This document shows positions 1 through 64,000 of a DNA stretch of 64,000 nt, in pieces. The notes below the pieces were generated by a model. The model searched no databases. It was not told where the DNA came from and saw nothing but the letters and a program-made list of their open reading frames with translations. A program made the position numbers and the translations under genes. The DNA is taken from positions 1 through 64,000 of IMG/VR virus record IMGVR_UViG_3300022751_000018; one strand, 5' to 3'. This DNA comes from a virus. Within the stretch, counting starts at the first letter, position 1; every line of letters begins with the position of its first letter.

Positions 1-183
1 GGGCGGTTAAATAATTGAGGCCAAGCTGACGCTTAGCCCCTCTTAGCCAACCGTAGTCAGCATTGCTCATGAAAAGAATGGCGATGTCCCAAAATTGATT
101 AACGTACGCCTCAGTCAAATCCTTGTATTTTGGAATTTGACGTTTAAATACAGCATAGTCGAACTCAATCAATGAATCTGCCA
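1..183 (-). CDS. hypothetical structural protein, N-terminal fragment (gene continues past the window start)
   Basis: Minus-strand ATG at 181-183 opens a reading frame (MADSLIEFDYAVFKRQIPKYKDLTEAYVNQF...) that runs off the left edge. It lies downstream of the capsid genes in the head module. Confidence 0.3.
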
Positions 184-187
184 TTTA

Positions 188-619
188 TTATTTATTCTCT
201 TGGCTTCTTGCTTCTCTTTCTTCGACAGATTCCATTTCATAAACGACTGACTCTCCGCTTCCTTTCTTTTTTAATCGCATATTTTTTTCATCCATCGGTA
301 GAGATTTGTTTTTCTTCTCCATGCCTTTCGAAACTTCTTCTGCGCTAACTTTGTTATCATTCATAACAGTCAAAAATCCTTGATCCACTTGATCATTAAA
401 ATGCTTAAGACTTTTAAGGAAAACTAATTCTTCATCATTTACAAACGTTTCAATAACAGCAGGAGCATGACCTAGTTTTTCATCATATATTCCAGCGCCT
501 CCTTTTATAAGTAATGTTCTTTCAGTTTCTCTTGGCGTAAATCCTTTCACCCCTTCTGGGATATCTTTATATTTTGTGAAATTACCTGAGCACGGGTGAG
601 TTGAAAAAATGTATGGCAT
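188..619 (-). CDS. hypothetical head-module protein
   Basis: 143-aa ORF on the same strand as the capsid genes, directly after them. No recognisable motif. Confidence 0.35.
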   Translation of the reverse strand: MPYIFSTHPCSGNFTKYKDIPEGVKGFTPRETERTLLIKGGAGIYDEKLGHAPAVIETFVNDEELVFLKSLKHFNDQVDQGFLTVMNDNKVSAEEVSKGMEKKNKSLPMDEKNMRLKKKGSGESVVYEMESVEEREARSQENK

Positions 620-723
620 AAGTAGGTCTCCTAATTTAAAAATATTATAGGGTTAAATTATTTTTTTGTAAACTATACATTGACTTTTGTTGTGTTATAA
701 TATACCTACCAGTAAGGAGTATT

Positions 724-1389
724 ATGAAAGTTTGTAACAAGTGTAAAACGGAAAAAACGTTTGAATGTTTTGCCAAATCACGAAAAGAAAATGACGGTCA
801 TGAATATACCTGCAAACAATGTACCAGCATTGCTAGAAAGGCTGTTAGAGATGCTCATCCTGAAAGGCATAAGGCAAGGAGTGCTAAGTACAGATCTGAA
901 AATAAAGAGAAAGTAAAAAAAATACAGGCTGAATGGCAGAAAAATAATCCTGAAAAATGCCGAGAAAAATCTCGTAGATTTTATGAAAACAATAAAGAAA
1001 AGGAGAAATTAAGAAGAAAAAAATGGGTTGAGTCTAATCCAAACTGGATAAAAGAATATGCCGTAAAATACAGGGCTGAAAATCAAGATCAATTTAAGAA
1101 ATACGATAGATTGTATTTAATCGAAAATCGAGCCATTGTTCAGGCTAAACATGCTAGAAGAAGAGCTTTAAAAAAGAAAGCTACCGTATCATGGGCCGAT
1201 AAAGAAAAAATATTAGCTATTTATAGAGAATGTGTTCGAATCACTGAAGAAACGGGAGTAGAGCACAATGTGGATCACATCATACCCTTAACCCATAAAT
1301 TAGTCTGTGGACTGCACGTAGAGAATAACTTGCAGATCATTACTGCGGTTGAAAACTCAAGGAAAAACAACAAGTTTCAACCGCACTAA
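724..1389 (+). CDS. HNH homing endonuclease with N-terminal Cys4 zinc finger
   Basis: CNKCKTEKTFEC...YTCKQC Cys cluster. C-terminal HNH motif VDHIIPL...GLHVENNLQIITAVENSRKNN. It is the only plus-strand gene inside the minus-strand head module, the usual location for a free-standing homing endonuclease. Confidence 0.75.
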   Translation: MKVCNKCKTEKTFECFAKSRKENDGHEYTCKQCTSIARKAVRDAHPERHKARSAKYRSENKEKVKKIQAEWQKNNPEKCREKSRRFYENNKEKEKLRRKKWVESNPNWIKEYAVKYRAENQDQFKKYDRLYLIENRAIVQAKHARRRALKKKATVSWADKEKILAIYRECVRITEETGVEHNVDHIIPLTHKLVCGLHVENNLQIITAVENSRKNNKFQPH

Positions 1390-1414
1390 CTTAATTTTGA
1401 TCTAATTGATCAAT

Positions 1415-2596
1415 TTATATCCCATAGTAACGCGTTGAATTCACAGGCCGTTTACACATAGCACCCATAGTCGCATTAGAATAACGTTCTTCGAAACCAT
1501 CAGTCTTTTGTTGAACGCCAAGCAATAGAAGCTTAGTAGGTCCGCCTGCTAACCAAGTTTCGCCGCCATCTGTTGAGTACGGATCGTTTTCGGTCGATAC
1601 CATATCTCCATATAGATAGAATACGTTAGAGTTTGAGTAAGCAAGTTGCAACTGAGGAGCGTCAACTACGCGGCACATAGGATAATCCTTCTCTAACCAT
1701 GTATTAACTGTGTAACCAAATTCAGTTGTTTTACTTAGCCAATCGATACAATTCGTTGGAACCGCTAACGTGGTTGGGGTAGTTTTTGGATTTACATTAC
1801 CCTGAGTTTGATTTCTAAGCGCAACAAAAGCAGTCAATAGATCTTGAATAATTTCTAAGGCTGTTTTTGATGCCCAAGTTGTAGAGCTTCCTGCGCCTGC
1901 TGGAACGATAGTGTATGCGCTTAATTCCGGCGCGTTTAGAAAACCATACGTTCCACCTGCGCCGGATATGAATCCATTGAACGCAATTGAATTCCGAGCG
2001 ATCTCTAAACCTTGGGCAACCGCTTTTCGTTTCCAGCCAGCATCATCAAGCATACCTGCGGCAGCTCGTTTAGACTCTAGTTGAGATACAGTTAAACCCA
2101 TTTGCAAACGAATAATCGTACGAGGATTGTATGAAGGCTGATAACTTGCCTGTACATTATCAGTATTATCTAAATAAACCACCGGATTAGCCGTCATTTC
2201 GATTACAGACTGAACAACTTGTTGATCTTCCCACCGACCCAATGTTGCATATCCCATCAGCTTATCAGCTTGCCTGATCGATGTTAAAACCGCAACTTGA
2301 CCAGTAGGCCAATATTGCAAGAACTGGATTGGCGTGGGAACTGAAGGTGTATTCTGCGTTACCTGAAGAGTAACGGCATCAAAAACAACTGCCCCACGTT
2401 GATTTTTAGCCGCTTCATATACCTGGCTTAAAGGATGTTCATCATAAAAAATACCCATGCTTCTTAAGGACTGGATATTTTCTTTTGTGCCGTTAAAGTT
2501 TTCAACGCTTTTTCCTTTTCTTGCATCGAAGTCTCTAGCATGAATGACAGACTGGATTGCTGTCATGTTCTGTCTTGAATAGTTCATATTTTTCAC
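1415..2596 (-). CDS. major capsid protein (putative, HK97-like size)
   Basis: 393 aa. Last large gene of the terminase-portal-MuF-scaffold order. Confidence 0.55.
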   Translation of the reverse strand: MKNMNYSRQNMTAIQSVIHARDFDARKGKSVENFNGTKENIQSLRSMGIFYDEHPLSQVYEAAKNQRGAVVFDAVTLQVTQNTPSVPTPIQFLQYWPTGQVAVLTSIRQADKLMGYATLGRWEDQQVVQSVIEMTANPVVYLDNTDNVQASYQPSYNPRTIIRLQMGLTVSQLESKRAAAGMLDDAGWKRKAVAQGLEIARNSIAFNGFISGAGGTYGFLNAPELSAYTIVPAGAGSSTTWASKTALEIIQDLLTAFVALRNQTQGNVNPKTTPTTLAVPTNCIDWLSKTTEFGYTVNTWLEKDYPMCRVVDAPQLQLAYSNSNVFYLYGDMVSTENDPYSTDGGETWLAGGPTKLLLLGVQQKTDGFEERYSNATMGAMCKRPVNSTRYYGI

Positions 2597-2611
2597 CTAA
2601 TAATCGTTAGT

Positions 2612-3139
2612 TTATGCTGCTGCTGGTATTGCGTATGTCGGTTGAATCCTAATTACCGCCAAGCCTGCGCCTGCTGTTGAGTAGTTAATTACTTCTGCCT
2701 GGGCAAATAGTGTACCTGCGGACAAAGTAGCCCCTGGTGCAATAGTCGTAATAGTGCCTGTTGTCGTGTTATAACAAACTTTATCACCGATATTAGCTGC
2801 TGCTGGTAGATAAACTAACATCACACCCATAGAGCAAATAACTACTTGCGATGAATTCGCAACTGTCATGCTTGCTGTAAAATCACCATTATATAAAGCT
2901 AACGATTTAGGGCTTGCAAGAAAACCCGCCCACTTTGTTGAAGCATCTGATCCTTGACCAGCGGCGACATAAAGTGTTCCTTGGGTAGGCTGCCATGTAG
3001 CTACTGTTTTACCAATAACATTATAAGCCGCCGAAACTGAATTAATTGTTAACGCTTGGCCTGACCAGGGAGCGCTTTGATAGATCTCGCCCTGAATGCC
3101 AACACCCATTGTTTGATAAGTTGCTGATTGAAATGCCAT
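2612..3139 (-). CDS. putative head decoration / auxiliary capsid protein
   Basis: 175-aa Ala/Gly/Thr-rich ORF lying between the scaffold-like gene and the capsid gene. Confidence 0.3.
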   Translation of the reverse strand: MAFQSATYQTMGVGIQGEIYQSAPWSGQALTINSVSAAYNVIGKTVATWQPTQGTLYVAAGQGSDASTKWAGFLASPKSLALYNGDFTASMTVANSSQVVICSMGVMLVYLPAAANIGDKVCYNTTTGTITTIAPGATLSAGTLFAQAEVINYSTAGAGLAVIRIQPTYAIPAAA

Positions 3140-3141
3140 GA

Positions 3142-4368
3142 TTAAATTTCCCCTTTTTTGTATGCTGAAAGAAAGTCATAGGCTTCAACCTTTGGCTTAT
3201 CTGCTTTATCCATCGCCATAACAACTGCTTGTGGCGCTTCTTTTCCTGTTAAAAAACCTTTTAAATAGGTGACTTCATCCCCAATTGCGCATTCAATGGT
3301 ATGACCCATTTCCTTTAGTTTTTTAACGCCATATTGAGCCATTTCATTTAAAGTTAAAATATCTTTATTTGGAATAGTAATATGATCGGCAAGACTTTTT
3401 GCAAAATTTTCTCTTTCATTATTTCTAAGAAGGAATTCTTTTTCATCCATAGCTTTAGCGCCAGATTTTTCCTCATCCTTTTTATCTTCTTTGGATTCTT
3501 TTTCTGACTCGTCTTTAGCGGGAATTTTTTTATCTGCTTCACTTTCGCTATCAGCAATTGCAGCCGCTTTTGCTTCTTTCATTGCACGCACATCTTCACG
3601 TATTTCAGTAATCGCATCCATACAATCTTGAAGAGTAACAGACTTGTCTTTTGACTCATCTTTTTTTGATTCTTCATCTTTCATAGGAGCGTCTTTAGAC
3701 TCATCGTCTTTCTTGTATTCGTTATCAGCCATTTCAATAACCGCCTCTTGATTTGTTTCCGCTTGATCAAGAACCGCTACCAACGCACCCGATCGACCAT
3801 TGTTTACGATTGCAATATGATTGCCTGCGATGTTTTCTTGCACCACTTCGTATTCCTGTCCATTATAAACACCGTTTTGTATTTTGTACAAGCAGGTTGC
3901 TCCAATAGATATTTGTTTTTTTCCTTTTTCCATTTCTTTATTCATGTGGCCTGAAAAAAACATTAAATTAGATTTTAACATTCCGTCAGTTTCATCATAG
4001 AAAACCTCTTGCCCAGTAGCTCCATGTACTATTTTTTCTTCTGGCAAAATTCCATCTTTATTACTCACTGATAAGTAAGCGTGTCCATCAATAATTGGTT
4101 TTATTTTAAAAGAATCTAAAGTGTCACTTGCAGATAATTGCGCTGGAGATCTAAAAACTTTATACATTTTATTAGGATCAATTCCTTCTAAAACATTTCC
4201 ATCTGAATCAATAATGTTTTTCCCGAGATATTCTAATATCCCAGATCGCGCGATAGGGTTTGCTTTAATTTCGAAAAAACCATCTTTATTATAGTTTCTT
4301 TTGCTTTCTGAAATATCAAAAGCTAAATGAATTTCAGATAATTCATTTTGTAATTCAATCGTCGCCAT
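3142..4368 (-). CDS. putative scaffolding / prohead-processing protein with an acidic KDE-rich C-terminal half
   Basis: 408 aa. Long low-complexity acidic stretch (KDDESKDAPMKDEESKKDESKDKS...) typical of scaffold proteins. Position between the MuF-like and capsid genes. Confidence 0.4.
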   Translation of the reverse strand: MATIELQNELSEIHLAFDISESKRNYNKDGFFEIKANPIARSGILEYLGKNIIDSDGNVLEGIDPNKMYKVFRSPAQLSASDTLDSFKIKPIIDGHAYLSVSNKDGILPEEKIVHGATGQEVFYDETDGMLKSNLMFFSGHMNKEMEKGKKQISIGATCLYKIQNGVYNGQEYEVVQENIAGNHIAIVNNGRSGALVAVLDQAETNQEAVIEMADNEYKKDDESKDAPMKDEESKKDESKDKSVTLQDCMDAITEIREDVRAMKEAKAAAIADSESEADKKIPAKDESEKESKEDKKDEEKSGAKAMDEKEFLLRNNERENFAKSLADHITIPNKDILTLNEMAQYGVKKLKEMGHTIECAIGDEVTYLKGFLTGKEAPQAVVMAMDKADKPKVEAYDFLSAYKKGEI

Positions 4369-4384
4369 CTAAATAATCCTCATA

Positions 4385-6265
4385 TTAAAAACGAAATATA
4401 GCTCGCATTTTGCATTTACAATTCTTGCTTGTTATTTCTGTAGATGATACATTGAACCATCCATTATAACTTTCCATGGTGTAAACATGGCCTTCAAATA
4501 TACTACTGACTTTCTTCTCAACGCGAAACAATTTTTGGATGAGGGAATGACTTTGAGAGAGTTTTGCAAAATTAATAAAGTAGGACAAAGTCATTTGACA
4601 AAAGCCCTTAGGAATAGAATTAATTATATTTTGCCAAGCACTATTAAAATCAAAGCTGTGAATGCTAATGGCTCCAAAATTGTCGCAAGATATAATAAAG
4701 GAGAAAGCGTCCAATCTATCTCTATTTTCTATAAAGTTAGTCGGCAAAAAATTAATAGTATCCTTCAGGGGGAAGGAATTATTCTCAGGAATGGAAGTGT
4801 CGCTAGTAAAATCAGAATGTCTAAACTCACCATTGACGAAAGAAAACTTTTGAGCAAATCCGCCAGAAGAGCCAAGCTCAACAATCTTGGACATAAAGCC
4901 AGGAATAAAATTATTGATGATCAAATCGGAAAAGGTGAGGAAGAGCTTTTCAATGTCCTCGTCGCCGATGGATTTATCCCAGAAAGGCAGGCAATTATCG
5001 GTGATTATTGTATCGACATCGACCTCGGGCACATCGCCATGGAAGTTAAATTTAGAGCCAATATCAGTAAATTTGGAGCCGGAAGCCTCGATAGAATAAA
5101 AAAGATCAGCGAAAGTGGTCGTGATTTTTGTTTTTTTGTTATCAATGATCCTGTTGTCATAAGCTTGGCAAGAGACGAGATAATCTCCCTCATTCACGTT
5201 ATTGGCAGGAATCCAGCCCCTCAAGGTCAATATTGGGTGGTTAGGTGTACACTCGATAATCTCTCCGCCATTAAAACTTATGGAGACCATATCCCCTCTA
5301 TACATGTATCTCCAGAGGTTACGACATCCATTAGCAAGAGATACTATAGTTGATCCTGTAAAACAATTTGCTGGAAATCCAGGTAAACCTCGATCTTTAG
5401 AAGGAACTCCTAACGCGGCTTGCTCAGATAATAGATTGTCGAATGAAAATATCTCGCCGTCAATTTTTATATGCGAATGCCTCGGGTATCTTGATTCATA
5501 GGTATAAACCCATTCAAACTCTTTTATTCCTGCATTCATCAATCCTTGCTTGTTAATTGCAGTGTAAGCTTTTCTGGTTTGATCGTATGCTATTCTTGCC
5601 GCTCTACTGCTTACTAGTAAGTTATATTTTCCTAATATTCCAGTCGATTTTTTTTCTGAATGATTAATTATTTTTTCAGAATCTGGTATTAGTGATTTTA
5701 TTCCATCTCCTCCTTCGCTAATGGCGCGCATAACGGATCCAGAAACATCCGTAAAATATTTTTCTTGCAATGAATTTATATAAGTTATGTTTTCTTCAAT
5801 AATTGACTTTGAAATGTCATCAGTTCCTTTTTCCAACACTTCCTTTTTAATTGAAAGTCCGTCTTTCATTTTTCCGAAACTAAAGTTCAAGTTTACTAGG
5901 CTAATATTTTTTGTCTTACGCAACATTTCTTTTGCAATCAATTTTGCTCTTTTATTAAATATATATGAAAATTTAGCTATAAGTGAATTAATCAAAATCC
6001 TAGCTTGAGAGGATATGCTTTTATCGGAATCGTCCTCATCAATAGCAGAAAGTTTATTTTGTTTATTTAAAAATGATTCGAATGCTTTAGATGAAAATAA
6101 TTTTGATAGCTCAAGTGTTGTAGTAAATGTCATGTCATTAACAAGAATCATTATTTGATTATGATAATTTCTTTGAAGTGCAGCATTGTAATTAAGGGTG
6201 TGCCCCTTAATTACATTTTTATCACGATTAAGTAATCGTTTATTCTTCGTAGTCATTTGAATCAT
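4385..6265 (-). CDS. minor head protein, Mu F / SPP1 gp7 family, containing an intein
   Basis: N-extein carries YPRHSHIKIDGEIF, the MuF-like R..H..DG motif. The C-terminus carries SKNCKCK, matching the conserved NCRC end of the family. The frame stays open through an inserted Hint-domain-like segment. The start overlaps the portal gene, as is usual. Confidence 0.6.
   Translation of the reverse strand: MIQMTTKNKRLLNRDKNVIKGHTLNYNAALQRNYHNQIMILVNDMTFTTTLELSKLFSSKAFESFLNKQNKLSAIDEDDSDKSISSQARILINSLIAKFSYIFNKRAKLIAKEMLRKTKNISLVNLNFSFGKMKDGLSIKKEVLEKGTDDISKSIIEENITYINSLQEKYFTDVSGSVMRAISEGGDGIKSLIPDSEKIINHSEKKSTGILGKYNLLVSSRAARIAYDQTRKAYTAINKQGLMNAGIKEFEWVYTYESRYPRHSHIKIDGEIFSFDNLLSEQAALGVPSKDRGLPGFPANCFTGSTIVSLANGCRNLWRYMYRGDMVSISFNGGEIIECTPNHPILTLRGWIPANNVNEGDYLVSCQAYDNRIIDNKKTKITTTFADLFYSIEASGSKFTDIGSKFNFHGDVPEVDVDTIITDNCLPFWDKSIGDEDIEKLFLTFSDLIINNFIPGFMSKIVELGSSGGFAQKFSFVNGEFRHSDFTSDTSIPENNSFPLKDTINFLPTNFIENRDRLDAFSFIISCDNFGAISIHSFDFNSAWQNIINSIPKGFCQMTLSYFINFAKLSQSHSLIQKLFRVEKKVSSIFEGHVYTMESYNGWFNVSSTEITSKNCKCKMRAIFRF
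4487..5353 (+). CDS. antisense ORF nested in the intein, codon-aligned with it. Its status as a gene is uncertain.
   Basis: 288-aa ORF exactly complementary codon-for-codon to intein codons 304-593. Contains HTH-like segments (LREFCKINKVGQSHLTKAL, SISIFYKVSRQKINSIL) and a DUF559/Vsr-like PD-(D/E)XK-like stretch (EELFNVLVADGFIPERQAIIGDYCIDIDLGHIAMEVK). May still be a chance open frame. Confidence 0.15.
   Translation: MAFKYTTDFLLNAKQFLDEGMTLREFCKINKVGQSHLTKALRNRINYILPSTIKIKAVNANGSKIVARYNKGESVQSISIFYKVSRQKINSILQGEGIILRNGSVASKIRMSKLTIDERKLLSKSARRAKLNNLGHKARNKIIDDQIGKGEEELFNVLVADGFIPERQAIIGDYCIDIDLGHIAMEVKFRANISKFGAGSLDRIKKISESGRDFCFFVINDPVVISLARDEIISLIHVIGRNPAPQGQYWVVRCTLDNLSAIKTYGDHIPSIHVSPEVTTSISKRYYS
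4620..5365 (-). other. intein inserted in the MuF-like head protein (about 241-249 aa; C-terminal boundary uncertain)
   Basis: Block A CFTGSTIVSLANG begins at codon 301 (nt 5363-5365). Block B is ECTPNHPILT (the T..H...T motif). Candidate terminal Asn followed by Ser at FDFN|S (4643-4645) or IIN|S (4619-4621). Extein motifs resume afterwards. Confidence 0.5.
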
Positions 6266-7844
6266 TAGACTCCTCTTCAGGCTTTTCTATTATCTTATCC
6301 TCATCAATTCCAGAATAGTTTGATTCCTCATTATGAGCTATTCTTGCTCGCTCCTCTTGAGGGTCAATTGCGCCGGACATAATCAATGTTTGCCCTGTTC
6401 TAGCATCAATCTCGTTAATTTCTGCGACTTCTTTTTGTGTAACAGAATCTAGTTTCTTCCAAGATATTTTGCATGTGAAATCTTTTTTATATTTTGGAGT
6501 TATAATAGATTTCATAATAAGCTCATGATGACGATGAACAATTGGAGTAACTTGCTTCAGCAAAGTTTCAAGACTAAGTCTATATGCCTTCTCTTCTGCA
6601 TCACCAGAATTAAAGCCCTTGGGAGATGTTTCAAGCAGCCGAGATGCAATAACGTTTGAGCCTGCTGCAACTAATTGCAATAGCATCATCTGAACTTCTA
6701 CAACATCGGTAAGAGATGTATCAAACTGCTCCATTCTGTCATCAAGATCCAAGTACTTGGTCCCAGTATTTCTTCGGTTTGCTATGTAATCCTTAGCCTT
6801 CTGTGTAAAATTGTCCTGATTTTGTAATGCTGCCATCATATTAGTAAATACAACGTCCGTTCGCTTAGTGTTTACCAGCTCTACTGCGTCACCTGCTGCG
6901 TGCATTGCATTGTAGACTAACTCTGCTATCAACTGAGGAATAGGAATCCCCCCATATTGGTACATTGGCTTAATCATATCAGGAAGATTTTCCGTTCTAA
7001 GAACGACGCAATGGCTTCGGTGCATGTAAACACCGCCAGGAACATTCCACCAAGTAGGGTTTAAATAATCTTTACTAGCGGGATTACTTGCTGAATTAAA
7101 ATCAAATTCTGGAGTCATATAATAAGGATCAACTTGTGATATCCCCTTATATGATCCAGGTGTTATAGCATCTATATTAAATGGATTCTTATAAAATTCT
7201 TTATTTTTTTCTGCGCTTCCCAAATCAACTACAAAATAAACCACTCTAATTCCGAATACTTTATTTTTATAAATAGCATCCTTTAGATTCTCATGAAGAT
7301 TGAATTGATTATCTAAATCAACCATCTCTTCTATTATTTTTTTATCTACTTTTTTACCGTCATTAACAAGGATGTCAAACCAGTTTCTGATAGCATCCTC
7401 CGCTGGAACTAAGCAGGCTTTATTAATTAACCAATGCTGGCAAAGTATGGCGCATTGCGCGTAGCCAATAAATCTTGTTTGCGCATAATAAGCAAAAATA
7501 TCATTATTATAAAAACCCCATCCACTATTTGCATAGCTTGTATTGTCGCAGCTATCCATTGCAAATCCTGTCTGAGGCTTTGATTTGAATGTAGCTTCAA
7601 TATTTTTCTTTAGAGTTTTATCTATTGAATTATCGCAAATATCCTTCCAAAAAACTTTTAACTCATCTGTTTTTTTTGTTTTGTCTTCGATAGGCTCAAT
7701 TTTTTTTTCGTAAGTTCTATCAAGCGCTTCTTTGTAGAAATCAACTTTATCCGATAATACCGTTAAGCTATTTTTTAGCTCAGTTATTAAAGGATCTTCT
7801 TTCTTCTTAAATTTATCTTTAACGTATGTTACCAATCCGCGCAC
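6240..7844 (-). CDS. portal protein
   Basis: 534 aa, directly downstream of the large terminase gene and overlapping it. Size and position are typical of portals. Confidence 0.6.
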   Translation of the reverse strand: MRGLVTYVKDKFKKKEDPLITELKNSLTVLSDKVDFYKEALDRTYEKKIEPIEDKTKKTDELKVFWKDICDNSIDKTLKKNIEATFKSKPQTGFAMDSCDNTSYANSGWGFYNNDIFAYYAQTRFIGYAQCAILCQHWLINKACLVPAEDAIRNWFDILVNDGKKVDKKIIEEMVDLDNQFNLHENLKDAIYKNKVFGIRVVYFVVDLGSAEKNKEFYKNPFNIDAITPGSYKGISQVDPYYMTPEFDFNSASNPASKDYLNPTWWNVPGGVYMHRSHCVVLRTENLPDMIKPMYQYGGIPIPQLIAELVYNAMHAAGDAVELVNTKRTDVVFTNMMAALQNQDNFTQKAKDYIANRRNTGTKYLDLDDRMEQFDTSLTDVVEVQMMLLQLVAAGSNVIASRLLETSPKGFNSGDAEEKAYRLSLETLLKQVTPIVHRHHELIMKSIITPKYKKDFTCKISWKKLDSVTQKEVAEINEIDARTGQTLIMSGAIDPQEERARIAHNEESNYSGIDEDKIIEKPEEESNDSNDYEE

Positions 7845-9438
7845 TGTGTAGACCTCTTCTTTTATCTTGCTTAGCGAAACAAATTACGGCCGAATCGGCC
7901 CGATTTGGCGATTTTGTTCCATCCGGCTTTTTATCTACCATAATCTTTTTATCATTATCTTTCACAAATCTTGCCTGAGATAGCTCCATTCTTAATTGTG
8001 ATAAACCATCTATTTTACTTGAGATGGAAATAATTTCAGAAGGATCGCAGGGCTTATTAAATTTTATCCATCTGTATGTTAACTGAAAACGTCTTCTAAA
8101 TTCCATCCAGGCTTGCGCTTTTCTGTTTGCAAAATAATCCTTATTGGTAGGTTGGTTCGCTCCCTCTTCATAATATCCTCTATCGCAATATGGGTTTCCA
8201 TCTGGATCAATAACTTTTCCACTTCCGAGAAATGCAAAAACAGGTATTGATCTAATTCTATCTGATCTTGCTTGCGCGTTAAGAACCCTAGCATCTCCTC
8301 TTAATGCTCCGCCAAGACCTACTGCATCATAAGAGATTTCTTCATAATCAAAATCGCGACAAATTTGCATGGATTTTTCTAAGGTTATCATTAGGTCAAT
8401 TCCTTTCCCTGACCATTCATTTTGATATTCAAGCAAAAATGACTGCCTTCCAGTAAAGCAATTTTTATCTGCACCTTGATCGCTGACATCCAGTCCAGCC
8501 AATCTTGGCCCTGAAGGGGTTAATCCTAGTTTTATATGAGCATCAATACACTCATCAATCCATTCCTTAGGGATAATAATTCCCTCAATAGATCCGTAGT
8601 AATCCATCTCATACTCTTGAGCAAAACGTATTAGGCACTCCGCCTCTTCTTTTTTCTTATCGAACCATTCTTGAGTTTTCCGTGGGTCTGAATACCACGG
8701 GAAGCTAAATACCTCAATTTTTCCGCTGAAGCGTTTCCGAGCGAATAAATTGGATGGGCCGCAGGGGGTTGATAACGTTATTCGGCAGTTGGTAGATGCC
8801 ATGAGTGCAGCATCGACTAGTTCTTGATGAGGGTGGAACGCGCTTTCATCGTCCGCGTACATAGAGAATCGGTCTCCCCTGCCCATGTTGTCTCCTGACT
8901 CTCCTGATATATACGCCTGAGTCATCGGGAAATAAATACGCATATCGGCGCTGTGCTTGCGCTCATTCCAATCTCCTGCGAACTCTTTTGGTAAGTGTAT
9001 GATGAAGCGTCGAGCTTTAAACAACAGGGCGCGAGGCATCTTGGCATCGACGTATTCTTTTTTTCGAGAGCCAAAGCCGAAATGGAAGCCCTTGTTGAAT
9101 AAACACTTTGCAACCGCATACGCCACAGTTAATTCACTAATTCCAACATCACGGCTCTTCTCGACAAGAAGACTCTTTCTCTCTCTGAAGCATTCCTCGA
9201 ACTTTTCAATAAGCTCACGCTGACGGGGAAACAAGATGAAAGGCACCATGGCTGGCAGGCCACGCTCAGGATTACGTGGGTCATACGTGGTTCCCCAGTC
9301 ATTGATAAAATCAGCGGGATGCGTCTTGTAGTACTTCCATAGCTTTCTGAACTTATCTTTATCGCGGCGTAACTCTTGCAGTCGCTCAATGCGCTGCTTG
9401 AATATTTCTGCATAAAGTGGCTTTTTAAAGTCGAACAT
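7819..9438 (-). CDS. terL: terminase large subunit
   Basis: 539 aa. ATPase-type motif KSRDVGISELT. Acidic Walker-B-like MYADDESAF. C-terminal nuclease-like region (LAGLDVSDQGADKN). Confidence 0.75.
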   Translation of the reverse strand: MFDFKKPLYAEIFKQRIERLQELRRDKDKFRKLWKYYKTHPADFINDWGTTYDPRNPERGLPAMVPFILFPRQRELIEKFEECFRERKSLLVEKSRDVGISELTVAYAVAKCLFNKGFHFGFGSRKKEYVDAKMPRALLFKARRFIIHLPKEFAGDWNERKHSADMRIYFPMTQAYISGESGDNMGRGDRFSMYADDESAFHPHQELVDAALMASTNCRITLSTPCGPSNLFARKRFSGKIEVFSFPWYSDPRKTQEWFDKKKEEAECLIRFAQEYEMDYYGSIEGIIIPKEWIDECIDAHIKLGLTPSGPRLAGLDVSDQGADKNCFTGRQSFLLEYQNEWSGKGIDLMITLEKSMQICRDFDYEEISYDAVGLGGALRGDARVLNAQARSDRIRSIPVFAFLGSGKVIDPDGNPYCDRGYYEEGANQPTNKDYFANRKAQAWMEFRRRFQLTYRWIKFNKPCDPSEIISISSKIDGLSQLRMELSQARFVKDNDKKIMVDKKPDGTKSPNRADSAVICFAKQDKRRGLHSARIGNIR

Positions 9439-9564
9439 TAAGCCTTCAATTGATTTATTTTTTACATTAGATCAAATTTAAACCATTAATTGATATAAAT
9501 ATAGACCTATCTGGTAGAGATAAGTGGTAGAAATGAAATTAATTAGAATTAATCGCAAAATCTA

Positions 9565-9593
9565 TTGCATACTTATCAGTGGAGTGGTACTAT
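9565..9593 (+). promoter_or_regulatory. sigma70-like promoter (TTGCAT, 17-nt spacer, TACTAT) preceded by the conserved ATCGCAAAATCTA box
   Basis: Member of a repeated promoter family (see findings). Points toward the tRNA cluster. Confidence 0.4.
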
Positions 9594-10191
9594 TTGTTTG
9601 TCGGTGGTTAGCGTGGTTTTTATTAGTTACATGCTGATAATCGACAAAGAGCCTAGCGTATGACTATCTCTTTAAATGGGAGTCATACCCATGCTATTGA
9701 CGAATAGCATTAGCTTTATGGATTTCGGGGTAAATTCACGCGGTCTGCGAGATGGACGATGTTAGTTGCTATTTATCATCTATAATAAATAGATACAGTT
9801 TTTTGAAAGATTAATTACTGTTCCGTCGATACTCTGCGGAGAAATTTAACTTTCAGACAACGTGTTGTAAGTTTGCAGTCTTAAAAATTGAAACTTTCTA
9901 GCTGAAGTAATTGATCAGCGAAAGAGTTGCTATTTCTCAACTAAAATAGCGGTGTACATTGTATGGACTTACACCTTAAAACTTATAAGAACATTCAGTG
10001 CATTTGTTAGTTTGGTACTTAAAATTAAATTATACTTTCTAACCTTCGCTTTCAGGGGACAATGTTTAAGACAATAATGAAGCTACGTTTTGCAAGTTTA
10101 CGGTAAATACAGGAAACTTCCACGAAATAACTGTTTACGGGTATTTCTACGGCTTTGCAAGTTTGCGCTAAACAGGAAACTTGAACTTTGT

Positions 10192-10264
10192 GCACGCATA
10201 GGCTCAGTTGGTAGAGCGGTTGGCTTAATGCTGGCGAGCGCTGGTTCGAGTCCAGCTGCGTGCA
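10192..10264 (+). tRNA. tRNA-like gene with canonical acceptor, D and T arms but an irregular anticodon stem. Loop is CTTAATG; anticodon uncertain, possibly UAA.
   Basis: Acceptor GCACGCA/TGCGTGC. D arm GCTCAGTTGGTAGAGC. T arm GCTGGTTCGAGTCCAGC. One extra nucleotide sits at positions 8-9, and the anticodon stem would need three G-U pairs. Confidence 0.45.
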
Positions 10265-10270
10265 ATTTAT

Positions 10271-10346
10271 GCAGACGTCGCCTAGTGGTTAAGGCACTTG
10301 CTTGTCAAGCAAGGTATCGTGGGTTCAAATCCCATCGTCTGCGCCA
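10271..10346 (+). tRNA. tRNA-Asp (anticodon GTC), CCA encoded
   Basis: Acceptor GCAGACG/CGTCTGC. D arm GCCTAGTGGTTAAGGC. Anticodon arm CTTGC-TTGTCAA-GCAAG. T arm GTGGGTTCAAATCCCAT. Ends GCCA. Confidence 0.8.
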
Positions 10347-10355
10347 ATTTATTAT

Positions 10356-10428
10356 GTGAGTATAGCTCAGCGGTAGTAGCAGCGGACTCATAATCCGTCG
10401 GTCAATGGTTCGAATCCATTTGCTCGCA
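10356..10428 (+). tRNA. tRNA-Met/Ile2 type (anticodon CAT)
   Basis: Acceptor GTGAGTA/TGCTCGC with two G-U pairs. Anticodon arm GCGGA-CTCATAA-TCCGT. T arm AATGGTTCGAATCCATT. Confidence 0.6.
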
Positions 10429-10434
10429 ATTATG

Positions 10435-10505
10435 TCTTTTGTAGCTCAATAGTGGCAGCACTTCCTTGACCAGAAGAGGACCTGGTGCGATTCCAGGCAG
10501 AAGAC
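10435..10505 (+). tRNA. degenerate tRNA-like element (possible pseudogene)
   Basis: Acceptor TCTTTTG/CAGAAGA and T arm CCTGG-TGCGATT-CCAGG are present, but the T loop has G in place of conserved U55. No regular anticodon stem can be drawn. Confidence 0.3.
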
Positions 10506-10559
10506 AAATATTAATATAATCGATCTATAAATTTAAAAATAATAATAAAAGGTTAAAAA

Positions 10560-10916
10560 ATGAACTTAGAATTAAATGAAGAAGAGTTTGATGCTTTATT
10601 GAATATGTGCATCATGGCACTAACAGTAGTGCAGCATAATGGCAATGTAACTCAGGATGAGATTCACATGAATGCGTTGTTTAACAAGATTGTTGCTTTA
10701 AAACCGAATCGAGATGAGTTTATTACAAATGAAAGATTTAATAGGCTTCATTATACTTTTTTTCATCCTTACCTTGATCATTTTAAAAACTTGCTTGATG
10801 AAGATGCAGAGCAGGCATTAGAAGTTAATGAAGTGGTTGATGCAGAGAATGTACAAGAGTTAGAGGAGCCGGTTGAGGCTGAGGTTATTAGAAATAATTT
10901 TTGGGGTAGATTATGA
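10560..10916 (+). CDS. hypothetical acidic protein
   Basis: 118-aa ORF, first gene after the tRNA cluster. Confidence 0.4.
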   Translation: MNLELNEEEFDALLNMCIMALTVVQHNGNVTQDEIHMNALFNKIVALKPNRDEFITNERFNRLHYTFFHPYLDHFKNLLDEDAEQALEVNEVVDAENVQELEEPVEAEVIRNNFWGRL

Positions 10917-11269
10917 AATTTTTAGAAGCGGCGAATAAGTTTAAAAAGATAAGGATGCCTAGCTGGTCAACTATATCTTTTGTAGAAAATGTTAATGGGT
11001 CATTAAAAATTAATTGCATGCTAACAACATCAGACCTTTCATCTGACGACTGGGAAGAATACAAAGAGCCACGCAAGTATCTTGAAAACAACAAGGAAGC
11101 TATGCAGGCTTTGATAGATGGCAAGAAGATTTCTAAAGACGCTTGGGGTGATGGTCGTTTTTTTACTCTTGATAAAGATGGATTTATAGTTGATAAGGAC
11201 GGTGATTATATTGATCCAACATGGCCCACCCCAAATTATCATGGCAAGTTTTATGTTGTTGAGGATTGA
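10913..11269 (+). CDS. DUF2829 (Tad2-like) family small protein
   Basis: N-terminus MKFLEAANKFKKIRMPSW fits the M.F.EAL..LK.GKK.RR..W pattern. DDWEEYKEPRKYL...AMQALIDGKK segment is shared with ORF 27913. Confidence 0.35.
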   Translation: MKFLEAANKFKKIRMPSWSTISFVENVNGSLKINCMLTTSDLSSDDWEEYKEPRKYLENNKEAMQALIDGKKISKDAWGDGRFFTLDKDGFIVDKDGDYIDPTWPTPNYHGKFYVVED

Positions 11270-11541
11270 TGATATCAGGCTTTGAAATAAAGAAAACCTT
11301 AAAACTTGTAAAGCCATCATCTAATACTTATAAGGCACTTAGAGATAGAAATCCTTTGTGTAGCATATTCTATTGTTTCGGTTGTGATCTTTATGTTGTT
11401 TCTTATATTTTTGGGCCAAATATAAACATGATGATATGGTTAGAATCAGGCGGCACTGCTTATGATTTGGATCACTTTGATTATGATATTCAGCCTAGGC
11501 TTGCTATGTGTGGACATAGTTATGTCACATTTTAAAATTAT

Positions 11542-11609
11542 GATTCAGTAGCTCCAATGGAAGAGCCCCGAAAGGGAGTGGTGCAGGGTTCGATTCCCTG
11601 CCTGAGTCA
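11542..11609 (+). ncRNA. tRNA-like element lacking an anticodon arm (replaced by a CCC-GAAA-GGG tetraloop hairpin)
   Basis: Acceptor GATTCAG/CTGAGTC. Consensus D arm GCTCCAATGGAAGAGC. Consensus T loop GGTTCGATTCC. Total 68 nt. Confidence 0.35.
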
Positions 11610-11626
11610 ATAAATAGGATTAAATT

Positions 11627-11905
11627 ATGGAAATAGAGATAGAAAAAAAATATAATTTTACTATGACTCAGATAGAGTATAACAATATAAGTGATTTATT
11701 ATTATTGGCAAGGAATATCATAGAGTATGCTTCATTCGAAAATTCTGATCTATCTTCTTGTAGAGAAAAAGCATTTGATATTGTAGAAAATTTTAATTTA
11801 TATACTCCTTATTGTAAGGAAAAGTCATTTTTTTTCGAGGATGAAATTTTGGCTCTTGCTTCTAAAAACATAGCCACAAGGATTAGTATTCATGGCGGCA
11901 TTTAA
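11627..11905 (+). CDS. hypothetical protein
   Basis: 92-aa ORF preceded by an AT-rich RBS. Confidence 0.35.
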   Translation: MEIEIEKKYNFTMTQIEYNNISDLLLLARNIIEYASFENSDLSSCREKAFDIVENFNLYTPYCKEKSFFFEDEILALASKNIATRISIHGGI

Positions 11906-11935
11906 AATAATTTTAAAATATATTGGAGTAAAACA

Positions 11936-12310
11936 ATGAGCTTAGATGTTTACTTATGGAAAGAAAAGTATGTTTGTTATGGAAAGCCAAGCTTAGAAGG
12001 ACTAAAAAGAGAAGATGAGATGGTATTTTGTCAAAATATTACTCACAACTTAAATGAAATGGCCATGGCTGTTTCTGATGATTTCTATAAGGCTTTGTGG
12101 CGTCCAGAAGAAATAAATTGTAAGTATGCAAAAGATATAGTGCTTATTCTTTCAAAAGGATATTTTGAATTATTAGGTAATGAAGAAGTATATAAAAAAT
12201 ACGATTCTCCAAATGGCTGGGGACTTTATAAAAACTTTTTGCCATGGGTTAAAGAATATTTGGATGCTTGCAAAGAACATCCAGATTCAGAAATAGAAGT
12301 AAGTCGATAA
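11936..12310 (+). CDS. hypothetical protein
   Basis: 124-aa ORF with RBS GGAGTAAAACAATG. Confidence 0.4.
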   Translation: MSLDVYLWKEKYVCYGKPSLEGLKREDEMVFCQNITHNLNEMAMAVSDDFYKALWRPEEINCKYAKDIVLILSKGYFELLGNEEVYKKYDSPNGWGLYKNFLPWVKEYLDACKEHPDSEIEVSR

Positions 12311-12330
12311 ACATAAATAGGAGAAACAAA

Positions 12331-12816
12331 ATGAACGAATACAGAAGGTTTATACCTGAAAATGATTTTAAACCAAAAAAAGGAGAAATTTACGAAAAGA
12401 TTGGAACCTTGAGATCCGTTAACGGCGTAAAATATAGCAAGTGTGATGATGGTATTGATATAATTGGAAGATTTTCACAAATAACTGAGCCTTTAGGTCG
12501 TGGAACTATATCAATTGGCTATGAGGAATTTGAAAAATTCTGGACCGGAGGAAAGATTGAATTTATAGGTCCATTCGAGTATAGAAAATTAACCGATCCC
12601 GAGGAAATATTAAAATATAAAGATGTTAATGAGAAAAAAATAAATGAAAAACGCGTATTTAAAACGGAGAATTTAGAGCTTGCAGATCCTGAGGATCTTT
12701 ATGAGCTTCTTTTTCACTGCGCTAAGGAACTTGCTAGATTAGAAGAAATAAGACTTTATACTTCAGCAGGCCATCCTGAGTATTACAGGAATATATTAAA
12801 AACTATTATCGCTTAA
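12331..12816 (+). CDS. hypothetical protein
   Basis: ORF with a probable start at 12331 (RBS AGGAGAAACAAAATG) rather than the upstream overlapping ATG at 12268. Confidence 0.4.
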   Translation: MNEYRRFIPENDFKPKKGEIYEKIGTLRSVNGVKYSKCDDGIDIIGRFSQITEPLGRGTISIGYEEFEKFWTGGKIEFIGPFEYRKLTDPEEILKYKDVNEKKINEKRVFKTENLELADPEDLYELLFHCAKELARLEEIRLYTSAGHPEYYRNILKTIIA

Positions 12817-12828
12817 AAGGAAACAAAA

Positions 12829-13701
12829 ATGACACTACTAATCATCGGCCTGTTAGGCACAATCTCAGCTTTTCTATTCATGAACTTTTTCAATGATGGT
12901 CGAGGTAATGTATTTAAAAAATATCGATTATTCTCTTTGCTAATATTTGGATTCTTCTTTGCCTTAAGCGCGTGTACGATTATCCATCCGGGGAACATCG
13001 GCGTTAAATCGACTCTAGGTAAAGTTGACCCTATCTCATTGCCAGCGGGATTTTACTTCATTAATCCCGTGTCTGATGTTCAGCAAATATCAGTTAGATT
13101 AGATAAGGCATCATTAGAAAGCGCCACGGCTAGCACAAAAGATCTTCAGGTGGTTCACACTGATATCGTCGTTAACTATCGATTAGAGGGTGCTGACGTC
13201 GCCAATATCTACAAGAACTTTGGCTTTGATCTTAAAGACAAGGTTTTGCTGCCTGCGATTAATGAGTCATTTAAGGCGATTACAGCGCGATATAACTCAG
13301 AAGAGCTAATCACCAAGCGTGATGTCGTTTCGGCCGCTATCAAGCAGGAATTGCAAGATAAGGTGGTTAAATACGGTTTGTCTATTAGCGAGATCTCTTT
13401 GGTGAACTTTGGCTTCTCTCAAGAGTATCAATCGGCTATCGAACAAAAGGTTATCGCCACTCAAAGCAAGCTTAAGGCTGAGCAAGATCTACAGCGTATC
13501 AAGGTTGAAGCGGAGCAGAATATTGCTAAAGCACAAGGTGAGGCTGAGTCTATTCGCATTCAATCTGCGGCGATTGAAACAAGCGGCGGCGTTAACTACG
13601 TTCATCTTAAAGCAATCGAAAAATGGGATGGTCAATTGCCTGCGACAGTAGTCGGAGGCGAATCTATGCCGTTTGTTAATATTCCAAGTGTTAAAAAATA
13701 A
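12829..13701 (+). CDS. SPFH / band-7 (prohibitin / HflC-like) domain membrane protein
   Basis: N-terminal transmembrane helix, then an SPFH core (VKSTLGKVDPISLPAGFYFINPVSDVQQISV...VHTDIVVNYRL). C-terminal coiled-coil region (QSKLKAEQDLQRIKVEAEQNIAKAQGEAE). Confidence 0.65.
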   Translation: MTLLIIGLLGTISAFLFMNFFNDGRGNVFKKYRLFSLLIFGFFFALSACTIIHPGNIGVKSTLGKVDPISLPAGFYFINPVSDVQQISVRLDKASLESATASTKDLQVVHTDIVVNYRLEGADVANIYKNFGFDLKDKVLLPAINESFKAITARYNSEELITKRDVVSAAIKQELQDKVVKYGLSISEISLVNFGFSQEYQSAIEQKVIATQSKLKAEQDLQRIKVEAEQNIAKAQGEAESIRIQSAAIETSGGVNYVHLKAIEKWDGQLPATVVGGESMPFVNIPSVKK

Positions 13702-13712
13702 AGGACAAAAAA

Positions 13713-14111
13713 ATGATCACACTGCCAGATATAATGGAAAGATTAAATGAGGTTTTGAATGACAGCAATATGCGTATTGGAATTAACGAAATAAAAGTAA
13801 GTGATTTATTTATTCTAAATCTAAGGCATGACATAAGTATTATCGCAAAACGTATTATTAATCATAATTTCGGTTCTTTAGAAAAAGAAATCGGTGCGAA
13901 AAATACTGATGATGATAATAAAAATGAGGATTGCAAAAATTACATTAAACTTAATCCTTATTTAGCGCCTGATTATAAAGAACCTGTTAAATTTTCAAAA
14001 AAAGAAAAAATAAACATATCGGGCGGTATTTTTAGCTTAATATTAAATGCAGAGGATAAATCAGAAGAAAATTTTTTATATGGCCTAATGGATAAGGTGC
14101 GAGAACTATGA
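13713..14111 (+). CDS. hypothetical protein
   Basis: 132-aa ORF. Confidence 0.35.
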   Translation: MITLPDIMERLNEVLNDSNMRIGINEIKVSDLFILNLRHDISIIAKRIINHNFGSLEKEIGAKNTDDDNKNEDCKNYIKLNPYLAPDYKEPVKFSKKEKINISGGIFSLILNAEDKSEENFLYGLMDKVREL

Positions 14112-14605
14112 AAATTAAAGAATATATTTTTGTTTATCCAAAAGAAAGCAGTCTTGGAGGAATATGCTCAAGTCTTTTGCAAAATCAGGTCCTTGATGAA
14201 ATTAAAAATGGGTATGAACTTTACGGAACAACATTTTATTGCCATAGCAGAAAGCTTATGTGTCAAGCAATGGTAAAATACGAAGAAGAAAATACAGAAT
14301 CGGCCAAGAATTTTTATTCTGAAATTCGCAATCATGAAACATTTGAAGAGGCCACTATCCAAAGACTTTTTCACATGGATATAAAGCTAGATCATATTAA
14401 GGAAGCTTTAGTTAAAAAAATAGTAAAAATGCATGAGGAATCAAAGATAAAAGAACGAAAATTGGTCGATTGCTTTACTTCAGTAATAGCATGTGGAGAA
14501 GACAGCGTTTACTGTGAAAATACGAAGAAAAAACTATTATCTGATGGCTGGGAGATTATTGAAGATAATTATTTGTCCTTAAAAATGGTGAAGTATGACT
14601 CGTAA
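14108..14605 (+). CDS. small protein of a local paralog family (tandem domains each ending ..MVKYE/D)
   Basis: Internal ...CQAMVKYEEE and C-terminal ERKLVDCF...LSDGWEIIEDNYLSLKMVKYDS. Paralogous to 15893..16225. Confidence 0.4.
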   Translation: MKIKEYIFVYPKESSLGGICSSLLQNQVLDEIKNGYELYGTTFYCHSRKLMCQAMVKYEEENTESAKNFYSEIRNHETFEEATIQRLFHMDIKLDHIKEALVKKIVKMHEESKIKERKLVDCFTSVIACGEDSVYCENTKKKLLSDGWEIIEDNYLSLKMVKYDS

Positions 14606-14789
14606 AGTTCTTGGCATAGTAACCTTAGGAGAATGTCACTTTAATAGCAGGGATGATTATTTAAAAGCAATAGATGAATACATATCACAAGGTTTCGAAA
14701 AGCTCATGGATGAGTTTTTTGACGAGGGAGATGATGTATTTATGAAAAAAGGCTTCTATCAGGGGTTGGTGAAATATGAGCGAATTTAA
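14595..14789 (+). CDS. hypothetical protein (ends ..GLVKYERI)
   Basis: 64-aa ORF whose start codon overlaps the upstream stop (TATGA junction). Confidence 0.3.
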   Translation: MTRKVLGIVTLGECHFNSRDDYLKAIDEYISQGFEKLMDEFFDEGDDVFMKKGFYQGLVKYERI

Positions 14790-14984
14790 GTGGAGCTATT
14801 GCTAATGAAATCAATCTTATTCAACGAAAACGACATTTTAGTTCTTGGAACTATATTAAATACAATCAAAGAAAAAGGATCGCTATGTTTTTGTGATGAA
14901 TGTAGCGAGGTATATTCAGATTTTTATGATTCAATAGGTTCGCAATTAATGGAATTTTATGAAAAAGCACCAAGGCATTAACTA

Positions 14985-15314
14985 ATGATTAACAATAAAA
15001 AACTTCCTGATGGATTTATTCAAATAGCGGGCTTTGATCCTGGGTATGGCGTTAACACTCGCGGCGAGATTTACTCATGCAAAACTGGTAAACTTCTTAC
15101 CAATAAATGCCTGTCTCACAACGGGCAAATAATTGTCGGATTGATGGACAACCGTTTTTGCAGATATGTTACGGTGGCAAGCATCATGATTCGCACATAT
15201 ATTGCATCTACATTTAACTGCAAATCATTTCAAGTGGTTCATCTCGATGGGGATAAATCTAATAACTCGATTGATAATCTTGATTTGAGAATTAATCTAA
15301 AAAGTAGAAAATAG
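14985..15314 (+). CDS. NUMOD4 / HNH_3-type homing endonuclease (small)
   Basis: IAGFDPGYGVNTRGEIYS (NUMOD4-like) and HLDGDKSNNSIDNLDL (HNH_3 motif). Confidence 0.55.
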   Translation: MINNKKLPDGFIQIAGFDPGYGVNTRGEIYSCKTGKLLTNKCLSHNGQIIVGLMDNRFCRYVTVASIMIRTYIASTFNCKSFQVVHLDGDKSNNSIDNLDLRINLKSRK

Positions 15315-15892
15315 ATGAAAATAACGCATATAAGAACAAAGGAAAATGAAGGCAGAAAGTTTTGCAGGATGCCTAAGAATTTTGTTCGCAGGGATTTATC
15401 TATGTCATGGGAAGATTTTGAAATAATTGTGATGGAGCACATGCTTTCTCGATTTATGAAGGTATGCCCTCATTGCATGAAAAGACTTAGATTTTCTTCG
15501 GAAGAAGCATGAGCTATATGCCTTTATTCATCCTTGGCCAAGGAAGCAATGATAAGTTAATTGCATTATTTATCATAATATTTGTTGCTATATTTATCGT
15601 ATGCTGTATACTTTGCTTCATTGATTTGATAAGGAAATGATGATGACAAGGTCAGAAACAGCTATAGCCAAGCTTACCCCAGAAACTAATTATCTTCTTA
15701 TATTGCTAGCTAGAAAATGGCGTCTAACCGTATCAAGTACTGTGGAGCAGATCATCAAAAACAGCATTGATTCTTCGACAATTACTCTTGATAAGAATGA
15801 ATGTAACTTCTTGCAAGATTTATATTCGTCGGTTAACGAGCAACAAAGAAAACGATTTGAAGGCATTATAAAACAAATAGAGCGAGATAAAA

Positions 15893-16225
15893 ATGAAAGA
15901 AACGATGATTGATGGTTATTTCCTAGCTGGCAATGGAGATCAACAGTTTACACTGGAAGAAGCGGTGCAATGGGGCGGTGCCAGTGGGTATCAAATTCAC
16001 GGCTCTCCAATTGTTTTTAATGGTCGAATTATTCAGCCGATGATTCAGTATTATTCAGAAGAAGAAGAAGGTAAAGAGCGAAAGATAGTTGATTGTTTTC
16101 ATGTGGATGCTTTTTCAATGATTAATGTTGATTTTATTGAGAAATCTACATTAGAACTTAATGATGGCTGGGAAACAATTTACAAAGATAACTCTAAGCT
16201 AAAAATGGTGAAGTATGAATCATAA
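15893..16225 (+). CDS. small protein of the same local paralog family (..ERKIVDCF..NDGWETIYKDNSKLKMVKYES)
   Basis: Protein- and DNA-level similarity to the 3-prime end of 14108..14605. Confidence 0.4.
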   Translation: MKETMIDGYFLAGNGDQQFTLEEAVQWGGASGYQIHGSPIVFNGRIIQPMIQYYSEEEEGKERKIVDCFHVDAFSMINVDFIEKSTLELNDGWETIYKDNSKLKMVKYES

Positions 16226-16673
16226 AGTTAAATTCTTGAGTCTTCCAGAGGATTTCAAGGATGGCATAAAGTTTGCTCAATATAATTTTTCTACTTTTAG
16301 GGCTCTAAATAGTATGCAGCTAGTCCAAGTTTCTGGAACTACAGACCTATTTATAGCTCAATTTTGCAATAGTGGCGGATTTATGTTTCTTCTTGAGGAA
16401 TGTGAAGCGTCATTTCAGCAAAGCGGATTTCCTTTTGAGGTTTTGTGGAGCGCTGATCTTCCTGATTACATTTATCAGTCTATTGTTGAATGTGAAAAAA
16501 TAAAAGATTTTAGAATTTTTAAAACATTATGCGAGCTTGCCAGGCAAAGAAAAAAGAATGCAGGAGTTTCTATTCAACTGTCATTTAAAGAGCTTGGCCA
16601 GATAACAAGCAATAATATTTCAAAGGAGCTTAGATCTAAGCTTAATCAATATGCTGATAAGGAGTATGAATAA
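16215..16673 (+). CDS. hypothetical protein immediately upstream of rtcB
   Basis: 152-aa ORF whose stop/start junction with RtcB overlaps (..KEYE* / MNHKV). Confidence 0.4.
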   Translation: MNHKVKFLSLPEDFKDGIKFAQYNFSTFRALNSMQLVQVSGTTDLFIAQFCNSGGFMFLLEECEASFQQSGFPFEVLWSADLPDYIYQSIVECEKIKDFRIFKTLCELARQRKKNAGVSIQLSFKELGQITSNNISKELRSKLNQYADKEYE

Positions 16674-18796
16674 TGAATCACAAGGTAATCTCTGGATTAT
16701 TTCATAAGCCAATTAAAATGTGGACGAATGGTTTGTCAGTTGAAGACGATGCGCTGACTCAGTTGAAAAATACTGCGTCAATGTCATTTGTTCGCCCTCA
16801 TGTCTCCGTAATGCCCGATGTTCATCTAGGCAAAGGGTCAACGATTGGGAGCGTAATACCTACGCAAGGCGCGATAATTCCGGCAACAGTTGGTGTTGAC
16901 ATTGGATGCTTTGTTGGCGAAACAAAGATTCCTCTGCTTAATGGAACACAAAAAACTCTTAAAGAGCTGGCAGAATATACAGAGCCGTTTTGGGTTTATT
17001 CTTGCAGTAATTTTAAAGTTGTTGCAGGTAAAGCTACTTGTAAAAAAACCAGAAAAGATGCTGATCTAGTTAAAGTTACTATATCTGGAGGTGATGAAAT
17101 AATATGCACCCCAGATCATAAATTTATGTTATTTGATGGTAGCTATAAAGAAGCCAAGGATCTTTCATATAATGAAAGTCTAATGCCTCTTTATAGAAAA
17201 TGGCATAAAAAAGATGGCTATGAAAGCTCTAACTGTGGATACAACACATCAAATTTGACTCATTGGGCATCATGGGAATCTATACATGGAGAAATACCCA
17301 AGGGATATGTTATTCACCACAGAGATCATTTTTATCTTAACAATGATCCAGATAATTTAGAGGCAATGACTGCAAGAGATCATTCAAAGCATCATAGGTT
17401 GGACAATCAAACATTTGACAATTCAAGCGAAGAGTTTCAAAAATTAAGAATGGCAGGAATAAAAAGAAGAGTATCAGATCCTGTGTCTTTTGAGAAAATG
17501 GTCAAGGTTGGAACTGAAAATATTAAAAAATACATGGAAGAGTCAAGAGAGGATTTTCTCGACAAGGTGAAGGATAATGGAAAAAGAGGGGCGCCATATT
17601 TACATAAATTTAATACGTCGCCACGCTCATGTGATGAATGCGACCATACTTCTAAGAACCCAGCGGCATTAAATTGGCATAAAAGAAAAGAGCATGGTAG
17701 TAATCATAGGGTCATTTCTGTAGAAAATCTTGGATTTAAGGATGATGTATATTGTCTAACAGTAGAAGACCATCACAACTTTGCATTATGCGCGGGTGTT
17801 TTTGTTCATAATTGCGGAATGATGGCCATTAAAACATCTTTGATGGCTTCAGATCTTCCCGATAACTTATTTGGCATTCGGTCGGCAATTGAATCGGCCG
17901 TTCCCCATGGTAGAAATGGCGGCCAAGGTCGAGACAAGGGAGCCTGGGGAAATATTCCACATGGAATAAGAAATATTTGGAATGCACAACTTTTAACTGA
18001 TTTTTATAAAATAGTCGATAAATATCCTTCACTTAGAAAGACTAACAATGACAATCACTTAGGAACTCTAGGCACGGGAAACCATTTTATTGAGCTCTGC
18101 ATCGATGAAGATAGTCATGTCTGGGTTATGTTGCACTCAGGATCTCGCGGCGTAGGCAATGCGATAGGCACGTTATTCATTGAGTTAGCAAAGAAAGACA
18201 TGCAGCGTTATTTCATTAACTTACCTGATGTCGATTTAGCTTATCTGCCAGAAGGATCTGTTTATTTTGACGATTACATCTTTGCATTAAATTGGGCTCA
18301 GAAGTTTGCAGCGTTGAATCGTGAAATCATGATGGATAATGTCTTGTCAGCGCTTCACTCAATCATAACGAAGAAATTCTGCTGTCTCGAAGAAGCAATA
18401 AACTGCCATCACAACTACGTTCAAAAGGAGCATCATTTTGGAAAAAATCTTTGGATTACTCGTAAAGGCGCTGTGTCTGCCAAGGAATCTCAGTTGGGAA
18501 TTATTCCTGGCAGCATGGGCGCTAAAAGCTTTATTGTTCGAGGTCTTGGCAATGCCGATTCGTTTCATTCGTGCAGTCATGGCGCGGGAAGGGTAATGAG
18601 CCGAACTCAGGCTAAAAAAATAATAACGCTTGATGATCATATCAAAGCCACGAGTCATGTCGAGTGCAGAAAGGATGAAGATGTGATCGACGAGTCACCG
18701 TCTTGTTACAAAGATATTGATTCAGTCATGGCGGCTCAGCCTGATTTGGTTGAAATTGTTCATACACTACGACAAGTAGTCTGTGTTAAGGGGTAA
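16673..18796 (+). CDS. rtcB: RtcB-family RNA 3-prime-phosphate/cyclase-end ligase, interrupted by an intein
   Basis: Extein motifs: MPDVHLGKGSTIGSV, GVDIG|C..., GTGNHFIELC, CSHGAGR. The spliced extein totals 78 + 328 aa. Confidence 0.85.
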   Translation: MNHKVISGLFHKPIKMWTNGLSVEDDALTQLKNTASMSFVRPHVSVMPDVHLGKGSTIGSVIPTQGAIIPATVGVDIGCFVGETKIPLLNGTQKTLKELAEYTEPFWVYSCSNFKVVAGKATCKKTRKDADLVKVTISGGDEIICTPDHKFMLFDGSYKEAKDLSYNESLMPLYRKWHKKDGYESSNCGYNTSNLTHWASWESIHGEIPKGYVIHHRDHFYLNNDPDNLEAMTARDHSKHHRLDNQTFDNSSEEFQKLRMAGIKRRVSDPVSFEKMVKVGTENIKKYMEESREDFLDKVKDNGKRGAPYLHKFNTSPRSCDECDHTSKNPAALNWHKRKEHGSNHRVISVENLGFKDDVYCLTVEDHHNFALCAGVFVHNCGMMAIKTSLMASDLPDNLFGIRSAIESAVPHGRNGGQGRDKGAWGNIPHGIRNIWNAQLLTDFYKIVDKYPSLRKTNNDNHLGTLGTGNHFIELCIDEDSHVWVMLHSGSRGVGNAIGTLFIELAKKDMQRYFINLPDVDLAYLPEGSVYFDDYIFALNWAQKFAALNREIMMDNVLSALHSIITKKFCCLEEAINCHHNYVQKEHHFGKNLWITRKGAVSAKESQLGIIPGSMGAKSFIVRGLGNADSFHSCSHGAGRVMSRTQAKKIITLDDHIKATSHVECRKDEDVIDESPSCYKDIDSVMAAQPDLVEIVHTLRQVVCVKG
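16907..17812 (+). other. intein (302 aa) inserted at the catalytic Cys of the RtcB GVDIGCGM motif; carries an HNH endonuclease plus a zinc-finger domain
   Basis: Starts CFVGETKIPLLNG and ends VFVHN followed by CGMMAIK. Internal HNH motif YVIHHRDHFYLNNDPDNLEAMTARDHSKHH and zinc finger CDECDHTSKNPAALNWHKRKEH. Confidence 0.8.
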
Positions 18797-18799
18797 AAA

Positions 18800-19120
18800 A
18801 TGAAATGGTTAGCAATTACAGAAACAGAGCCAGAGCCTAATAGGTTGGTTATATTCAGAGCTATTAAGAGGGATGATGATAAATCTTTATTTAAAGGATG
18901 CGCATCATTTCCGACAAAATTAGACCCTATTCCATGCGAGATTGGCTATTTTGTTTCAAGATATAGCAATATAGAGGGAACTTTTTTTATATTACGAGGA
19001 GTTCAAAAAGAAAATTTCAATAAGCTAATTGAATTTAAAGTTGAGCTTTGGGGCATGGGTGAAAAGCACCAATTCTGTTACTTGGATGAAGAAGAGCTAG
19101 GGGATAAAAATGTTAGTTGA
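18800..19120 (+). CDS. hypothetical protein
   Basis: 106-aa ORF. Confidence 0.35.
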   Translation: MKWLAITETEPEPNRLVIFRAIKRDDDKSLFKGCASFPTKLDPIPCEIGYFVSRYSNIEGTFFILRGVQKENFNKLIEFKVELWGMGEKHQFCYLDEEELGDKNVS

Positions 19121-20822
19121 GCTAAGCGAAAAAGAAATACTATTGGTGGATTTTCTTTTAAATAATTTTGGATATAGAGATGATTACATTAACTATGATG
19201 ATGAATCTTATGACCCAGAATTGCTAGAAATAATGAAAAATAGGTTCGACAATATTTTATTAGCTAGAGTTGGGGTCAATAATGAATGATAAATTAGAAT
19301 TATTAGCCGAGCATTCAATAATCAATAAAATAGAAGAAGATGATGAGAATTTATTCATAATGACTAAAATTGGAATACATGAACTAAGAATTGTAATCAG
19401 AAAGCATGATAGCGGCAATCAGCTTGATGAAATAGATATCTATATAAACAGAAATAATTGCTTTATTGGCGATAAAGAAGATATTCAGATAGCAAATATT
19501 GATCTTGGTTTTATAAGAAAAATGCTACCCGTCTGTGAGCTAATAGAGGATTACTCAAAAAATGAAACCGTTTAAATTTAGAGTCTGGGATAATCAAAAC
19601 AAGAATTTTGACCTAACAGATCAATGTTTTATTTCAAGTGAAGGAAGAATTTACCATAAATCTGCTTATATATGCGTTGATATTACAGATCGTATTGATA
19701 TTGAAATATCCTACTCAATCGGACTTTTCGACAAAAATGATAAACAAATATTCGAAGGGGATGTATTTCATTATGGAGACTGTAATTACTTAGTAAAATA
19801 TTGCTCATACAGCGCTAGATTTATAATGCGCCACTTCGATTATGATGATGAATATGATTTTAATGATATGGAAGATTGGAATGATGTTGAAATAATCGGA
19901 AACAGATTCGAAAACCCCGAAATTTTGGATAAATTAAAGTGAAAGTTTACTATAAATATGATGGCATTATAGAAATAGAAGGCGTGAAAGTTCCGATGTC
20001 ATTTTTCAATGAAGAGAAAGACAAAGAGTATTTTTCAATGACTGATATGTTTCCTGGCGTTTATGACAAAGGAATGATTACGGACCGAAAATTAACCATG
20101 ATAAAAAATAAATATTTGGAGAGCTTTAAATGAACATAGAAGACAAAAAACTAGACCTTGAGATAATGAAAAAATGGCGAGAAGAATCAAGGAAACAAAC
20201 TCTTGAAACCTTGCCTGCATTTATTGAGGAAATTAAAAGCTATAAGCACTGCTATAGCTCTATAGTAACCGGCATGGCTTCGGCGGCTAATGCGACAATA
20301 TCAGCGTTAGATAGAAGTGAATGCGGAGGAATAACAGGATTTCAATCGGTCTGCCTTATGTGGGAGATGGTTGGTTTATTGACTTTTAAAGAAGGCCCCA
20401 TGAAGCTTATTTCATTTGAAGATATGCTTTATCCTCAGAATGAAGAAAAATTCTCAAAAGTAATGACAAAAAAAACGTTTGAATGTTTGCAAGATAAAGC
20501 AACAGAACTCTTGAAAGACAAAATGTTTTCAGCGCATCCAGACGTTAAAAAACACTGGCAATCTATTGTTGATGGCGTTGTTCCGTTTGGTTATGAGATT
20601 GAGTATTTAAAATGAAAGAAGTAACTATTAATTGTAAAAATTTAACGCCTTTACCAAGTTATAAAAACAGTGATCTATGGTTGATAGAGCTTGTTAAGGA
20701 ATTAGAGGCCGAAGAGGCATTTAAATTGGGGCTTTCTCATATCCATTTCAGCGTTTCTGCAAAGACCTATTCTAAAATGATAAAAGTGGGTAACTTTTTT
20801 TACGACATACAAATAAATAAGA

Positions 20823-21200
20823 GTGAAAATTATGCCTAAATTAAAAAAAATATTGTGCATTGTTGGCGTGGTAGTTTTTGTCCCCTTTGCGATGCTTTCT
20901 TCTTGCGACACATCGGTAGGACAAAGAGTAGGAGTTATTGTCAAGGTAGCCGATGAAGGTAAGTTCATGAAAACGCATGAGGCTGAATTGATTAGAGGCG
21001 GCATGAGCAACGGTGGCGGCGCGTTTGGGGCCAAGCCTTTTGACTTTACGATCAGTAATTCAAAGGTCTACAAAGACGCCATGCGTGCGATGCAGACACA
21101 GCATGAAGTAAACGTTAGTTACCACTGCGAACTGTACTCTTTCCACTTTTCAAACACGGCGGATAATTGTTTCGCTGATAACATAACGGAGATTAAATAA
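20823..21200 (+). CDS. putative lipoprotein
   Basis: Signal peptide ending in the lipobox LSSC (MKIMPKLKKILCIVGVVVFVPFAMLSSCDTS). Confidence 0.45.
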   Translation: MKIMPKLKKILCIVGVVVFVPFAMLSSCDTSVGQRVGVIVKVADEGKFMKTHEAELIRGGMSNGGGAFGAKPFDFTISNSKVYKDAMRAMQTQHEVNVSYHCELYSFHFSNTADNCFADNITEIK

Positions 21201-21382
21201 TGAACATAGCTATTTTTGTAATTGTTACTATGTACATGCTGCTTGGAATTGTTGGCGCCATGGGTCATCGGAAGGCTGCCGGAGAAGATCTTCAAGCAAA
21301 GAAAACTCTTGCGATTATTTGGGTCATGATGATCCCACTTTTCATTTTGTCTTTGATTAAACTTTTTATAGGATAAAATTAA

Positions 21383-21613
21383 ATGAACCTATTTGATGCT
21401 CATAATAATCATTTAATGAACGGTAGAAAAATAAAGGCATCGCATTGGCGAAAAGATTCTTTTCTTCAAGAGAGGAAAATTGAAACTTATTTTTGCGGAC
21501 AATATGGCGAAAATACTTGCATAGTAGATCAAGATGGAAGGTTTGTTTCTCATTTTTACAAAGACTATTGGCCTCGTGAATATTACATGTACGAATGGGA
21601 GGTTGTTGAATGA
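21383..21613 (+). CDS. DUF2829 (Tad2-like) family small protein
   Basis: MNLFDAHNNHLMNGRKIKASHW ... EWEVVE. Confidence 0.3.
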   Translation: MNLFDAHNNHLMNGRKIKASHWRKDSFLQERKIETYFCGQYGENTCIVDQDGRFVSHFYKDYWPREYYMYEWEVVE

Positions 21614-21775
21614 ACACATGGGTTTTAATAATTCAGCTTAGTTTGTCTCAATATAATAGCATTATCACTATTCCTAACTTTAATTCTCAATCTACATGCC
21701 AGAAACAGGCTGATTATTTAACCAGAAGCCAAAATTTACCTCGAGCGTTCTGCATAGAAACAGACTCAAAGTTTT

Positions 21776-21799
21776 AAAGGTGTCGAATTCGACACCTTT
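21776..21799 (+). terminator. perfect palindromic hairpin AAAGGTGTCGAATTCGACACCTTT
   Basis: 9-bp stem and 4-nt loop in an intergenic region. Only a short T tract follows. Confidence 0.35.
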
Positions 21800-21837
21800 A
21801 CATCAACAAATCATCGCATTATTTATTGCAATATCCA

Positions 21838-21866
21838 TTGACAATACATATCGGTAAGTATACACT
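21838..21866 (+). promoter_or_regulatory. consensus-like promoter: TTGACA, 17-nt spacer, TACACT, with an upstream ATCGCATTA box
   Basis: Read directly from the sequence. Confidence 0.45.
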
Positions 21867-21891
21867 GATAAAAATTAAAAAGGAGATTGAA

Positions 21892-21948
21892 ATGTGCCCG
21901 TTACTAATAATTATCGCCTTCTGTGTAGTTGTGGATCTGATTAAATGA
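21892..21948 (+). CDS. 18-aa hydrophobic micro-ORF (MCPLLIIIAFCVVVDLIK) overlapping the start of the next gene
   Basis: Strong RBS AAAGGAGATTGAAATG. Its stop overlaps the ATG of the HNH_3 gene (AAATGATT). Confidence 0.25.
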   Translation: MCPLLIIIAFCVVVDLIK

Positions 21949-22415
21949 TTTTAAATACTTTGGAAGGATTTATTTGTATAAAAGGGTTTGAAGGGTACTA
22001 TTCATTAAATGATAATGGAGATGTTCTCTCAGATAAAAGAAGAGTTCTTTTAAGAAGAAGAGGGCCATCAAAAAGTAGTGTTACGTTAAGCAAAAATGGA
22101 GAAAAAAAATGTTTTTCCGTATCAAGTTTAGTCGTTGAACATTTTAGTGATATTTCCTTGAAAAATAAAAGAAATTTAGTTTTTGATTACATAGATGGAA
22201 ATTCCCATAACAAAAACATTAAAAACATAAGAATAGTTAAAAGAAGCCCTTTTAAAAAAAACTATAAAGATAACTTATTTAAAAAAAGAGTATTAAACAA
22301 TTTAGACAAAATCTGTTTTTTTAGCATAAGATCGGCAGCTAAATTTTATAAAAAAGAACCAATATCAATAAAATATAAGTGTAAAAATAAAATAAAAGGA
22401 TTTCAGTTTATATGA
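21945..22415 (+). CDS. NUMOD4 / HNH_3-type homing endonuclease
   Basis: GFEGYYSLNDNGDVLS and DYIDGNSHNKNIKNIRIV. Confidence 0.55.
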   Translation: MILNTLEGFICIKGFEGYYSLNDNGDVLSDKRRVLLRRRGPSKSSVTLSKNGEKKCFSVSSLVVEHFSDISLKNKRNLVFDYIDGNSHNKNIKNIRIVKRSPFKKNYKDNLFKKRVLNNLDKICFFSIRSAAKFYKKEPISIKYKCKNKIKGFQFI

Positions 22416-22828
22416 AAATATACATACTCATGGCGTCACAGGGTGAATATTCTGATAGAGAAGAAACTCCCGTTAAAGCTTATTTAACCAGGGAGAAGGC
22501 AGAAGCAGCATTGCTGAAGGCTGACGAAGAAGAAAGGGTTCATCGGTATAAGCATAGCCTAGATAATGATTACTGTATTAATCCTGATGATCCATGGTTT
22601 GAAGAAACAACATATTTTATTAACGAAGTGGAGCTAGAGGAATGAAATTTTTAAAATTAAGTAATGCAGATGGGTCTATTGATTTGGTTAATCTTGATTC
22701 CGTTGTCGCTATTTTTGAGGCCCCGAGATCATCAGGTCTAATCATATTTTCTCTAATTGGCGGTAAGAATTATGAGTATAAAGCTTCATCATCATTAATG
22801 GCTCAGGAATTTATAAAAGGAATATTCG

Positions 22829-23287
22829 ATGAAAACAGTCATATTTGACCTAGACGGAACGTTGGCGGATGTATCCCATAGGAGACGTTTTAAAGACGAT
22901 GGCTCGTTTGATTGGAAGTATTTTAATGATCCTGAGAATATTAAGAATGACACTCCTAATAAGCCTATAATTGATTTATACAATCATTTTAGGCTTGGAG
23001 AAAAATACAAGTCTGTTGTTCTATCAGGAAGGATGAAGGATCATTTTGATATAACCGTTGATTGGTTTAGAAAGCATGTTGATGCTTACATGTTGATATC
23101 TCACACCATTATTATGAGAGAAATTGGAGACTATCGAGAAGACTATATCATCAAGAAAGAAATGCTAGATAATTTGCTAAGCAAAGGCCACGAAATAGCA
23201 TTCGCAATCGATGATCGGGATCAGATCGTAGAGCTATGGCGTAGTCTTGGTATTACTTGTCTTCAGTGTGCTAAGGGGAATTTTTAA
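22829..23287 (+). CDS. HAD-superfamily phosphatase (Pnk 3-prime-phosphatase-like / nucleotidase-like)
   Basis: Motif I VIFDLDGTLADV. Motif II-like VVLSGR. FAIDDRDQ. Confidence 0.6.
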   Translation: MKTVIFDLDGTLADVSHRRRFKDDGSFDWKYFNDPENIKNDTPNKPIIDLYNHFRLGEKYKSVVLSGRMKDHFDITVDWFRKHVDAYMLISHTIIMREIGDYREDYIIKKEMLDNLLSKGHEIAFAIDDRDQIVELWRSLGITCLQCAKGNF

Positions 23288-26200
23288 ATGATTTTAGCCC
23301 TGTACTTTATTATTGGAGCGGTTATCTCTTTTTATTTTACAAAATATGTTGCTAAACCTGATCTTGAAAGGGTAGAGGATGATTTCATGATTGGGCTTGT
23401 GTTTATTGTAATAATGATAGTTTGGCCAGCTATTTTTATAGTTTCTTTACTATTGTTTACTTGTAATTTTATTGGAAAATTATTTTAACAAAGGGGGATT
23501 TTTGATGGACCACATAGCAAGAGATATCATTGATGTTATGTACACTCATAATTGCAATATTTGGCACAGCTCTACCGGAGATTATCTGGAAAGAGGGTGC
23601 GAAAATAAATCTGGACTTGAAGAAAGGCTAAGAAATGTAAAAGATCAGTCTAAACAGCTTCATAAAAAATTAATTGAGTTATCAGAGCATTTAAAACATA
23701 CAGGAGTGCTTTGATGAACAAAAAAGACTATGAATTTAAAATAGCTAGGCTCGAAGAAAAAATAGAAATCCTGGCTGATTGTATCATTACAATGGGGCAA
23801 CATTTTGATACTTCTCCCATGACAACTAATGAATGGCGAAACTTATTCCTGGAGCTTCAGGCCATGATTTTCAGAGGAGGAGAATTACCAGGCGGAAAAA
23901 AAATTGCTCATTATGAATGTAAATATAAATGATTACAGGAGTTTTGAATGAGAAAAGTAACTAAGGAAGAGGTGCTTCATTATCTTGCGAAGAACCAAGG
24001 CAAATGGAATATGTTTTTTGAGATAGAGCATGAGTTAGGCATAGAGCCACGATCAGGATGTGGCCCTAATAAGCGTCATGCAGTAACGCTGAGAAAACTT
24101 TATAAATCTGGAATGATAGGCGGGTGCATTTGCGGTTGCAGAGGTGATTTTGATATCACTGATAAGGGTTTGGAATTTATTGGAATTGAAAGATATGCTG
24201 AATATCATGGATATTAGCTTTATAAAACAGTTTTTCTGTAAGCATAAATTTCAGTTTACACATGAAATTATTGATTATTATGGGAGTTACAGGGGTCGAG
24301 ATGTTTATAAGCATGGCGGATTCAATACATGCGAATTATGCGCAAAAAGAAAGAGGATGTATTAAATGAAAAAAAATCAAGTATGGGTTGAATATGACTC
24401 GCAAACAAATTCTATTAGTCTTGATAATATTAACGTGGTAGAAAGACAGCAGAGATCGTATTGTCCTTCTATTTCAAATCCTGATGTACTATCAGAAGAA
24501 TACAAAATGGATATAAAAAATTACTGTCTTCTGGAGTTTTCTGTTGACGATAGAATAGATAGAGAAAATTTAGCATTAGAGGTATTCGAAAGAATAAAAA
24601 AAGAGATGCTAAATTATTCTCAGCCTGATCTAAAAAGATTTAGAGAGTCGTTGCTTATGGTTGCATATTCAGTATATCCAAAAATGTTCTGCCCTAGTGA
24701 CAAAGCCATTTTTGATAAAATGAATGAACTAAGGAGGCTAGCAGAATGAAAAAAACCAGCTTCCTATGTACCTTCCTTCTCTGTTGGATAATATGCACGC
24801 TGATTATGTCGATAATATATCATTTACCTGCGTTAGTTTTGGCATCAATTTTATGCCTTGCTGTTCTTGTAATAGTTGAAAATTCAGATAAAAAAGGAAA
24901 ATGAAATGAAGAAATACGATGTCACTATATGCAGCAAAGCTTCATATAATCTAACTATCATGTCTGAATCTGAGGATCAGGCATTAAGAGACGCAGTAAA
25001 ATTTATGGAAGGACAGGATTTTTATTATAATGGAATATCTATAGGCAATTTCAATTTCAATATAACCGATACTTTTGTCGGAGAGGCTTAATTATGAACC
25101 ACCATGAATCATACGCTTTACAAAAAGAACGTGAGCTTGACGAAATAAGAAACACAGATGAATTTATAGCCCTTTCCTTTGAAGAAAAAAACAGAAGGAC
25201 AATGGAGTTTTTAGAGGCTAACTTCACTATTAAGCGACCTACTAAAGTTATTCAAGACATATCTTGAGTCTCAATTAATTTATATTATATCGCTATAATC
25301 CTTTACTTATTTATCGCATTATGATAATCTATTCATGATCAAATAATAAAAGGCGAACAAATGCTAAACTTACGAATAAACAAAACAGAACACGAAACTT
25401 TGCTTGATATGATGTCACTTGCAATGATGGTCGCATACGAAGCTGGTGCTGATGATGCTCATTATAGAAGCATGACATCTATGTATAACACAATCCTGGA
25501 AATGAGTCATGATAGAAAAAACGCTCTGTCAGACGAAAAGCTTGACATGCTTCAGGATAAATATCTTTTCCCTGCTTGCATGACTTTTTACAAGAAAATG
25601 AATGATGACATCAAAGAGGCGGTAGAAGTGGTTGCGGCACCTATCGAGTCGCAGGTGATTCGATGATTAAAGAAACTATACTTGCTTATGCGCTTTTGTG
25701 TGATTCTAGCGGGTTCAGCGTGGACAGCGCATTAATCGGCCTTAATGCGCAAGTTAAACAACATATTCAAGAAGGCTGGCAGCCCTTTGAATCTCCTTTA
25801 AAATCTGCTCAATCAATGACAGTTTGCCAAGCCGTCGTTAAATATCAGGAGTAGCTCATGCTTGTCGCTCACCCAAGAACAGAGAAACAATTTATCGATG
25901 ACATCACATGCAGACTTGAACAAATAATAAATATTTCTTCAGAAATGAAGCGTGATATAGATAGAATTAAGTGGTATAAATTCCAAATTGATAGTTTGAA
26001 TAAAAATATTTCTTTTCTAACAGAGGATTTTGACAGCTTCATTGAGATTCTTAAATATGAGAAATAACGATGCAATATGGAAAAGGATATTATCTCCTCA
26101 AGATCCTGTGGTTACTGAAGATGACATATTTTACAGAGAATCATTAGAAAGATTGCATAAGAATGGAATTAGCTATTGGGCTGAACAATTCGAGCAAAAA

Positions 26201-27912
26201 GTCGTTGATGCAAAAAAGGACTTTATGCCCATGCTCACCATGGTTTCAAAAGGAATTTTTATTCATTCTCATTATTACGATGGCCATCGATGCATAGGAA
26301 ATCCAAATAAAATTTGCGACAAAATGTCAGTTAGTGATATAATGGAATCAACGGATTGCTTTAATATTTATGGAAATTTGAAAGAGCATAAACTGATAGA
26401 ACTACATAACAACACTTATATTTTAACTGAAAAAGGATCAGTTGTGTTTAACAGAATTAAGGAAAGTAAAAATGAAAGTTAATTTAACATTAAAAGAGCT
26501 TGAGTGGATTATCACAGGAATATATACGGCTAATGGAGAATCAGCGTATGAACATGAAGAAACCGATGTCATGATTTTTGCAAGAAAACTAGAAAATATA
26601 ATGAAAAACACCACGACAATAGGAAAGTAAAAATGCTAATTGACATCGACAATCGAGAGGCTCACATCCTAATCGAAGCTCTTTTCCCTGAAAAGCACAG
26701 GCAAGATAAAAGTTTAGCATACAAAGAATTTTGCGAACTGCTTCAGCTTAAAATTATTCGTCATAAAGACAAACTTTTGTCTCAATTTAAATGCAACGAA
26801 TACGAGAGAACATAAATATGCTAGTAGAGCTATCTTACGACGAAATAGAATACTTAAGACTTGGAATCATGAGCTTAAGACACACGCTTGATCTTTCGCC
26901 TAAGCAATCAATCGAGAACTCTTACTTAGAGATTAAACTTTATGAATCAATCACGGGAGATAAAAATGCTAGTTGATTTAACAGAGTGGGAGGCCAAGGT
27001 TCTTAGAGCTGAGTTTTCAATGCCTCATACTCTTGGCAGATTTTTGCCGGAAGCTTATAAAAAACGTGATGCACTTTTAGAAAAGCTAAATAATATGGCG
27101 GATAATTTCAATGAGGATTATAAAAGTACGTGCAAGCCTGAAATAACGAATGGCGGCCATCTTAAAATATCTGACGATTTATTATTAGATATTTTCATTA
27201 AAAAATTCTTAAGCAAAGACGATGTTAATACTATTCTTGATGTTTTCTACGCTAGAAAATGTGGCATGGATCCTTCGCTTAAGCAGTACAAAGATATTAA
27301 AGATTTAGAACTAAAACTTAGAAAACTATATCCAGAGGTAGAAAAATGATAATCGAAAAAGACAAAAAATGGCTTGAGCTATCTGCTAAGTACAATATTA
27401 ATAGAATTCTCAAGCACTACGAGCTGGCAAAGCTAAATCATACATGTTTTGAATCTATAGACATAATTTTGCATGAGCTAAACTCACTGAAAAAACATCT
27501 TAACAAATTTATTGAATCTAAAGAGGAAAAATAATCAATGAAACCCGAAAACGGAATTAACCATCTAAAAAATATGAACGCTAGAATCGCGAAAGGAATA
27601 GAGCGACGCCGCGTGTTTAGCAAGTACTTTAAAAACGGCAGAGACGAAGGTCAGTTTGACAAAGCATGTCGAGCGCTAGAAACTGGGCTTGGCTATTCAG
27701 AAGAAGATTTTAACAACATTAAAGAGCTGTTGAAATTCGATGAACGCGTGCAGCTTGATGTCATTCGATCGTTTCTTAGTCATGAAGAAGTGGACGAAAT
27801 TATAGCTGGCCTAGGATGCACTCAATCAGAGTGCGGATTATCTCAAAATGAGATGAAATTTATCTCATCGATTTCACTTAAATTAGAAAAACTTTACGAA
27901 TAGGAGCATGAA

Positions 27913-28284
27913 ATGAACATATATGAAGCAAGTATAAATTTCGAAAAAATAAGAAGAAAGGGATGGCCTACGAAAAATTATCTTATATTAGGATTTAATA
28001 CGAAGATGTTTGAATCAAATTCTATAGATAATGATCAGTATTCTTTATCTTGGGATCAATTACGAGCCAATGACTGGGAAGAGTACAAAGAGCCTAAAAA
28101 GTATTTGACGACTAAAGAGGCTATGCAAGCATTGATTGACGGGAATAAGTTGCAAGCAGATAACTATGATGAAGATATCTTTATTTATCTTTGCGATCAA
28201 GGTCATATTTTGTTTAATCATGGGGCCGAGGCTTTTCCATGTTTCAGCAAAGATAGACAGTTTTACATATACGAGGGTGAATAA
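27913..28284 (+). CDS. DUF2829 (Tad2-like) family small protein, paralog of 10913
   Basis: MNIYEASINFEKIRRKGW. NDWEEYKEPKKYL..KEAMQALIDGNK. Confidence 0.35.
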   Translation: MNIYEASINFEKIRRKGWPTKNYLILGFNTKMFESNSIDNDQYSLSWDQLRANDWEEYKEPKKYLTTKEAMQALIDGNKLQADNYDEDIFIYLCDQGHILFNHGAEAFPCFSKDRQFYIYEGE

Positions 28285-29412
28285 TGAACGCGAATATTAA
28301 AAAAGCATTATTAAATCTTTTAAGAGTACTTCATGACGAAGATTCAAATCTTATTAATGAACCTATTAATGTTTCTGTTGTTACTAAAGTTAGCCCAAGG
28401 CTATATATTAGTCATATAGCAATATCTCAAAATTGTGTTGGAGTATTTAGACATGATAATGTTGATGATAATCTTATATTATCTGATGACTTATACGATG
28501 GAGAATTATCATAATTGAATTTTATAAAAGATTCGTCTACGGGAAACAAGAAATTATAACTTTAATTGAGAAGAAAATGAAAATTACGTCACCAGAATTA
28601 GAAAAAGAACAGGCTATTGAGATGGCCAAGAACATGCAACATGAAATAAAAGAGGCATACGATAAATGTACATTAAAAATAATATACCGCTATACCTGTT
28701 CAGGTATAGCTACAAGTCTCTATAGCACGACTCTTGATGCAATAAAGATTCTACTTGAAAAACCGGAGTTTAAACAATGAGATTTATTGATTACATGTTT
28801 GTTGGTTGCATTTATGCTGGGGCTATTATTTTGGGTAGCTGTATAGTTGTTGGTCTTTACAATTTTGTGATGGGGTGAGCAATGGAAATAAGGGACATAA
28901 AAGAACTAAAAAATACAGAGAAAAAAAAGTATGAGGCAAGTTGTATTTTTCAAGATAAATTAATTTCAAAAACATATTACGCATTTCATCCAAATAACGC
29001 AAAATATTATCTTTGGTGCGATATTGAAAAAAATAATACAAGTCTTCCTCTCGAGCTTTGGCTTAACATTAAATGCCAGGAGATTAAATAATGGTAACTG
29101 AGATCTCACAAAGACATGGGGACACGCGCACAAACTACAACTTAAGGCTAGTTCATGAGGGGATGCAATATGAGGCTAGCTTTGCTGAGCAAAACGAGAT
29201 AGAAGCTAAGAACAGGTTTTATCGTGAAATAAAGGGCATCAATTCTGATTTTTATTATTCTTTCGAAGAATTAGATATTCAATGCAAAAAAATTGATACG
29301 CCATTTTCATTCTGCAAAAAAATGGACGAACAAGAAACTTCCTAAATCAGGAAGTTTCCCGCTGTAAAACTCAATTCAATTAAAAATAACTCAAAATACA
29401 TCGCAAAATCTA

Positions 29413-29441
29413 TTGCAATTACTAACTAGCAGGGGTATACT
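29413..29441 (+). promoter_or_regulatory. promoter: TTGCAA, 17-nt spacer, TATACT, with upstream ATCGCAAAATCTA
   Basis: The 18-mer ATCGCAAAATCTATTGCA is identical to the one at 9553. Confidence 0.4.
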
Positions 29442-29846
29442 TATCTTAAGTGAGACGATATTAACAAAGGAGATGAAAATGATTGATAGAATAAAGAGTA
29501 TAAATGATGAGCTAAAGAACTTTTTAAGCATGGAGGCCGACCTAGTCGCTTATAGAACTATTTTAAGCTGCATGGACTCACTAGAAACCTACAAAATCAT
29601 ATTAGAAAAACGTGAATCAATAAAAGGTAAATAGCATGTCAATTAAAAAGTATACCTCTGTCAGGCTAGACAATGAATTTAACAGCACCATGTTTACAAC
29701 TTGCTGCGGTTTAGCTGTATGTGATGATCAATCATGCTGCCCTGGCTGCGATTTAGAAGTGTATGAAGAAACACGCGAGCAAAGATGGAATAAAGCGTAC
29801 GGATATCGAGAAGTAATTTACAGAAACAATGAATAAATAAAAGGAG

Positions 29847-29942
29847 ATGATGATGACTTATCTAAAAGAACTACTACTTGACGCCGCCGTTATGTTCGTA
29901 TTTGTCGGCGTATGGACTGCGATTTTTATGGTGGCTTTGTAA
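29847..29942 (+). CDS. 31-aa hydrophobic peptide (MMMTYLKELLLDAAVMFVFVGVWTAIFMVAL)
   Basis: RBS AAAAGGAGATG. Single predicted transmembrane segment. Confidence 0.25.
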   Translation: MMMTYLKELLLDAAVMFVFVGVWTAIFMVAL

Positions 29943-31216
29943 TGATTTATTTAAAAAAACAAAAGCCAAACTACATGCAATGGGTTTTGATAAAAACATT
30001 AAATCCTATTGATGGAGATCCTTTTTTCGTTGCACGCCTAATGAGAGATGGATACGAATACTTTGAATGCAAAGCAGGAAATGGTTGTAGGCCAATAGAA
30101 TTTTACGCTGAATTTGTTACGCACTGGCAAGAGCTTCCAAAGGACAATGAAAAATGAAAGTAAAAGAACTGATAGAAATATTGAAAAGCGTTAATCCTGA
30201 GCTTGACGTGGTCATGTCGAAAGATGCGGAAGGCAATAGCTATTCTCCGCTTTCAGATTTTAGTTTTGGAGTATATGAGCCAGAAAGCACGTGGTCGGGT
30301 GACTTTGATATATACATTGATGAAGACGGCACAGCATGTTACACAGAAGAAGAAAGCAATGCAATTTGCCTCTGGCCGGTGAATTAGTATGATTCAAAAT
30401 TACTGGATACTCGGAATCTCACTATTTTTTTCTTTTTATAATATTAACAAGATAAATAAGGGCGATGATGACCGAACTTTAATGATTAATGCACTAGTAT
30501 TTGTTGCGATACACTTTTTGTCACTTTCTGTGATTATATCATGCGATTAAATTACGACGAAGCAGAGGGAAAAGACAAAACGTTTATATTTTTCAGGGAT
30601 CAATTAACAGAGCGCAATATAGCGATGGCTGAGATATTGAATAGTGAAATCAAGAACGACGACGAGTCAAAGCTAAAACTGCTAAACGCTTTTAATTACA
30701 GATTAGAATCATATCAAAGAGACGCGCTAATAGCAGCCGCAAAAAAATTTATAGGTAACAAATGAACTTTTCAGACTTAACAGTATTCGAAGAAACGAAA
30801 AAAACTGATGATTCAATCATTTCTATTACTTCTGAAAACAAAATTATTTTGCGACAAGGATTTATTAGAAATGCACGATGCGATCTTGAGAATATGACTC
30901 ACGTTATATTGAGCTATTCGCAATCTAATAGAGTGATCGTTTTTAACTTTACTGATAATAAGAACGCAAAAGGATCATTTACGCTCAGTAAAGCGACTAA
31001 CACAGAAAACTTTATCATATGCTCAACGCAATTCTTTTCTTTTTTTGAGATAAAAGAGCGCGTATTTGGCAAGTATTTTGCAGAATTGAATAAAATAGGT
31101 GAGAAAGGATATTTCTGGACTATAAACTTGAATAATAAAATAAGATAAGATAATTATTTGGCGAATGCGCGGGGGATTACACCCACCCTTTTAATTAAAA
31201 TATATCAAAATATCTA

Positions 31217-31244
31217 TTGCAATAAATATCCTGTGTGATATTAT
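31217..31244 (+). promoter_or_regulatory. promoter: TTGCAA, 16-nt spacer, TATTAT
   Basis: Same family; upstream ATATCAAAATATCTA. Confidence 0.35.
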
Positions 31245-31478
31245 CTCATTATAACAAGAGCGCAACGAGCGAACGACTTAAAACACAAAGGATATGATTA
31301 TGAACTACACATCAATGTACACCGGAAACACTCTTACTGCCCTTGACCACGAGGGATATTGCAAGCATATGATTGACAGAGAAAACGGAGTAAAAATGGC
31401 TAATGGAAAATTTCCCTCTTGCGCTGAAATAATCAAAGATAACGAAAACGGTCAAATAACGTACTGGGTTGATTTAGA

Positions 31479-31910
31479 TTAAACCTTCCCATTCATAACG
31501 TCTTTGTACATGCTCTCGGCTTCTTCATCGGTGATAGTCGAGACATCCACCTCTTTCGGCTCTTGAGCATCGGGATTGTCCATGAGCATATCTTGAACTA
31601 TTTTAGCATCGGCAGCACCCATCTTTCCGTCTAAAACTGCCTGAGCAAGTTTAAGTTTAATTTCTTCCATATTTTCAGATTTGATTTTTTTAGGCAGGTC
31701 TATGTCTACGCTAGTGTATTTTATTTTTGCAACTAAACTTTCATAGCAAAGTCGCATAGCGATAGGTTGGCCCATTTTAGCTTGCTCAATAACCGCTGAT
31801 ATTATTTCCTCACCCTGGTCCTTCACCATGTTGTAAAATCGCGTGCGCTCGCTTACAGCGCCCTTTGTTCGCCCTTTAGCATTACCGCTCTGTCCTTTTT
31901 TAAATGCCAC
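31479..31910 (-). CDS. hypothetical DNA-binding-like protein (N-terminal KKGQSGNAKGRTKG motif)
   Basis: A lone minus-strand gene inside the plus-strand block. Gly/Lys-rich N-terminus similar to motifs in small terminase-like or DNA-binding phage proteins. Confidence 0.3.
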   Translation of the reverse strand: MAFKKGQSGNAKGRTKGAVSERTRFYNMVKDQGEEIISAVIEQAKMGQPIAMRLCYESLVAKIKYTSVDIDLPKKIKSENMEEIKLKLAQAVLDGKMGAADAKIVQDMLMDNPDAQEPKEVDVSTITDEEAESMYKDVMNGKV

Positions 31911-32218
31911 TGTAAAAACCTTGCATAGTGCAACAATAATTGATCAAATTTTATCCTTACCAGTGAAAATAATCAAGCATCATTAAAAAAATCACTTTTT
32001 ATCGAATTTATGTATATTAAATGATATACAAATTTCGTCCTGCAGGTGATTTTCAATAACAAAACCTAAATAAATTACTGCTATAACAGTAAAAATCGTT
32101 TATTTTCTGATTAAATGACTCAAAAATAAACAAAAATGACCAAAAATACCGCTATAGCAGTAAAAAACAGGGATTTAAGAATCATTTCAATTTATTTCAA
32201 TATTTATCGCATTATCTA

Positions 32219-32246
32219 TTGTATTATATCTCGCTTATGATATTAT
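32219..32246 (+). promoter_or_regulatory. promoter: TTGTAT, 16-nt spacer, TATTAT, with upstream ATCGCATTATCTA
   Basis: Same family. Confidence 0.35.
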
Positions 32247-33506
32247 TATCACATGTAGCCGAGACATGAAACTTAACGAAAAGGAAATTAAAATGATCAG
32301 ATTACAACAACAGTATATTACGGATGGCGAGAATCAGGCGGTTGTATCTTACACATATCATGAGCATTTCGCTGGCAGAAAAGCAGTTATCATGTCGGCC
32401 AAAGCAGAATCAGACTCATTCTACAAAGTAGCCAGAAAAATTATAGGAACTGACGAAAAAGGCGATTACAACTCTTTTCTATGTTATCGCGCAATAATTA
32501 TTTATGAAAACAACCCACTGTATACGCGTGCGGTAGAAATGGCATCAAAATAAGGATTTTAAAATGAGCACAATAAATAAATTGAATGAATTTTTAGCTA
32601 CAAGTGTCGCCGCAATGGATGATGTAACTTTAAGGGCATGGAATGTATTAAGTGATTTTGAAAAGCAATTTATTGCGGCTGGAAGCTTCTATTTCAAAGA
32701 AAACATAAACTCTTTAAAAAGAAAAGATGAGATATTGAAACTTAAATTTAAAAATGTGCCGTTTATTTAATCAAGGAAATCAACATGTATTTTATAGAAA
32801 AAGTAGACATAGAAGCATTAGACGACTACCCGATTTTTGAATCAGAGTATTTAAGCGCAGCGATTGATCAGTGTCGCATTAACTGCGAGAGCTACACATT
32901 CAAAGATCATGAAGCAAGCGTAGCATTTGAAGTGTACAACGATAGATTTGACAAGTTTTTTGAGTTTAAGAAATTTAATATTGAACCGACAATAAGAATT
33001 TCTGATTATGTGACAATAAAAACTCATATTGTTGAGCGAATTGTAGCCAATGCCTCGGGGCAGGCATAGCCCCACTTATTAATAAAGGAGATGAAAATGA
33101 GCGTACTTGATTGTTTAGAAATTAGACTTCCCGCGCATGTGTGCGAAGCGATTAATCGATTGAATGAAATTGAATCTGACGACTACTTAGAGCTAGACGA
33201 GGAGTATTAAAAATGCAAAAAATAAATCTTAACTATGCGAGTGATTATGATTCAATTTTATACAGGTATCTTCGAAGATATAAAACAGCATTGAAAAAAC
33301 TAGGAAAAGATCATGCGGTGATCAATAGAGCCCCGCTTGAAGACGCAATCTTTGGAAGGCCTCTAGACTGGTCGATGAAGAAAGCAGCTCATGAATGGCT
33401 TAAATCGTTCTTAGCGAATGAATTGCTTGAAGATGAGAAAGGCGTTGCTAAATTTATTAGAAATCATCTTTCGCATTAAATATATTGAAATATATCATAA
33501 TATCTA

Positions 33507-33534
33507 TTGTATAATATAATTAGTATGCTATACT
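33507..33534 (+). promoter_or_regulatory. promoter: TTGTAT, 16-nt spacer, TATACT
   Basis: Same family. Confidence 0.35.
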
Positions 33535-34779
33535 TATCCTATGTCAGCGAGACATAGAGCAAACAAAGGAGATGGCAATGGAAAACGTAAGAGTATTTAT
33601 TCAAGTAGGTAATGATAAACAAGACCAACTTTTTCAATTTGAAACAAGATTAGGCTACGTAAGATTTCTAAATTACTTAGAAACAAGAGTGGGTGCGGGC
33701 AAGCATGTAGTAAAAATAATAAGCCCAGAAAGCGAAGAGATGTTTTTTTATGATGAGCTTAAAATGTTTTGCACAAGAGATGAGTATATAAATCTTAGAA
33801 ATGAAATGTATATTGAACAGAGAAATGCGCATGGTTACTACATGAGAACACGATAAAAGGAGATGACAATGTACACAGCAATTTTAAACGTAGGCTATGA
33901 AGAACCGATACAGTCTTTCATAAATAAAGACGATGCTATCAGTAGATCTCGCTTAGTTCTTGAGGGCTACGAATTCGATGAATACGAAAGTTCCGTTAAA
34001 GTTGAAGTTAGAGACGAAAAAGGCATAAAAGTTTGGGAAGATTACAAAGAAAATTTAGACTATTAAAATTTATTAAATAAGGAAATATTAAAATGAACGA
34101 AAATGAATCACTTTATTCTGGCGCGATGTTAGATCAATTTTTTGGAAAAACTGTTCAGCGTAATTTGTGGCCAATTCAGTCTGAAGAAGAAGCCGACGAG
34201 CACTGGGAAGATTTCAAAGAATCAAGAAAACCTATCGAGAATAAAAAATGAAAAATAAATATAGAAAACAAATGGCCGAGGAATACTCAAAAGAGGCTGC
34301 TTACGATGCTACGTACGATGTCATGAAAGCATTTGAATCAATAAAAAAAGAAAGCGGATTAAATAGATCGGCGCATCTTAGAGCAAGAAATTGCGCATAT
34401 TCTGTTGCTTACGACTCTGCTTTTGAGGCTTATTGTAAATCATTAAAAAAAGATGGGCTATTATGAACAAAGAAACTGAATCAAAAATGCTACATGAAAG
34501 AGAGCTTGAGCTTTCATCGAATCTTGAGACTTTGCTTTATGGTCACTTAATAGATGTTAAAGACTCATTGTCTGAGTCATTCGAAACTCTTATGAAATTG
34601 GGCCAAGATAAAACTTTTGGACTTAATTCTGGAACGTGTTTTGAGTCTTATATGCACAATGTTATTGATGTTCTTTTTGACCTTGCATCGATAAGGTCTG
34701 ATTTAGACGATGATAAAAAGATTTATCGCTATTTATTGTCTGCAATTACAAAAGCTAAATACAGACGAGCTTAGATAAA

Positions 34780-35100
34780 ATAATAGTCATTATTTACACA
34801 AAAACCTTTCAAATTATATAATCTTTTATTGATTAATTTTAAATCATTATGAGATTATTTATGTCTATAATTCAATTCTAAAAAAAATTTAAGCAGTAAA
34901 ATTAATTATTTTTAATAAAAGCAAAATTTCAAGTGGGACGTTTACAGGATAAAAAGGGACGTTTACAGGATAGAGTTTTTTCAATTTAAAAAAATCTGTG
35001 GATAAGTGCCACTTTTTCTGTGCATAAGGTTGTGGATAACTTTATTGCCCTGTGGATAAGTCTTTAAATAAAAGACGGATTATTACTCGGTGCTTGATTG
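34780..35100. other. putative origin of replication: AT-rich region, two 17-bp iterons and three perfect DnaA boxes
   Basis: TGTGGATAA at 34997-35005, 35031-35039 and 35051-35059, plus TGTGCATAA at 35019-35027. Iterons GGGACGTTTACAGGATA at 34935-34951 and 34956-34972. AT-rich tract 34800-34930. The region has no credible ORF. Confidence 0.6.
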
Positions 35101-36676
35101 TCATCTCATAAATGCTTGCTTGCTTGCCTTTTTGGAAGCGGCGGCGCTACGCATTTTATTTCGGTTTACGTTGAAAGAATATCTTACTAGAGTACTAGTG
35201 AAGATATTAAGAATAGTATTTTGTTTTTTAAACCTTGTCAATAGGGCAATAGAAAATATATTTTATTTGCGTTGTTTAACTTGATATTTGTTATATATTG
35301 AACTATAATTATCTAGTCATAAGATGATTAATGGGAGTATTTAATATGCAAACTGAGTCTTACACTTTACTAGATAAGGTCAATCAAGCTCGAGAACACC
35401 AAAAAGATTGGCTTGTTAGATGCAAAGAGAAAGGCATTGATATGTCATGGAAAGCGCATGTGGTTAAGAAAAAACCCATTAGTTTCGTTCCTATGAGTAG
35501 CCATAGAACCACCAATTTAGATTGGTAGCAGGAGATTAATTAATGAACACAAACATTTATCAAGTAAATGCGGGCCTTAGAGCTTGCAATCATTTTTCAG
35601 AATCTTACCCAGAAGAATTTACGCCTGAACTTTACGAATTTATTCTATTTTTAGAAGAGCTTAAAAAAGACTTGGAGGATTAATAATGGGATTTAACAAA
35701 AATACTATTTTAAAAAGTATAGAAGATTGTTTTAATAACATAAGCGAATCTGCGATTTGCTTGAATGATGGAAAAAATACAGATAAATGTAGAGAAGACA
35801 TTATTCTAAATGTAATGAATGGTATTCATGAACTTAGATCGCTTGAAAGTGAATTGCATGAAATTAAAGAGTCTATTTTACAATTAATGTATTGAGGTTA
35901 AATTATGAACTTACCTGAAATAATGAAAAGTGGTGATTATAAAAACGAAAGTTATGAATATTTTCTAACAAATAAGTCAGGGCATGAAGAAGATTTTGTT
36001 TTCTATTCAAGTAGCCTTCTATCTAAATGGGGATTTAATGACGGCGATACTTGGAGTGAAGAAAGCCTAGAAACTATTATTAATCAGTTTATTTTGCCTA
36101 ATTTAGATCAAAAAGTTGAAATATGTCACATATCGACTTCACACAATCCTTGGCGGGCAGAATCCATTGATGGCGTTGAAGTGCATCAATATTGGAGTGA
36201 TTACGAAAAATGCCCCGTAAAGATTACCCCGGAATTTTTATTTTTTAAACAAAAAGACATTTGGAAAGCATTAATTGAAAAAAGAGATAAAATATGAGCT
36301 TATTCGATAAAATTGATATTACAGATCGAGGCATTGATCAGATTGACAATATAAGGCATATTTTTAAGAAAATGGACGCTTATATTGACAGAATTATGCT
36401 AAAAGATATCGAAGGCACAAGCTCACGTTATAAAAGAGAGTTTGATATATGCAAGCAAAAACTTGAAGAAGCATGCTTTTATGCGATTAAATCTTGTTGC
36501 ATTAAAAATAGAAAATAATATATAATGCGCTTGAGTCTATAGCTTAATTTTAAAGCACCGTTTTTATAAGGGTGATCCTAAGGGTGAACAGTTTAGGTGG
36601 GCTCACAATCTGATCTACATTTAGTGTAGAAACAGTACCTGAGATCGTTATGCGATCACTGCTTTTAAATATTAAA

Positions 36677-36686
36677 AAGCATGCTT
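36677..36686. repeat. AAGCATGCTT palindrome copy 1
   Basis: AAAAAGCATGCTTATTA. Confidence 0.5.
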
Positions 36687-36923
36687 ATTAATAACATTGA
36701 TTTTTTTGAATTATGGCATTGGGGTTTAGCGTCTAGAAGCCATGACCCCTAAGCCACCAAATTATTGAATTATGGGAGTGAAGTTTGAATACTTGTTTGA
36801 TCGACAAGAACTATAAAACCTGCTGAGGTGCACCCTTGTAGCCTCCCACTTTTTTACCCGATTAGCGCCAGGCCACTACGGCCACGGCTCCACCGTAAAT
36901 ATGGGGATATCGGACCAATTTAT

Positions 36924-37000
36924 GATCTTGTTCGTCTAGCCCAAGACGCTGCGCATCTCGTATGAGACGCGGTACGTGGATTAAAGAAGCCACACAAGGT
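36924..37000 (+). ncRNA. degenerate tRNA-like element: acceptor stem and Glu/Asp-like D arm, with the anticodon arm replaced by a long hairpin
   Basis: Acceptor ATCTTGT/ACAAGGT. TCGTCTAG D-arm signature. Hairpin GCGCATCTC-GTAT-GAGACGCG. Confidence 0.3.
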
Positions 37001-37012
37001 CAACTTTTTTAT

Positions 37013-37085
37013 GATTTTGTTCGTCTAGTAGACTAGGACACCACTGGGTCACGGTGGAAACGTCGGAGCACATCCGGCACAAGAT
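37013..37085 (+). ncRNA. degenerate Glu/Asp-like tRNA (pseudo-tRNA). Anticodon loop GGGTCAC, T loop AGCACAT.
   Basis: Acceptor ATTTTGT/ACAAGAT. D arm GTCT..GGAC identical to the tRNA-Glu pattern. Non-canonical residues 32/33 and non-canonical T loop. Confidence 0.3.
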
Positions 37086-37097
37086 CAACCTTTTTAT

Positions 37098-37170
37098 GCG
37101 ATAGTAGCTCAATTGGCAGAGCGCCTGGTTTCCACCTAGGAGGTTGCACGTTCAACTCGTGTCTGTCGCT
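37098..37170 (+). tRNA. tRNA-Gly (anticodon TCC)
   Basis: Acceptor GCGATAG/CTGTCGC. D arm GCTCAATTGGCAGAGC. Anticodon arm CCTGG-TTTCCAC-CTAGG. T arm GCACGTTCAACTCGTGT. Confidence 0.7.
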
Positions 37171-37177
37171 AATCTTT

Positions 37178-37251
37178 CCGTCAATCGTATAATGGCATTA
37201 CCTTGGCCTCCAAAGCCAAAGATTTGAGTTCGATTCTTAATTGACGGGCCA
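37178..37251 (+). tRNA. tRNA-Trp (anticodon CCA), CCA encoded
   Basis: Acceptor CCGTCAA/TTGACGG. Anticodon arm TTGGC-CTCCAAA-GCCAA. T arm TTGAGTTCGATTCTTAA. Ends GCCA. Confidence 0.7.
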
Positions 37252-37265
37252 TATTCAATACAAAA

Positions 37266-37275
37266 AAGCATGCTT
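37266..37275. repeat. AAGCATGCTT palindrome copy 2
   Basis: AAAAGCATGCTTATAT. Confidence 0.5.
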
Positions 37276-37344
37276 ATATTTTTGTTAGCAAATGTAATTA
37301 CAAAAAACCATAGTTGCATTTAAGGCTCTAAATGTAATTATAAA

Positions 37345-37354
37345 AAGCATGCTT
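37345..37354. repeat. AAGCATGCTT palindrome copy 3
   Basis: AAAAGCATGCTTTAAA. Confidence 0.5.
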
Positions 37355-37675
37355 TAAATTAAGCAGGTAATAAAAAACGATTTTACCTACTTAACACGAT
37401 TTTACCTACTTCTTTACCTTAATATTAGTGCAAACATATAATTATCGCTAAATTAATCATAATAACCATTGCTTTTGCATTAATATAAGGATATAGTTTA
37501 ATTATAAAAAGGAGGGTTAAAAATGACCTTACAAGAAATACACGACGAGTTAATTGACTTAAGAAAGAAAGAGTCAGAAGTTTTTGATGATAGAGGATTA
37601 TATTTTGCTATAAGCGCTTGCGCAGATTCTTTTTCTTGCTATAGAACTATTTTAAACGAAAAAGGAGAATGATAA

Positions 37676-38011
37676 ATGTTTGTATATTTCGATGACTTTA
37701 ATTGCAGTGATATGATTGTAAATAAAACAGAAAAGCAGTCTTTTGGAAGGTTGTCAAAAAAATTCTTGGTTAAGAATGATATAGATTTAAAAAATAATTT
37801 AAAGGTAAAATTTTTAATAAACAGTGAAAATATTAATGAAATTGGAATCTGTTTTTTAAAAAATCAAGGGGGCTTAAATCCACAAAATAATCAATTTTTT
37901 ATTAGCAAAAAGTTAAACATAGAAAAAGGGCATTACAGATTGGTAAAAAATACTTCTGATTCAATAGGTGTTTTTTTTGTTATTGAAAAAATAAAGGAGA
38001 ATGAGAAATGA
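37676..38011 (+). CDS. hypothetical protein
   Basis: 111-aa ORF with the conserved AAGGAGAATGATAAATG start context. Confidence 0.35.
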   Translation: MFVYFDDFNCSDMIVNKTEKQSFGRLSKKFLVKNDIDLKNNLKVKFLINSENINEIGICFLKNQGGLNPQNNQFFISKKLNIEKGHYRLVKNTSDSIGVFFVIEKIKENEK

Positions 38012-38172
38012 AAAATATTGAATGGTTGACTGTTATATTTTTTCTTGGCATGGAGTTTTTTGCTTTTTCTATATTAGTATTTTTTGCAATATCATTCCCA
38101 CTGTCTTTATTTGCCAGCATACCATTTTTTATTGCGTGGACAGCTTGGGGCATTCAGATTACCTTTTACTTA
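38008..38172 (+). CDS. small hydrophobic membrane protein (54 aa, two transmembrane segments)
   Basis: Same conserved start context AAGGAGAATGAGAAATG. Confidence 0.3.
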
Positions 38173-38207
38173 TAAATAAAAATAGTATTCACTAAGGATA
38201 ATGAGAA

Positions 38208-38378
38208 ATGAAAAAAATAGAAATACATTTGGTAGACGTTATTTTTAACTACGAATATCAAGAAGATTTTGACGAAGATGATGCAAGCAAAAGTGCTGAA
38301 ATTCTTTTAAAGAATCATCTTGATAAATTAAAAGGTATATCATACGAAATTGACTGTACTTATTTTTGTAACGAATAG
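38208..38378 (+). CDS. small acidic hypothetical protein (56 aa)
   Basis: Same conserved start context AAGGATAATGAGAAATG. Confidence 0.3.
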   Translation: MKKIEIHLVDVIFNYEYQEDFDEDDASKSAEILLKNHLDKLKGISYEIDCTYFCNE

Positions 38379-38750
38379 TAGCCACTATATAACACAAGAC
38401 GTATTCAATACGCTGGCCCGAGGCTGCCTTAGCCTAAAATTTTAAAATTGGAGTTATTATGCACACATTAACACCTGAAGCTTATGCTAATATTCAATTG
38501 TTTCAGAGGATAGCTGAGAAAAAGCGACGTCAAGAAATTAAAAAAGCTAATCATGAATACAAAATGCAATTTTTCAAAAAAGGTATTGACTGCATTGAGA
38601 TGAAAGACATGTCAAAAAATAAACAATTATTAAGCGAAGAATCAAATAAAAATATTTCCACTTTGCTTAATAAAGAGAAGACAGAAGACAACTGGAGTAT
38701 ATTTGTGCATAAAGTACCCAAATAATGGACATAGACAAATATTTTATAAT

Positions 38751-38760
38751 AAGCATGCTT
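38751..38760. repeat. AAGCATGCTT palindrome copy 4 (18-bp palindrome TAATAAGCATGCTTATTA)
   Basis: Lies downstream of the stop of 38459..38725. Confidence 0.5.
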
Positions 38761-39043
38761 ATTATCGGGCCATCAATAATTTTAATCGCAATTTTTTTAA
38801 TGTAAGGAAAGTAAATGAAAAACAAGACACTTTGTATTTGTATTGCATCAATTGTAATTTCCGCATCAATTTCTTATGTTTTATACTCAAAACATAGGGT
38901 AACTCAGCAATGTGAGCGAGCTTATGATAACTATATAGACTATATGAAAGACATAAATAAGATAGCTATTGACAATGGGTTTGGCGAGCAGTCCGTAGTT
39001 TCTCTTTATCAATTTTGTAAAAATTAAAATAATAAGCATGCTT

Positions 39044-39053
39044 ATTTAAGGGG
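39044..39053. repeat. AAGCATGCTT palindrome copy 5
   Basis: Downstream of the stop of 38815..39027. Confidence 0.5.
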
Positions 39054-39371
39054 CCGACATGTGCAGAAGCGATGATCCTAGTTTCTACGATCCAGACTGG
39101 GAATCAATTGAAAGAGAGAAAATAGTGCTTAGGCGTGATTTAGAAGAAGACTATGCGGACAATATTAACGATGAGGAGTGGCTTAAAAATGAAAGAAATT
39201 AAAAAACGATGCAAAGATTATGTAAAAAAAAGATACACATTTGGATGCACGGTTTCGATGACCTCAAGGGTAGGTGAAGTAGAAGTTACTTTAACAGCTA
39301 GAAGCATTGAAGACCTTCTAAGGCTTAATGATGAGCTGACAAAAAGAGCTGCAAATAATAAAGAGCATTAA

Positions 39372-39381
39372 AAGCATGCTT
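39372..39381. repeat. AAGCATGCTT palindrome copy 6
   Basis: Directly follows the stop of 39153..39371. Confidence 0.5.
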
Positions 39382-39753
39382 ATTTATTAGTGATTAAAGC
39401 TTACTGATGAGTTAATATTTAAAACTTAATAACCAGGAGAAATTCAATGTCAGAAAATTTAAAAATTAATCCAATTCAAGAATCTTTCAAGATTCAAGAG
39501 CTTATAAATGAGAATGCTAGATTGAATGGAGAGCTTAGCTTGACAATGTCAAAGCTTAACCAATCAAAGGGCATGACTCAGAATTTAATTATTCAGCTTA
39601 CTGATCTTCATGGAGAGCTAGAGGTTCTACGTGAAATTAATAATTTTGCAAAAAATATGAATGAAAATAAGGAAAACATAACCCCAGATTCCAATGAAGA
39701 AATTAATGAACCTATTTCCCCTCAGGATATTAAAGAAACAACTGCTGAATAAT

Positions 39754-39763
39754 AAGCATGCTT
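39754..39763. repeat. AAGCATGCTT palindrome copy 7
   Basis: Directly follows the stop of 39447..39752. Confidence 0.5.
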
Positions 39764-39774
39764 ATTTTTATTCT

Positions 39775-39800
39775 AGGGCGTAAATTTAAATACGCCCTGA
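39775..39800. terminator. bidirectional hairpin AGGGCGTAAATTTAAATACGCCCT between convergent genes
   Basis: 8-bp GC-containing stem between the plus-strand gene ending at 39752 and the minus-strand gene ending at 39806. Flanked by T and A tracts. Confidence 0.45.
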
Positions 39801-39805
39801 ATTAA

Positions 39806-40000
39806 TTAAGGATCAAGGCCAAGCTCGGCGCATCTCTGTGCGTACAATTCATAATCTGTAAATGTTTCCATTTCCTCAAGACCCGTAGTCATACACTGGT
39901 CCGGGTCTACTTTTCCATTAGCGTAAATAGTTTCGTTTTCATTGACCACCGTGTACGCAATAAAATACGTAGTTACAAGTGGATAGTTGATTTCGTGCAT
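39806..40000 (-). CDS. hypothetical small protein downstream of the fibre genes (possible fibre assembly factor)
   Basis: 64-aa ORF whose start overlaps the upstream stop. Confidence 0.3.
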   Translation of the reverse strand: MHEINYPLVTTYFIAYTVVNENETIYANGKVDPDQCMTTGLEEMETFTDYELYAQRCAELGLDP

Positions 40001-41049
40001 TATGGCGTCCCCGCGTCAGTAATAAACCAGAATTTTTGAATTAAAGCGTCTCGGCCTGCGATAGCATTAGCCCCTGAATAATGGGCGCTGCCTGCGCTAA
40101 ACGTAACGCCGTTTTGCACTGTTGCCTGCGAAGGCCAGCCGGTTGTTATGTCTAAAAGTTTGTTATAATTTGTAATTGAAAACGCGGAGCCTGTCATCAT
40201 GTTTGCCGCATTAACTAATGCTGAAATACTTAAAAAGCTAACATCTTGATCAAAAGACGCGGCGCCTGAAAACATTAAATCAAAACGCGTGCATAATGTC
40301 GTTGTTCCAAAATTTGTTAGTGGCTGATTAAACGGAGTGTTTTGAAACATGCCGTCACATCTAAGCATTACTGTTGAGTTTAAATTTATCGCGCTATTCA
40401 TGGCAGTGTTTCTAAACATACTGGCATACGAGTTACTTAGCGGAGCGTTGATAGTAACCGGAGAGTTAAAGCTTGTAGCTCCATCTAAAAATGATCCTAT
40501 GGAAGTTGCAAGTGGAGCTTGAATGTTGATCGGCATATTAAATAATACGCAGCTACCGCCTAAAAAGTTTCCAATACTCGTAACGTTACGAAAATTCCAC
40601 TGATTTAAGCTGGGGATTGTTGTGAGCGATGCGCAGCCGAAAAAAAACTGGGTCATGCTCGTAGTTAAACTTAAATCTAAAATATCCGTAGCCGTTATTT
40701 CTAGGTTTGAGCATCCTCGGAATACTCCTGTGCCAGTGACCGGCTTAAAACTTCCCCATCGAGAAATTTCTATAATTTTCAAAAAATTACCCGTGGCGTT
40801 AAATAAAAGTCCGTTAACTTTTCCTGAAATTACTATCGTATAGACGCCTGGCTCTGGGTATATGTGCTCCCATTGCGGATCATTATACGTAGTGATAGTT
40901 GATGACGTACCATCTCCCCAAGCAACAATGCAGTTGTACGATCCAGTGCTTATTGCCGGGAAGATGAACAAATCGTTATCTTCAATGCCAGCGCCAAGGC
41001 TCGTGTCTACTGTAAACGTAAAATTTGAAATTATTCCTCCTGACATCAT
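40000..41049 (-). CDS. tail fibre / receptor-binding-like protein with DUF285 (BspA-type) repeats, paralog A
   Basis: Repeats of the form F.GCSNL...T......MF.GC.SL..IP.LN.WN. Conserved N-terminal block (NC.VAWGDGTSSTITTYND..W.H.YP.PGVYT) and C-terminal block (MMTGSAFSITNYNKLLD.TTGWPSQA) shared with 41049..42449. Confidence 0.5.
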   Translation of the reverse strand: MMSGGIISNFTFTVDTSLGAGIEDNDLFIFPAISTGSYNCIVAWGDGTSSTITTYNDPQWEHIYPEPGVYTIVISGKVNGLLFNATGNFLKIIEISRWGSFKPVTGTGVFRGCSNLEITATDILDLSLTTSMTQFFFGCASLTTIPSLNQWNFRNVTSIGNFLGGSCVLFNMPINIQAPLATSIGSFLDGATSFNSPVTINAPLSNSYASMFRNTAMNSAINLNSTVMLRCDGMFQNTPFNQPLTNFGTTTLCTRFDLMFSGAASFDQDVSFLSISALVNAANMMTGSAFSITNYNKLLDITTGWPSQATVQNGVTFSAGSAHYSGANAIAGRDALIQKFWFITDAGTP

Positions 41050-42449
41050 TAGGGGCTACCTCCGTCCGTAATTGTCCATAAATTAACCGATGTGAGAATA
41101 TTTCTTCCAGTTGTTGGGTTCCCCACGCTGTAATGAGCAGTTCCAGCGCTAAACACAACGTTATTTTTTCTAACCGCTTGAGATGGCCAGCCCGTCACAG
41201 AATCAAGCAATTTATTGTAATTCGTAATATTAAACGCGGATCCTGTAAACATAGTCGCAGCTGATGTTAAATTTGCAATTATCCATAAACTTACATCGGG
41301 ATTTGCCAATGTCGCACCGTTGAACATACTAGTAAACGTTGTCGCAGCATTGGTTAAAAGAGAAATTGTATTGTTAAACGCAACTGCTCCTTGCAAGAAA
41401 GAAAGAAAAGTCGTGCAAAGTGGCGTATTAAAACTAATCGGTTGGTTGAATGAAACACAGTTAAAGAAAAATGAGTTCATCAATGTCACTGCCGCCAACG
41501 TCAATGTTATAGAGCTATTAAATGCAGTAGCGCCATTTAAAAAGCTATTCATCGCCGTGCAATTAGGAAGATTGAAGTTGATCGGTTGATTAAACGAAAT
41601 AGCATTAAAAAACATAACGCTTGCATTCGTAACATTCGTAAAAGTGCCAAGATTAGCGACCGACTGATTAAATGCAGGACAATTTTGAAACATAGCTGAT
41701 ATTGAATTAACAGTAGTTGAATTTAATACGACAGCACTATTAAAAATAGTGCATCCCAATAAAAAAGACGCATAAGACGAGCACGAAGTGGCATCAATAG
41801 TAATCGGTGAATTGAGCTTAATACAATCTCGAAACATTAAATCAATAGTTGTGTTTACTGTAACCCTGATATTTATAGTCATGTTAAGATTTGAGCATCC
41901 TAAAAAACATGAACCGAATGAAATAATATTTAAAAAATTCCATCGGTTAAAGTTGGGTATAGAAACAAGTGATGCGCATCCTGAAAAATATAAATCCATT
42001 CTGTTAGCGCCGGTCATATCAACAATATCTTGCGCAGATATTACTAAGTTAGCGCATCCAGCGAATGCACTGGATTGTTGATTGAATCTAAATGCGCCCC
42101 ATCTCAATATATTTAATAACTTTAATCTATCAGAGTTTGCCGAGCCAAATTGAATGCCATAGAAAATACCAGAAATAACAACTGTATAAACACCTGGCGA
42201 TGGATAGGTGTGAGTCCACGCCGCATCATTAAAAGTGGTAATAGTAGATGTAGTGCCGTCGCCCCATGAAACGACGCAATTGTAAGAACTTCCAGCGCCG
42301 CCGACTGTTGGAAACTTTATTTGATTGCTAGCCGAAGACCCGGTGCTAGTTTTCGTAGTGTCCCATACGGTCGTAAAATTTCTGTTAACGCATCCTGATA
42401 TAATACTCATGAAATTCTCGTCATTTTTATTGAGCCAAAGCCAACGCAT
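41049..42449 (-). CDS. tail fibre / receptor-binding-like protein with DUF285 repeats, paralog B (longer repeat array)
   Basis: Multiple (A/S)FNQ(P/S)I and MF..C..L repeats. Termini homologous to paralog A. Confidence 0.5.
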   Translation of the reverse strand: MRWLWLNKNDENFMSIISGCVNRNFTTVWDTTKTSTGSSASNQIKFPTVGGAGSSYNCVVSWGDGTTSTITTFNDAAWTHTYPSPGVYTVVISGIFYGIQFGSANSDRLKLLNILRWGAFRFNQQSSAFAGCANLVISAQDIVDMTGANRMDLYFSGCASLVSIPNFNRWNFLNIISFGSCFLGCSNLNMTINIRVTVNTTIDLMFRDCIKLNSPITIDATSCSSYASFLLGCTIFNSAVVLNSTTVNSISAMFQNCPAFNQSVANLGTFTNVTNASVMFFNAISFNQPINFNLPNCTAMNSFLNGATAFNSSITLTLAAVTLMNSFFFNCVSFNQPISFNTPLCTTFLSFLQGAVAFNNTISLLTNAATTFTSMFNGATLANPDVSLWIIANLTSAATMFTGSAFNITNYNKLLDSVTGWPSQAVRKNNVVFSAGTAHYSVGNPTTGRNILTSVNLWTITDGGSP

Positions 42450-44158
42450 GAGCCAACAGAAAATGTCGGCTTACCTTTTAGATATAACGCTCCATCGGAA
42501 GTTGTTGAAAAAGTAAATGTTACGATTCCCGCTGTTGACCTAGCGCTTGCTCCAGCAACAAAAGGTGTCGCCCATGCCGTAGTTTCGTCATCTTGTCCTG
42601 CGGTTGATGTGCCTGAAGCCGTTCCTACAAACGCTTCTAAAACCGTTGATGTGATTGTCGTTCCTGCAAAACTTAAATTAGCAGATACCGCCCAATTCCC
42701 TTTTGTGTAATTAAGTGTCGTAACGGGCGTTACTGTCGCAGTCGGCAAGGAAACAGCAGAGGCGAAGGGCACTAGAGCTTTCAACACTTCTCCAACATAG
42801 CCTGTCGGCGGAGTTAAGCCCGTTATTATTCCTAAACCGTTTGATGAGTAACCCGTCCATCCTGTAGCCGTACCATTTATAGTAATTACGGTTGACTGCA
42901 ATGCAGTTGATCCGATCGTTGGGGAGTAACTGTTAGATGTTGACCATACTATATTTGCCCAAGAAACAGTTCGTCCGCCCACTGCATCTTGAATTAATTC
43001 TACGTTAAATTGACGGTCTTGTGTGCCTGTTGGAATTGCTGCTAGCGTGATTACACAGTTTCCGGTCAACGTGATTTTTTGATATGGTCCGTTAGCGGGA
43101 TCAATAGTTATCGCGGTGCCTGAGTTAGCAGAAAAAACTGTAATCGTGTCAACTGCGCCGGTGTGATCGATTGTCGGCGTAGTTATTTTTGTTACGAATG
43201 TCGGAGAAGTGTTAAATACTGCAACACCTGTGCCCGTCTCATCCGTCAGTGCCGCAAGTAAATTTGCAGAGCTTGGTGTAACTAAAAAAGTATTCACGCC
43301 AGTACCGGGAACAGTAGGCCCGTATTGTACGTTCCACTGTGCCGCTGTCGTGCCGACAATTGCGTTGCAAGTTAAAAGCACATAAGTTTTAGCCTGCATT
43401 ATCTGAATCACACTGCCGCCTACGCTGTAGAGAGTAGTTAGCGCAGTGCTATTGTTCGAAAAATAGTATTGTTTTCCGACGTACAATCCCGTGACTGCTG
43501 GTGCTGTTATATCTTGATTGATAGTCCCAGTAACATTTTGGATAGTCGCGCTGACGCTTGTTAATGTAACAATTGAAGCCGAAGAAACAATTGTATTGTA
43601 TGGAAGTTGCCCTTCCCATGATGTTTGGCCGCGATAAATTGTTAGACCTGGAGTCGTTCCGAAGGTTCCGTTAAATAAATTTGTGTAAGCTAAGTTTGAT
43701 GATCCAATCGCCACTGCGGGTGATTGAAGATAAAAAGCATCTCCACCATTTACGGTGCCTTGTTGTACAACGATATAGCCGACGGAGTTAATCTTTTCAA
43801 TTGTGTCATAATTTGTCGCTCGCTCAAGAACCGCAGGTGCTCCCGCTGAGCTGACTTTTAAAAGATAAATACCATTTGCATGTCCGCCATAGGTAGTATC
43901 GTTTTTATACAGTATGTTAGTCAAAGGCGGCGTTACACCGTCCATGTCAAAAACTCCATTCGATGGAGCGGTTAACGTCGCGCCTACGCCGTCTACTCCA
44001 TTGTCGTACACGTAGCCTGTTAGATTAGCTGTTGACGCCAAAAACACGCTAGCTTGACCTCCGCCACTTCCGCTGCCGCCACCGCCTCCGCCAGAGCCAT
44101 TAAGATTTACCCCAAAAACAGCGCATAGATAGAGAAAAGTACTATAATTTAAAGTCAT
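42407..44158 (-). CDS. large fibre-like protein with N-terminal signal-peptide-like segment and Gly-rich linker
   Basis: MTLNYSTFLYLCAVFGVNLNGSGGGGGGSGSGGG, followed by a Thr/Ser/Gly/Asn-rich beta-type sequence 583 aa long. Confidence 0.4.
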   Translation of the reverse strand: MTLNYSTFLYLCAVFGVNLNGSGGGGGGSGSGGGQASVFLASTANLTGYVYDNGVDGVGATLTAPSNGVFDMDGVTPPLTNILYKNDTTYGGHANGIYLLKVSSAGAPAVLERATNYDTIEKINSVGYIVVQQGTVNGGDAFYLQSPAVAIGSSNLAYTNLFNGTFGTTPGLTIYRGQTSWEGQLPYNTIVSSASIVTLTSVSATIQNVTGTINQDITAPAVTGLYVGKQYYFSNNSTALTTLYSVGGSVIQIMQAKTYVLLTCNAIVGTTAAQWNVQYGPTVPGTGVNTFLVTPSSANLLAALTDETGTGVAVFNTSPTFVTKITTPTIDHTGAVDTITVFSANSGTAITIDPANGPYQKITLTGNCVITLAAIPTGTQDRQFNVELIQDAVGGRTVSWANIVWSTSNSYSPTIGSTALQSTVITINGTATGWTGYSSNGLGIITGLTPPTGYVGEVLKALVPFASAVSLPTATVTPVTTLNYTKGNWAVSANLSFAGTTITSTVLEAFVGTASGTSTAGQDDETTAWATPFVAGASARSTAGIVTFTFSTTSDGALYLKGKPTFSVGSCVGFGSIKMTRIS

Positions 44159-44170
44159 TTTTTTTACCTT

Positions 44171-44428
44171 TTAAGCTGGATTGTTAGGGATAAATTTTGA
44201 CCACCCAGTAATCGAGGTGCCATCATTATAGATAGTCTGAACATACGTAACATTATTTTCTGGTTTAGGAGGGTTTGCGTTTGTAAGACCCTGATATATC
44301 ACTGTTATAGTTTTAGTAAACGTATTTTCTCCAACTGTTTCTGTGGTTAATGTTGCACCGCCTGATTCTAAAGCCGTGGTAAGGTCCATGGATAAATAAA
44401 AAGAAGTGGCTTGTGATTGTGCGCTCAT
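44171..44428 (-). CDS. hypothetical small protein at the start of the fibre module
   Basis: 85-aa ORF. Confidence 0.3.
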   Translation of the reverse strand: MSAQSQATSFYLSMDLTTALESGGATLTTETVGENTFTKTITVIYQGLTNANPPKPENNVTYVQTIYNDGTSITGWSKFIPNNPA

Positions 44429-44606
44429 CTAAATTGCCTCAAATATAAAAACTTATTTCAATAGGTTAGATGATACGGTAAAAAAAAAGTGTTTAAAATA
44501 AGCCCTACCTGTAAGTACAGGCACTTATTTTTTCAATAATTAAAGTATTTTAATGATGGAAGGCATAATTCATGATAAATGGGTTATTAATGGAGCCTGA
44601 ATAAAA

Positions 44607-44762
44607 TTAGCTAAGATTTTCGCTCAGTTTTTTTGAAACTTCTCTGAGATTAGAGATCTTAGCTCGAAAGTGAAAAGGTATTTGTGTTAAATGATTTATC
44701 TCTTGCTCAATTAGATCAATTATAATCTTTAGCTGATAGTCGGTAAATTCTATTTTTTTCAT
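44607..44762 (-). pseudogene. downstream frame of the split TetR-like gene (MKKIEFTDYQLKIIIDLIEQ...), start overlapping the upstream stop (ATGA)
   Basis: 51-aa ORF in another frame beginning within the A7 homopolymer. It may be a genuine frameshifted C-terminal domain, a pseudogene or a coupled small ORF. Confidence 0.25.
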
Positions 44763-45058
44763 ACAAACAAAATTTCTTTAAGCTTTTCTTGGATTTCCGG
44801 TGATAATCCAGAGAAAACAAGTGTTCTATCAAGAATTCCTTCTATGATAATGGAATATTCTAAATCTTCGACTGCCTTCTTAAAAATCAGATCTTTTAAA
44901 GTATCAACTGAGTAAAATACTCCGTAAAATTGCGCATTGCAAATTCCTAACTTACGCCCAATTTTGTAAGTTGTAGTTTTTTTAACTCCTATTTCTTTTG
45001 CCATTTCATAAGCGGCATCAAAAATTGGTTTTTCCCATTTTTTGGTCTTTACAATCAT
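44759..45058 (-). CDS. TetR-family regulator, N-terminal HTH part (gene split at an A7 run)
   Basis: IGVKKTTTYKIGRKLGICNAQFYGVFYSVDTLKDL fits the TetR HTH signature. The ORF ends at TGA inside GTATGAAAAAAATAG, where a second frame starts. Confidence 0.45.
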   Translation of the reverse strand: MIVKTKKWEKPIFDAAYEMAKEIGVKKTTTYKIGRKLGICNAQFYGVFYSVDTLKDLIFKKAVEDLEYSIIIEGILDRTLVFSGLSPEIQEKLKEILFV

Positions 45059-45131
45059 CGCAAGATATACTCAATTAAATATTTACTGACATTAAATTTT
45101 ATGGTAACATACTGATTAGTGTGTTGCAATT

Positions 45132-45869
45132 ATGTTCTACGTGGAGCATTTAAGGAAGAGAGTGAGCGAAGATATTTTAGTTAGGCCTTCTGGCCTTGAT
45201 AGACTAGTTAATTGCCCAGGATCATGGGCTTTAGAAAAGCCTATCCCTAACAAAGACAGTCCTTATGCCATAGAAGGAACAAATGCCCATGTTCATGCGG
45301 CTAAGATATTGAGCCTAGATTTTTTTGATGCTGATTTATTTAACGATGAAAAACAGCTTGAAGGATGGTCTGGATTAATGACCTACTATAATCATGTTCA
45401 TGATTCTCTTGGCAATAAAAAGTCTTTGCTAAAAATTGAGAAAAAAATAAGCCTTACCAACTTACACTCTAAATGTGCTGGAACGCCGGATGCTTTATTT
45501 TATGATGCAGAAAGAGAATATGTTCATATTTTTGACTTTAAGTATGGTTATAATGTGGTTCATGCTGAAAAAAACTGGCAACTTCTTGGATATGCAAGTA
45601 AATTTATCGATGTGGTTCCAAGCACCACGATCTTTAAGCTAAGCATAGTTCAACCCAGAGCTTTAACAAAAGATCCGATACGAGTTAGCGAAGTAAGCTT
45701 TGATGGTATTCTTAATGCTAAAAGAACTATTAGATCAAAGATTGATGAGGCAATGTCGGATAATCCTAGGTTTAAAGTAGGAGAGCACTGCAAGTATTGT
45801 AAGGCTAGGTCTATTTGTGAAGAGTTTAAAAAAAAATCTAATGCAATTATTAACGAACTAAGGAAGTAA
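45132..45869 (+). CDS. PD-(D/E)XK exonuclease, Cas4/RecB-like, with a 4-Cys cluster
   Basis: GTPDALFYD ... VHIFDFKYG (D..D/ExK). Cys at LVNCPGSW plus C-terminal CKYCKARSIC. Sits upstream of recT. Confidence 0.5.
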   Translation: MFYVEHLRKRVSEDILVRPSGLDRLVNCPGSWALEKPIPNKDSPYAIEGTNAHVHAAKILSLDFFDADLFNDEKQLEGWSGLMTYYNHVHDSLGNKKSLLKIEKKISLTNLHSKCAGTPDALFYDAEREYVHIFDFKYGYNVVHAEKNWQLLGYASKFIDVVPSTTIFKLSIVQPRALTKDPIRVSEVSFDGILNAKRTIRSKIDEAMSDNPRFKVGEHCKYCKARSICEEFKKKSNAIINELRK

Positions 45870-45870
45870 A

Positions 45871-46296
45871 ATGACAAAAATTATTGAACTTAAAATGTCG
45901 ATAACAGAAGAGAATCTAAAAATTATTCGTGATGCACTTTGTATGTCATTGCATATTTTATATACTCCACAGCATTTGGAGGGTAAAATATCTGAAGAAT
46001 TTATCCAACTAAGAGATAAATACTACTCAGCCATTGTTAGCGAGGTTAAGGATATTAACTCAGTCCTTAACTATGGAGATAGCGAAACACTGCTTTCCGT
46101 TGAAGATAATAAGCTTTTAAATTCCAAATTTTTTGGGCCTTATATAAAGCAAGTTTCCTCTAATGTCTGCTTACATGCTTTTAGCACTGCATTTAGCGAT
46201 AAACTTATTAATGACTCAGTGACAACACTTTTACAAATTCCAGAATCAGAATGGAACCCAGCAATAACAACACAGGAACAAAAAGAAAATGACTAA
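45871..46296 (+). CDS. hypothetical protein
   Basis: 141-aa ORF. Confidence 0.35.
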   Translation: MTKIIELKMSITEENLKIIRDALCMSLHILYTPQHLEGKISEEFIQLRDKYYSAIVSEVKDINSVLNYGDSETLLSVEDNKLLNSKFFGPYIKQVSSNVCLHAFSTAFSDKLINDSVTTLLQIPESEWNPAITTQEQKEND

Positions 46297-46564
46297 ATTA
46301 TTTGATATTGAAGATACTAGTGATTTAACAGAAGGATGTAAAATACATCTAAAACTAGATAACCTACGTCCAGACACAAAAAAATTGTTGGATTTATTCT
46401 TGAAAAAACAAAAACTTTCTATTGATCAGATCCTAGTTGGACTTAATAGAGAGCATAAAATGGAAAAGAAAAGAAACTGGGTTACGGCAACTTTATATAA
46501 CTTATCTCAAAAAAATAAAGTAAGGAAGGTTGTTGGAGAACAGGGTGTTTATGAAAAAGTATAA
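46289..46564 (+). CDS. hypothetical protein
   Basis: 91-aa ORF. Confidence 0.3.
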   Translation: MTKLFDIEDTSDLTEGCKIHLKLDNLRPDTKKLLDLFLKKQKLSIDQILVGLNREHKMEKKRNWVTATLYNLSQKNKVRKVVGEQGVYEKV

Positions 46565-46702
46565 AGTAACTACGTACGTTGAATGTCGTCACGATATGAT
46601 CGTAGATGCTGATACTGCTCATAAAGCTATGAGAAAATGCAAAGATATTCTAAAAGAAGAATATAAAGATAAAAATCATAGCGAGATGGATATATCAAGC
46701 CA

Positions 46703-47353
46703 GTGGGCAGAAGGTGTTTAATAAAGATGTTAACAACGCCCTTGAATGAAAAATCCAAGTTTTTTAAAGTTAAATTAAAGCCATTAGATGCTGATTTGTC
46801 TAATTGCTATATGATACAAGGCCATGACAATTCGATTAAATATGATACTGAGCAACATTCGATTAATACTAATTACGCATTTATTGACAATAAAGGAGAT
46901 ATAAAAATGGTAACATCAAATTCAGCAGTAGAGCTATCTACTATTCCTCAAGAAGAAAAAATTCACCATTTGCGTGAAAAAAGTATTTCTGAAGAAATAT
47001 TAGAAACCAAAGAGGCCATAAGCACGCTTAAAATGCGCTTAGAAGATCTTGAAAATAAAGCTATAGAATCTATTCGGGAAGGAAAAGAAGTTTCGGGGTT
47101 TAAAGTTGTGCCTCAATTTAGTCGAGTTAAATGGACCCTTAAAGATAATGACGTTATTAAGCTTGCGAGTGCTTATAATGTTATTGTTGCAAAACCTGCG
47201 AAGCTTGAATTGATTACTCCTCTTCAGGCAATTAAAGCAGGGATTCCTAAAGAGATTGTTAAGCAATATTCAAATTCAGAATTTAAAAGCTACAAGCTTG
47301 CCAATGAAGGTGACAAACCTGGCGTTGATGAATTTGATTTTGATTCACTATAA
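46703..47353 (+). CDS. hypothetical protein (coiled-coil middle region). Alternative start at 46727.
   Basis: 216-aa ORF in the recombination module. Confidence 0.35.
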   Translation: MGRRCLIKMLTTPLNEKSKFFKVKLKPLDADLSNCYMIQGHDNSIKYDTEQHSINTNYAFIDNKGDIKMVTSNSAVELSTIPQEEKIHHLREKSISEEILETKEAISTLKMRLEDLENKAIESIREGKEVSGFKVVPQFSRVKWTLKDNDVIKLASAYNVIVAKPAKLELITPLQAIKAGIPKEIVKQYSNSEFKSYKLANEGDKPGVDEFDFDSL

Positions 47354-47363
47354 GGATTTATGG

Positions 47364-47747
47364 ATGATTATCACTGCTTTTAACATGAAATGCGACTACT
47401 GCAAAAATGAAGCGAAGCTTGTTAGTGGCAAGGAAATCTACCCTAGTAGGAAAGATCTTCATAGCTTAAAATTCTGGTCATGCAAGCCTTGCGATGCTTA
47501 TGTGGGATGTCATAAAAGCAGTAAAAATAATGCTCCTCTTGGAATATTAGCCAATGCTGAGCTTCGTAAGGCAAAAAGTGACGCTCATGCTAAGTTTGAC
47601 CCTATGTGGAAATCTGGCCGAAAGACTAGATCATCGGCATATGCGTGGCTTGCTAACGAGCTAGGAATAAAATTTAGCGAATGTCACATTGGGATGTTTG
47701 ATCTTGCTATGTGCAAAAAGGTAATTGGCCTCGTTAATTATGATTAA
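47364..47747 (+). CDS. DUF3268-like zinc-finger protein
   Basis: MKCDYCKNEAKLVSG...CKPCDAYVGCHKSS...PLGILANAELRKAKSDAHAKFDPMWK fits the CxxC...CxxC...PLG.LAN.ELR pattern. RBS AAGGATTTATGGATG. Confidence 0.45.
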   Translation: MIITAFNMKCDYCKNEAKLVSGKEIYPSRKDLHSLKFWSCKPCDAYVGCHKSSKNNAPLGILANAELRKAKSDAHAKFDPMWKSGRKTRSSAYAWLANELGIKFSECHIGMFDLAMCKKVIGLVNYD

Positions 47748-48023
47748 AGAATCTCCAGAAGATATCATTTCTATGCACTGTATATTTGATGTAAGAAATA
47801 CTAAGTGCGCCCGTCTTGAGAGCGCCCAGTGCCTATTATGCAAAACAAGCTCCTGGGTTTGTATAAGTCCTGAGTGCATTTCTGATTTAAACATTACTTT
47901 TCATTTCGCACATTGCAATCAATGCGATAAAGGATGGATGATTCTTGATGAGAAATTCAAGGGTAATTTTATTGGGAATAAATGGCAGCCATTGAAAATA
48001 TCGTAAAATTCATCATAAAATAG

Positions 48024-48051
48024 TTGACATACTTACTGATAGGGGTATAAT
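48024..48051 (+). promoter_or_regulatory. near-consensus promoter TTGACA, 16-nt spacer, TATAAT, with upstream ATCATAAAATAG box; precedes recT
   Basis: Read directly from the sequence. Confidence 0.5.
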
Positions 48052-48081
48052 TTACTTAACTTAATAAAAGGGGAAAGTAAA

Positions 48082-48837
48082 ATGTCAGAATTAGTAAAAT
48101 CAAATATGGCTTTAGCAGAATGGCACACAGAAGAAAATCTACAGCTTATTAAAAACTCAATGTGCAAAGATCTTAGTGATGATGAGTTCAAGATTTCTAT
48201 GGCGATGGCCTTATCTCGCGGATTAAATCCTCTAGCAAAACAAATCTATTTCTTGAAACTTCAAGGAAGGCTTGCATCTTGCGTTTCTATTGACGGCTTT
48301 AGATCATTGGCAGCAGAAACTGGACTTCACATGGGCACCTCTGATCCTATTTTCGATATGGAATCAGATGGAGTAACTCCAGTTTCTTGTAAAATTGTTG
48401 TTAAGAAATTGGTACAGGGTCAAATTGTAGAGTTCTCTTCTATTCTTTATTACAAAGAATTTGCAAACTCCAATCCTAATTGGGCTAAAATGAAAAGGCA
48501 CATGCTGGCTGTTAGAGCCGAAGGGCACGCTCTTAAAAAAGCATTTCCTGAGAAACTGGCTGGACTTACTGAGCAATCAGAAGCAGAGGATTATTCAAAA
48601 GCACCTAGTGGCAACGCAGTTTTGGACGCTTCTTTTGAAGAAGTTGACAATACTCCCAAGATTAAATCTTTTGAACAGCTTGAGATGGAAGGAAATGCAA
48701 AAGTATTCGATGGTCATGACGCTCTAAAATCATGGTATCACTCCCTTAAAAAAGAAGAAAAAGTGTTAATAACACCCGTTATGCCTTCTATAAAATCAAA
48801 ACTTGCAGTTGATCCGGCTACTGGCGAGTTATTATGA
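48082..48837 (+). CDS. recT: RecT-family single-strand annealing protein
   Basis: LSDDEFKISMAMALSRGLNPLAKQIYFLKLQGRLASCVSIDGFRSLAAETG matches the RecT core (GLNP..K..Y......G......G.R.LA...G). Confidence 0.6.
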   Translation: MSELVKSNMALAEWHTEENLQLIKNSMCKDLSDDEFKISMAMALSRGLNPLAKQIYFLKLQGRLASCVSIDGFRSLAAETGLHMGTSDPIFDMESDGVTPVSCKIVVKKLVQGQIVEFSSILYYKEFANSNPNWAKMKRHMLAVRAEGHALKKAFPEKLAGLTEQSEAEDYSKAPSGNAVLDASFEEVDNTPKIKSFEQLEMEGNAKVFDGHDALKSWYHSLKKEEKVLITPVMPSIKSKLAVDPATGELL

Positions 48838-49085
48838 AAAAACAGATATTAACTTATCTAGGAAATATGATAGCGTCATTTAAAGAGCAGGATAGGCTTG
48901 AATCTTTATGTGTTGCAAATTCATTAAAGACCTTTGTTGAGAAATTAAACGATCCCATAGTTGAAAGTAATTTTTCTTTTTATGAAAAACGAAATATTAT
49001 CAATTCTATTGGGTATGCCGTTCAAGAAGAAATTTTTAATGAAAAAACAGGGTTTCAACTAATTAAAAAGGTTTGCGAATTATGA
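48834..49085 (+). CDS. hypothetical protein
   Basis: 83-aa ORF. Confidence 0.3.
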   Translation: MKKQILTYLGNMIASFKEQDRLESLCVANSLKTFVEKLNDPIVESNFSFYEKRNIINSIGYAVQEEIFNEKTGFQLIKKVCEL

Positions 49086-49894
49086 GAACTGAAAAATTTA
49101 TATCAAAAGATGGATTCGAAATTCAACAGTTTGATAGTGGCGAGTGGGATGTTCGCCTAATCGACTGCAAAAATTTAAACACTGAAGTTATTTGGAACTG
49201 GTTTAAAGAGCCAGATATTATGATTCCTTTGCTTAAGGCAGATTGCATACGTCAAGTATTTGGGCTAGTTGAATTGACTTTGATTTGCAAATATCTTCCT
49301 TATTCAAGGCAGGATAGAGCTTTTAATTTAGGACAAGGAATACCTGCCCAAAGGATTGTTAGAACTTTGTTTAATCAGTTTGAATCAATAGAAACAATGT
49401 GCCTTCATAACTTTCCAATTCCTCATGATGGCGACGAAAGAATTTACAATGAATTTATTGAAATTAATAATAACAAAATAATTGTTTTTCCTGATAAAAA
49501 TGCCCCAAGACATTTTAATGTTAATGACTCAGTTCCTCATATAATGCTTGAGAAAATTAGGTCAGAAAATGGTATAAAATCTGAAATAACTTGCGAAAGT
49601 CTTCCTGATGGTGTTTCTGAGTTTGATATAAATGAATCATTTTTAATATGTGATGATATATGCGATGGGGGAAGATCCTTTGTAGAATGCTCTGAAAAAT
49701 TAAAAGAAAGATTCGGTCATGATATTAAAATAGAACTTTTAGTAGCGCATGGATTTTTATCCCGTGGTTTAGAGACATTAAAAGCAAGCGGTATATCAAA
49801 GATATATATAGCCAATTATGACTCTTACGAATATTTACGAGATAAATTCAATGATGATTATATTGAATTTCTTGGCCTCCAAATGCCATTTTAA
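49073..49894 (+). CDS. ribose-phosphate pyrophosphokinase (Prs)-like enzyme; candidate ADPR-PP synthetase (Adps) of NARP1
   Basis: LPYSRQDRAF (Prs N-domain motif). PRPP-binding loop FLICDDICDGGRSF. Shorter (273 aa) than housekeeping Prs. Directly upstream of the NAMPT-like gene. Confidence 0.55.
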   Translation: MRIMRTEKFISKDGFEIQQFDSGEWDVRLIDCKNLNTEVIWNWFKEPDIMIPLLKADCIRQVFGLVELTLICKYLPYSRQDRAFNLGQGIPAQRIVRTLFNQFESIETMCLHNFPIPHDGDERIYNEFIEINNNKIIVFPDKNAPRHFNVNDSVPHIMLEKIRSENGIKSEITCESLPDGVSEFDINESFLICDDICDGGRSFVECSEKLKERFGHDIKIELLVAHGFLSRGLETLKASGISKIYIANYDSYEYLRDKFNDDYIEFLGLQMPF

Positions 49895-49907
49895 TTAAGG
49901 AATAAAA

Positions 49908-50141
49908 ATGTGTACTGAACTTTTCGAAATTGGGCAATCAGAAATAAAAATTAAAAATGGATTTCTTGTTCAAGGAGATTTTAGTGCAATAAAAATACAA
50001 GAAATAATAAGTATATATAAGACTGGGTTAGAATATTTGCATATAAATATCAAAGGGATTGATTATTGCCATCCACATAGATTTTTTTCGGAAAATGAAC
50101 GAAATTTAATATTTAATAAAATTATTGAGAATAAGGAATAA
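49908..50141 (+). CDS. hypothetical small protein
   Basis: 77-aa ORF. Confidence 0.3.
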   Translation: MCTELFEIGQSEIKIKNGFLVQGDFSAIKIQEIISIYKTGLEYLHINIKGIDYCHPHRFFSENERNLIFNKIIENKE

Positions 50142-50143
50142 AA

Positions 50144-51820
50144 ATGAACCCACTATTATTAACTGACGCCTATAAAACAGGCCATCATAAACAATATCCT
50201 GAAGGCACTACGTTGGTTTATTCCAATTTTACGCCACGCAGCAATAAGTACGCGCCTAAAGGATACGATCATGTCGTTTCTTTTGGTATGCAGGCAGTGT
50301 TTAAATTCATAGATCAAATATTCGTTAATGACTTTTTCAAAAAACCAAAAGAAGAAGTTTGTGGCGAAATGAAGCGTGAACTGTCGCTTTACCTAAATAC
50401 TGACTACGATGTTTCTCATTTTGAAGCGCTTCATGATCTTGGCTATCTTCCTATTTGTGTTAAGACAATTGAAGAGGGTTCCTTGGTTCCCATGAAGGTT
50501 CCTGTATTAACGATTTATAATACGCATCCTGATTTTTTCTGGGTGACAAACTACTTAGAAACTTTAATAAGCAATTTACTTTGGAAGCCTTTGACCTCAG
50601 CAACAATCGCCTTTCAGTACAAAAAGCTATTAACTGAATGGGCTTTAAAAACTGACAAAGAGAATGTAGATTTTGTTGATTTTCAGGCTCATGATTTTTC
50701 TATGAGAGGATTAAGTGGAATTGACTGTGCGGTTTTCTCTGGTCTAGGCCATTTAACATCTTTCAAAGGAACGGATAGCTTGCCTGCTATTTGGGGTGCT
50801 AGGCAGTTTTATGGAATGATAGGTTCAAAAGAAGATCCATTTATCGCTGGCAGCGTTAATGCAACCGAGCATAGCGTAATGTGTGCGGGCGGCAAAGAAG
50901 ATGAGCTTGAAACTTTTAGACGTTTGCTCTCAACTTACCCAACGGGAATACTATCAATCGTATCTGACACGTGGGATTTGTGGAAAGTGCTCACTGAGTA
51001 TCTTCCTATCTTACGTAATGAGATTATGGCACGCGACGGTAAGATTGTGATTCGTCCTGATAGTGGCAAACCAACGGATATTATTTGTGGCGATTCAGTA
51101 TTGAAATATGAAAATCTTAAAAAAGCAAAAGACAAATTTGAGCAGAATATTCATGATATGCAGGAGCATGGCGAACAGGGTGACGATGAATATGATTGCA
51201 TATCTAAAATTGGGGACAAGTTTTATAAATTGAATGCTGAGATTGAATGGAATCGTTACGATAAACAATATTATCATATTGAAGGAATTCGCATTTCTGA
51301 AGAAGAATATTATTTGAACAACAAAGAAAAAGGTGTCATAGAGCTACTGTGGGACATATTCGGAGGAACAGTAAATTCACAAGGCTATAAGGTTCTTGAT
51401 CCACACATTGGAGCTATCTACGGTGATTCTATTACGCTTGAAGTAGCCGAAGATATTTGTCAACGCTTACAAGCGAAAGGTTTCGCGTCAACGAATATTA
51501 TTTTTGGAATAGGTTCATTCACATATCAGATGAATACCCGAGATACCTTTGGCTTTGCCATGAAATCAACTTATGTCGAAATAAACGGCCAAGGTCATAA
51601 TATTTTCAAAGATCCTATTACGGATGATGGCATGAAGAAGAGCGCCACTGGGTTATTAGGTGTTGGAATTTTGCCAGAAAATAAAGAATTTATACTTGTT
51701 AATGGATGCTCCTGGGAAGTTGAAAAAACAGGATCATTACAGGAAATCTACAGAGACGGTAATTTTAGCAATCAGACTAATTTAGAAAATATTAGAAAAA
51801 AACTTAAGGAACGGTTATGA
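50144..51820 (+). CDS. nadV: nicotinamide phosphoribosyltransferase family (NadV/NAMPT-like); candidate Namat of NARP1
   Basis: N-terminal NPLLLTDAYKTGHHKQYPEGTTLVYSNFTPRS matches the NadV signature (DxYKxxH..YP....YS.FTPRS). Length 558 aa. Confidence 0.8.
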   Translation: MNPLLLTDAYKTGHHKQYPEGTTLVYSNFTPRSNKYAPKGYDHVVSFGMQAVFKFIDQIFVNDFFKKPKEEVCGEMKRELSLYLNTDYDVSHFEALHDLGYLPICVKTIEEGSLVPMKVPVLTIYNTHPDFFWVTNYLETLISNLLWKPLTSATIAFQYKKLLTEWALKTDKENVDFVDFQAHDFSMRGLSGIDCAVFSGLGHLTSFKGTDSLPAIWGARQFYGMIGSKEDPFIAGSVNATEHSVMCAGGKEDELETFRRLLSTYPTGILSIVSDTWDLWKVLTEYLPILRNEIMARDGKIVIRPDSGKPTDIICGDSVLKYENLKKAKDKFEQNIHDMQEHGEQGDDEYDCISKIGDKFYKLNAEIEWNRYDKQYYHIEGIRISEEEYYLNNKEKGVIELLWDIFGGTVNSQGYKVLDPHIGAIYGDSITLEVAEDICQRLQAKGFASTNIIFGIGSFTYQMNTRDTFGFAMKSTYVEINGQGHNIFKDPITDDGMKKSATGLLGVGILPENKEFILVNGCSWEVEKTGSLQEIYRDGNFSNQTNLENIRKKLKERL

Positions 51821-52197
51821 AATTTGAAGAGATACTGCCTTTATTGAAAAAAGGTAATAAAGCGTATTGCGAGGGACGAATGGTCGGATGTTATTTATCA
51901 ATAAATTCAGACAATCTTTTATGTTGGTCTTGTATAGCAGTTAAAGCAGTCACCCATTGGTTCGAAGGATCAAATATGTGTCTTAGAGATGACTGGGGAA
52001 TTTATGAAGAAGAAGCCAAAGATAATAAAGAAAAAAGACTAATTGATTTTTCTGTAAGCTGGCACTCAACCATTGACTATATGGACAGAAACGAAAAAGA
52101 CTTTATCGCCGATGGATGGGAAACTTTTAAAAAAGAATCTCTTGAGCACGGAGATGGACTTATGTGTCACAAATTAATGATGGTAAAATATGAGTAA
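51817..52197 (+). CDS. DUF2829-like small protein with C-terminal DGWETF..LMMVKYE
   Basis: MKFEEILPLLKKGNKAYCEGRM N-terminus. C-terminal motif shared with 14108, 15893 and 52190. Confidence 0.35.
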   Translation: MKFEEILPLLKKGNKAYCEGRMVGCYLSINSDNLLCWSCIAVKAVTHWFEGSNMCLRDDWGIYEEEAKDNKEKRLIDFSVSWHSTIDYMDRNEKDFIADGWETFKKESLEHGDGLMCHKLMMVKYE

Positions 52198-52399
52198 AAT
52201 ATTAGCCGTTAAATTAATTTGCGCTCTTAGTTTTAATGACCTTGACATTAAAGAAAACGAATTGTTATTAAAAGAGTATCAGCCCTATGAAAACGTATTC
52301 GAAAAAACTGGAGATGAAAATTCATCGGCAAATGGCATTGATCTGTTTTCGAGAATTTATAAATGCCAAAGAATGGTGAAATATGACCAATATAAATAG
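52190..52399 (+). CDS. small protein ending CQRMVKYDQYK (same motif family)
   Basis: 69-aa ORF. Start overlaps the upstream stop. Confidence 0.3.
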   Translation: MSKILAVKLICALSFNDLDIKENELLLKEYQPYENVFEKTGDENSSANGIDLFSRIYKCQRMVKYDQYK

Positions 52400-52407
52400 G
52401 ATTAATA

Positions 52408-52665
52408 ATGGCAGACTTTGAATGGGTAATGTTTGATCAAGAAGACATAGAAACCTGGCCTGATTATGAAGTTCCGGTTATTATTGAAATAACAGATTTT
52501 GATAGTTTTTGTTATTTTGTAGCATGTTTAGAGCATGATTCACATAGTTCTGTAGATTATTTTTGCAAGAACTGTAATTGTGGTTATCAACCAAATAACT
52601 TAAGTGATAATAGGTTTCACGTTGATTTAAAATATGTAATAAGGTGGAAGTATGTCGGACTTTGA
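52408..52665 (+). CDS. hypothetical Cys-rich small protein
   Basis: 85-aa ORF. Confidence 0.3.
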   Translation: MADFEWVMFDQEDIETWPDYEVPVIIEITDFDSFCYFVACLEHDSHSSVDYFCKNCNCGYQPNNLSDNRFHVDLKYVIRWKYVGL

Positions 52666-53263
52666 AATAGCACTTAAAAAAACCCTTCACAACGAAGGTT
52701 TAGATAAGTACACAGAAACTAAAGATGACAGAGGCGGAGCAACAAAGTACGGAATCTCATTATCATTCTTAAAATTATGTTTTGAAAAAGATAAAGATAA
52801 GCTCTTAAGAGCGCTGGGTACTTTTTTTAATGAGCCAAGCAAGAATATTATATCAGGATTAACGCTGGATCAGGCTAAATCTATGTACAGAGAGTACTTC
52901 TGGTCAGCAAACCGATATGGTGAGATTAACGATCAATGGATGGCGGAAAAATTATTCGATCTTTCTGTTTTATTTGGACAGCACCCGGTTAATATTAGAA
53001 TACAGAGAGCAATAAATAAAATTTTGAAATTTGAAGATTCTATGGATTATATAGATTATGACAAATTTAGACTAAACCACGATGGAATAATTGGCCAAAA
53101 AACCATTTCTTTGATTAATGAAGAATCGAATCTTAATTTTAGAAACGAGGCGAGAATGATTGTATTCAAGAAATATATGACAACTTATTGCCTAGATATA
53201 TGCAACGAAGACAAAAAACAAAATGGAAGCTTAAAGGGTTGGTTAAATAGGGTGATGTCGTGA
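52652..53263 (+). CDS. GH108-family lysozyme (N-acetylmuramidase-like), probable endolysin
   Basis: N-terminal LHNEGLDKYTETKDDRGGATKYGIS matches the GH108 EGGY..D..D.GG.T.YGI signature. Confidence 0.55.
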   Translation: MSDFEIALKKTLHNEGLDKYTETKDDRGGATKYGISLSFLKLCFEKDKDKLLRALGTFFNEPSKNIISGLTLDQAKSMYREYFWSANRYGEINDQWMAEKLFDLSVLFGQHPVNIRIQRAINKILKFEDSMDYIDYDKFRLNHDGIIGQKTISLINEESNLNFRNEARMIVFKKYMTTYCLDICNEDKKQNGSLKGWLNRVMS

Positions 53264-53716
53264 CCCCAGTTGTAAAATATATAAAATCAAGAGATTGTGA
53301 TGTTCCATTTGAAACATGGAGGCGTGTAGACTTAGATTGTATTTTACATGATGGATGGCTAGCTGGTGGAATGTGCCTTGATACAGGAAAATATGTCTTA
53401 CATGATAAAGTTAATTGCATAAAGTATGGTATGGACGAGGTGGATATTTATGGTTTTTGTAATGAATAGGGTGATGTCGTAATGTCAGCAGAATTCGATT
53501 GCTTTGATAGCTGTGTTAGAGACGCATTGAAAAAAATAAATGAACTTGATATTGATAAAGACATAAAATCAATGTTGACTAGTTATCTAAAAATATTAGA
53601 TTTAACTGAATTTGATATTTATGATTCTTGGGAGTTTTCTTATGGTGAATTTCTTTTAGACCAAGCCGAGAGATTTGTTAAGATAGAAAATTCGCATAAA
53701 AATAGGGTGGTTAAAA

Positions 53717-54052
53717 ATGTTTAAATGGAAAGAAGGACGACAAAAGACTGGCTATCGCATCATGAAGCTGTTCGCCATTAAATGGCCAATAGCCGTAGAT
53801 TCTTACTTAATACATTACCCCATGGGATCTTATATTAATGAGCATAGTGATGATGTAGATGGTTATAATCACTACAGATGCAATATAACCCTTAAACGAG
53901 CAAAGAAGGGAGGTGGGTTTGGATGCCTTGGGTCTATTTTTAAAAGCAAATATCTTAATATCTTCAGATCTGATTTATCCCACAAAGTCTATGAAATAAC
54001 AGAAGGATCACGATGGGTATTATCTTTTGGTTATTGTAAGAAGTTAAAATGA
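53717..54052 (+). CDS. hypothetical protein with HxD...H (possible 2OG-Fe(II) oxygenase-like) motif
   Basis: IHYPMGSYINEHSDDVDGYNHY. Confidence 0.2.
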   Translation: MFKWKEGRQKTGYRIMKLFAIKWPIAVDSYLIHYPMGSYINEHSDDVDGYNHYRCNITLKRAKKGGGFGCLGSIFKSKYLNIFRSDLSHKVYEITEGSRWVLSFGYCKKLK

Positions 54053-54741
54053 GTGAATTTAAGAGAATACCTGGGTTTTCAAATTATGCCATTAATGAAA
54101 ATGGTAGGGTTTACGATTTGATTCAAAAAGAAACTGTTAAGCAATTTATTTTAAAAAAGAAAGATTCTGCAAGATCAGAAAAAGAAAACAGCCACAGAAG
54201 ATGCAAGATTAACGGAAAAAATCAAATGGTGACTATTTTACAGATAGTAACTTATTTTCAGGGAGATATTCATAAAAATATAAGCTACGAGTATATAGAC
54301 GGTGATTTCACCAACCTAAATATTAAAAATATTCGGTGGTGGTATAGAAGAAAGTATGTTGGTAAAGTACCATTAAGCTATGAGAAATTTTTAACCAAAA
54401 TTCAAAGAAATAGCGAGGGAGCATTGATTGAAACCATAGATGAGTCGTCAATTTTTAGTCATGGAGATATTGCAGTTAATAATGACGACAAGCCAACAAA
54501 GAGAAAAAGAATAAAGAGAATTACTTTTTTTGATTGGATTTATCTTCAGAGAAAACGGGACGATCCTATTGGTGAGTTTTCACTTCGCGTCATTAATGAC
54601 CCTAGATTTCCACAGAAAACAAACGATAAGAAAGAGATAACCAATCATTTGACAAAAAATGGTGCTTGCATTAATTCTTTTATGGCCTTCAAGAGGGCTT
54701 TTTCAGAATATAGAAAGCATATTGATATGCAAAGAAAATAA
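54049..54741 (+). CDS. NUMOD4 / HNH_3-type homing endonuclease
   Basis: IPGFSNYAINENGRVYD and YIDGDFTNLNIKNIRW. Confidence 0.55.
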   Translation: MSEFKRIPGFSNYAINENGRVYDLIQKETVKQFILKKKDSARSEKENSHRRCKINGKNQMVTILQIVTYFQGDIHKNISYEYIDGDFTNLNIKNIRWWYRRKYVGKVPLSYEKFLTKIQRNSEGALIETIDESSIFSHGDIAVNNDDKPTKRKRIKRITFFDWIYLQRKRDDPIGEFSLRVINDPRFPQKTNDKKEITNHLTKNGACINSFMAFKRAFSEYRKHIDMQRK

Positions 54742-54890
54742 AGGTATATCTATCTTTAATGAATGTGAGATATGATCCATGTCATACGTGAGACATGTCT
54801 CATTGTTTGTTTAAATAGCTTGATTTATAATAATTTATGATAAAAACCTGGTATTATAGAATGCCAATAAAGGGAGTTTTTCGGTGAACC

Positions 54891-55157
54891 ATGAAAAAGA
54901 CAGAATTCACCTCTTCGGAGGAATCAAAAATTAAAACTAGAATGCAGTCTACGATGACCTTTGTTATTACATTGGTTATGTTTTATGTGGTGTATTTGTT
55001 AGCACATAATCATATACCAGAAGAAAACAAAGACATATTCTATACTGCTACTGGGGTTATTCTTTCAACGTTCAGGGATGCTTTCAATTACTACTTTTCG
55101 AGCAACTTCTCGTCTGCTCGAAAAGATGAATTGCTTTTAAATAAAAAACCAGAGTAG
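54891..55157 (+). CDS. small membrane protein (holin-like candidate)
   Basis: 88 aa with one hydrophobic helix (MTFVITLVMFYVVYLLA). Confidence 0.3.
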   Translation: MKKTEFTSSEESKIKTRMQSTMTFVITLVMFYVVYLLAHNHIPEENKDIFYTATGVILSTFRDAFNYYFSSNFSSARKDELLLNKKPE

Positions 55158-55257
55158 CTTATGCTTAAGTTTATTATTCAATCGATTGTAAGCACTGTAG
55201 TAAATTCAATAATAAAGTGCTCATTTAAAAATAAAGCGCCTGTAGAAGATGCAAAAC

Positions 55258-55617
55258 CTATTTACGAAAAGAGCCCACGTCCGTAACAAAGCAAGCGTCT
55301 CCTCCCATTTCATTTATTTTATCGAGCACGGCTTTCTGCCCTTTCTCATGCTCAGTACCTTTATACTTCCAATTGCCGTGCTTTACTTCACGAGCCACCA
55401 ACTGAAGCATAGTTTTCCCGACCATATCTTGAGTAATAATTATTGACCTTCCGCCTAATAAATCAGGTGATTTTTCGCCCCATCCAAACTTAACATATCG
55501 ACCCTTGGGATTGAGCATTGCACCAGAATTAACTCGCTCAAGCATGATCCCCATCATATTAGCCTCTTGCTTTACCAGCTTTAAAACTTGAGCCTCAGAA
55601 ACTTTTAATTTCGCCAT
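55258..55617 (-). CDS. VRR-NUC domain nuclease
   Basis: SPDLLGG...LVAREVKHG...KGQKAVLDKINEMGGDACFV fits the PD...(E)VK...QK...GG pattern of VRR-NUC. Confidence 0.55.
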   Translation of the reverse strand: MAKLKVSEAQVLKLVKQEANMMGIMLERVNSGAMLNPKGRYVKFGWGEKSPDLLGGRSIIITQDMVGKTMLQLVAREVKHGNWKYKGTEHEKGQKAVLDKINEMGGDACFVTDVGSFRK

Positions 55618-55678
55618 CTAACTTTCCTCTAAAATTTATGCTATAACATATCACAAATTTAAACATAACGGAAAAATC

Positions 55679-55930
55679 ATGAATAAAGAAATTTTAGATC
55701 AGTACTATAAAACACTTAAAAAATTTGAAAAACACATATCCTCATTGCTTGATAAAATAGAGCCAGAAGATCATGTAAGCAGGATGTATATTCTAAATGA
55801 TCTTTACTTCTTTTCAGATTCATTAAAGAAAAACGTTTTAGAGCAGTTAGAGCAGCTTAACATCGATCTGTATAAGGAAATTTCAGCCCCAAAGAATGAG
55901 GCTGAATGTACAAAGACTAGTAGCGAATAA
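55679..55930 (+). CDS. hypothetical protein
   Basis: 83-aa ORF, the last gene of the plus-strand block. Confidence 0.3.
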   Translation: MNKEILDQYYKTLKKFEKHISSLLDKIEPEDHVSRMYILNDLYFFSDSLKKNVLEQLEQLNIDLYKEISAPKNEAECTKTSSE

Positions 55931-56987
55931 AAGATCTAACCATTACGCCAGGGGGAACGGTAGGAATAGGATCGTTAGTTGTTCCGCCTGTGATTCCTCC
56001 GGTAACTGGATCATAAGAAAGCCTTGCTCCTCCAGTAGAATATTCAACTGTTCCCGATAAATTTGATCCGATAAAGGTCCCTGAGCCTGCATAGGGGTTA
56101 TGAGTATGCTCAGGCAAGTTATCTTTAACTATTTGATAAGTAGCCGCGCCTAATGTTTGACCTACTCTATTGTAAGTATTTCCATCATAGGTAATACCTG
56201 TGCCACCTGCAAAAGCCAAATAATGTTCAGATTTCTTTGGAATATTGAATGTTGTTGATCCATCTCCATTGCCCCAGGTAAAGAATCTAATATTGATATC
56301 GGTTGCAGTAGCAGTCGCAGCGATAGATATCTGAACACTGGTATCGTTAGGAACGGCAATGACGGTTGATCCCGCTGTAATTCCAGCAGCCTCAACTTTT
56401 GAACCAATTTTTATTCGTAAAGCATTGGTCAGCCCTGTAATCATATCGCTCGTGTTTGCTGTGTCTCCCACTTTAACGGGGCAAATAACATTATACAAAG
56501 CGCCATAAGTTGTACGGCTGATAGCACTTCCATCTTCTTCGAACCATCGACCAACTGGATTTTCAATGCTATTCCATATCATGGAGCTTCCGACTAAAGA
56601 AGATTCAGCTCCAATCACCCACGTGTCATCCGTGCCTGGAGTGGCGACATTTCCCGCCACAGTATTTCTATAAATCTGAGCATTGTAATAAACGATAGCA
56701 TTAATAGGATAAGCCAATGCAACGCCTAAATTATCGGCAGCGGCAGTCCATAAAGTTAAGCCATATTGCATCCAAGATTGTTGGTTTTGAGTCATCGTTA
56801 ACATAAGCTGATTAAATTGGCCGCGAGGAAAAGGAAGTGCTGACGGATTTACTCGCAACTTCAACTGATAACGCGGGCCAAAACCTTGCTGATAGCTAAC
56901 CGAGCCATCGTCTACTGTTTCAAAGGGGATGTCGGCTAAATCGTCAGCATCTTGGCCAAAAGGAATCGGGATATAGGTTTGTGTCAT
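55917..56987 (-). CDS. tail fibre / baseplate-distal protein
   Basis: 356 aa, Gly/Thr/Asn-rich, the last gene of the baseplate operon. Confidence 0.45.
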   Translation of the reverse strand: MTQTYIPIPFGQDADDLADIPFETVDDGSVSYQQGFGPRYQLKLRVNPSALPFPRGQFNQLMLTMTQNQQSWMQYGLTLWTAAADNLGVALAYPINAIVYYNAQIYRNTVAGNVATPGTDDTWVIGAESSLVGSSMIWNSIENPVGRWFEEDGSAISRTTYGALYNVICPVKVGDTANTSDMITGLTNALRIKIGSKVEAAGITAGSTVIAVPNDTSVQISIAATATATDINIRFFTWGNGDGSTTFNIPKKSEHYLAFAGGTGITYDGNTYNRVGQTLGAATYQIVKDNLPEHTHNPYAGSGTFIGSNLSGTVEYSTGGARLSYDPVTGGITGGTTNDPIPTVPPGVMVRSFIRY

Positions 56988-57001
56988 TTTATTTTCTCCT
57001 G

Positions 57002-57709
57002 TTAATCTTCGTCTGGGGCAAAGTTGCCATTGTTAAAGTTCTGGTTATCTTCGCCAAAGCCGAAGAATGAATCTGTTTCTAGGTAGTAATCAATCAATAC
57101 TCCTGTTGGGCGTGGAAAGGCATCATTGTCTTTAATGGCCTGTAGTAGACTTTCCGAAAATGTCGGGAATGAAAAAACATACGTCATCGACATGTCAAGC
57201 CCATCAAGTGCATAGATTTTACCGCTGTAGCCAATATCGGATGTTGATACTAGGTAATCTAAAAATTCATTCACGCCTGTAACGGCTGCCCGAGTAGAGT
57301 ATTTAAAAAATATCAATCTTAGAAAAAACCGCTGTTCTTCTGTGGTTAAGACAATAGCGGGCTCTTCATGCGCAAAGTTTCCTTGCTCAAAATTCTGATT
57401 TGAGTTATCCATTTCAGTCGTTGACTCGCCGACAAACGCATTAAATCCAAATACCTCAACATTCTCAGGGTTAACATCCGCGACATAATAAGGCACGTCT
57501 AATATTTTTGACCAAACAGATAGTCCGAAATTATCCGCTGTTAATAGATTGAAAGTATCATCAAACCAGTCTTTCCAAAATTTAGATTGATTAATCGAAT
57601 ACCATGCTTGTTTTTTTTGAATAAGTCCGACGATATGGGTTGATTTATTATACTGCCAAACAAGCGCTTGTAATAAATCAACGACATAATCAAACTGCTG
57701 TATTCTCAT
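57002..57709 (-). CDS. baseplate protein (P2 gpI-like)
   Basis: 235 aa. Follows the gpJ-like gene, and its start overlaps that gene. Confidence 0.4.
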   Translation of the reverse strand: MRIQQFDYVVDLLQALVWQYNKSTHIVGLIQKKQAWYSINQSKFWKDWFDDTFNLLTADNFGLSVWSKILDVPYYVADVNPENVEVFGFNAFVGESTTEMDNSNQNFEQGNFAHEEPAIVLTTEEQRFFLRLIFFKYSTRAAVTGVNEFLDYLVSTSDIGYSGKIYALDGLDMSMTYVFSFPTFSESLLQAIKDNDAFPRPTGVLIDYYLETDSFFGFGEDNQNFNNGNFAPDED

Positions 57710-59136
57710 GACGAAACAACCTGCACAAGATTAATATTTGTGTAAGCTTGCTGCCAAATACTCATTGGAACTTCAGTGCCTTGATAAACAAGCGCTTTTG
57801 TGGAAGTTAAAACATTGTTAACAATAGTCTCGGTTGCATTGGCGCTGATAGTTATTTGATTCGGCGTAGCGGTACTTATAATCGTTACACCGTCAGGTAT
57901 TCCTTCCCCAGAAATAACCTGCCCACTGGCCAATCCTGTTGTACTAGGGATTCCAACTATAATAGGCGATCCTGTGGAGATATCACCCTGAAATGACATG
58001 CCTTGTACTGCCACTTCAACTTGCTTAACAAATACGCCTTGCACGAAATACATTACCGCTCCAGCAATCTCATAAGGAGAAACTGAAGCGCCAACGACAA
58101 AACCTGGCTGATTGGGCATCTCGCCGTTAGCGTAAGAAACTACCGCCTGCTTAACATTATCAATAACATCGACAACAGTTGCATAAGTTCCTATGGTAAT
58201 TCGAACATTAATCGTGATTTGAGAGGGCCTATCAAACAATACAGTAATAGGTTGTAAACTATAGGGATCAGTAATTACAACGCTCTCTTGAATGCCATAG
58301 CCATTATTATAAGCGCATCCAAAGTTTTTAATGGAAGTCAGACCCTCTCCAATCTCTTGATTCGTTGCTGAGCCAGCGACGCAGGCATACAATGAATTTT
58401 TTACCATTGTTACGCCTTGAATAACCATAGTAGTAGAATAATAATTCTCAATTAACTTTAAGCTAGTTACCCCTGGAATTAATAAAAGCCCAGAAATTAA
58501 TGCCTTTGCTGATCCAGAAGAGTTTGCAGCAACAGTCTGTTTTCTTAAATTCTTTTTCTGAGCGTCAGATAAAGAAAGCTGCCCAGGTGTTCCAGCCTGA
58601 GGATTAGTCACAGTTTCCCATGCGTCATAGTTGCTCAGTATTTGAGTTAATGCGCCAACATTACATGATATAGGTCCGTTTTCGGTGCATTTAAATATTG
58701 CATTCGTAATCGTTCCGCTATCGGGAATAATTAGCTGTTCAGTATTATAAAATATAGCGTTATTTTGTGTGTTTTGAACCTGAGACCCAATTTCAATGAC
58801 AGCTCCAGGAGCGCCTGTAACAACGACATTTAATACGGTCGTTGGATATCCGGCAATAGAATATGAGCCAAGAAGAGCCATTAGCGCATCAAGAAAAACA
58901 CCTCCAGCCTGATTAGGATTTATTTGATTGGCTAATTGAGCATTATTATCAGCCACTGCAATTCTTGCCGAAGTCTCGGCATTAATTAAAATAGCCTGAG
59001 CGGTTGGGGTTGTGCTATCGACAACAAGATCGCTTCCAAACTCATCTAAATATTCATCGGTTACTTCTTCACGAATTACACCTGCATCAGGAACAATCAC
59101 GCCATCTTCTGTTATGTAATCATAGACATTAGCCAT
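57706..59136 (-). CDS. baseplate J-like protein (gpJ / gp47 family)
   Basis: 476 aa. Position after the gpW-like gene, and overlapping starts. Confidence 0.5.
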   Translation of the reverse strand: MANVYDYITEDGVIVPDAGVIREEVTDEYLDEFGSDLVVDSTTPTAQAILINAETSARIAVADNNAQLANQINPNQAGGVFLDALMALLGSYSIAGYPTTVLNVVVTGAPGAVIEIGSQVQNTQNNAIFYNTEQLIIPDSGTITNAIFKCTENGPISCNVGALTQILSNYDAWETVTNPQAGTPGQLSLSDAQKKNLRKQTVAANSSGSAKALISGLLLIPGVTSLKLIENYYSTTMVIQGVTMVKNSLYACVAGSATNQEIGEGLTSIKNFGCAYNNGYGIQESVVITDPYSLQPITVLFDRPSQITINVRITIGTYATVVDVIDNVKQAVVSYANGEMPNQPGFVVGASVSPYEIAGAVMYFVQGVFVKQVEVAVQGMSFQGDISTGSPIIVGIPSTTGLASGQVISGEGIPDGVTIISTATPNQITISANATETIVNNVLTSTKALVYQGTEVPMSIWQQAYTNINLVQVVSS

Positions 59137-59539
59137 TTAAACTCTCATTTCTTAATAGTTCATCAGCAATAGCTGAGGTCCCATAGATTGTAGTAATAGT
59201 CACTGAATAACTAAACACATTTTTTACATAATTTGTCGTTAAATCGCTGACATTTGTCACTAAACCACCCCCACCTACTGATAAGAATGACTTTCGAAGA
59301 GATGCTGAAAACGTTTGTAAATCAACAACCCCATTCCATAAAGATTCAAAATAAGGGTTTCCTGCATTGGTATTAAATATCAATTCACCAAGAATAGTAC
59401 GCGCGGCTTGAGCGCAGGCTTGCAATATAGCGTCTTGATCATAAGCCATTGCGATATTGCCGTTTTTATCCAAATAGAGGTCATAAGGGGCTACTCCTTC
59501 TATATCATTGTTCGTGTTGGTCGCTAAGGTTTTTGCCAT
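59129..59539 (-). CDS. baseplate wedge protein gpW / gp25-like
   Basis: 136 aa with a gpW-like core (DKNGNIAMAYDQDAILQACAQAARTILGELIFNTNAGNPY). Confidence 0.55.
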   Translation of the reverse strand: MAKTLATNTNNDIEGVAPYDLYLDKNGNIAMAYDQDAILQACAQAARTILGELIFNTNAGNPYFESLWNGVVDLQTFSASLRKSFLSVGGGGLVTNVSDLTTNYVKNVFSYSVTITTIYGTSAIADELLRNESLNG

Positions 59540-59559
59540 TTTATTTCCTTTTTAAATTA

Positions 59560-60210
59560 TTATGGTGGAGGAGGTACATCCGGCGTTATTGATCCTTCAG
59601 CTTGAATATTGCCTTTAACGTAAAGGTTTCCGCCTTCGGGATTAATAAAGTTAATAGTAGATTCTGTTTGACCTTCAATAATGACTTCAGGCGCAGATAT
59701 TTTTATTCTTTCATCGCTTAATGAAAATTTAACAGAGCCACTAAGATTCTGGATAACCAAAGAATCGTCATCTTCAGAAGATATTGTATAGCCTCGAATT
59801 ACTGTTGGAATAAAAACACTACTTGTATAATCTTTTATCGTGTAGACCGGAGGGCTGGCTGCCTTCAATGACTTTAAAAACGCAGATATATTTCTGTCCA
59901 TGGCAACTACGTAGCCAAGATCACCTGCTTTAAGAGCGAAATTCATCACGAAATTACCACCACCCATAGTCATAACGGGAATATTAGGCAATTGCTTTCC
60001 TGGAATTATTTCACCGCTTGTACCGACTTTATTGATCATAACCTGGATTTGAGCGGTATTGCTTTCCCTATCATAAGCCAACACCTTTCCGGGTAATACG
60101 CCATCGCATTTTTTCATGAAGTACATAAATGACTGCTGTAAAATACCAGTAAGATCATCGTCATTTGCGGGGTTCCTATAGGGAAAATTTTTATTAAATT
60201 CTGCTGACAT
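59560..60210 (-). CDS. baseplate spike / assembly protein V-like
   Basis: 216 aa upstream of gpW. Pro-rich C-terminal tip (DVPPPP). Confidence 0.4.
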   Translation of the reverse strand: MSAEFNKNFPYRNPANDDDLTGILQQSFMYFMKKCDGVLPGKVLAYDRESNTAQIQVMINKVGTSGEIIPGKQLPNIPVMTMGGGNFVMNFALKAGDLGYVVAMDRNISAFLKSLKAASPPVYTIKDYTSSVFIPTVIRGYTISSEDDDSLVIQNLSGSVKFSLSDERIKISAPEVIIEGQTESTINFINPEGGNLYVKGNIQAEGSITPDVPPPP

Positions 60211-61049
60211 TATTTGTAACTCGCTCTTTTGCAGTCTGCAATATAGTAAAAAGGATTTTCACGCGTTGTTAATTGGAATCCAAGCCTATAAATAACATAC
60301 TCGCCATTGAGCTCAGGATATTGTACGGTCGTCAATACAATGCCAGCGCCCAGTTTTACCTTGGGATCAAATAAAAACTTAATTTTAACACCTTCCTCGG
60401 TAAGCTGAGGTATGCCAATCATTCCGGTATCTTTATTAATTTGCGTTATAACCTGACCTCTTGTTTGAACCAGGCCGTCCTTAACATACAAAACCCCATC
60501 GTCAATAAAGGCATCAATACCACCAAAATTGTTCATAGCATAAACTTGGTCAAGCGCTGGTCCACTAAAAGAATAGCCGGGTAAATTCCTATTTTCTGCG
60601 TCAAATTTTAAAACAACTGCATTGTCATTAGCAATTTGTTGAGCAATAACCTTAAGAGATACCGTTCCGCCCATGCTTCTATTGACCAGGTTACCTAAAG
60701 CATAATTACCTGTTAAGCATTTTAATGATACGCCAATATCTGGTGGATCAGAGCACGTTCCCTCAACTACATTTCCCTCATAAACAACCGAGGTTCCATA
60801 TTTTTCTCTTCCTGCTTCAACGCGCACACTTTTCGGAAGATAATTTTTATTAAACGGAGTAACTCCAGTTAAAATATAGTTCTGAACACTAGCGCTTAAA
60901 TTTTCAATGATAATTTCGGCCTCATTCTGCAATGAGTTTGCGTAGTTTGTGCCTGCTACAGTAATTGCTAAAGGCTCCTCAAATACTAAGATATCTGTTC
61001 CAAGGTCAATCGTAACTTTAATTTTTCTTAAATCAAAACCGCTAGCCAC
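60210..61049 (-). CDS. baseplate hub / tail protein (gpD-like position)
   Basis: 279 aa in a conserved position between the tape measure-proximal genes and gpV. Confidence 0.35.
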   Translation of the reverse strand: MASGFDLRKIKVTIDLGTDILVFEEPLAITVAGTNYANSLQNEAEIIIENLSASVQNYILTGVTPFNKNYLPKSVRVEAGREKYGTSVVYEGNVVEGTCSDPPDIGVSLKCLTGNYALGNLVNRSMGGTVSLKVIAQQIANDNAVVLKFDAENRNLPGYSFSGPALDQVYAMNNFGGIDAFIDDGVLYVKDGLVQTRGQVITQINKDTGMIGIPQLTEEGVKIKFLFDPKVKLGAGIVLTTVQYPELNGEYVIYRLGFQLTTRENPFYYIADCKRASYK

Positions 61050-61395
61050 TAAATGATGCCTCCATCTCCGCTTGAGACATGTAAACTAAAAACTGATTGA
61101 CTCCAAACAAGCGCCAATTAGGGTATTGATCATTTTCTGTAACAATAACAAAATTGCCATCACATAAATTCAAAAAAGGAATTAATGGGCATCCAGTACA
61201 CGCCCGAACGCCCTGAATAATCATCTCATTGTTTCTAATGATGTCTACCGCCATTATATCGGTGCCAAGCGATGCATTATATCGAGTATCATGAATGCGA
61301 ATTTCATAAGTATTATCATCAAGAATAGTATTTATTTCTTGGTTAGCGATTCTTTGAAGTGCGATTACTTGCATATTATGCCACCTTTGGAGCAA
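61042..61395 (-). CDS. hypothetical tail protein
   Basis: 117-aa ORF. Confidence 0.3.
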   Translation of the reverse strand: MLQRWHNMQVIALQRIANQEINTILDDNTYEIRIHDTRYNASLGTDIMAVDIIRNNEMIIQGVRACTGCPLIPFLNLCDGNFVIVTENDQYPNWRLFGVNQFLVYMSQAEMEASFSG

Positions 61396-61939
61396 GCGTG
61401 CTTACTGACGCTGTAGCTTTAGTTATCTGATCATCATTAGCAGGAGTTCCTTGTTTAATGCCAGTTGGCACTGTATTAGAGTTAGCAGGATTTTTAGGTG
61501 TAATTCCATATTTTGGCTGAGTAAATAGTGCTTGCTGAAATGTTATCTGAATATCAATTCCTGAATAATTATCAGCATATTGCTTGGTCGGCAAAGCAGT
61601 TATATACATGTCTGTATAGGAGTTTACTTTCGACTGAACTATAAGCTTTGTCTTATCATAAAAAGCATCGTAAATTTTAAAATAAACAGATTGATAATCA
61701 ATATTTACTAATTTGCAGCTAAGCTTTATTTCTAATGGCTGAATGACGTCATGATCTGCAATTATTGAGCCATCCTCAACGGGATGATACATTATTCTGC
61801 TGTGTAAATTATCTTGAAAATCCAATATTCCTAATGTATTAATAATAGGGTTAAAATCAGAATCACAAACTCTAACTTGATTTTGCCTAGGGCGTCTTCC
61901 GCCTATAATTTCATTAGCTAAGTCAGTTATACCAGCCAT
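61376..61939 (-). CDS. hypothetical tail protein
   Basis: 187-aa ORF. Confidence 0.3.
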   Translation of the reverse strand: MAGITDLANEIIGGRRPRQNQVRVCDSDFNPIINTLGILDFQDNLHSRIMYHPVEDGSIIADHDVIQPLEIKLSCKLVNIDYQSVYFKIYDAFYDKTKLIVQSKVNSYTDMYITALPTKQYADNYSGIDIQITFQQALFTQPKYGITPKNPANSNTVPTGIKQGTPANDDQITKATASVSTLAPKVA

Positions 61940-63255
61940 TATATTACCTCTCCAGATCTAAAAGTATGCGTTGACTTCCATAATTGACTCATAAATCTTT
62001 TATCTATTAAATCTGAAAACATCTTTTGCGCATCAGGAGCTTGAGTGACTACGGTAACATTATTCATTCTAAAACTTTGATCATTATTCATTTGAGTTTG
62101 ATTGCTATTATTTGCTATTGCGCCGGAAGTTTGGCTGTTTACTGGGCTATTTGAATATTTATATAAATCTAATGATGATCCATTATATAAATCAACTTTA
62201 TCATCATTATTGTCAAATAATCCTAGCAACCTTGATAGTGGAGATTTTTTATCTAAATCTATATCCCCAGAAATCATATCGTCGGCAGTATATTTTCCTC
62301 CAATCGCATTTTTACTAGCCAAGCTAATAGCATCTACAGATCCCTTTCTCTTATTTTCAAAAGCATTAAATTTTTCAAAAAGTGGCATCAACTTTTCCAT
62401 TGAAACAACAATCAGCGCTACTGAAGCAGCTATTCCAACAAATTCTATATTGGCTAGAACTAATGCGGCGCTTAAACCAGTAAATCCTGCCGCAATTAAC
62501 AATAAGGCAGCTTTTGTTTGCTCGGGATGCTTTCTGAGCTCTATGAGCCCCTCTGTTATGCCTTTTAAGAAAGTATTTATTGTAGGGGCTAGCTCTATCA
62601 TAGCTAATAAAAAATTATTTTTAAGCGTATTGCTAGTATCTAGCAAATTATCGTTAAGCTCTTTTAATTTAAGTGCCTCTTCATGGGTAGCCACTCCCAA
62701 TTCTTTTTGATGATCAAGTAATTTTTTAAGAGCGGGGCCTCCTATAGTTAACATTTGAGCAAAAGAATCTGTAAAAGTATATTGCTCTGCAATAGTATCC
62801 TTTTGTTTTTGATTGTAGTGAGAAAATGTATTGGCCAACTGGCTTAATTCAACATCAGTTATTAATTCTGGGGTGGTTCCAAAATATTTGGCAACTCCTT
62901 TGATATTTTGTGCCGCCTCACCCTTTTTACCTCCAAAATGCTCTAATGCCTGATCATAAGCTTGAAGGGTGCTTATATTAAGGCCCATTTGATCCGCTTG
63001 ATAGGCAAGTGCGGTCGTATACTGCCTTGCACCTTCAAGACCTTTAAATAAAGCGCTTGCACTTAAGCCTGCTGCAACAAAACCAGCTACAGATTTGACT
63101 AGGTTAGTAAATGATTCGGTGAGTTTTTCAGTATAGCCATCGGCGTCTTTTAGAGAGGTTTTAAACTCATCCATAGACTTCTTGGCTTCTTTAGTTCCTT
63201 GTTTTACACCTTTAGTGTCGGTTTTGAAGGTGATGTATAGTGTTTGGAAATCCAT
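61939..63255 (-). CDS. tape measure protein (short, 438 aa)
   Basis: Helical, with a hydrophobic segment (ALLLIAAGFTGLSAALVLANIEFVGIAASVALIVV). Located downstream of two small overlapping chaperone-like ORFs and upstream of the baseplate genes. Confidence 0.5.
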   Translation of the reverse strand: MDFQTLYITFKTDTKGVKQGTKEAKKSMDEFKTSLKDADGYTEKLTESFTNLVKSVAGFVAAGLSASALFKGLEGARQYTTALAYQADQMGLNISTLQAYDQALEHFGGKKGEAAQNIKGVAKYFGTTPELITDVELSQLANTFSHYNQKQKDTIAEQYTFTDSFAQMLTIGGPALKKLLDHQKELGVATHEEALKLKELNDNLLDTSNTLKNNFLLAMIELAPTINTFLKGITEGLIELRKHPEQTKAALLLIAAGFTGLSAALVLANIEFVGIAASVALIVVSMEKLMPLFEKFNAFENKRKGSVDAISLASKNAIGGKYTADDMISGDIDLDKKSPLSRLLGLFDNNDDKVDLYNGSSLDLYKYSNSPVNSQTSGAIANNSNQTQMNNDQSFRMNNVTVVTQAPDAQKMFSDLIDKRFMSQLWKSTHTFRSGEVI

Positions 63256-63469
63256 TATCTACCTTTTTTACTTGCTTGTTCAGACGCACTATTCTCATTA
63301 TAGCGAGATGTTATCTCAATTTCCCACAATAGCATCATATCCTCCAATGAGTAAATCGTCTGAAGTTCATGAAGTGTTGCTTTTCCACCTGAAATAACCG
63401 CCCCAATAAACGGATGAATATTCCTAAAGCTCTCGGAGTAAAACGAAGAGCGGTAGTTTTCGAGAAAAT

Positions 63470-63778
63470 CTAACTCCGCCCGAGTGCTAAAAAATGTTGA
63501 TTATAAAGTATCAGTTTTTCTTGTAATTGCTGAAGATCATAAGGAGAAAGCTCATCTTCAATAAGTTCATGAGTTATTCTAATCAGCTTTGAATTATTAA
63601 CTAACCTACAATACGATAAAAGACCAAATAAAAAATCCTTAACTTGATCGTAATCTTCAGGAGGGTTTTCAATGATCTCCTGAAACTTTGGTATCAATTT
63701 AAGCGCATAGTAAGCGGGTATCATAGAAATGATGAATGATTTCTCATTAATTTTTATCTTTTTCTTATGAATCAACAT
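63470..63778 (-). CDS. tail assembly chaperone-like protein (second ORF of the pair)
   Basis: 102 aa. Overlaps the upstream ORF by 14 nt in the +1 frame. Confidence 0.35.
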   Translation of the reverse strand: MLIHKKKIKINEKSFIISMIPAYYALKLIPKFQEIIENPPEDYDQVKDFLFGLLSYCRLVNNSKLIRITHELIEDELSPYDLQQLQEKLILYNQHFLALGRS

Positions 63779-63995
63779 GCTCTTTGGCTTCCTTTGATTG
63801 CTTAGTTTTTTCGATTATTTGGAAAACAAAAGGGATAAATTTCTCAATCCAAGAAGGTAGTAAACCTTTAACTCTTTCCATTGCCTTTTTAAAGTAGGAA
63901 ATTACAATTGAGTTAGAAAACCATTCCGAATTAAAATCTAATGATTTATGCAGAATGCTCACCACTTCTTCCATAGTAAAATACTTGTCGATCAT
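63765..63995 (-). CDS. tail assembly chaperone-like protein (first ORF of the pair)
   Basis: 76 aa, immediately upstream of the tape measure region. Confidence 0.35.
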   Translation of the reverse strand: MIDKYFTMEEVVSILHKSLDFNSEWFSNSIVISYFKKAMERVKGLLPSWIEKFIPFVFQIIEKTKQSKEAKEHVDS

Positions 63996-64000
63996 TTCTT

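Follow-up and report, generated by a model that had tools for sequence, protein, structure and literature searches.

An intein-interrupted RNA ligase in the early region

Within the window, by which we mean the whole 64,000-nt stretch of DNA analysed, a single plus-strand open reading frame (ORF) encodes an RtcB-type RNA ligase interrupted by an intein, with the following parts:

16673–18796, plus strand: rtcB precursor of 707 aa, consisting of N-extein, intein and C-extein (ORF call, Pfam)
16673–16906, plus strand: N-extein, aa 1–78, with GVDIG at its end and containing D49, H51 and D76 (alignment to RtcB structures PDB 1uc2/4dwq)
16907–17812, plus strand: class-1 intein of 302 aa, from Cys79 to Asn380 of the precursor (PF14890, TIGR01445/TIGR01443, HINT fold)
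17258–17386, plus strand: HNH_3 homing-endonuclease core within the intein, precursor aa 196–238 (PF13392, E 3e-12)
17630–17695, plus strand: C2H2-type zinc finger within the intein, C320-x2-C323-x12-H336-x4-H341 (conservation, AlphaFold2 model)
17813–18796, plus strand: C-extein, aa 381–707 plus stop, its first residue being the metal-ligand Cys381 (alignment to P. horikoshii RtcB)

The identity of the ligase, proposed from motifs in a first-pass annotation, was borne out. The motifs MPDVHLGKGSTIG (aa 47), GTGNHFIE (aa 467) and CSHGAGR (aa 634) are all present in the precursor, and a Pfam check of the spliced 405-aa extein matched RtcB end to end (PF01139, profile positions 1–426 of 426, E 4.5e-125). 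In the alignment to PDB 1uc2/4dwq, residues D49, H51 and D76 of the N-extein, which are invariant across 44 homologues, correspond to D65, H67 and D95 of P. horikoshii RtcB, while N470/H471, H488, H580 and H636 of the C-extein, also in invariant columns, correspond to N202/H203, H234, H329 and H404, H636 being the GMP-accepting His. No metal ligand is missing from the spliced protein, nor is the His that accepts GMP, and at the sequence level removal of the intein leaves an intact RtcB. Both the RtcB and HINT folds are present in an AlphaFold2 model (pLDDT 85), where the C-extein/RtcB fold matches human and P. horikoshii RtcB with a Foldseek probability of 1.00. The precursor is identical to protein P0001, encoded on a 68.4-kb metagenomic contig, and its residues 11–707 align with positions 11–626 of 626 of the NCBIfam profile NF052663 ("intein-containing RtcB") at 662 bits, which falls under the narrow cut-off of 1050 bits set for that model. 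Judged by its sequence, rtcB is a phage early-region gene for an E. coli-type 3'-phosphate/5'-OH RNA ligase that has been invaded by a mobile class-1 intein.

By homology, GTP would guanylylate His334 of the mature RtcB, the GMP would be passed to the 3'-phosphate of an RNA (a 2',3'-cyclic phosphate being opened first), and the 5'-OH end would then attack and reseal the break. The likely substrates would be tRNAs or other RNAs cleaved by metal-independent ribonucleases, pointing to a likely counter-defence role. tRNA repair is the standard reading of phage RtcB (PMC7824862), and RNA repair as a counter-defence against tRNA or other RNA nucleases is plausible here; our literature search listed no paper showing that a phage RtcB works as an anti-defence factor. 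The RtcB proteins of jumbo phages (the Caulobacter phiCbK group, Pseudomonas phage D6 and Acinetobacter phage MD-2021a) share 60–64% identity with the extein and the same presumed RNA-repair role alongside phage tRNAs, although their genes are uninterrupted whereas rtcB of the window carries an intein. It is rather unlikely that the enzyme instead serves general RNA maintenance, for example by mending rRNA or mRNA that toxins of the host (MazF-type enzymes or colicin E3-type nucleases, for instance) have broken, or some other joining of nucleic-acid ends. Bacterial RtcB is indeed reported to mend 16S rRNA after MazF cleavage (PMC5416887) and ribosomes damaged by ribotoxins (PMC9304027), and the extein is 64–70% identical to ordinary proteobacterial chromosomal RtcB. 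However, such maintenance overlaps with counter-defence and differs from it in target rather than in chemistry, because toxin-antitoxin RNases are themselves abortive-infection defences.

Neighbouring phosphatase and tRNA genes

The first-pass annotation had joined RtcB, a tRNA island and a small HAD phosphatase into one RNA-repair toolkit. The additional genes are:

22829–23287, plus strand: stand-alone T4 Pnkp-type HAD 3'-phosphatase, 152 aa (PF25109, E 5e-33, full length)
10191–10429, plus strand: tRNA-Leu(UAA), tRNA-Asp(GUC) and tRNA-Met(CAU) (ARAGORN, Rfam)
37098–37251, plus strand: tRNA-Gly(UCC) and tRNA-Trp(CCA) (ARAGORN, Rfam)

The phosphatase indeed lies about 4 kb downstream, starting 4.03 kb past the rtcB stop codon with 14 unrelated ORFs between the two genes. 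It aligns end to end with the phosphatase domain of T4 Pnkp (pseT), residues 160–301 (PDB 1ltq, 5uj0), and shares its catalytic residues: D7/D9 of the DxDGT nucleophile motif, S66, R68, D105, K109 and D128/D129 correspond to Pnkp D165/D167, S211, R213, D254, K258 and D277/D278. T4 Pnkp, however, has a fused 5'-kinase domain that this ORF lacks, and no kinase, Rnl (including the T4 partners Rnl1/Rnl2) or other ATP-dependent ligase was found in the 64,000-nt window, outside of which lies ~4 kb of the 68.4-kb contig. T4-type healing and sealing can therefore not be completed with the genes seen.

Nor is rtcB next to a tRNA island, as had been suggested: the nearest set (Leu, Asp, Met) is 6.2 kb upstream with ~17 ORFs in between, and the Gly/Trp pair is 18.3 kb downstream. 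Both tRNA-Leu(UAA) and tRNA-Gly(UCC) fit a simple codon supply, UUA being the top Leu codon of the phage (35%) and GGA its top Gly codon (39%). Among 30 viral loci with an intein-containing RtcB, 19 have no tRNA within 10 kb and 11 do, including one with 31 tRNAs and another with 26. In one related phage, the intein-containing rtcB adjoins Ro60/TROVE, NAMPT and NUDIX genes; a NAMPT gene is also found elsewhere in the window (50144–51820), and the early block with rtcB includes weak Tad2-like matches and one Acb2/Tad1 match.

That RtcB, the stand-alone phosphatase and the tRNAs form a single counter-defence module against tRNA restriction is improbable. They share the plus strand of a single long block of small genes in the early region (9.5–39.9 kb), in which few enzymes other than RtcB and HAD_PNKP can be recognised, and phage RNA-repair sets made of ligases, end-healing enzymes and tRNAs have been described (PMC7824862). 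Beyond the intervening ORFs and the 6 and 18 kb separating rtcB from the tRNAs, however, the chemistry argues against such a module: a Pnkp-type 3'-phosphatase would strip RNA ends of the phosphate, 3'- or cyclic, on which RtcB depends, destroying its substrate. In jumbo phages, Pnkp-type phosphatases track ATP-grasp ligases and kinases, not RtcB (PMC7824862), and none of these partners was detected in the window. No HAD homologue was found near RtcB or the intein in the 163 other loci fetched by an RtcB/intein query (most of which contain RtcB, and ~45 the intein family only), an ORF-by-ORF comparison of five homologue-bearing loci revealed no conserved rtcB neighbour, and the host groups in which RtcB is concentrated among isolated phages are for the most part not those of HAD_PNKP. 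With a phosphatase predicted to act against the substrate of RtcB, no kinase or Rnl in the window, and no HAD homologue nearby in these 163 loci, the toolkit is not demonstrable, and the HAD phosphatase is probably independent of rtcB.

Intein insertion and predicted splicing

The intein had been placed at the catalytic Cys of GVDIG-C-GM, and its 302 residues and boundaries are as proposed, with junctions at GVDIG(78)/C79FVGETK and VFVHN380/C381GMM. To call the ligase "intein-split" is imprecise: the element is not a split intein but a contiguous, cis-splicing one contained in a single ORF. It matches the Pfam Intein_splicing family (PF14890, E 4e-27) as well as TIGR01445/TIGR01443, and its HINT fold resembles that of the NpuDnaB intein (Foldseek TM-score of 0.85, normalised to target). 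Little or no variation is seen among 44 homologues at Cys1, T146-x-x-H149 of block B, H379-N380 and the +1 residue Cys381, with the insertion site and all splicing residues identical in 44/44.

The intein directly precedes the metal-ligand Cys of RtcB, which is thus its +1 residue (Cys381). Its aligned counterpart in P. horikoshii RtcB is Cys98, a ligand of both Mn2+ ions (PMC10630183) and the splice junction in that protein (PMC4150793), so the site was rightly called the classic RtcB intein site. Since the 302 residues hold metal ligands D76 and C381 apart in the precursor, it is a sound inference from the sequence that RtcB would be active only after splicing. From the conserved residues, translation of the 707-aa precursor would be followed by an N–S acyl shift at Cys79, transfer of the N-extein to Cys381, and release of the intein by Asn380 cyclisation. 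The resulting RtcB would be 405 aa long, with Cys79 (numbered as in the spliced protein), D76, H169, H186 and H278 as its Mn2+ ligands.

The P. horikoshii protein (PH1602) has its intein at the homologous Cys and the same catalytic residues, but its extein is archaeal, ~25% identical in a structure-based alignment, and known for a role in tRNA splicing; the comparison of the two inteins covers their insertion site. Closer counterparts are the members of NF052663 ("RtcB_rel_intein2"), including Corynebacterium halotolerans RtcB (P0067) and Nostoc and Scytonema alleles, which share the insertion point (GVD[IL]G/C...VFVHN/CGM), the intein family (HINT, HNH_3 and C2H2 finger) and the extein type. 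These bacterial and phage proteins are only 43–63% identical to the precursor of the window, however, whose carrier is an uncultivated phage with 35% G+C.

Predicted homing and distribution

The endonuclease and C2H2-like finger noted from the sequence were both confirmed. The HNH_3 match is above the Pfam cut-off, and H216, N224, N228, H237 and H241 are invariant in 36/36 full-length family members, with H215 kept in 35/36. The finger scores below the zf-C2H2 threshold (15.8 bits vs a cut-off of 25.2) but is, on conservation and modelling, real, because its ligands C320, C323, H336 and H341 are kept in 38–41 of the 44 homologues and the region forms a strand-strand-helix in the AlphaFold2 model; it is probably the DNA-binding module of the endonuclease. 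Once excised, the HNH nuclease and finger would cut intein-less rtcB at the conserved GVDIG/CGMM-coding site, and repair of the cut would copy the intein into the gene. In 69 intein-less alleles, the codons for V-G-V-D-I-G/C-G-M-M, which surround the insertion point, depart from those of the window at third positions alone, the first two bases being the same, while the flanking codons are more divergent.

The same allele is shared by >120 database clusters and ~30 viral contigs of IMG/VR and also occurs in genomes of cyanobacteria and actinobacteria, and RtcB is among the listed intein hosts in bacteria, archaea and actinophages (PMC4760082; bioRxiv 10.1101/2025.01.02.630785). The arrangement is thus real yet already well catalogued, an NCBIfam model (NF052663) existing for it. 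The nearest relatives of the precursor (58–62% identity) are on other metagenomic contigs, of which four were inspected, three being phage-like and one bacterial-looking; the relatives of the intein listed among isolated phages (INPHARED) interrupt other proteins, namely dCTP deaminase and ribonucleotide reductase, and share ≤29% identity with it. Homologues grade in intein length from 326 aa to 128 aa, as a homing cycle predicts, and extein and intein identities are decoupled (44% and 58%, respectively, to Corynebacterium P0067; 63% and 41% to P0050).

A regulatory role for the intein, in which redox- or metal-conditional splicing via Cys79, Cys361 and the +1 Cys381 would activate RtcB at a given infection stage or state, is very improbable. 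Position 4 of block F, usually Asp in class-1 inteins, is Cys361 here and in 44/44 homologues, the partner residues of class-3 inteins are absent from the alignment with these homologues, and the +1 Cys doubles as a Mn2+ ligand. Yet a gradual loss of length down to mini-inteins, together with intein and extein identities that do not go hand in hand, is the mark of a homing element that is purely selfish, and the majority of phage RtcB genes lack an intein, 624 of 705 phage records matching RtcB in one uninterrupted piece. A decaying remnant, with splicing lost or the ligase inactive, is scarcely credible: mobile insertions can in general inactivate genes, but the 707-aa frame is unbroken, and the splicing residues, RtcB metal ligands, guanylylation His and HNH catalytic residues are all intact and family-conserved.

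Overall, the conserved residues make it likely that this phage encodes an intein-invaded RtcB that would undergo splicing, ligate RNA and support homing of its intein. The phosphatase and five tRNA genes would be accessory genes in their own right, sharing the long early block with rtcB but not belonging to one machine with it. RtcB itself would likely serve the phage in counter-defence.

Phage context of the rtcB locus

Profile matches to head, terminase, baseplate, and tail genes identify the window DNA as that of a phage, with the following layout:

1.4-9.4 kb, minus strand: head genes (major head protein, protease, head-morphogenesis protein, portal, and large terminase)
9.5-39.9 kb, plus strand: early block of ~83 mostly small ORFs, nearly all without a family match
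56-63 kb, minus strand: baseplate and tail genes

A megablast against INPHARED with 16-24 kb of the window returned zero matches, the portal shares at most 39% identity with its counterparts in Pantoea phage Kyle and Pseudomonas phage PA5, and this phage is without a close isolated relative. An Rfam search of the whole window recovered five tRNAs only, and no Y-RNA or group I intron. Promoter and terminator counts across 9.4-24 kb were equal to those of shuffled sequence and so do not delineate transcription units.

A predicted class-1 intein at the metal site of an RtcB ligase

Within the early block, a single ORF encodes an RtcB precursor interrupted by an intein, whose boundaries in the first-pass annotation proved exact:

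16673-18796, plus strand: rtcB precursor, 707 aa
within this ORF: N-extein, aa 1-78, with C-terminal GVDIG
16907-17812, within this ORF: intein, 302 aa (aa 79-380, CFVGETK to VFVHN)
within this ORF: C-extein, first residue Cys381 (CGMMAIK)

The RtcB identity and motifs proposed from the sequence alone were likewise exact. The spliced 405-aa extein covers positions 1-426 of 426 of the Pfam RtcB profile (PF01139, E 4.5e-125), while the match to the unspliced protein is broken into two pieces. An AlphaFold2 model of the precursor (mean pLDDT 85) matched human and Pyrococcus horikoshii RtcB in Foldseek at probability 1.00, and the active site is kept in an alignment to the latter enzyme (PDB 1uc2, 4dwq).

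Active-site residues of the spliced product and their P. horikoshii RtcB equivalents
D49 and H51: D65 and H67
D76: D95
C79: C98
N168 and H169: N202 and H203
H186: H234
H278: H329
H334: H404 (guanylylated His)

In P. horikoshii RtcB, one Mn2+ is held by Cys98, His234, and His329 and the other by Asp95, Cys98, and His203 (PMC10630183). The residues of this two-metal site and the guanylylated histidine (D76, C79, H169, H186, H278, and H334, spliced numbering) are invariant or nearly so across 44 homologs. Family profile and active-site residues together mark the spliced extein as a predicted RtcB 3'-phosphate/5'-OH RNA ligase. RtcB is present in 705 INPHARED records, and unlike the window copy, the RtcB proteins of jumbo phages (phiCbK group, Pseudomonas phage D6, Acinetobacter phage MD-2021a), to which the extein is 60-64% identical, are uninterrupted. 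Chromosomal RtcB proteins of Proteobacteria (Lysobacter, Sphingomonas, Pseudomonas, Morganella, Gilliamella) are 64-70% identical to it. A composition check for recent horizontal acquisition gave GC3 values of 0.39 for the extein (z = +1.6) and 0.25 for the intein (z = -0.9), the phage mean being 0.30; these are suggestive of different histories, neither being an outlier.

The insertion is matched by the Pfam Intein_splicing profile (PF14890, E 4e-27) and by the N- and C-terminal splicing-region models TIGR01445 and TIGR01443, and Foldseek recovered a HINT fold through the NpuDnaB (target-normalized TM-score 0.85), SspDnaB, and Mtu RecA inteins. Across 44 aligned homologs drawn from a collection of 5.8 billion proteins, the insertion point, GVD[IL]G/C...VFVHN/CGM (slashes at the junctions), is identical in every sequence. 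The class-1 splicing residues are present, namely C79 (Cys1), block B T146-P-D-H149, H379-N380, and the +1 residue C381; all are invariant in 44/44 for C79, T146, H379, N380, and C381, and block-B H149 is found in 41/44. Class-1 inteins usually, though not obligatorily, carry an Asp at block F position 4; here this position is Cys361, again invariant in 44/44. This cysteine raised the possibility of a class-3 intein, whose signature is Trp at B:12, Thr at G:5, and no Cys1. This assignment was rejected: Cys1 never varies across the 44 homologs, and neither the Trp nor the Thr partner is there (F151, V378, and C79 occupy the three positions). The insertion is best described as a class-1 intein, predicted to splice.

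Both domains that the first pass had placed inside the intein are supported. An HNH_3 endonuclease domain (PF13392) scores 46.5 bits against a cut-off of 24.8 (E 3e-12), and its HH...N...N...H...H core is intact, with H216, N224, N228, H237, and H241 conserved in 36/36 full-length members and H215 in 35/36. The Pfam zf-C2H2 match in the intein is sub-threshold (15.8 bits vs a cut-off of 25.2). Despite this score, we consider the C2H2-like finger real because its ligands C320, C323, H336, and H341 (C-x2-C-x12-H-x3-5-H spacing) are kept in 38-41 of the 44 homologs and because the AlphaFold2 model places a helix (aa 330-341) after two short strands (aa 318-319 and 326-327), a strand-strand-helix arrangement. 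Most simply, the finger would be a DNA-binding module of the HNH nuclease.

The alignment to P. horikoshii RtcB also indicates that Cys381 doubles as a ligand to both Mn2+ ions. It is conceivable, if very improbable, that Cys361, Cys79, and the +1 Cys381 form a redox- or metal-gated switch, which would make the intein a domesticated timer of a counter-defense enzyme and not a pure parasite. Were this true, the phage RNA ligase would be freed only in particular intracellular conditions of infection. Of the details left to explain, the invariant block-F cysteine alone has some potential, with a small chance that splicing is conditionally gated.

Distribution and decay of the intein family

The best 120 clusters of the protein search all contained RtcB plus an intein. 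Carriers of the same intein-RtcB allele include cyanobacteria (Nostoc, Scytonema, Crocosphaera, Microcoleus), a Streptosporangiaceae genome, and about 30 IMG/VR viral contigs. On additional IMG/VR viral contigs the intein was matched and RtcB was not, a pattern suggesting that this intein family resides in other genes there as well. Among isolated phages, the nearest relatives in the matches listed sit in ribonucleotide reductase and dCTP deaminase, in contrast to the RtcB location in the window.

Family members range in length from 326 down to 128 aa, and 7 of the 44 examined are mini-inteins without the nuclease; one family protein has a second insertion farther along. This length series reads as the decay expected from a homing cycle. 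Intein and extein similarity also appear decoupled: relative to three homologs (Corynebacterium P0067, P0095, P0047), the window extein is 43-48% and its intein 55-62% identical, while relative to three others (P0050, P0052, P0066) the extein is 60-63% and the intein 41-43% identical. In 69 intein-less alleles, the codons of V-G-V-D-I-G/C-G-M-M match those of the window at positions 1 and 2, the third position alone varying, and the codons flanking this core are more divergent than the core itself. The conservation of first and second codon positions at the insertion point therefore makes the site suitable for a homing nuclease. In the fused intein-less form, the site reads ACAGTTGGTGTTGACATTGGA/TGCGGAATGATGGCCATTAAA, with the slash at the junction.

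Surveys have listed 27 inteins in bacterial and 10 in archaeal RtcB (PMC4760082), actinobacteriophages have been reported to carry RtcB inteins, and in-frame inteins of the HNH type are described as known, if uncommon (10.1101/2025.01.02.630785). The splice junction of P. horikoshii RtcB is Cys98 (PMC4150793), with which the +1 Cys of the window aligns. Since the literature already records both RtcB inteins and the Cys98 junction, the earlier description of a "classic RtcB intein site" was right. Residues 11-707 of the precursor also match, in a single stretch, positions 11-626 of 626 of the NCBIfam model NF052663, "intein-containing RtcB family protein" (E 9e-199), with the intein at profile positions 78-310. 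The precursor scores 662 bits and does not reach the curated cut-off of 1050 bits; because the named bacterial member P0067 (Corynebacterium halotolerans RtcB) also falls short, at 619 bits, this cut-off delimits a narrow subgroup. RtcB is already catalogued as a host of inteins across all domains and phages, the insertion site is that of Pyrococcus, an NCBI model covers the allele, and current understanding is unchanged.

Phosphatase, tRNAs, and the role of phage RtcB

The first-pass annotation had grouped RtcB, a downstream HAD phosphatase, and the phage tRNAs into one toolkit against tRNA restriction, a grouping that our results do not support. The phosphatase is encoded as follows:

22829-23287, plus strand: HAD phosphatase, 152 aa, full-length match to PF25109 HAD_PNKP (Pnkp phosphatase domain)

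This ORF scores 114.6 bits against a PF25109 cut-off of 27.6 and can be aligned over its full length to residues 160-301 of T4 Pnkp, with the DxDGT nucleophile motif kept and D7, D9, S66, R68, D105, K109, D128, and D129 corresponding to T4 D165, D167, S211, R213, D254, K258, D277, and D278. Homologs in 3072 phage records are mostly the C-terminal half of a kinase-phosphatase, whereas the window protein is free-standing. The Walker A motif G-x4-GK[ST] is absent from all 127 window ORFs, and kinase and RNA-ligase families were absent from the Pfam and PHROG matches of the 83 early-block ORFs and the larger ORFs, a search that covered all but ~4 kb of the 68.4-kb contig. Unlike T4-type healing-and-sealing (Pnkp plus Rnl1/Rnl2), the window thus has no 5'-kinase or ATP-dependent RNA ligase beside the phosphatase. 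As is well established, a 3'-phosphatase turns the end used by RtcB (3'-P or 2',3'>P) into a 3'-OH, unusable by RtcB. In jumbo phages, Pnkp-type phosphatases track ATP-grasp ligases (PMC7824862).

We found no HAD_PNKP homolog by tblastn in the flanks of any of the 163 further loci that the RtcB/intein query retrieved (up to 10 kb at viral and metagenome loci, 3 kb at genomes). When all 127 window proteins were compared with these loci by tblastn, only RtcB and sporadic NAMPT, DUF2800, head-protein, terminase, and SPFH matches were recovered. An ORF-by-ORF comparison found wholly different rtcB neighbors across five homolog-bearing loci, three of them phage-like, and the ORFs at 16215-16673 and 18800-19120, considered as conserved (e.g., archease-like) partners, have no Pfam match or homolog in five related loci. 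Because of the missing kinase and ligase, the antagonistic chemistry, the lack of linkage at 163 loci, and the unshared neighbors, we treat the phosphatase as an accessory gene independent of rtcB. By analogy with T4 Pnkp, it most likely removes 3'-phosphates from DNA or RNA ends or from 3'-nucleotides.

The window has only five tRNAs, at distances from rtcB of 6.2 kb (upstream set) and 18.3 kb (downstream set). tRNA-Leu(UAA) and tRNA-Gly(UCC) read UUA (35%) and GGA (39%), the commonest Leu and Gly codons of the phage, and codon supply accounts for these two tRNAs as well as a decoy or replacement role does. As a correction to the first-pass annotation, the neighboring Pnkp-type phosphatase and tRNAs should not be assumed to be RtcB partners. 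Across viral intein-RtcB loci, tRNAs were found within 10 kb in 11 of 30, with arrays of 31, 26, and 11 tRNAs, and in one locus tRNA-Asp and tRNA-Asn immediately follow rtcB.

Phage RtcB has been viewed as a tRNA-repair enzyme (PMC7824862), and the context of the viral intein-RtcB loci and of the Tad2-like, Acb2/Tad1-hairpin, and NAMPT matches in the window (below) fits both this view and an accessory, counter-defense-rich region. A counter-defense role is plausible; we infer this step, since no demonstration of a phage RtcB working against a defense system appeared in the literature searched. An Rsr(Ro60)/Y-RNA/RtcB operon was not found, with no TROVE match by profile search and no Y-RNA by Rfam in the window. 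In contrast, a related phage locus (L003) carries Ro60/TROVE, NAMPT, and NUDIX genes beside intein-RtcB. This 73-kb phage contig has, at positions 3460-7979, a tRNA-Lys(CUU) call immediately upstream of Ro60/TROVE, after which come intein-RtcB and an endonuclease VII gene. The "tRNA-Lys" might instead represent the tRNA-like domain of a Y-RNA, in which case the locus would be a phage copy of the bacterial Rsr/Y-RNA/RtcB repair module.

Other accessory and mobile genes

Further candidate accessory and mobile genes were detected in the window:

10913-11269 and 27913-28284, plus strand: Tad2-like (anti-Thoeris) paralogs, 37% identical, ~21 bits (under the 25-bit Pfam cut-off)
12829-13701: SPFH/Band-7 protein (E 2.5e-30)
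14108-14605, 15893-16225, and 25663-25854, plus strand: small paralogous ORFs, weak DUF1737, C-terminal DGWE...LKMVKY[DE]S motif
14985-15314, 21945-22415, and N-terminal part of 54049-54741, plus strand: free-standing HNH-type homing-endonuclease-like ORFs
20823-21200: probable lipoprotein, from its signal-peptide-like N-terminus
40000-42449: two tandem paralogs, 38% identical, one with DUF285 repeats, possibly tail fibers
45132-45869, plus strand: DUF2800 part 1, profile positions 6-242 of 368
46703-47353, plus strand: DUF2800 part 2, profile positions 255-337
49073-49894, plus strand: PRPP-synthetase-like ORF (weak match), preceding NAMPT
50144-51820, plus strand: NAMPT, nicotinamide phosphoribosyltransferase (phrog_448, E 4e-189)

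The NAMPT and PRPP-synthetase-like pair looks like a NAD-salvage or NAD-reconstitution module, of a type proposed as a counter to NAD-depleting defenses; in loci L003 and L101, too, NAMPT is found with intein-RtcB. One early-block ORF (9.5-39.9 kb) gave an Acb2/Tad1-hairpin match (E 3.8e-6), which was not located when 40 window ORFs, ~30 of them early-block, were scanned singly. A phrog_200 "lipoprotein" match (E 1e-53) also falls in one early-block ORF, presumably that at 20823-21200, whose GC3 of 0.48 exceeds that of every other window ORF.

The free-standing HNH ORFs are 28-31% identical in the pairs 14985/21945 and 21945/54049, and show no detectable relatedness to the intein HNH. The match of ORF 14985-15314 to HNH_3 is exactly at the cut-off, ORF 54049-54741 also contains a YozE_SAM_like domain, and several PHROG HNH families match early-block ORFs. 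This phage harbors several selfish nucleases. The DUF2800/PD-(D/E)XK nuclease gene at 45132-47353 (plus strand) is apparently split, in contrast to the intact 431-aa homolog in locus L006, and the ~830 bp between its two parts hold three small ORFs with no Pfam match and no Rfam intron; this split may reflect another mobile insertion or a decayed gene. In locus L004, a DUF5131 (phage Gp37/Gp68-like) gene at 8230-9717, just upstream of intein-RtcB, has the Pfam order DUF5131 - HNH_3 - DUF5131, possibly through a further HNH intein or an endonuclease inserted in frame. Finally, the junctions at 16195-16240 and 16653-16700, upstream of ORF 16215 and rtcB, are alike (...GTATGAAT[C/A]ATAA...), both products begin with MNHKV, and in each case the start codon overlaps or directly adjoins the stop of the ORF before it, which may reflect a recurrent cassette boundary or chance.

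Implications

This locus offers a clean example of a phage RNA-repair ligase whose catalytic metal site hosts a fully intact mobile HNH intein. The intein, compact, cis-splicing, and of the Cys-Cys type, may find use in engineering, and the locus could serve as a model for the putative action of phage RtcB against RNA-cleaving defenses. The intein family runs through all stages of the homing cycle, from full-length members down to minis of 128 aa, and the locus may also provide a model for intein homing between co-infecting phages.

Follow-up and report, generated by a model that had tools for sequence, protein, structure and literature searches.

A candidate plasmid-type replication origin with Rep_3-type iterons and DnaA boxes in a tailed phage without recognisable replication genes

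Anatomy of a non-coding module

The window analysed here (the whole stretch of phage DNA under study, 64,000 nucleotides long, to which all coordinates refer) contains an ORF-free gap that spans 34775-35345. Because the next called gene begins only at 35346, the gap is wider than the 320-bp ORF-free region described in the initial annotation, whose absence of genes was itself borne out. The reading frame at 35090-35284 had been doubted as a gene, and this doubt proved well founded: the frame matches no protein family, is uncalled in the public annotation, and its homologue in a second phage lineage (L005) is broken by indels of 2 and 11 nt.

A non-coding module of ~450 bp (34789-35241) occupies most of this gap. 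At its left end lies a candidate DNA-unwinding element (DUE), an AT-rich tract at 34789-34934 positioned 5' of two repeats; over 34789-34930 it reaches 87-88% A+T, in agreement with the AT-rich stretch first noted at 34800-34930. The repeats are two exact 17-bp copies of GGGACGTTTACAGGATA on the plus strand, 21 bp apart from start to start, which we refer to as iteron 1 (34935-34951) and iteron 2 (34956-34972). They are followed by an A/T spacer (34973-34996) containing a palindrome, AGAGTTTTTTCAA/TTTAAAAAAATCT, recovered as inverted repeat I15 in the repeat search, and then by four DnaA boxes, all on the plus strand and 25-87 bp from the iterons. Box 1 (34997-35005) is a perfect TGTGGATAA, reading TTATCCACA on the minus strand; box 2 (35019-35027), TGTGCATAA, ends 3 bp before box 3; and boxes 3 (35031-35039) and 4 (35051-35059) are again perfect copies of TGTGGATAA. 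The complement of box 2, TTATGCACA, fits the Schaper-Messer consensus TT(A/T)TNCACA, and all four boxes, three of them perfect, belong to the consensus class. Direct reading of the sequence thus confirmed the repeats, the three perfect boxes, the one-mismatch box and the common box orientation that had been reported for this region.

The part of the module to the right of the boxes (~190 bp, 35066-35241) had been overlooked, and contains a conserved leftward promoter together with conserved stem-loops. A conserved block (TAAATAAAAGAyGGwTTAT..CGrTGCT, 35066-35098) includes a 6-bp stem-loop at 35073-35094, and is followed by a GC-rich hairpin (35110-35156) with the apex GCCTTTTTGGA at 35126-35136 and by a palindrome, AATATCTTaCTAGagtaCTAGtgAAGATATT (35178-35208), which is a possible operator. 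The promoter, predicted to be of sigma-70 type (TTGACA-17-TACTAT, 35213-35241), lies on the minus strand and reads towards the hairpins, the DnaA boxes, the iterons and the AT-rich tract. Its predicted leftward transcript would start near 35205, at the palindrome, and run through a structured leader of ~150 nt into the boxes. Read along the minus strand, the order of parts is therefore DnaA boxes, iterons and AT-rich element.

An E217-like genome without recognisable replication genes

Proteins from both ends of the window match a single 68,422-bp ENA contig, on which the two ends lie 4,281 bp apart. The length of this contig equals 64,000 + 4,281 + 141, in which 141 corresponds to the k-mer overlap of the assembler, and it follows that the genome, at 68,281 bp, is a closed circle or a circular permutation. 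The 4.3 kb outside the window carry tail genes only (E217 gp27-32). INPHARED contains no close DNA relative of the window, the structural module of which is E217/Pbunavirus-like (portal, Mu-F-like protein, major capsid, sheath and baseplate), and the host of the phage probably belongs to the Legionellales. Also present in the window are five tRNA genes and genes for an intein-containing RtcB, a polynucleotide kinase, NAMPT, a PRPP-synthetase-like protein, a RecT/exonuclease pair, an endolysin and anti-defence domains. RtcB, NAMPT and three DUF285/unknown proteins are the products of the largest non-structural ORFs. Most of the small ORFs have no assigned function and could conceal a novel initiator or loader.

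A Pfam scan of all 113 non-structural ORFs matched 18 families, among which there was no polymerase, helicase, primase, loader, initiator, integrase or ParAB; repressor families and the Rep3 domain were likewise absent from the results for these ORFs. A PHROG scan named no replication genes among the matches listed (25 of 32 families). Searches of the closed genome for Rep_3, by tblastn with a plasmid Rep and with a profile built from three Reps, found none (best E = 0.3); as a positive control, the profile scored 1.6e-230 on the plasmid. The replication proteins encoded by the structural relative Pbunavirus PA5 are a Dda-like helicase and a second helicase, a split DNA polymerase, a primase and a ligase. 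When the PA5 replication proteins were compared with the closed genome by tblastn they gave no match, and only the polynucleotide kinase and the sheath, the latter serving as positive control, were found. No Phage_rep_O or loader family was found in the genome, and the module is non-coding, unlike lambda-type iterons, which lie inside the O initiator gene, beside a gene for a helicase loader. With no recognisable replication genes of its own, the phage must use host replication proteins, and so needs a site that recruits them.

A single DnaA-box cluster beside the least stable DNA of the genome

Against an expectation of 0.70, the window contains three perfect DnaA boxes, all of them in the module. 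No further perfect box occurs in the closed 68,281-bp genome, of which this is the single box cluster. By our own estimate, the chance of finding three perfect boxes inside 63 bp is ~1e-7. The cluster is oriented towards the AT-rich tract, and 34789-34930 forms the least stable stretch genome-wide at both 100 bp and 130 bp, as calculated from nearest-neighbour energy over 68,281 bp. A repeat search of 34760-35340 revealed no repeated 13-mer or DnaA-trio units in the tract.

GC skew had been suggested as a check on an origin at this position, an extreme elsewhere being taken to speak against it. The minimum (9,218) and maximum (55,002) do lie elsewhere, and there is no inflection at 34.9 kb; however, both extremes coincide with switches of the coding strand. 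Since the skew follows the strand of transcription, this test cannot discriminate here.

The repeats match a family of Rep_3 plasmid iterons

Allowing up to three mismatches, GGGACGTTTACAGGATA has four matches in the 64-kb window against 0.26 expected (none of 100 shuffles reached four), and only the two exact copies fall in the module. A weak GTTTACGG similarity near 10.1 kb, considered as a second iteron-like site, was rejected as not above chance.

An iteron-pair scan of 241 million metagenome records matched one locus, L012 (= L037), in which four copies of the motif, spaced by 21, 21 and 22 bp, lie directly upstream of the gene (L012 2047-3399) for a 450-aa Rep_3 protein (Rep3_N, 1.8e-17; Rep3_C, 2.5e-17). 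This rep gene is flanked by a ParA gene and a ParB gene, and the replicon, which carries F-type transfer genes and csrA, is an F-type conjugative plasmid. Scanning genome contigs for iteron pairs gave mostly chance matches in GC-rich genomes, the relevant one being L018 alone, an uncultured gammaproteobacterial MAG contig with five iteron copies next to parA and parB; in IMG/VR the scan returned only unrelated Rep_3 replicons (L070) and other repeats.

The same iteron family, at 21-bp spacing, is carried by plasmids with a Rep 47-51% identical to that of L012/L037, and throughout this Legionella-type plasmid family the iterons are conserved across Reps of 47-100% identity. L065 contributes two further exact copies of the phage 17-mer, whilst Aquicella lusitana plasmid 3, with a Rep that is 37% identical, has five 22-bp iterons in which the 3' half, TACAGGAT, is the part shared with this family. 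In PLSDB, blastn with an iteron array returned 13 plasmids, every one from Legionella; one of these was examined in full, and there the array stands at the head of a parA-parB-rep operon. In the seven replicons compared, the arrays stand directly upstream of Rep_3 genes or parAB-rep operons; the exact 17-mers are those of L037/L012 and L065, whose iterons upstream of Rep_3 genes are identical to iteron 1 of the phage. L037-type replicons also have an AT-rich region 5' of the array, as in the phage, and the G+C content of the plasmids is 32-36%, compared with 35.7% for the phage. Judged by sequence, spacing and context, the phage repeats read as iterons of Rep_3 plasmid replicons, which points to an origin of plasmid type (Rep plus DnaA) and not of the pure DnaA/oriC type. 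The DnaA-dependent origin proposed in the initial annotation is thus supported in its origin-like architecture, which comprises a single box cluster, the least stable DNA, conserved motifs and a genome without replication genes, but has to be revised as to its type, as the repeats correspond to Rep_3 plasmid iterons and stand here without a matching rep.

The repeats were also considered as a ParB centromere, and this reading was rejected. They are non-palindromic, and the plasmids carry separate par-operator repeats and parS-like palindromes, which argues for Rep iterons rather than ParB sites; moreover, the arrays occur beside rep where a second parB is absent.

The iteron sequence and its spacing of 21-22 bp are shared with Legionellales Rep_3 replicons (L037/L012, L065, L066, the L. 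pneumophila pLPP-type and Aquicella lusitana plasmid 3). These differ from the phage in having four to six iterons, a Rep_3 gene and parAB, whereas the phage combines two iterons with four DnaA boxes and lacks both rep and par. None of the plasmid origins examined in this respect (L037/L012, L018, L032 and L033) has a perfect DnaA box nearby, and the phage module is therefore a composite rather than a copy. Beyond the iterons, no sequence common to the module and the plasmids was found, and the phage and plasmid contigs come from different samples. A literature search of incomplete coverage found no described phage with orphan plasmid iterons.

Conservation of the module in a second phage lineage

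Only one other phage lineage, L005/L042 (IMG/VR 3300045391_002601), carries the module. Its shared proteins are 31-55% identical to those of our phage, and the two genomes differ in gene order and in the genes flanking the module. L005 has two iterons, 21 bp apart, with 17/17 and 14/17 matches (iteron 2 is the one matched at 17/17), and keeps two perfect DnaA boxes, which align with boxes 3 and 4. Identity is ~80% over the conserved block at 35066-35098, and a 45-nt block in the same comparison is likewise ~80% identical; in the stem at 35073-35094, two of the six pairs are changed on both sides with pairing retained. The 11-nt apex GCCTTTTTGGA of the GC-rich hairpin is invariant, inside stems that differ between the two phages yet still pair. 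At the aligned position on the minus strand, L005 has a promoter TTGACA-17-TACATT, with an unrelated spacer sequence and a -10 hexamer that matches at 4/6 positions, and the palindrome found at the same place is a different one (GATTC-taac-GAATC). Upstream of its iterons, L005 has a stretch that ranks within the least stable 0.3-1.7% of 13 kb. Short conserved motifs in diverged surroundings are suggestive of selection on binding sites, an argument from pattern and not from statistics; with the module in only two phage lineages, the evidence from conservation and covariation is thin.

Megablast of the region against INPHARED found nothing, and a distant blastn search found only a 29-nt match in Vibrio phage KIT04. 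The motif pattern TGTGGATAAGTNNNTAAATAAAAGA gave chance matches only, three in coding DNA, and a scan with a hairpin-based pattern found no locus besides L005. Amongst 24 DUF5681-anchored loci, the module is present in none except the L005 contig; the 5-kb contig of the 67%-identical homologue, L064, stops on the wrong side. IMG/VR yielded no relatives of the neighbouring proteins encoded at 34463-34774 and 35905-36297, nor did the word-indexed database yield a homologue of the 88-aa neighbour; PDB sequence searches with the three proteins common to both phages gave no match.

A proposed oriV-like origin and its counterparts

We lean towards the view, at a little better than even confidence, that the module at 34789-35241 is the vegetative theta-replication origin of the phage and is built like the oriV of an iteron plasmid. 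Its sequence is best read as an RK2-like, plasmid-type theta origin that would use host DnaA, with Rep perhaps supplied in trans. In such an origin, host DnaA would bind the four co-oriented boxes, and monomers of a Rep_3-family initiator would bind the two iterons, phased at 21 bp. Together, DnaA and Rep would melt the adjacent AT-rich tract and load the host DnaB/DnaC helicase, after which the host replisome would copy a phage that has no replication enzymes. The leftward promoter may fire through the ~150-nt leader into the boxes, thereby activating or priming the origin; such a role for the transcript may be envisaged by analogy with lambda pR, mioC/oriC and RNA-based phage origins. Neither the phage nor L005 encodes a Rep_3 protein; a protein that binds the iterons would hence have to be provided in trans, and we posit a resident Legionella-type conjugative plasmid as its source. 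DnaA may also be sufficient by itself, in which case Rep would act as a dispensable helper. The most specific form of the proposal, in which a virulent-type myovirus has lost all of its replication genes and replicates via host DnaA and the Rep_3 protein of a resident conjugative plasmid, is put forward tentatively, as a scenario that we consider possible but on the unlikely side.

Several known systems share parts of this architecture. RK2 oriV has four orientation-dependent DnaA boxes, iterons and a DUE, and DnaB-DnaC is recruited by DnaA at the boxes and passed, aided by Rep, to the DUE (PMC4980987). The phage module resembles this IncP origin in the order of its parts, its four co-oriented DnaA boxes, its 17-bp iterons and its AT-rich candidate DUE. 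It differs in having two iterons and no initiator gene, whereas RK2 has five iterons and its own initiator, TrfA, of a Pfam family other than Rep_3; RK2 oriV, in turn, has no counterpart of the conserved leftward promoter and hairpins of the phage. P1 oriR and F oriS also combine DnaA boxes, an AT-rich region and initiator iterons, and P1 sets a precedent for such an origin on a phage genome (PMC4980987). Their parts are arranged in another order, however, with an autoregulated repA or repE adjacent, and they serve plasmid maintenance of a prophage, whereas our phage has no par, integrase or repressor families.

In E. coli oriC, R1 and the left-half TGTGGATAA boxes face the AT-rich DUE, and mioC transcription enters from the box side. 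The module is similar to this left half in that its co-oriented TGTGGATAA boxes face the tract and its predicted promoter reads in from the box side, but it has neither 13-mer repeats nor an opposed right-half array, and its iterons lie between the boxes and the tract. Extrachromosomal mycobacteriophage prophages have RNA-based origins (Wetzel et al. 2020, PMC7157519). Like the module as proposed here, these origins and the transcriptional activation of ori-lambda need no adjacent initiator gene and rely on a transcript or on transcription; the mycobacteriophage origins differ in belonging to another host group and in showing no evident sequence similarity, and a role for the transcript in the module is one that we only infer. 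The interpretation given in the initial annotation is partly supported, in a form narrowed to a plasmid-type origin with iterons and DnaA boxes but no initiator gene of its own.

Alternative explanations for the module

The predicted transcript could be the product for which the module exists. The module would then be a non-coding RNA gene or regulatory region, its promoter making an RNA of ~150 nt and its boxes and iterons acting as protein roadblocks or sensors, such that the length or level of the RNA is coupled to the status of host DnaA and Rep. DnaA-box complexes in E. coli can indeed block RNA polymerase, for example at asnC, and several features of the module would suit such a function: promoter hexamers conserved around a diverged spacer, one stem with two compensatory changes, an invariant hairpin apex, a palindrome at the predicted transcript start, and a self-contained layout with different neighbouring genes in each phage. 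We nevertheless consider this explanation improbable. The fold energy of the leader is not significantly below that of shuffled controls (z -1.5 and -0.2), no Rfam family matches the module at the gathering threshold or at permissive E-values, and there is no convincing conserved terminator. An RNA or regulatory function would also leave unexplained why the least stable DNA lies beside correctly oriented boxes and iterons, and would not account for the replication start of a phage without replication genes. It is, in addition, compatible with a transcription-activated origin, and hence not exclusive.

Slightly less probable again is that the module serves as a sink for initiators. Multiplying phage DNA would titrate or handcuff plasmid Rep and host DnaA, stopping plasmid and chromosome initiation and thereby freeing the replisome or disabling the plasmid, whilst the phage itself would initiate elsewhere. 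Plasmid copy number falls when extra iterons are present in trans (incompatibility), and DnaA is titrated by clusters of boxes of the datA type; the exact match of the phage iterons to plasmid iterons, and the presence of just two without a rep gene, count in favour of a sink. Against a sink stands the lack of an obvious gain over a single round of lytic growth. The tract prone to unwinding, the shared box orientation and the conserved promoter and hairpins would go unexplained, and no alternative origin or initiator is visible in the genome.

It appears very improbable that the module is an inert relic, that is, a fragment of a plasmid origin gained by recombination and not yet decayed. Its similarity to plasmids is confined to the iterons and there is no rep gene, as a relic would have it; yet two phages whose proteins are 31-55% identical keep the iterons, boxes, apex and promoter hexamers amid diverged sequence. 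Such patchy conservation would not result from neutral decay or recent transfer, and indicates selection on binding sites.

In T5-like phages, pairs of DnaA boxes 3 bp apart occur in the injection-stop region and are thought not to be origins (Davison, bioRxiv 10.1101/866236). The module resembles these arrays as a non-coding DnaA-box cluster in a lytic phage, with boxes 2 and 3 (at 35019 and 35031) also 3 bp apart, and the KIT04 match, TTTTTCTGTGGATAAGGTTGTGGATAAC, is 28/29 identical to window positions 35013-35041 and sits in a non-coding repeat region after gene A2 of this T5-like phage. A T5-like tether, in which DnaA at the membrane would attach to the boxes and so halt or anchor the genome during entry, is nonetheless the least probable reading of all: our phage is E217/Pbunavirus-like and not T5-like, the inverted-repeat architecture and terminal-repeat location of the T5-like arrays are absent (the repeat search found no IRD'/IRC' inverted repeats with a 52-bp spacer), none of the families listed in the general Pfam and PHROG scans (for PHROG, 25 of 32) names A1 or A2, T5 itself has its origins elsewhere and encodes its own replisome, the T5 model is itself a hypothesis, and the plasmid iterons would be unaccounted for.

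Implications for phage and plasmid biology

The analysis also points to a complete phage genome whose probable hosts are Legionellales, a group for which, to our knowledge, few phage genomes have been described so far. Genetic tools for Legionellales could make use of the ~450-bp fragment as a compact origin dependent on Rep and DnaA. If the module is the origin, a large tailed phage would depend entirely on the host initiation machinery by way of a plasmid-style oriV. The use by a phage of the initiator of a different mobile element would, if true, represent a new kind of phage-plasmid dependency, with effects on host range, plasmid incompatibility and plasmid curing. Were a plasmid Rep used, the replication of the phage, and with it its effective host range, would depend on a plasmid through DNA synthesis rather than through the receptor.

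Genome extent and gene content of the phage

The window covers 94% of a closed phage genome of 68,281 bp, circular or circularly permuted, which is completed by 4,281 bp from the contig L036 (5498-9778). The structural module of this phage is similar to that of E217/Pbunavirus. Pbunavirus PA5 carries polymerase, primase, helicase and ligase genes, whereas the window phage possesses none of these. Its counter-defence content, as revealed by a batch scan of 10.5-55 kb that located domains to this region rather than to exact ORFs, includes two Tad2-like domains and one Acb2/Tad1 hairpin domain, together with a NAD-salvage pair consisting of a PRPP-synthetase-like protein (49073-49894) and NAMPT (50144-51820).

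The RtcB RNA ligase gene (16673-18796) is interrupted by an intein with an HNH endonuclease, and the Mu-F-like head protein (4385-6265) displays a weak intein match as well. Two further ORFs (45132-45869 and 46703-47353) match consecutive portions of a single exonuclease family (phrog_69, DUF2800/PD-(D/E)XK), separated by a gap of approximately 830 bp containing 2-3 small ORFs; this arrangement suggests that the exonuclease gene was split by an inserted mobile element. A lone leftward gene within the rightward early region, encoding a DUF5681 protein (31479-31910, minus strand), is kept in all three related lineages, with 31% identity in the related phage L005 and 67% in the short contig L064. 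No TerS-like gene adjoins the large terminase gene of the window phage.

Non-coding region between divergent genes

A non-coding stretch of 750 bp (9439-10190) separates divergently oriented genes, with the terminase gene running leftward from it and the tRNA and early genes running rightward. The cumulative GC-skew minimum falls inside this stretch, which also contains two direct repeats of approximately 30 nt (TTGCAAGTTTrCG..ACAGGAAACTT; 10090-10119 and 10155-10182), and the ends of the ENA contig map to position ~9575. Immediately after the three-tRNA cluster we observed a tRNA-like sequence (10430-10505), called by neither ARAGORN nor Rfam.

DnaA boxes and AT-rich regions beside the iterons

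Across 35013-35041, a segment that takes in a pair of DnaA boxes with the 3-bp spacer between them and the flanks, 28 of 29 nt are identical to the T5-like Vibrio phage KIT04 (L001, 2995-3030), where the matching stretch sits in a non-coding repeat region. This identity may reflect a favoured context for paired DnaA boxes.

An AAACAC..GTGTTT palindrome is conserved in the AT-rich region upstream of the plasmid iteron arrays (L074, 1700-1725; L037, 1850-1880; L032, 2230-2250; L018, 918-935). This palindrome looks like a parS site or like a degenerate DnaA box; the phage module lacks it. In L005, two very small hydrophobic ORFs, 26 and 23 codons long (5202-5363), take up some of the AT-rich stretch that lies upstream of its iterons; if these are real, the candidate unwinding element of L005 would overlap coding sequence.

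Probable host

To our knowledge, few genomes of Legionellales phages have been described so far. In PLSDB, the iteron family (window 34935-34972; L074 1800-1960; the 13 matches H63-H75) matches Legionella plasmids only, and the nearest Rep relatives come from Coxiella, Aquicella and Legionella. The host of the phage is therefore probably a member of the Legionellales.

Follow-up and report, generated by a model that had tools for sequence, protein, structure and literature searches.

The window analyzed here is a 64,000-nucleotide stretch of viral DNA in which two canonical tRNA genes lie on the plus strand, directly downstream of a series of tRNA-like modules. The genes for tRNA-Gly(UCC) (37098-37170; discriminator U, CCA not encoded) and tRNA-Trp(CCA) (37178-37251; discriminator G, CCA encoded) were recovered by ARAGORN and by the Rfam tRNA model (61.2 and 55.1 bits, respectively), in agreement with an initial annotation that had read both from the letters alone. 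That annotation had also described the locus as free of open reading frames (ORFs), and no plus-strand ORF longer than 45 aa is found across 36519-37522. Upstream of the two tRNA genes, this ORF-less stretch of about 1 kb holds a sub-threshold tRNA-like element (M1), a low-GC segment (M2) and five closed, GC-rich modules (M3-M7), which share the strand of the tRNAs and are set apart by spacers of 7-14 nt; the tandem array reported ahead of the two real tRNAs is thus present. The GC content of M3-M7 is 46-61% (47% across M3-M7) against a background of 33%, and their architecture is mixed, including a minihelix (M3), a three-way junction (M5) and cloverleaves (M6 and M7). The same phage has a second tRNA cluster at 10191-10429, with a canonical tRNA-Asp at 10271-10346, and its genome has genes for an RtcB ligase that contains an intein and for a PNKP-type phosphatase, both of which hint at a conflict over tRNA.

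At the upstream end, the sequence shows a candidate sigma-70-like promoter on the plus strand (36497-36526; TTGCAT, 18 nt, TATAAT), with 7 nt between the end of its −10 box and the start of M1. It is weak by consensus and was missed by a consensus scan because its −35 box matches at only three of six positions. M1 (36533-36605, plus strand), an element overlooked in the initial annotation, starts 15 nt past the stop codon of the ORF at 36294-36518. It is a degenerate tRNA-like element that reaches 24.7 bits (E = 0.015) with the Rfam tRNA model, short of the gathering threshold of 29 bits (RF00005). It has a 7-bp acceptor stem and a good D arm (D loop AAUUUUA), lacks G18G19 and T-psi-C, and displays an imperfect anticodon arm with a broken stem and a 9-11-nt loop containing UUA/UAU, as well as an 11-nt T loop. 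Its fold is unremarkable, being equaled by 65 of 2000 shuffles, and its GC content is 40%, with a weak z-score. ARAGORN in mitochondrial mode names it 'Stop(tta)'; a role in stop-codon recoding was rejected, as the ORFs are normal under the standard bacterial code (table 11). The adjoining M2 (36606-36714, plus strand; 28% GC) is a spacer with three small hairpins; it includes a terminator-like site (36643-36667), and the AAAAGCATGCTT palindrome is present once (36675-36686). M1 and M2 together may be transcribed as a small unit of their own, served by the candidate promoter and the terminator-like hairpin. Two further AAAAGCATGCTT copies, to which no strand is assigned, lie directly 3′ of tRNA-Trp (37264-37356), where the unit may end.

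A conserved spacer had been proposed before each module, which proved to be overstated: at up to one mismatch, AYCAACYTTTTTATG occurs only at 36999 and 37084, i.e., after M6 and after M7, where it is in part the duplicated 3′ strand of the acceptor stem. The corresponding plus-strand gaps are ACUUUUUUAU between M6 and M7 (37003-37012), with a UUAU|G leader at its end, and ACCUUUUUAU between M7 and tRNA-Gly (37088-37097). A short leader, TTAT|G, is found before M3, M4, M6, M7 and tRNA-Gly and, in the other cluster, before tRNA-Asp, tRNA-Met and an element at 10434. Of the suggested conserved processing sites, this short leader survives and the long spacer does not. Every module has A at the discriminator position, followed by CCA, CC or C.

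Anatomy of the modules

M3, M4 and M5, all on the plus strand, have fewer arms than a cloverleaf. M3 (36715-36759) is a tRNA minihelix with a 37-nt core (36723-36759, offset by 1 nt from where it had first been placed) that ends in a 3′ tail ACCA; its 7-bp acceptor-like stem GGUUUAG/CUAAGCC encloses a loop in which the D-arm motif CGUCUAG is kept, and its fold (z = −3.0 to −3.4) was matched by none of 200 shuffles. M4 (36774-36849) is closed by the stem GGGAG/CUCCC and displays an anticodon-arm-like hairpin (CUUGU-UUGAUCG-ACAAG), a second hairpin of 8 bp and a 3′ tail AC followed by U6, but its structure is only weakly significant (z = −1.2; topology in 9 of 2000 shuffles). In M5 (36856-36916), the stem CCGAU/AUCGG (36858-36862 with 36909-36913) closes a three-way junction; the module features a 5′ tRNA-like UAGCGC, two GC-rich hairpins and a 3′ tail ACC; it has 61% GC, and its topology appeared in 0 of 2000 shuffles. 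The additional structured GC-rich segments pointed out in the initial annotation were located as GGTGCACC at 36827 and CCAGGCCACTACGGCCACGG at 36868.

M6 (36924-37002; full unit 36924-37001 and discriminator A37002) and M7 (37013-37087; full unit 37013-37086 and discriminator A37087) are plus-strand cloverleaves derived from tRNA-Glu and tRNA-Glu/Asp, respectively, and are the only modules that combine acceptor, D, anticodon and T arms. Both had been recognized earlier by their acceptor stems and shared D arm, with 3′ ends placed one base short of 37001 and 37086; the D arm, TTCGTCTAG, has exactly two copies in the window, at 36931 (M6) and 37020 (M7). M6 has an 8-bp acceptor stem, a D arm GUC(U)/(A)GAC with a D loop UAGCCCAA that has lost GG, and a T arm with a 4-bp stem and a 10-nt loop AUUAAAGAAG; its anticodon arm is replaced by a 10-bp hairpin with a GUAU tetraloop (GCGCATCTC-GTAT-GAGACGCG, starting at 36951). 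M7 likewise has an 8-bp acceptor stem, and carries a D loop UAGUAGACUAG (A18 G19), a T loop AGCACAU at 37067 and a 7-nt anticodon loop GGGUCAC (GUC; G32, G33) at DNA position 37046, in which GUC, A37 and C38 are as in tRNA-Asp. The GTAT hairpin and both M7 loops lie where they had been claimed. Additional closing pairs shorten all three loops of M7 with no stem broken, and both M6 and M7 are without G18, U33 and the T-loop consensus (T54, psi55, A58).

The minimum-energy fold of each of these two modules is the cloverleaf, with 26 pairs. An 8-bp closing stem with three arms and 26 pairs was not seen in any of 2000 dinucleotide shuffles, and any cloverleaf at all was seen in 0.1-0.2% of them. 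The fold of M7 is specific to the plus strand (z = −2.6 versus +0.95 on the opposite strand); an opposite-strand element was rejected, as the fold collapses there. M6 and M7 form a tandem duplication whose nearly identical ends lie 89 and 85 nt apart, and two of the three differences between these conserved ends swap Watson-Crick and G.U pairs (at 3-70 and 4-69), such that pairing is kept solely in plus-strand RNA. Over positions 8-48, M7 is 73% identical to E. coli tRNA-Glu. M6 and M7 are tandem paralogs that arose from a tRNA-Glu/Asp-type gene.

Comparison with RNA families and sequence collections

Consistent with the expectation of the initial annotation, M3-M7 do not score as normal tRNAs: the Rfam tRNA model gave no match at E ≤ 10 in a 398-nt search covering them (36700-37097), and no other Rfam family matched over the modules at that cutoff, by which a bacterial Y RNA (YrlA) was also rejected. 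ARAGORN found M7 only at the 85% threshold, which yields about four false matches per shuffled 64-kb window. A tmRNA was rejected, since ARAGORN -m returned zero genes, relaxed threshold included, as was an intron-bearing tRNA by ARAGORN -i. We likewise rejected an archaeal-type RtcB splicing substrate, as the M6 hairpin, with one bulge of 2 nt, does not form a bulge-helix-bulge. The short frame ATG-AT(C/T)-TTG-TTC-GTC-TAG, which would encode MILFV* in M6 and M7, and its M3 counterpart MALGFSV* were dismissed as peptide-coding for want of a Shine-Dalgarno sequence; real genes here have one (e.g., AGGAGG before the start at 37523).

In none of M1, M6 and M7 is there a 7-nt anticodon loop bearing U33 (M7 has G33, M6 a tetraloop on a 10-bp stem and M1 a loop of 9-11 nt) or the complete set of elbow nucleotides (G18, G19; T54-psi55-C56, A58). 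The broken helices and mutations across stems and loops that typify a pseudogene are equally absent from M6 and M7, in which all 26 predicted pairs are preserved. M7 has lost five of 12 near-universal loop nucleotides and retained all 21 cloverleaf pairs, a combination with P ≤ 1e-4 at any rate in a uniform-substitution simulation that takes a canonical ancestor and uniform mutation as its premises. As loop nucleotides are lost in M6 and M7 yet stems are intact, the structure looks selected under this model, and the evidence leans against plain degradation of the two. Of the two alternatives in the initial annotation, degradation or repurposing as decoys or regulatory RNAs, the former thus fits less well with M6 and M7, given their intact stems and, in M7, a plus-strand-specific fold, but is still plausible for M1 and M4.

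We detected no homologs of the modules in GenBank phages, IMG/VR, JGI metagenomes or GTDB genomes. Among 50,697 phage records, T4 included, the sole blastn match to 36400-37500 was a tRNA-Pro aligned with the tRNA-Gly segment, and megablast with 30000-45000 against GenBank phages was empty or gave chance matches. In IMG/VR, the 59 matches of the pattern GATYTTGTTCGTCTAG all fell within unrelated coding sequence, the core patterns of tRNA-Trp and tRNA-Gly had no match, and the acceptor-pair pattern of tRNA-Trp had 50 chance matches. In JGI metagenomes, the M6/M7 end pattern had no matches and an M5 20-mer had three chance matches in coding DNA of 66-73% GC; GTDB genomes gave one chance match. 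At the protein level, an adjacent 130-aa ORF and a 583-aa tail fiber had themselves as the sole full-length match among 5.8 billion proteins, exact look-up of the window proteins found none on record, and the closest relatives of the terminase are about 50% identical. The phage lineage is previously unsampled. No tRNAs were found in the retrieved stretches of contigs carrying terminase relatives (L114, L117, L118), of two contigs reached through another tail-fiber match, P0009 (L115, L116), or of those with DUF285 relatives (L060-L062).

Origin and possible roles of the array

We tentatively favor reading the locus as a tRNA operon of the phage, from which tRNA-processing enzymes would release the extra modules as tRNA mimics without a decoding function. 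M3-M7 would be co-transcribed with tRNA-Gly and tRNA-Trp. Of the host enzymes, RNase P would cleave at UUAU|G, and the U-rich spacers would be the targets of RNase E, RNase Z or exonucleases; the products would be compact, stable, tRNA-shaped RNAs that are unable to decode. In M6 and M7, selection would have kept all helices and added closing pairs, with the elbow nucleotides G18, T54, psi55 and A58 and U33 being replaced. We infer that the modules are transcribed, processed and stable and that they may function in trans, where the most likely role of the mimics would be to occupy some tRNA-binding protein, by analogy with the T4 stable RNAs. Several observations count against these mimics: the candidate promoter is weak, and no clear terminator was found after tRNA-Trp; the module architectures are mixed; no tRNAs were found in the stretches from the terminase-relative contigs; and, as no module homolog is present in the searched collections, there is no cross-species conservation or covariation. 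Moreover, M1 and M4 are not significantly structured by shuffles and z-scores.

The main rival, less probable but a serious possibility, is that the modules are non-functional relics of a segmental amplification of tRNA genes, perhaps under a past tRNA-targeting defense, i.e., pseudogenes shortened by deletions and rearrangements, from which transcribed and processed by-products may still arise. The tandem duplication of M6 and M7 with its near-identical ends fits such an origin, for which T6 offers a precedent of segmental amplification under defense followed by instability (PMC13096335). Mixed module shapes are also expected from deletions in decaying tRNA genes, decay seems to rise upstream (M1 and M2 at 40% and 28% GC; M1 and M4 with weak z-scores), Rfam scores are sub-threshold or absent, and no conservation was detected in the searched collections. 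Against it stand the 26 intact pairs of M6 and M7 alongside the vanished conserved loop nucleotides, which are improbable under uniform decay (P ≤ 1e-4), and the changes in M7 that add closing pairs in all three loops and leave stems unbroken. Furthermore, the GC content is still at the level of tRNA in a genome of 33% GC, and a densely packed phage genome would not normally carry about 380 nt of dead sequence.

More speculatively, and with rather little probability in our estimate, the modules could form a decoy set that titrates or inhibits host immune effectors that target tRNA, such as anticodon nucleases or CCA-end modifiers, acting alongside replacement tRNAs, RtcB and PNKP. They would be excised by the enzymes that process tRNAs and hardened by their zipped-up loops, 8-bp acceptor stems and loss of the U33 cleavage context, with M7 mimicking tRNA-Asp/Glu and M3 the ACCA acceptor end.

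It is also unlikely that the modules are cis-acting 'punctuation' for processing or stability, recognized by RNase P/RNase Z and devoid of any role in trans, which would define or protect the ends of neighboring mRNAs and of the tRNA-Gly/Trp precursor. The closeness of M1 to the upstream stop codon and the leader common to modules and genuine tRNAs agree with this, and t-elements are an established precedent (PMC1920247); however, five consecutive modules far exceed the needs of end formation, tRNA-Gly and tRNA-Trp should be processable without them, as in the cluster at 10191-10429, and, given the candidate promoter between the upstream ORF and M1, M1 need not belong to the mRNA of that ORF.

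We consider it highly improbable that some modules are working tRNAs that are charged and used, M7 as a nuclease-resistant tRNA-Asp(GUC) and M1 as an ochre suppressor or tRNA-Ile. The identity element of tRNA-Asp is G73, whereas M7 has discriminator A. The Asp-like anticodon loop of M7, the relaxed ARAGORN calls (M7 as Asp, M1 as Stop(tta)) and known phage tRNAs with anticodon-loop changes predicted to evade nucleases (PMC10264068) are outweighed by G33 in place of the universal U33, A for G18 and the missing T54-psi55 and A58 in M7, the lack of an Rfam tRNA match at E ≤ 10, the false-match rate of the ARAGORN threshold that detects M7, the canonical tRNA-Asp already present in the other cluster, the broken anticodon stem of M1 and the normal reading of the ORFs.

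Relation to known tRNA-like systems

The closest parallel to the proposed mimics is in T4, where rnaC (species 1, 139 nt) and rnaD (species 2, 119 nt) are structured non-tRNA RNAs that abut tRNA-Arg on the same strand. Like the modules here, they lie inside a phage tRNA cluster, on the strand of the tRNA genes that they abut; the T4 spacers are 1-6 nt. In T4, RNase P takes part in the maturation of rnaC and rnaD together with that of the tRNAs. rnaC has a tRNA-like part, with a T-arm-like hairpin at its end inside the terminal helix, but it keeps a canonical UUCGAAU T loop, whereas all modules here have non-canonical T loops. T4 has two longer RNAs as against five shorter modules here, two of them full cloverleaves; the folds differ, and blastn against the phage records, including T4, detected no sequence similarity. 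No function is known for rnaC and rnaD. Relative to canonical tRNAs (RF00005), M6 and M7 retain the cloverleaf outline, acceptor stems, a tRNA-Glu-type D arm and the leader and spacing, but they lack U33, G18, T54, psi55 and A58, their loops are shortened or replaced and their acceptor stems are of 8 bp; unlike ordinary tRNA pseudogenes, their stems are fully intact. Plant mitochondrial t-elements are tRNA-like non-tRNAs that are recognized by RNase P and RNase Z (PMC1920247); these and mascRNA are single elements that flank mRNAs or long non-coding RNAs in eukaryotes, in contrast to a tandem array in the tRNA operon of a bacterial virus.

Phage tRNA loci counter tRNA-cleaving defenses (PMC10264068, PMC11464382, PMC11555353, PMC13096335), as illustrated by T5 tRNA-Lys against PARIS, tRNA-Tyr against retron Eco7 and Septu, and SegB-driven amplification (PMC11464382, PMC11555353, PMC13096335, PMC10264068). 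In common with these systems, the setting here is a tRNA locus of a phage, with tandem duplication and altered anticodon loops, and RtcB and the PNKP phosphatase are RNA-repair genes of the same genome. However, there a functional, chargeable phage tRNA replaces the cleaved host tRNA, whereas the modules cannot plausibly decode, and therefore any counter-defense role of theirs would be that of a decoy or inhibitor; such phage-encoded RNAs are not described in the papers on phage tRNA counter-defense that we found.

The counter-defense role of phage tRNA loci has been recognized only recently, and studies so far concern functional tRNAs only. If the modules are relics, the locus would still clearly capture how tRNA genes are amplified and decay in an unsampled phage lineage. 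If they are decoys, they would represent an RNA-based counter-defense distinct from the supply of functional tRNAs. If selection indeed keeps non-decoding tRNA-shaped RNAs, standard tRNA finders and Rfam would be missing a class of phage small RNAs, the fifty-year-old question of T4 rnaC and rnaD would be touched upon, and phages may use tRNA mimicry as well.

The tRNA locus and its upstream modules

In this phage tRNA operon, the tRNA genes are preceded by an array of structured modules that derive from tRNAs but do not decode, and this arrangement is real and statistically non-random. The two genuine tRNA genes proposed in the initial annotation are confirmed, with ARAGORN and Rfam concurring on tRNA-Gly(UCC) (37098-37170, 61.2 bits) and tRNA-Trp(CCA) (37178-37251, 55.1 bits). 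These close a row of nine + strand units into which we split the region, the other seven being termed M1-M7. The row sits among small + strand ORFs, and there is no + strand ORF longer than 45 aa between the stop codon at 36518 and the ATG at 37523, in agreement with the ORF-free locus described earlier; the sequence features quoted in that description are all present, with an offset of at most one base. M3-M7 are arranged head to tail with gaps of 6-14 nt of A/U only; every one of them has a closing terminal helix of its own, after which come an A discriminator and CCA, CC or C. Their GC content is 46-61% versus 33% for the genome.

Within the row, M3 (36715-36759) is a minihelix (GGUUUAG...CUAAGCC-ACCA) that keeps the D-arm motif CGUCUAG in its loop, M4 (36774-36849) is closed by a stem of 5 bp and contains two hairpins, one of which resembles an anticodon arm, and M5 (36856-36916) is a GC-rich three-way junction with a tRNA-like start, UAGCGC. 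At the 5′ end, M1 (36533-36605, +) resembles a degenerate tRNA with a broken anticodon stem and scores 24.7 bits in Rfam against a cut-off of 29. M2 (36606-36714, +) has a background-level GC content of 28%, small hairpins, the palindrome AAAAGCATGCTT and a terminator-like site (36643-36667). A TTGCAT-18-TATAAT match, read from the sequence, ends 7 nt upstream of the first base of M1, where the promoter consensus scan made no call; given this candidate promoter and the terminator-like site, M1 and M2 could form a separate short transcript.

The long conserved spacer said to precede each module was overstated: allowing up to one mismatch, AYCAACYTTTTTATG occurs across the whole window only at 36999 and 37084, after M6 and M7, where it consists of the 3′ ends of these paralogues and their trailers. 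What stands is a short leader, TTAT|G, found 5′ of M3, M4, M6, M7 and tRNA-Gly, and, in the second tRNA cluster, also 5′ of tRNA-Asp, tRNA-Met and an element at 10434. The leader ATG of M6 (36921-36938, +) and M7 (37010-37027, +) opens an identical five-codon frame, MILFV-stop, in which the sole difference, C/T, is synonymous, and the M3 frame (36713-36736, +), MALGFSV-stop, terminates at the same GTC-TAG. We rejected peptide coding and treat these frames as a coincidence arising from UAU|G plus the D-loop UAG, because none has a Shine-Dalgarno sequence.

Several further features lie near the two tRNA loci. The element at 10434-10506 (+), directly 3′ of tRNA-Met, is a fourth tRNA-like gene with a 6-nt anticodon loop and the T loop UGCGAUU; it was overlooked by the gathering-mode scan and default ARAGORN, is reported as 'tRNA-??? 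(ga)' by ARAGORN at the 95% threshold and scores 35.9 bits in a sensitive Rfam tRNA run, and might be either a tRNA of the frameshift type or a further mimic that does not decode. In the same cluster, tRNA-Leu(UAA) (10191-10265, +; 46.4 bits) is only 75 nt long and lacks a long variable arm, which is odd for a bacterial-type tRNA-Leu; as read from the sequence, it has three G.U pairs in the anticodon stem and U at position 37. The palindrome (A)AAAGCATGCTT(AT) has 8 copies in the window, all within 3.3 kb (36467-39765), corresponding to 16 strand-wise matches versus 1.4 expected. Several are directly 3′ of stop codons, two lie just past tRNA-Trp and one between M2 and M3. Six copies with the same post-stop, pre-RBS placement occur at 6536-9115 of IMG/VR contig 3300005434_000004, which is unrelated (34% GC, zero protein similarity shared with the window); the palindrome could be a weak terminator, processing site or operator. 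Downstream of the tRNAs, two tandem copies of a 19-nt direct repeat, AAMACGATTTTACCTACTT (37374-37442, +), are immediately followed by a third TTTACC, the -35 box of TTTACC-18-TATAAT upstream of ORF 37523, which is the only + strand promoter called by the scan. The whole resembles an operator or a set of iterons.

Probable ancestry and structural constraint of M6 and M7

M6 (36924-37002) and M7 (37013-37087) are tandem paralogues (start-to-start distances of 89 and 85 nt), 95% identical over the first 21 nt and 90% over the last 21 nt, with differing middles. Each has a cloverleaf as its minimum free energy fold, with 26 pairs and a closing stem of 8 bp, a topology matched by 0 of 2000 dinucleotide shuffles; any cloverleaf at all appears in 0.1-0.2% of shuffles, for M6/M7 and genuine tRNAs alike. 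Compared with E. coli tRNA-Glu, M7 has the same architecture position by position (UC, 3-bp GUC/GAC D stem, A26, 4-nt variable region) and 73% identity over positions 8-48. In M7 the anticodon loop reads GGGUCAC, with GUC preceded by G32 and G33, position 18 in the D loop is A, and AGCACAU forms the T loop; the altered loop bases add closing pairs in the predicted fold, leaving D, anticodon and T loops of 4, 5 and 5 nt. M6 lacks the AGG that holds G18 and G19, has a 10-nt T loop, and its anticodon arm has given way to a 10-bp hairpin capped by a GUAU tetraloop. The outcome that would have refuted the initial annotation, all modules scoring as normal tRNAs, is clearly not seen, since the Rfam tRNA model finds zero matches in M3-M7 even at E<=10 (398-nt search) and ARAGORN detects M7 only at the 85% threshold, which yields ~4 false calls per shuffled window.

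Several observations indicate that selection on RNA structure probably maintains at least M5-M7. Of 12 near-universal loop nucleotides M7 has lost 5, yet it keeps 21 of 21 canonical pairs, a pattern whose joint probability never exceeds ~1e-4 at any rate in a simulation premised on a canonical ancestor and uniform substitution. Its fold depends strongly on the strand, with -23.9 kcal/mol (z = -2.6) for + and -11.9 kcal/mol (z = +0.95) for -. The conserved ends of M6/M7 show three differences, two of which exchange a G.U pair for a Watson-Crick pair or the reverse and preserve pairing only in the + strand RNA, and the tRNA-like GC content of M3-M7 also counts for selection. Against it, M1 and M4 have no significant structure and no architecture is common to all modules.

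Among the rival readings, the strongest treats the modules as remnants of a tRNA array that was once amplified; such a course of amplification and collapse, of the SegB type, is documented (PMC13096335). This relic reading accounts for the tandem copies, heterogeneity and absent conservation, but leaves the intact, even reinforced, M6/M7 helices unexplained. Purely cis-acting processing or stability elements, like plant mitochondrial t-elements (PMC1920247), are possible, although five modules seem excessive for such a role. Unusual yet working tRNAs are unlikely because of G33, the T loops, the A discriminator, the null covariance-model score and a normal tRNA-Asp (10271-10346) elsewhere in the genome.

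Phage setting and relatives

The window derives from an AT-rich (~33% GC) tailed phage encoding terminase, portal, MuF, protease, major capsid, baseplate and tail fibres. No close relatives were found among GenBank phages; the nearest terminases, ~50% identical, belong to phages of ~40-45 kb whose structural module resembles that of E217/Pa193. In IMG/VR, JGI metagenomes and GTDB genomes, DNA patterns taken from the modules, tRNAs and spacer matched nothing, or only coding DNA by chance, and for the adjoining 130-aa ORF and the tail fibre close by the only full-length match among 5.8 billion proteins was self. The retrieved stretches of contigs carrying terminase and tail-fibre relatives have no tRNAs. 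Array homologues are not detectable in the collections searched, where the lineage is effectively a singleton.

Two adjacent paralogous proteins of 349 and 466 aa (40000-42449, -), beside a 583-aa tail fibre, are probably receptor-binding proteins and may be a clue to the host. A 29-kb contig (Logan SRR29078195), with a 50% identical terminase, encodes a related tail fibre and, after it, a protein with the Pfam annotation DUF285.

The phage encodes an RtcB RNA ligase split by an intein with an HNH endonuclease (16673-18796, +) and, as a separate gene, a PNKP-type HAD phosphatase (22829-23287, +), an RNA-repair toolkit that suggests exposure to tRNA- or RNA-cleaving defences. NAMPT (nicotinamide phosphoribosyltransferase; 50144-51820, +) adjoins a weak, below-cut-off match to a Pribosyl_synth-like (phosphoribosyl-pyrophosphate-synthetase-like) domain (49073-49894, +), and the pair looks like an NAD-salvage module; such modules are reported to counter NAD-depleting defences. 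Two small + strand ORFs (10913-11269 and 27913-28284) show weak matches to the Tad2-like (Thoeris anti-defence 2) domain, at 20.9 and 20.7 bits, both below the Pfam cut-off of 25.

Predicted processing and biological role

The locus has the organisation of a polycistronic tRNA precursor, with acceptor-like closing helices, U-rich spacers and, per unit, U at -1, G at +1 and an A discriminator. The modules would be co-transcribed with tRNA-Gly and tRNA-Trp, RNase P would cut their 5′ ends at UUAU|G, and 3′ maturation would proceed within the U-rich spacers prior to CCA completion. The predicted products are compact tRNA-shaped RNAs that could not function on the ribosome because U33 and the elbow nucleotides are missing. 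The array is a variant of the tRNA-like stable RNAs or pseudo-tRNAs already known from phage tRNA clusters. T4 offers the closest precedent: at the end of its annotated tRNA cluster, two small stable RNAs, rnaD and rnaC, abut tRNA-Arg, and rnaC features a tRNA-like T arm inside a terminal helix; neither is known to have an assigned function.

Current work shows that the tRNA loci of phages counteract defences that cleave tRNAs and become amplified under this pressure (PMC10264068, PMC11464382, PMC11555353, PMC13096335). Together with RtcB and the PNKP-type phosphatase, this literature suggests that tRNA damage matters in the life of this phage, and a decoy role for the modules is, at this stage, purely an attractive hypothesis.

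Follow-up and report, generated by a model that had tools for sequence, protein, structure and literature searches.

An invariant palindrome clustered at small-gene junctions and around a tRNA locus of an uncultivated phage: candidate sites for a dimeric DNA-binding protein

Introduction

The intergenic region between cI and cro is the classic operator position. In phage T4, the MotA box has the consensus (a/t)(a/t)(a/t)TGCTT(t/c)A, and the T4 tRNA cluster is transcribed from a middle promoter. The stoperators of cluster A mycobacteriophages (L5 gp71-type) are short repressor sites that occur many times in the short intergenic spaces of operons, and their proposed action is to stop RNA polymerase during elongation, not at initiation (PMC9283540). 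The PeSL cassettes of T4-type phages are short repeated intergenic elements that lie between small variable ORFs and form the borders of shuffled genes (PMC4122927; PMC2839356).

Here we describe a repeated palindrome in a 64-kb stretch of DNA from an uncultivated phage (the window) and compare it with these systems. The best matches of the portal protein are to Pbunavirus- and Kylevirus-type myoviruses, not to T4-type phages.

Results

An exact search of the 64-kb window found eight copies of the 10-bp palindrome AAGCATGCTT, all inside 36469-39763, a span of 3.3 kb (Table 1), whereas dinucleotide shuffles averaged 0.21 copies and never exceeded 2. It is the top over-represented 9-12-mer of the window. 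No exact copy lies elsewhere in the 64 kb, and allowing one mismatch added just four scattered sites, which is the chance level. A preliminary description had counted seven copies restricted to a 3-kb segment; the restriction is true for this window, but the copy at 36469 had been missed and the one given at 39044 starts at 39034.

Seven of the eight fall outside coding sequence (P = 0.007 given that 39% of the local sequence is non-coding; P = 1.6e-5 against the whole rightward block, which is 16% non-coding). They are found at inter-cistron junctions and around the tRNA cluster, at the end of a long rightward operon of small genes: four follow the stop codons of consecutive small genes, at 0, 1, 6 and 25 nt, and three are held in the 1-kb non-coding tRNA region. 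The four post-stop copies had been recognised earlier, at distances of 1-25 nt, and the other three then counted had been assigned to the tRNA locus; copy 36469, not in that count, is located inside an ORF. Neither the count nor the placement is thus that of a motif recurring by chance in the window.

Table 1. Positions of the palindrome copies and of neighbouring features in the window
Feature	Position	Core start	Strand	Remarks
Copy 1 of AAGCATGCTT	36469..36478	36469		Sole coding copy; 3' end of ORF 36294-36518, reads EEACFY
Copy 2	36677..36686	36677		Non-coding tRNA region, just past degenerate tRNA-like element 36533-36605; dyad 36671-36692 if one mismatched pair is allowed
Copy 3	37266..37275	37266		15 nt past 3' end of tRNA-Trp
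Copy 4	37344..37355	37345		12-bp palindrome; 79 bp past copy 3; two direct repeats and a promoter-like site at 37413-37442 downstream
Copy 5	38746..38765	38751		20-bp perfect palindrome ATAATAAGCATGCTTATTAT; core starts 25 nt past stop of gene 38459-38725 and ends 54 nt before start of gene 38815
Copy 6	39031..39046	39034		16-bp palindrome; core starts 6 nt past stop of gene 38815-39027 and ends 15 nt ahead of ATG 39059; adjoins promoter-like TTATCA-16-AATAAT at 39006-39033
Copy 7	39372..39381	39372		Abuts TAA stop of gene 39189-39371; 65 nt before ATG 39447
Copy 8	39751..39766	39754		16-bp palindrome; core starts 1 nt past stop of last rightward gene 39447-39752; no rightward gene downstream
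tRNA-Gly(UCC) and tRNA-Trp(CCA)	37098..37251		+	Copy 2 upstream, copies 3-4 downstream
GC-rich hairpin AGGGCGTA-N8-TACGCCCT	39775..39798			Read from sequence; 12 nt past copy 8; boundary of converging rightward and leftward genes; not called by terminator scan
TetR-type N-terminal HTH protein, 99 aa	44759..45058		-	Weak candidate binder
Candidate replication origin	34775..35089			AT-rich gap; 1.4 kb upstream of copy 1; three perfect DnaA boxes, one 1-mismatch DnaA box and two copies of GGGACGTTTACAGGATA

The core is identical in all eight copies, and the flanks vary, being A/T-rich and symmetric to differing extents. Perfect dyad symmetry reaches 20 bp in copy 5, 16 bp in copies 6 and 8 and 12 bp in copy 4, and is limited to the 10-bp core in the other four, so that the symmetry of 14-18 bp previously described as frequent holds for three copies only. 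This combination of an invariant core and variable flanks suggests a dimer that recognises a specific sequence in duplex DNA, and not RNA pairing.

The core contains the SphI site GCATGC, and eight of the window's nine GCATGC sites lie in the cluster; the one outside compares with roughly six expected from base composition. This skew, together with the HNH and intein elements carried by the phage, would suit a target of a nuclease, homing enzyme or restriction-modification system. We regard such a target as highly improbable, since homing enzymes usually have a single site, and one that is long and asymmetric, clustered cleavable sites in the phage's own genome would be counter-productive, and no nuclease gene is adjacent. 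The nuclease or recombinase site suggested in the preliminary description found no supporting evidence.

No consistent sigma-70 -35/-10 register or MotA-type promoter geometry was found across the copies, and the early promoter motif of this phage, ATCTATTGYAW, does not occur in the cluster. The two halves of the palindrome each read TGCTT(A/T) and in this respect resemble the MotA box; however, a MotA middle promoter has a TAnnnT -10 element about 12 bp away, which was read by eye at one of the eight copies (38751, TAATTT), and the window site is symmetric. A MotA-dependent middle promoter was ruled against because the required -10 spacing occurs at that copy only.

The terminator scan called no intrinsic terminator at any copy. 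The stable G+C-rich hairpin of an intrinsic terminator is absent from the copies, and their 3' flanks are T-rich but broken up (ATTTTTAT, ATTTATTA, ATTATCGG). The sites share with bidirectional terminators and REP-type palindromes a location just past stop codons, a copy at a convergent boundary and the order A-run, palindrome, T-run, but differ from them in that the stems are weak and the sequence is identical across copies instead of variable.

The stem of each copy consists of three core pairs plus A-U pairs. Single-copy RNA hairpins fold at -0.7 to -3.8 kcal/mol in 16-20-nt versions, which is negligible, and the 46-nt contexts are no better than shuffles (z-scores -1.65 to +1.5). These values bear out two statements of the preliminary description, that the RNA stem is weak and that a DNA-level role is likelier. 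They do not bear out the RNase III-type processing site that it also proposed: such a site classically needs about two turns of local dsRNA, and a single copy offers at most 6-8 weak pairs. Unlike single copies, inter-copy RNA pairing, a possibility that the preliminary description did not raise, reaches 10-16 bp, and partition-function folding paired 37266 with 37345 at P = 0.96 and 38751 with 39754 at P = 0.999. Copies on one transcript would therefore pair with each other, which revives a weaker, RNA-level rival, namely that duplexes of 10-20 bp between copies (for example 3 with 4, or 5 with 8) serve as RNase III-type processing sites, 3'-end stabilisers or weak terminators. Besides the high predicted pairing, this proposal would accommodate the location of copies past stop codons and past the tRNA cluster and the resemblance of the A-rich 5' and T-rich 3' flanks to bidirectional terminators. 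In other phages, moreover, tandem copies are predicted to fold into long hairpins with U-runs behind them, some of them at convergent gene junctions. Yet identical palindromes pair automatically in any energy model, so the pairing is not evidence of function; a lone copy is unstable, long-range stems over translated cistrons are unlikely in vivo, and no site was called by the terminator scan. Pairing also needs no fixed sequence, whereas the identical core is kept in many unrelated lineages and some copies in other phages lie inside ORFs, in all three frames. We consider an RNA-level element unlikely.

The one available relative, L176, has 30-90% protein identity to the window phage and contains no copy of AAGCATGCTT. 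At the position matching that past tRNA-Trp it carries a different palindrome, which folds at -7 to -10 kcal/mol, a value that would favour the RNA-level element; its equivalent operon end has a canonical GGCC hairpin with a T-run. The lack of the motif and the presence of another palindrome at the matching position suggest that the element is specific to the lineage of the window phage, and such turnover of sites is what a changing specificity of regulator and operator would produce.

The order of genes is also broken in L176 at the copy 6 junction: genes 38815 and 39059 are adjacent in the window, and in L176 four genes and a distance of about 1.2 kb separate their homologues. This break is a single case in a lone, distant relative. 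It raises the possibility that the copies are recombination joints, short identical cassette borders that promote the shuffling of accessory genes in the manner of PeSL elements. Individual small genes are flanked by copies in a region rich in ORFans, and the phage encodes RecT and a PD-(D/E)XK exonuclease. However, 10-20 bp is a very short identity for homologous exchange, the comparison with this one relative showed no clean insertion or deletion with copies at its ends, and the perfect palindrome would be left unexplained. A PeSL element consists of a sigma-70 early promoter and a stable terminator-like stem-loop, and the window sites have neither; PeSL was ruled against for lack of a consistent -35/-10 and of a stable stem, and recombination joints of any kind appear quite improbable to us.

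The cluster begins 1.4 kb from the DnaA-box, AT-rich candidate origin, a feature not noted in the preliminary description, and two L176 palindromes flank a conserved element composed of GGGACGTTTACAGGAT and a DnaA box. In other phages, core arrays occur directly upstream of or within prim-pol-helicase genes of two families. These neighbourhoods would be in line with a replication or segregation element, with an initiator, an accessory protein or a ParB/KorB-like protein bound to the sites beside the phage origin. A ParB/parS-type centromere combines a cluster of palindromes of roughly 16 bp near an origin with a ParB-family protein, and the window does have a cluster near a DnaA-box region. 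In contrast, the origin-like gap of the window holds no copy, and the sites are dispersed over gene junctions without forming a compact array. Neither an initiator gene nor a ParB domain was found among the roughly 60 window proteins scanned, and the two initiator families have no detectable DNA-binding domain in common. A role in replication or segregation is, in our estimation, rather unlikely.

The core, flanked by A-rich sequence on its 5' side and T-rich sequence on its 3' side, was found in at least 36 unrelated IMG/VR lineages. At N265-295 spacing, it occurred in 13 contigs, compared with 1 and 1 for two control palindromes (~13x). The core is embedded in a prim-pol-helicase ORF, in all three reading frames, in unrelated uncultivated phages, and in L074/L113 it is perfectly conserved inside blocks that are merely 73-79% identical. 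We count both observations in favour of a constraint that probably acts on the core at the DNA level in these phages. No protein family is common to the neighbourhoods of the sites across lineages.

Pseudomonas lambdoid prophages related to VW-6S, D14O and YMC11/02/R656 carry the identical core in a context that implies dimeric HTH repressors: at 79 prophage loci, two copies of AAGCATGCTT with a 23-bp separation occupy the space between divergent cI and cro, and the pair overlaps a TTGACA -35 element. These operators have G/C flanks and a pair at exactly 23 bp, whereas the window has A/T flanks and eight dispersed copies, none of which shows a 23-bp pair or a divergent gene pair. Both CI and Cro of the prophages carry a YEAVRQW helix, and a Cro HMM and a regular expression detected no member of this helix family among all six-frame ORFs of the window. 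An operator of the Pseudomonas cI/cro type was thus rejected, as the window has no 23-bp pair, divergent genes or YEAVRQW homologue.

Discussion

We tentatively favour the explanation that the eight copies are double-stranded DNA sites for a two-fold symmetric, dimeric, sequence-specific protein, and that the bound protein blocks or attenuates read-through. Among the options of the preliminary description, the operator for a dimeric regulator fits best, in view of the invariant core and variable flanks and of the cI/cro context of the same core in Pseudomonas prophages. The protein would most likely be phage-encoded. The sites lie within a single long unit of small accessory genes transcribed rightward, in which the bound protein would most likely block or attenuate RNA polymerase as it reads through the cistron junctions; at copy 6 its effect may rather be to cover a short-leader promoter. 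The predicted outcome is that the module of tRNAs and small genes is switched off, or partitioned, at some stage of infection. The binding, the binder and the effect on transcription are all inferred.

The likeness to stoperators is a loose one and consists in the recurrence of one site in several short intergenic spaces of an operon. Stoperators, however, are asymmetric 13-mers bound by a monomer in an orientation-dependent manner, while the window site has perfect two-fold symmetry over 10-20 bp. They are distributed genome-wide in temperate phages and have a known repressor, whereas we found no evidence of a lysogeny module in the window. Both the confinement to 3.3 kb and the perfect symmetry are unlike true stoperators and count against the operator explanation, as does the contiguous 10-bp invariant core, since operators of HTH dimers are typically longer.

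Should the sites prove to be operators or roadblocks, the ORFan early genes and the tRNA cluster would form a regulon, and the sites would offer an experimental handle on the timing of accessory genes in an uncultivated phage. The recurrence of the core above controls, often beside replication genes and with no common protein family, suggests an undescribed recognition system or a convergent sequence preference. It is possible, though doubtful, that AAGCATGCTT, usually within AAAAAGCATGCTTTTT, is the site of one widespread undescribed DNA-binding factor, either a small fast-evolving regulator moving between phages or a conserved host protein, which dozens of unrelated phages use for replication and accessory-gene modules; the window phage would then be an AT-rich example and a recent acquirer.

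No binder was recognised near the sites, where the neighbouring ORFs are ORFans without a DNA-binding domain. The TetR-like HTH protein is a weak candidate: its gene is 5 kb from the sites and has no copy of AAGCATGCTT at its own promoter, and its recognition helix does not co-vary with the presence of the motif across the window phage, L122, L057 and L176. A candidate anti-defence gene (Acb2/Tad1-like) is located at the edge of the cluster.

Results

The 10-bp palindrome AAGCATGCTT (the motif) occurs as eight exact copies in the window, against a mean of 0.21 and a maximum of 2 in dinucleotide-preserving shuffles. When one mismatch was tolerated, four more sites were obtained, scattered and at chance level, and the motif was the most over-represented word among all 9–12-mers of the window; these three results rule out a chance origin of the cluster. 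The preliminary description reported seven copies between 36674 and 39766. The repeated palindrome cluster is real, but the exact search recovered a copy that had been overlooked, at 36469, and moved the copy given as 39044 to 39034. The dyads, described as often 14–18 bp long, are perfect over 20 bp in a single copy, over 16 bp in two and over 12 bp in another; in the remaining four they do not reach past the 10-bp core. Outside the core, the 5' side is A-rich and the 3' side T-rich, with nothing more specific, and no enrichment of half-sites on their own was found in the window. Eight of the nine GCATGC hexamers (the SphI site) in the window fall within motif copies. Outside the cluster this hexamer occurs once, at 11016, compared with about six estimated from base composition, and it may be mildly avoided across the window.

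The window phage is AT-rich (about 34% GC), with a rightward block of approximately 95 small ORFs from 9.9 to 39.8 kb. The motif cluster forms the final 3.3 kb of this block and ends where leftward DUF285/BspA-like genes converge. Only one copy is coding; that the other seven are non-coding is unexpected from the non-coding share of the immediate region (P = 0.007) or of the entire rightward block (P = 1.6e-5). Four begin 0, 1, 6 and 25 nt past the stop codons of consecutive small genes, in agreement with the earlier claim; the next start codon is 15–65 nt away, and the final copy has no downstream gene. Three copies lie within the 1-kb non-coding tRNA region, one ahead of the tRNA-like elements and two behind tRNA-Trp, at distances of 15 and 94 nt. 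The copy at 36469 falls within a 74-aa ORF, at its 3' end.

Positions of the motif copies and of other features in the window
Feature	Position	Strand	Remarks
Motif copies 1–8	36469, 36677, 37266, 37345, 38751, 39034, 39372, 39754		exact AAGCATGCTT
Early-promoter-like signature, ATCGCAAAATCTATTGCAT-N16/17-TAnnAT	9560, 29408, 31212, 32214, 33502	plus	intergenic
Mu F-like head protein	4385-6265		intein match sub-threshold, 31 bits vs Pfam cut-off 35.8
RtcB RNA ligase	16673-18796		intein with HNH domain inside
AT-rich gap, 315 bp	34775-35089		three perfect DnaA boxes at 34997, 35031, 35051 (minus strand)
Acb2/Tad1 hairpin-domain match, 74-aa ORF	36294-36518		27.4 bits vs Pfam cut-off 27
Degenerate tRNA-like sequence	36533-36605		Rfam tRNA 24.7 bits, below threshold
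Two paralogous elements, ~85-90 nt	36922-37010, 37011-37095		acceptor-like stems of 7 bp; T-runs present
Two copies of AAATGTAATTAYAAAAA	near 37294 and 37333		
Two direct repeats of ACGATTTTACCTACTT	37377-37392, 37396-37411		between copy 4 and promoter-like site
Promoter-like TTTACC-18-TATAAT	37413-37442		
TetR-type HTH protein, 99 aa	44759-45058	minus	Pfam E = 0.009
DUF2800 / PD-(D/E)XK exonuclease gene, split	45132-45869 + 46703-47353		

Close relatives of the phage proved scarce. Its portal is similar to that of Pbunavirus- and Kylevirus-type myoviruses; megablast against cultured phages gave no match to the window, and protein-seeded searches of IMG/VR gave relatives at 29–34% only. Three neighbouring or candidate proteins were ORFans among 5.8 billion sequences, and a scan of JGI metagenomes seeded with a conserved 49-aa protein found nothing. 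The longest contig carrying the phage's proteins is 68.4 kb, and Logan contig L139 has exactly the sequence of window 29447-42236. In the first 50 kb of the portal relative Pantoea phage Kyle, AGCATGCT was at its chance level; a metagenome scan for motif pairs returned unrelated repeats only, and a literature search by motif string matched primers only. Among bacterial genomes, the A/T-flanked tandem pair was present in only 3 of 185,579, which is uninformative on the host.

The sole relative found, the 44-kb Logan contig L176, was reached via a 50%-identical homologue of ORF 37676-38011 and has about 25 genes in common with the window (30–90% protein identity). It contains no AAGCATGCTT. Its own palindrome, ATTAGGGT(TT/AA)ACCCTAAT, is present in three copies (7931, 8184 and 9479, the centre being flipped in one) and is stable as RNA in computed folds (-7 to -10 kcal/mol). 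One of these lies about 55 nt past tRNA-Trp, the position of window copy 3, and the other two flank a conserved element of GGGACGTTTACAGGAT and a DnaA box. The rightward operon ends with a canonical GGCC hairpin and T-run in L176, and with copy 8 and a GC hairpin in the window. In L176, a stretch of about 1.2 kb holding four genes separates the homologues of the window neighbours 38815 and 39059, between which copy 6 lies. Since L176 lacks the motif and places another palindrome behind tRNA-Trp, the motif is, on this sequence comparison, lineage-specific and replaceable, and its position behind the tRNA cluster is conserved.

The motif recurs in phages of other kinds. A 16-mer scan of IMG/VR recovered an unrelated 34%-GC contig (L001) with six copies in 2.6 kb, likewise at the end of a small-gene block beside a convergent boundary. 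Motif pairs were found at 265–295-nt spacing in 13 contigs (IMG/VR two-copy pattern) and at 10–40-nt spacing in at least 120. At least 79 of the tandem matches (L022-L138; e.g. L096 9826-9858) come from a single family of Pseudomonas lambdoid prophages, where AAGCATGCTT-N13-AAGCATGCTT, with copies exactly 23 bp apart, lies between divergent cI and cro. Ahead of cI, whose start looks near-leaderless, the pair overlaps a TTGACA -35, and a third copy is usually found 1–3 kb away. The cI product consists of an HTH plus an S24 peptidase, and CI and Cro have a YEAVRQW helix in common. In this family, the 10-mer is evidently the immunity operator.

Outside this family, 52 loci represent at least 36 lineages that differ at the nucleotide level and range in GC content from 30% to 66%; among the matches listed, 12 of the 36 lineages have a locus of at most 15 kb with four or more copies. 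At the 39 tandem-scan loci, the flanks are A-rich on the 5' side (57%) and T-rich on the 3' side (53%); the corresponding values of two control palindromes are 33/30% and 10/17%. Some copies in the 52 loci are 15–25 nt 5' of start codons with a Shine-Dalgarno sequence in between, others are directly behind TAA stops, and further copies form tandem arrays with 24–47-bp periods, some at convergent gene junctions. Still others are just 5' of, or within, prim-pol-helicase genes of two different families. The prim-pol / AAA_25 helicase / wHTH genes of four loci (L098 1264-3449; L132, L069, L013) carry up to seven copies inside the ORF as well as arrays just upstream, an arrangement that recalls origins located inside initiator genes. 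Within one such ORF, the copies occupy all three reading frames, and in the locus pair L074/L113, four copies are perfectly kept in blocks only 73–79% identical. These two observations indicate, from sequence conservation, a constraint on the DNA sequence itself.

The control set comprised four scans with three palindromes. The controls AACCATGGTT and AAGGATCCTT at N265-295 gave one contig each, against 13 for the motif, and control tandem pairs were recovered from 24 contigs and 9 loci, among which prophage operator pairs or satellite-like arrays predominated. Repeated palindromes are thus general in phage genomes, yet AAGCATGCTT is unusually recurrent among them.

Discussion

An RNA hairpin or terminator formed by a single copy can be rejected, since the predicted fold (-0.7 to -3.8 kcal/mol) is too weak; the 46-nt contexts of the copies were no more stable than shuffles, and a terminator scan of the window called no motif site. 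Alternatively, RNA processing or termination may follow from pairing of the copies with each other on the transcript. In a thermodynamic model, 37266 and 37345 pair at P = 0.96, but such pairing is automatic for identical palindromes, and we regard this explanation as unlikely.

The copies do not resemble promoters either. They lack a -35/-10 pair in a shared register, which excludes a sigma-70 promoter; the copy at 39034 alone abuts a promoter-like TTATCA-16-AATAAT. In the MotA-type arrangement, a TGCTT box lies about 12 bp upstream of TAnnnT. Judged by eye, the -10 spacing is wrong for a MotA-box middle promoter at seven of the eight copies and fits one. The ATCGCAAAATCTATTGCAT signature, with five exact cores from 9.6 to 33.5 kb and a variant near 25.3 kb, probably marks the early promoters of the phage, with a conserved element 5' of the -35. 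The motif is not such a promoter, because this signature differs from it and is missing from the cluster. L176 has a different promoter signature, TTGACATNNATGTCA.

We favor recognition of the motif by a dimeric DNA-binding protein, based on the invariant palindromic core with variable flanks, the non-coding placement, the lack of hairpin and promoter geometry, the cI/cro precedent, and the constraint on the DNA itself seen in other phages. That a protein of some kind binds the motif, taking together all explanations that invoke this, is probable; a nuclease or restriction-modification target is very improbable. The dimeric protein would bind the palindromes at cistron junctions and at the end of the co-directional operon, where it could attenuate read-through or occlude short-leader starts. 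The location of the copies inside this operon, at its junctions and its end, suggests such an action, which we hold tentatively, at a little under even chances. Such an action would resemble that proposed for stoperators, repressor-binding sites in the intergenic spaces of operons (PMC9283540).

Clustered operator-like palindromes are an already known kind of feature in phages. The window arrangement differs from described operators, stoperators and PeSLs: its perfect copies, eight in number, are associated with stop codons and a tRNA cluster, and its core is absent from the nearest relative yet common to many unrelated phages. Recombination joints between gene cassettes, similar to PeSLs (PMC4122927), are an improbable explanation.

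The cluster is next to a candidate DnaA-dependent origin, the AT-rich gap at 34775-35089, which is consistent with a role in replication or segregation, although we consider such a role quite unlikely. All perfect DnaA boxes of the window are in this gap, together with a one-mismatch box (35019) and two direct repeats of GGGACGTTTACAGGATA; its pair of GGGACGTTTACAGGAT and DnaA box is kept in L176 at 7960-7991.

No candidate for the favored dimeric protein came from the ORFs adjoining the sites, which lack both homologues and a DNA-binding domain. No family tracked the motif in all-against-all blastp and phmmer comparisons of motif-bearing loci spanning flanks of about 10 kb; a Pfam scan of 122 neighbouring ORFs at these loci found HTH_3 in 2 only, and HMMs built on the prim-pol-helicase, from its C-terminal wHTH and linker, matched nothing elsewhere. 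A B3/AbrB-like guess for the 111-aa ORF 37676-38011 was dropped, as its AlphaFold model (pLDDT 41) was unusable; in one relative of this ORF, a 566-aa protein, its unit is repeated 9 times. The TetR-like protein is at most a lead. A profile of this protein and its L176 orthologue matched more than 50 solved TetR regulators (best E = 2.6e-5), and in a single lineage, two loci with the motif have homologues of about 100 aa beside their prim-pol genes. There is support for the HTH fold, but recognition helices among the homologues compared did not group by motif presence and showed no co-variation with it.

The window holds further elements. The Acb2/Tad1-like ORF and two ORFs of the early block with sub-threshold Tad2-like matches (10913-11269 and 27913-28284) are possible anti-CBASS or anti-Thoeris genes. 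ARAGORN did not call the two paralogous elements ahead of the tRNA cluster as tRNAs; a similar element is immediately 5' of tRNA-Trp in L176. The split exonuclease gene is interrupted by about 830 bp with two small ORFs, probably an inserted mobile element, and is intact in L176 (463 aa).
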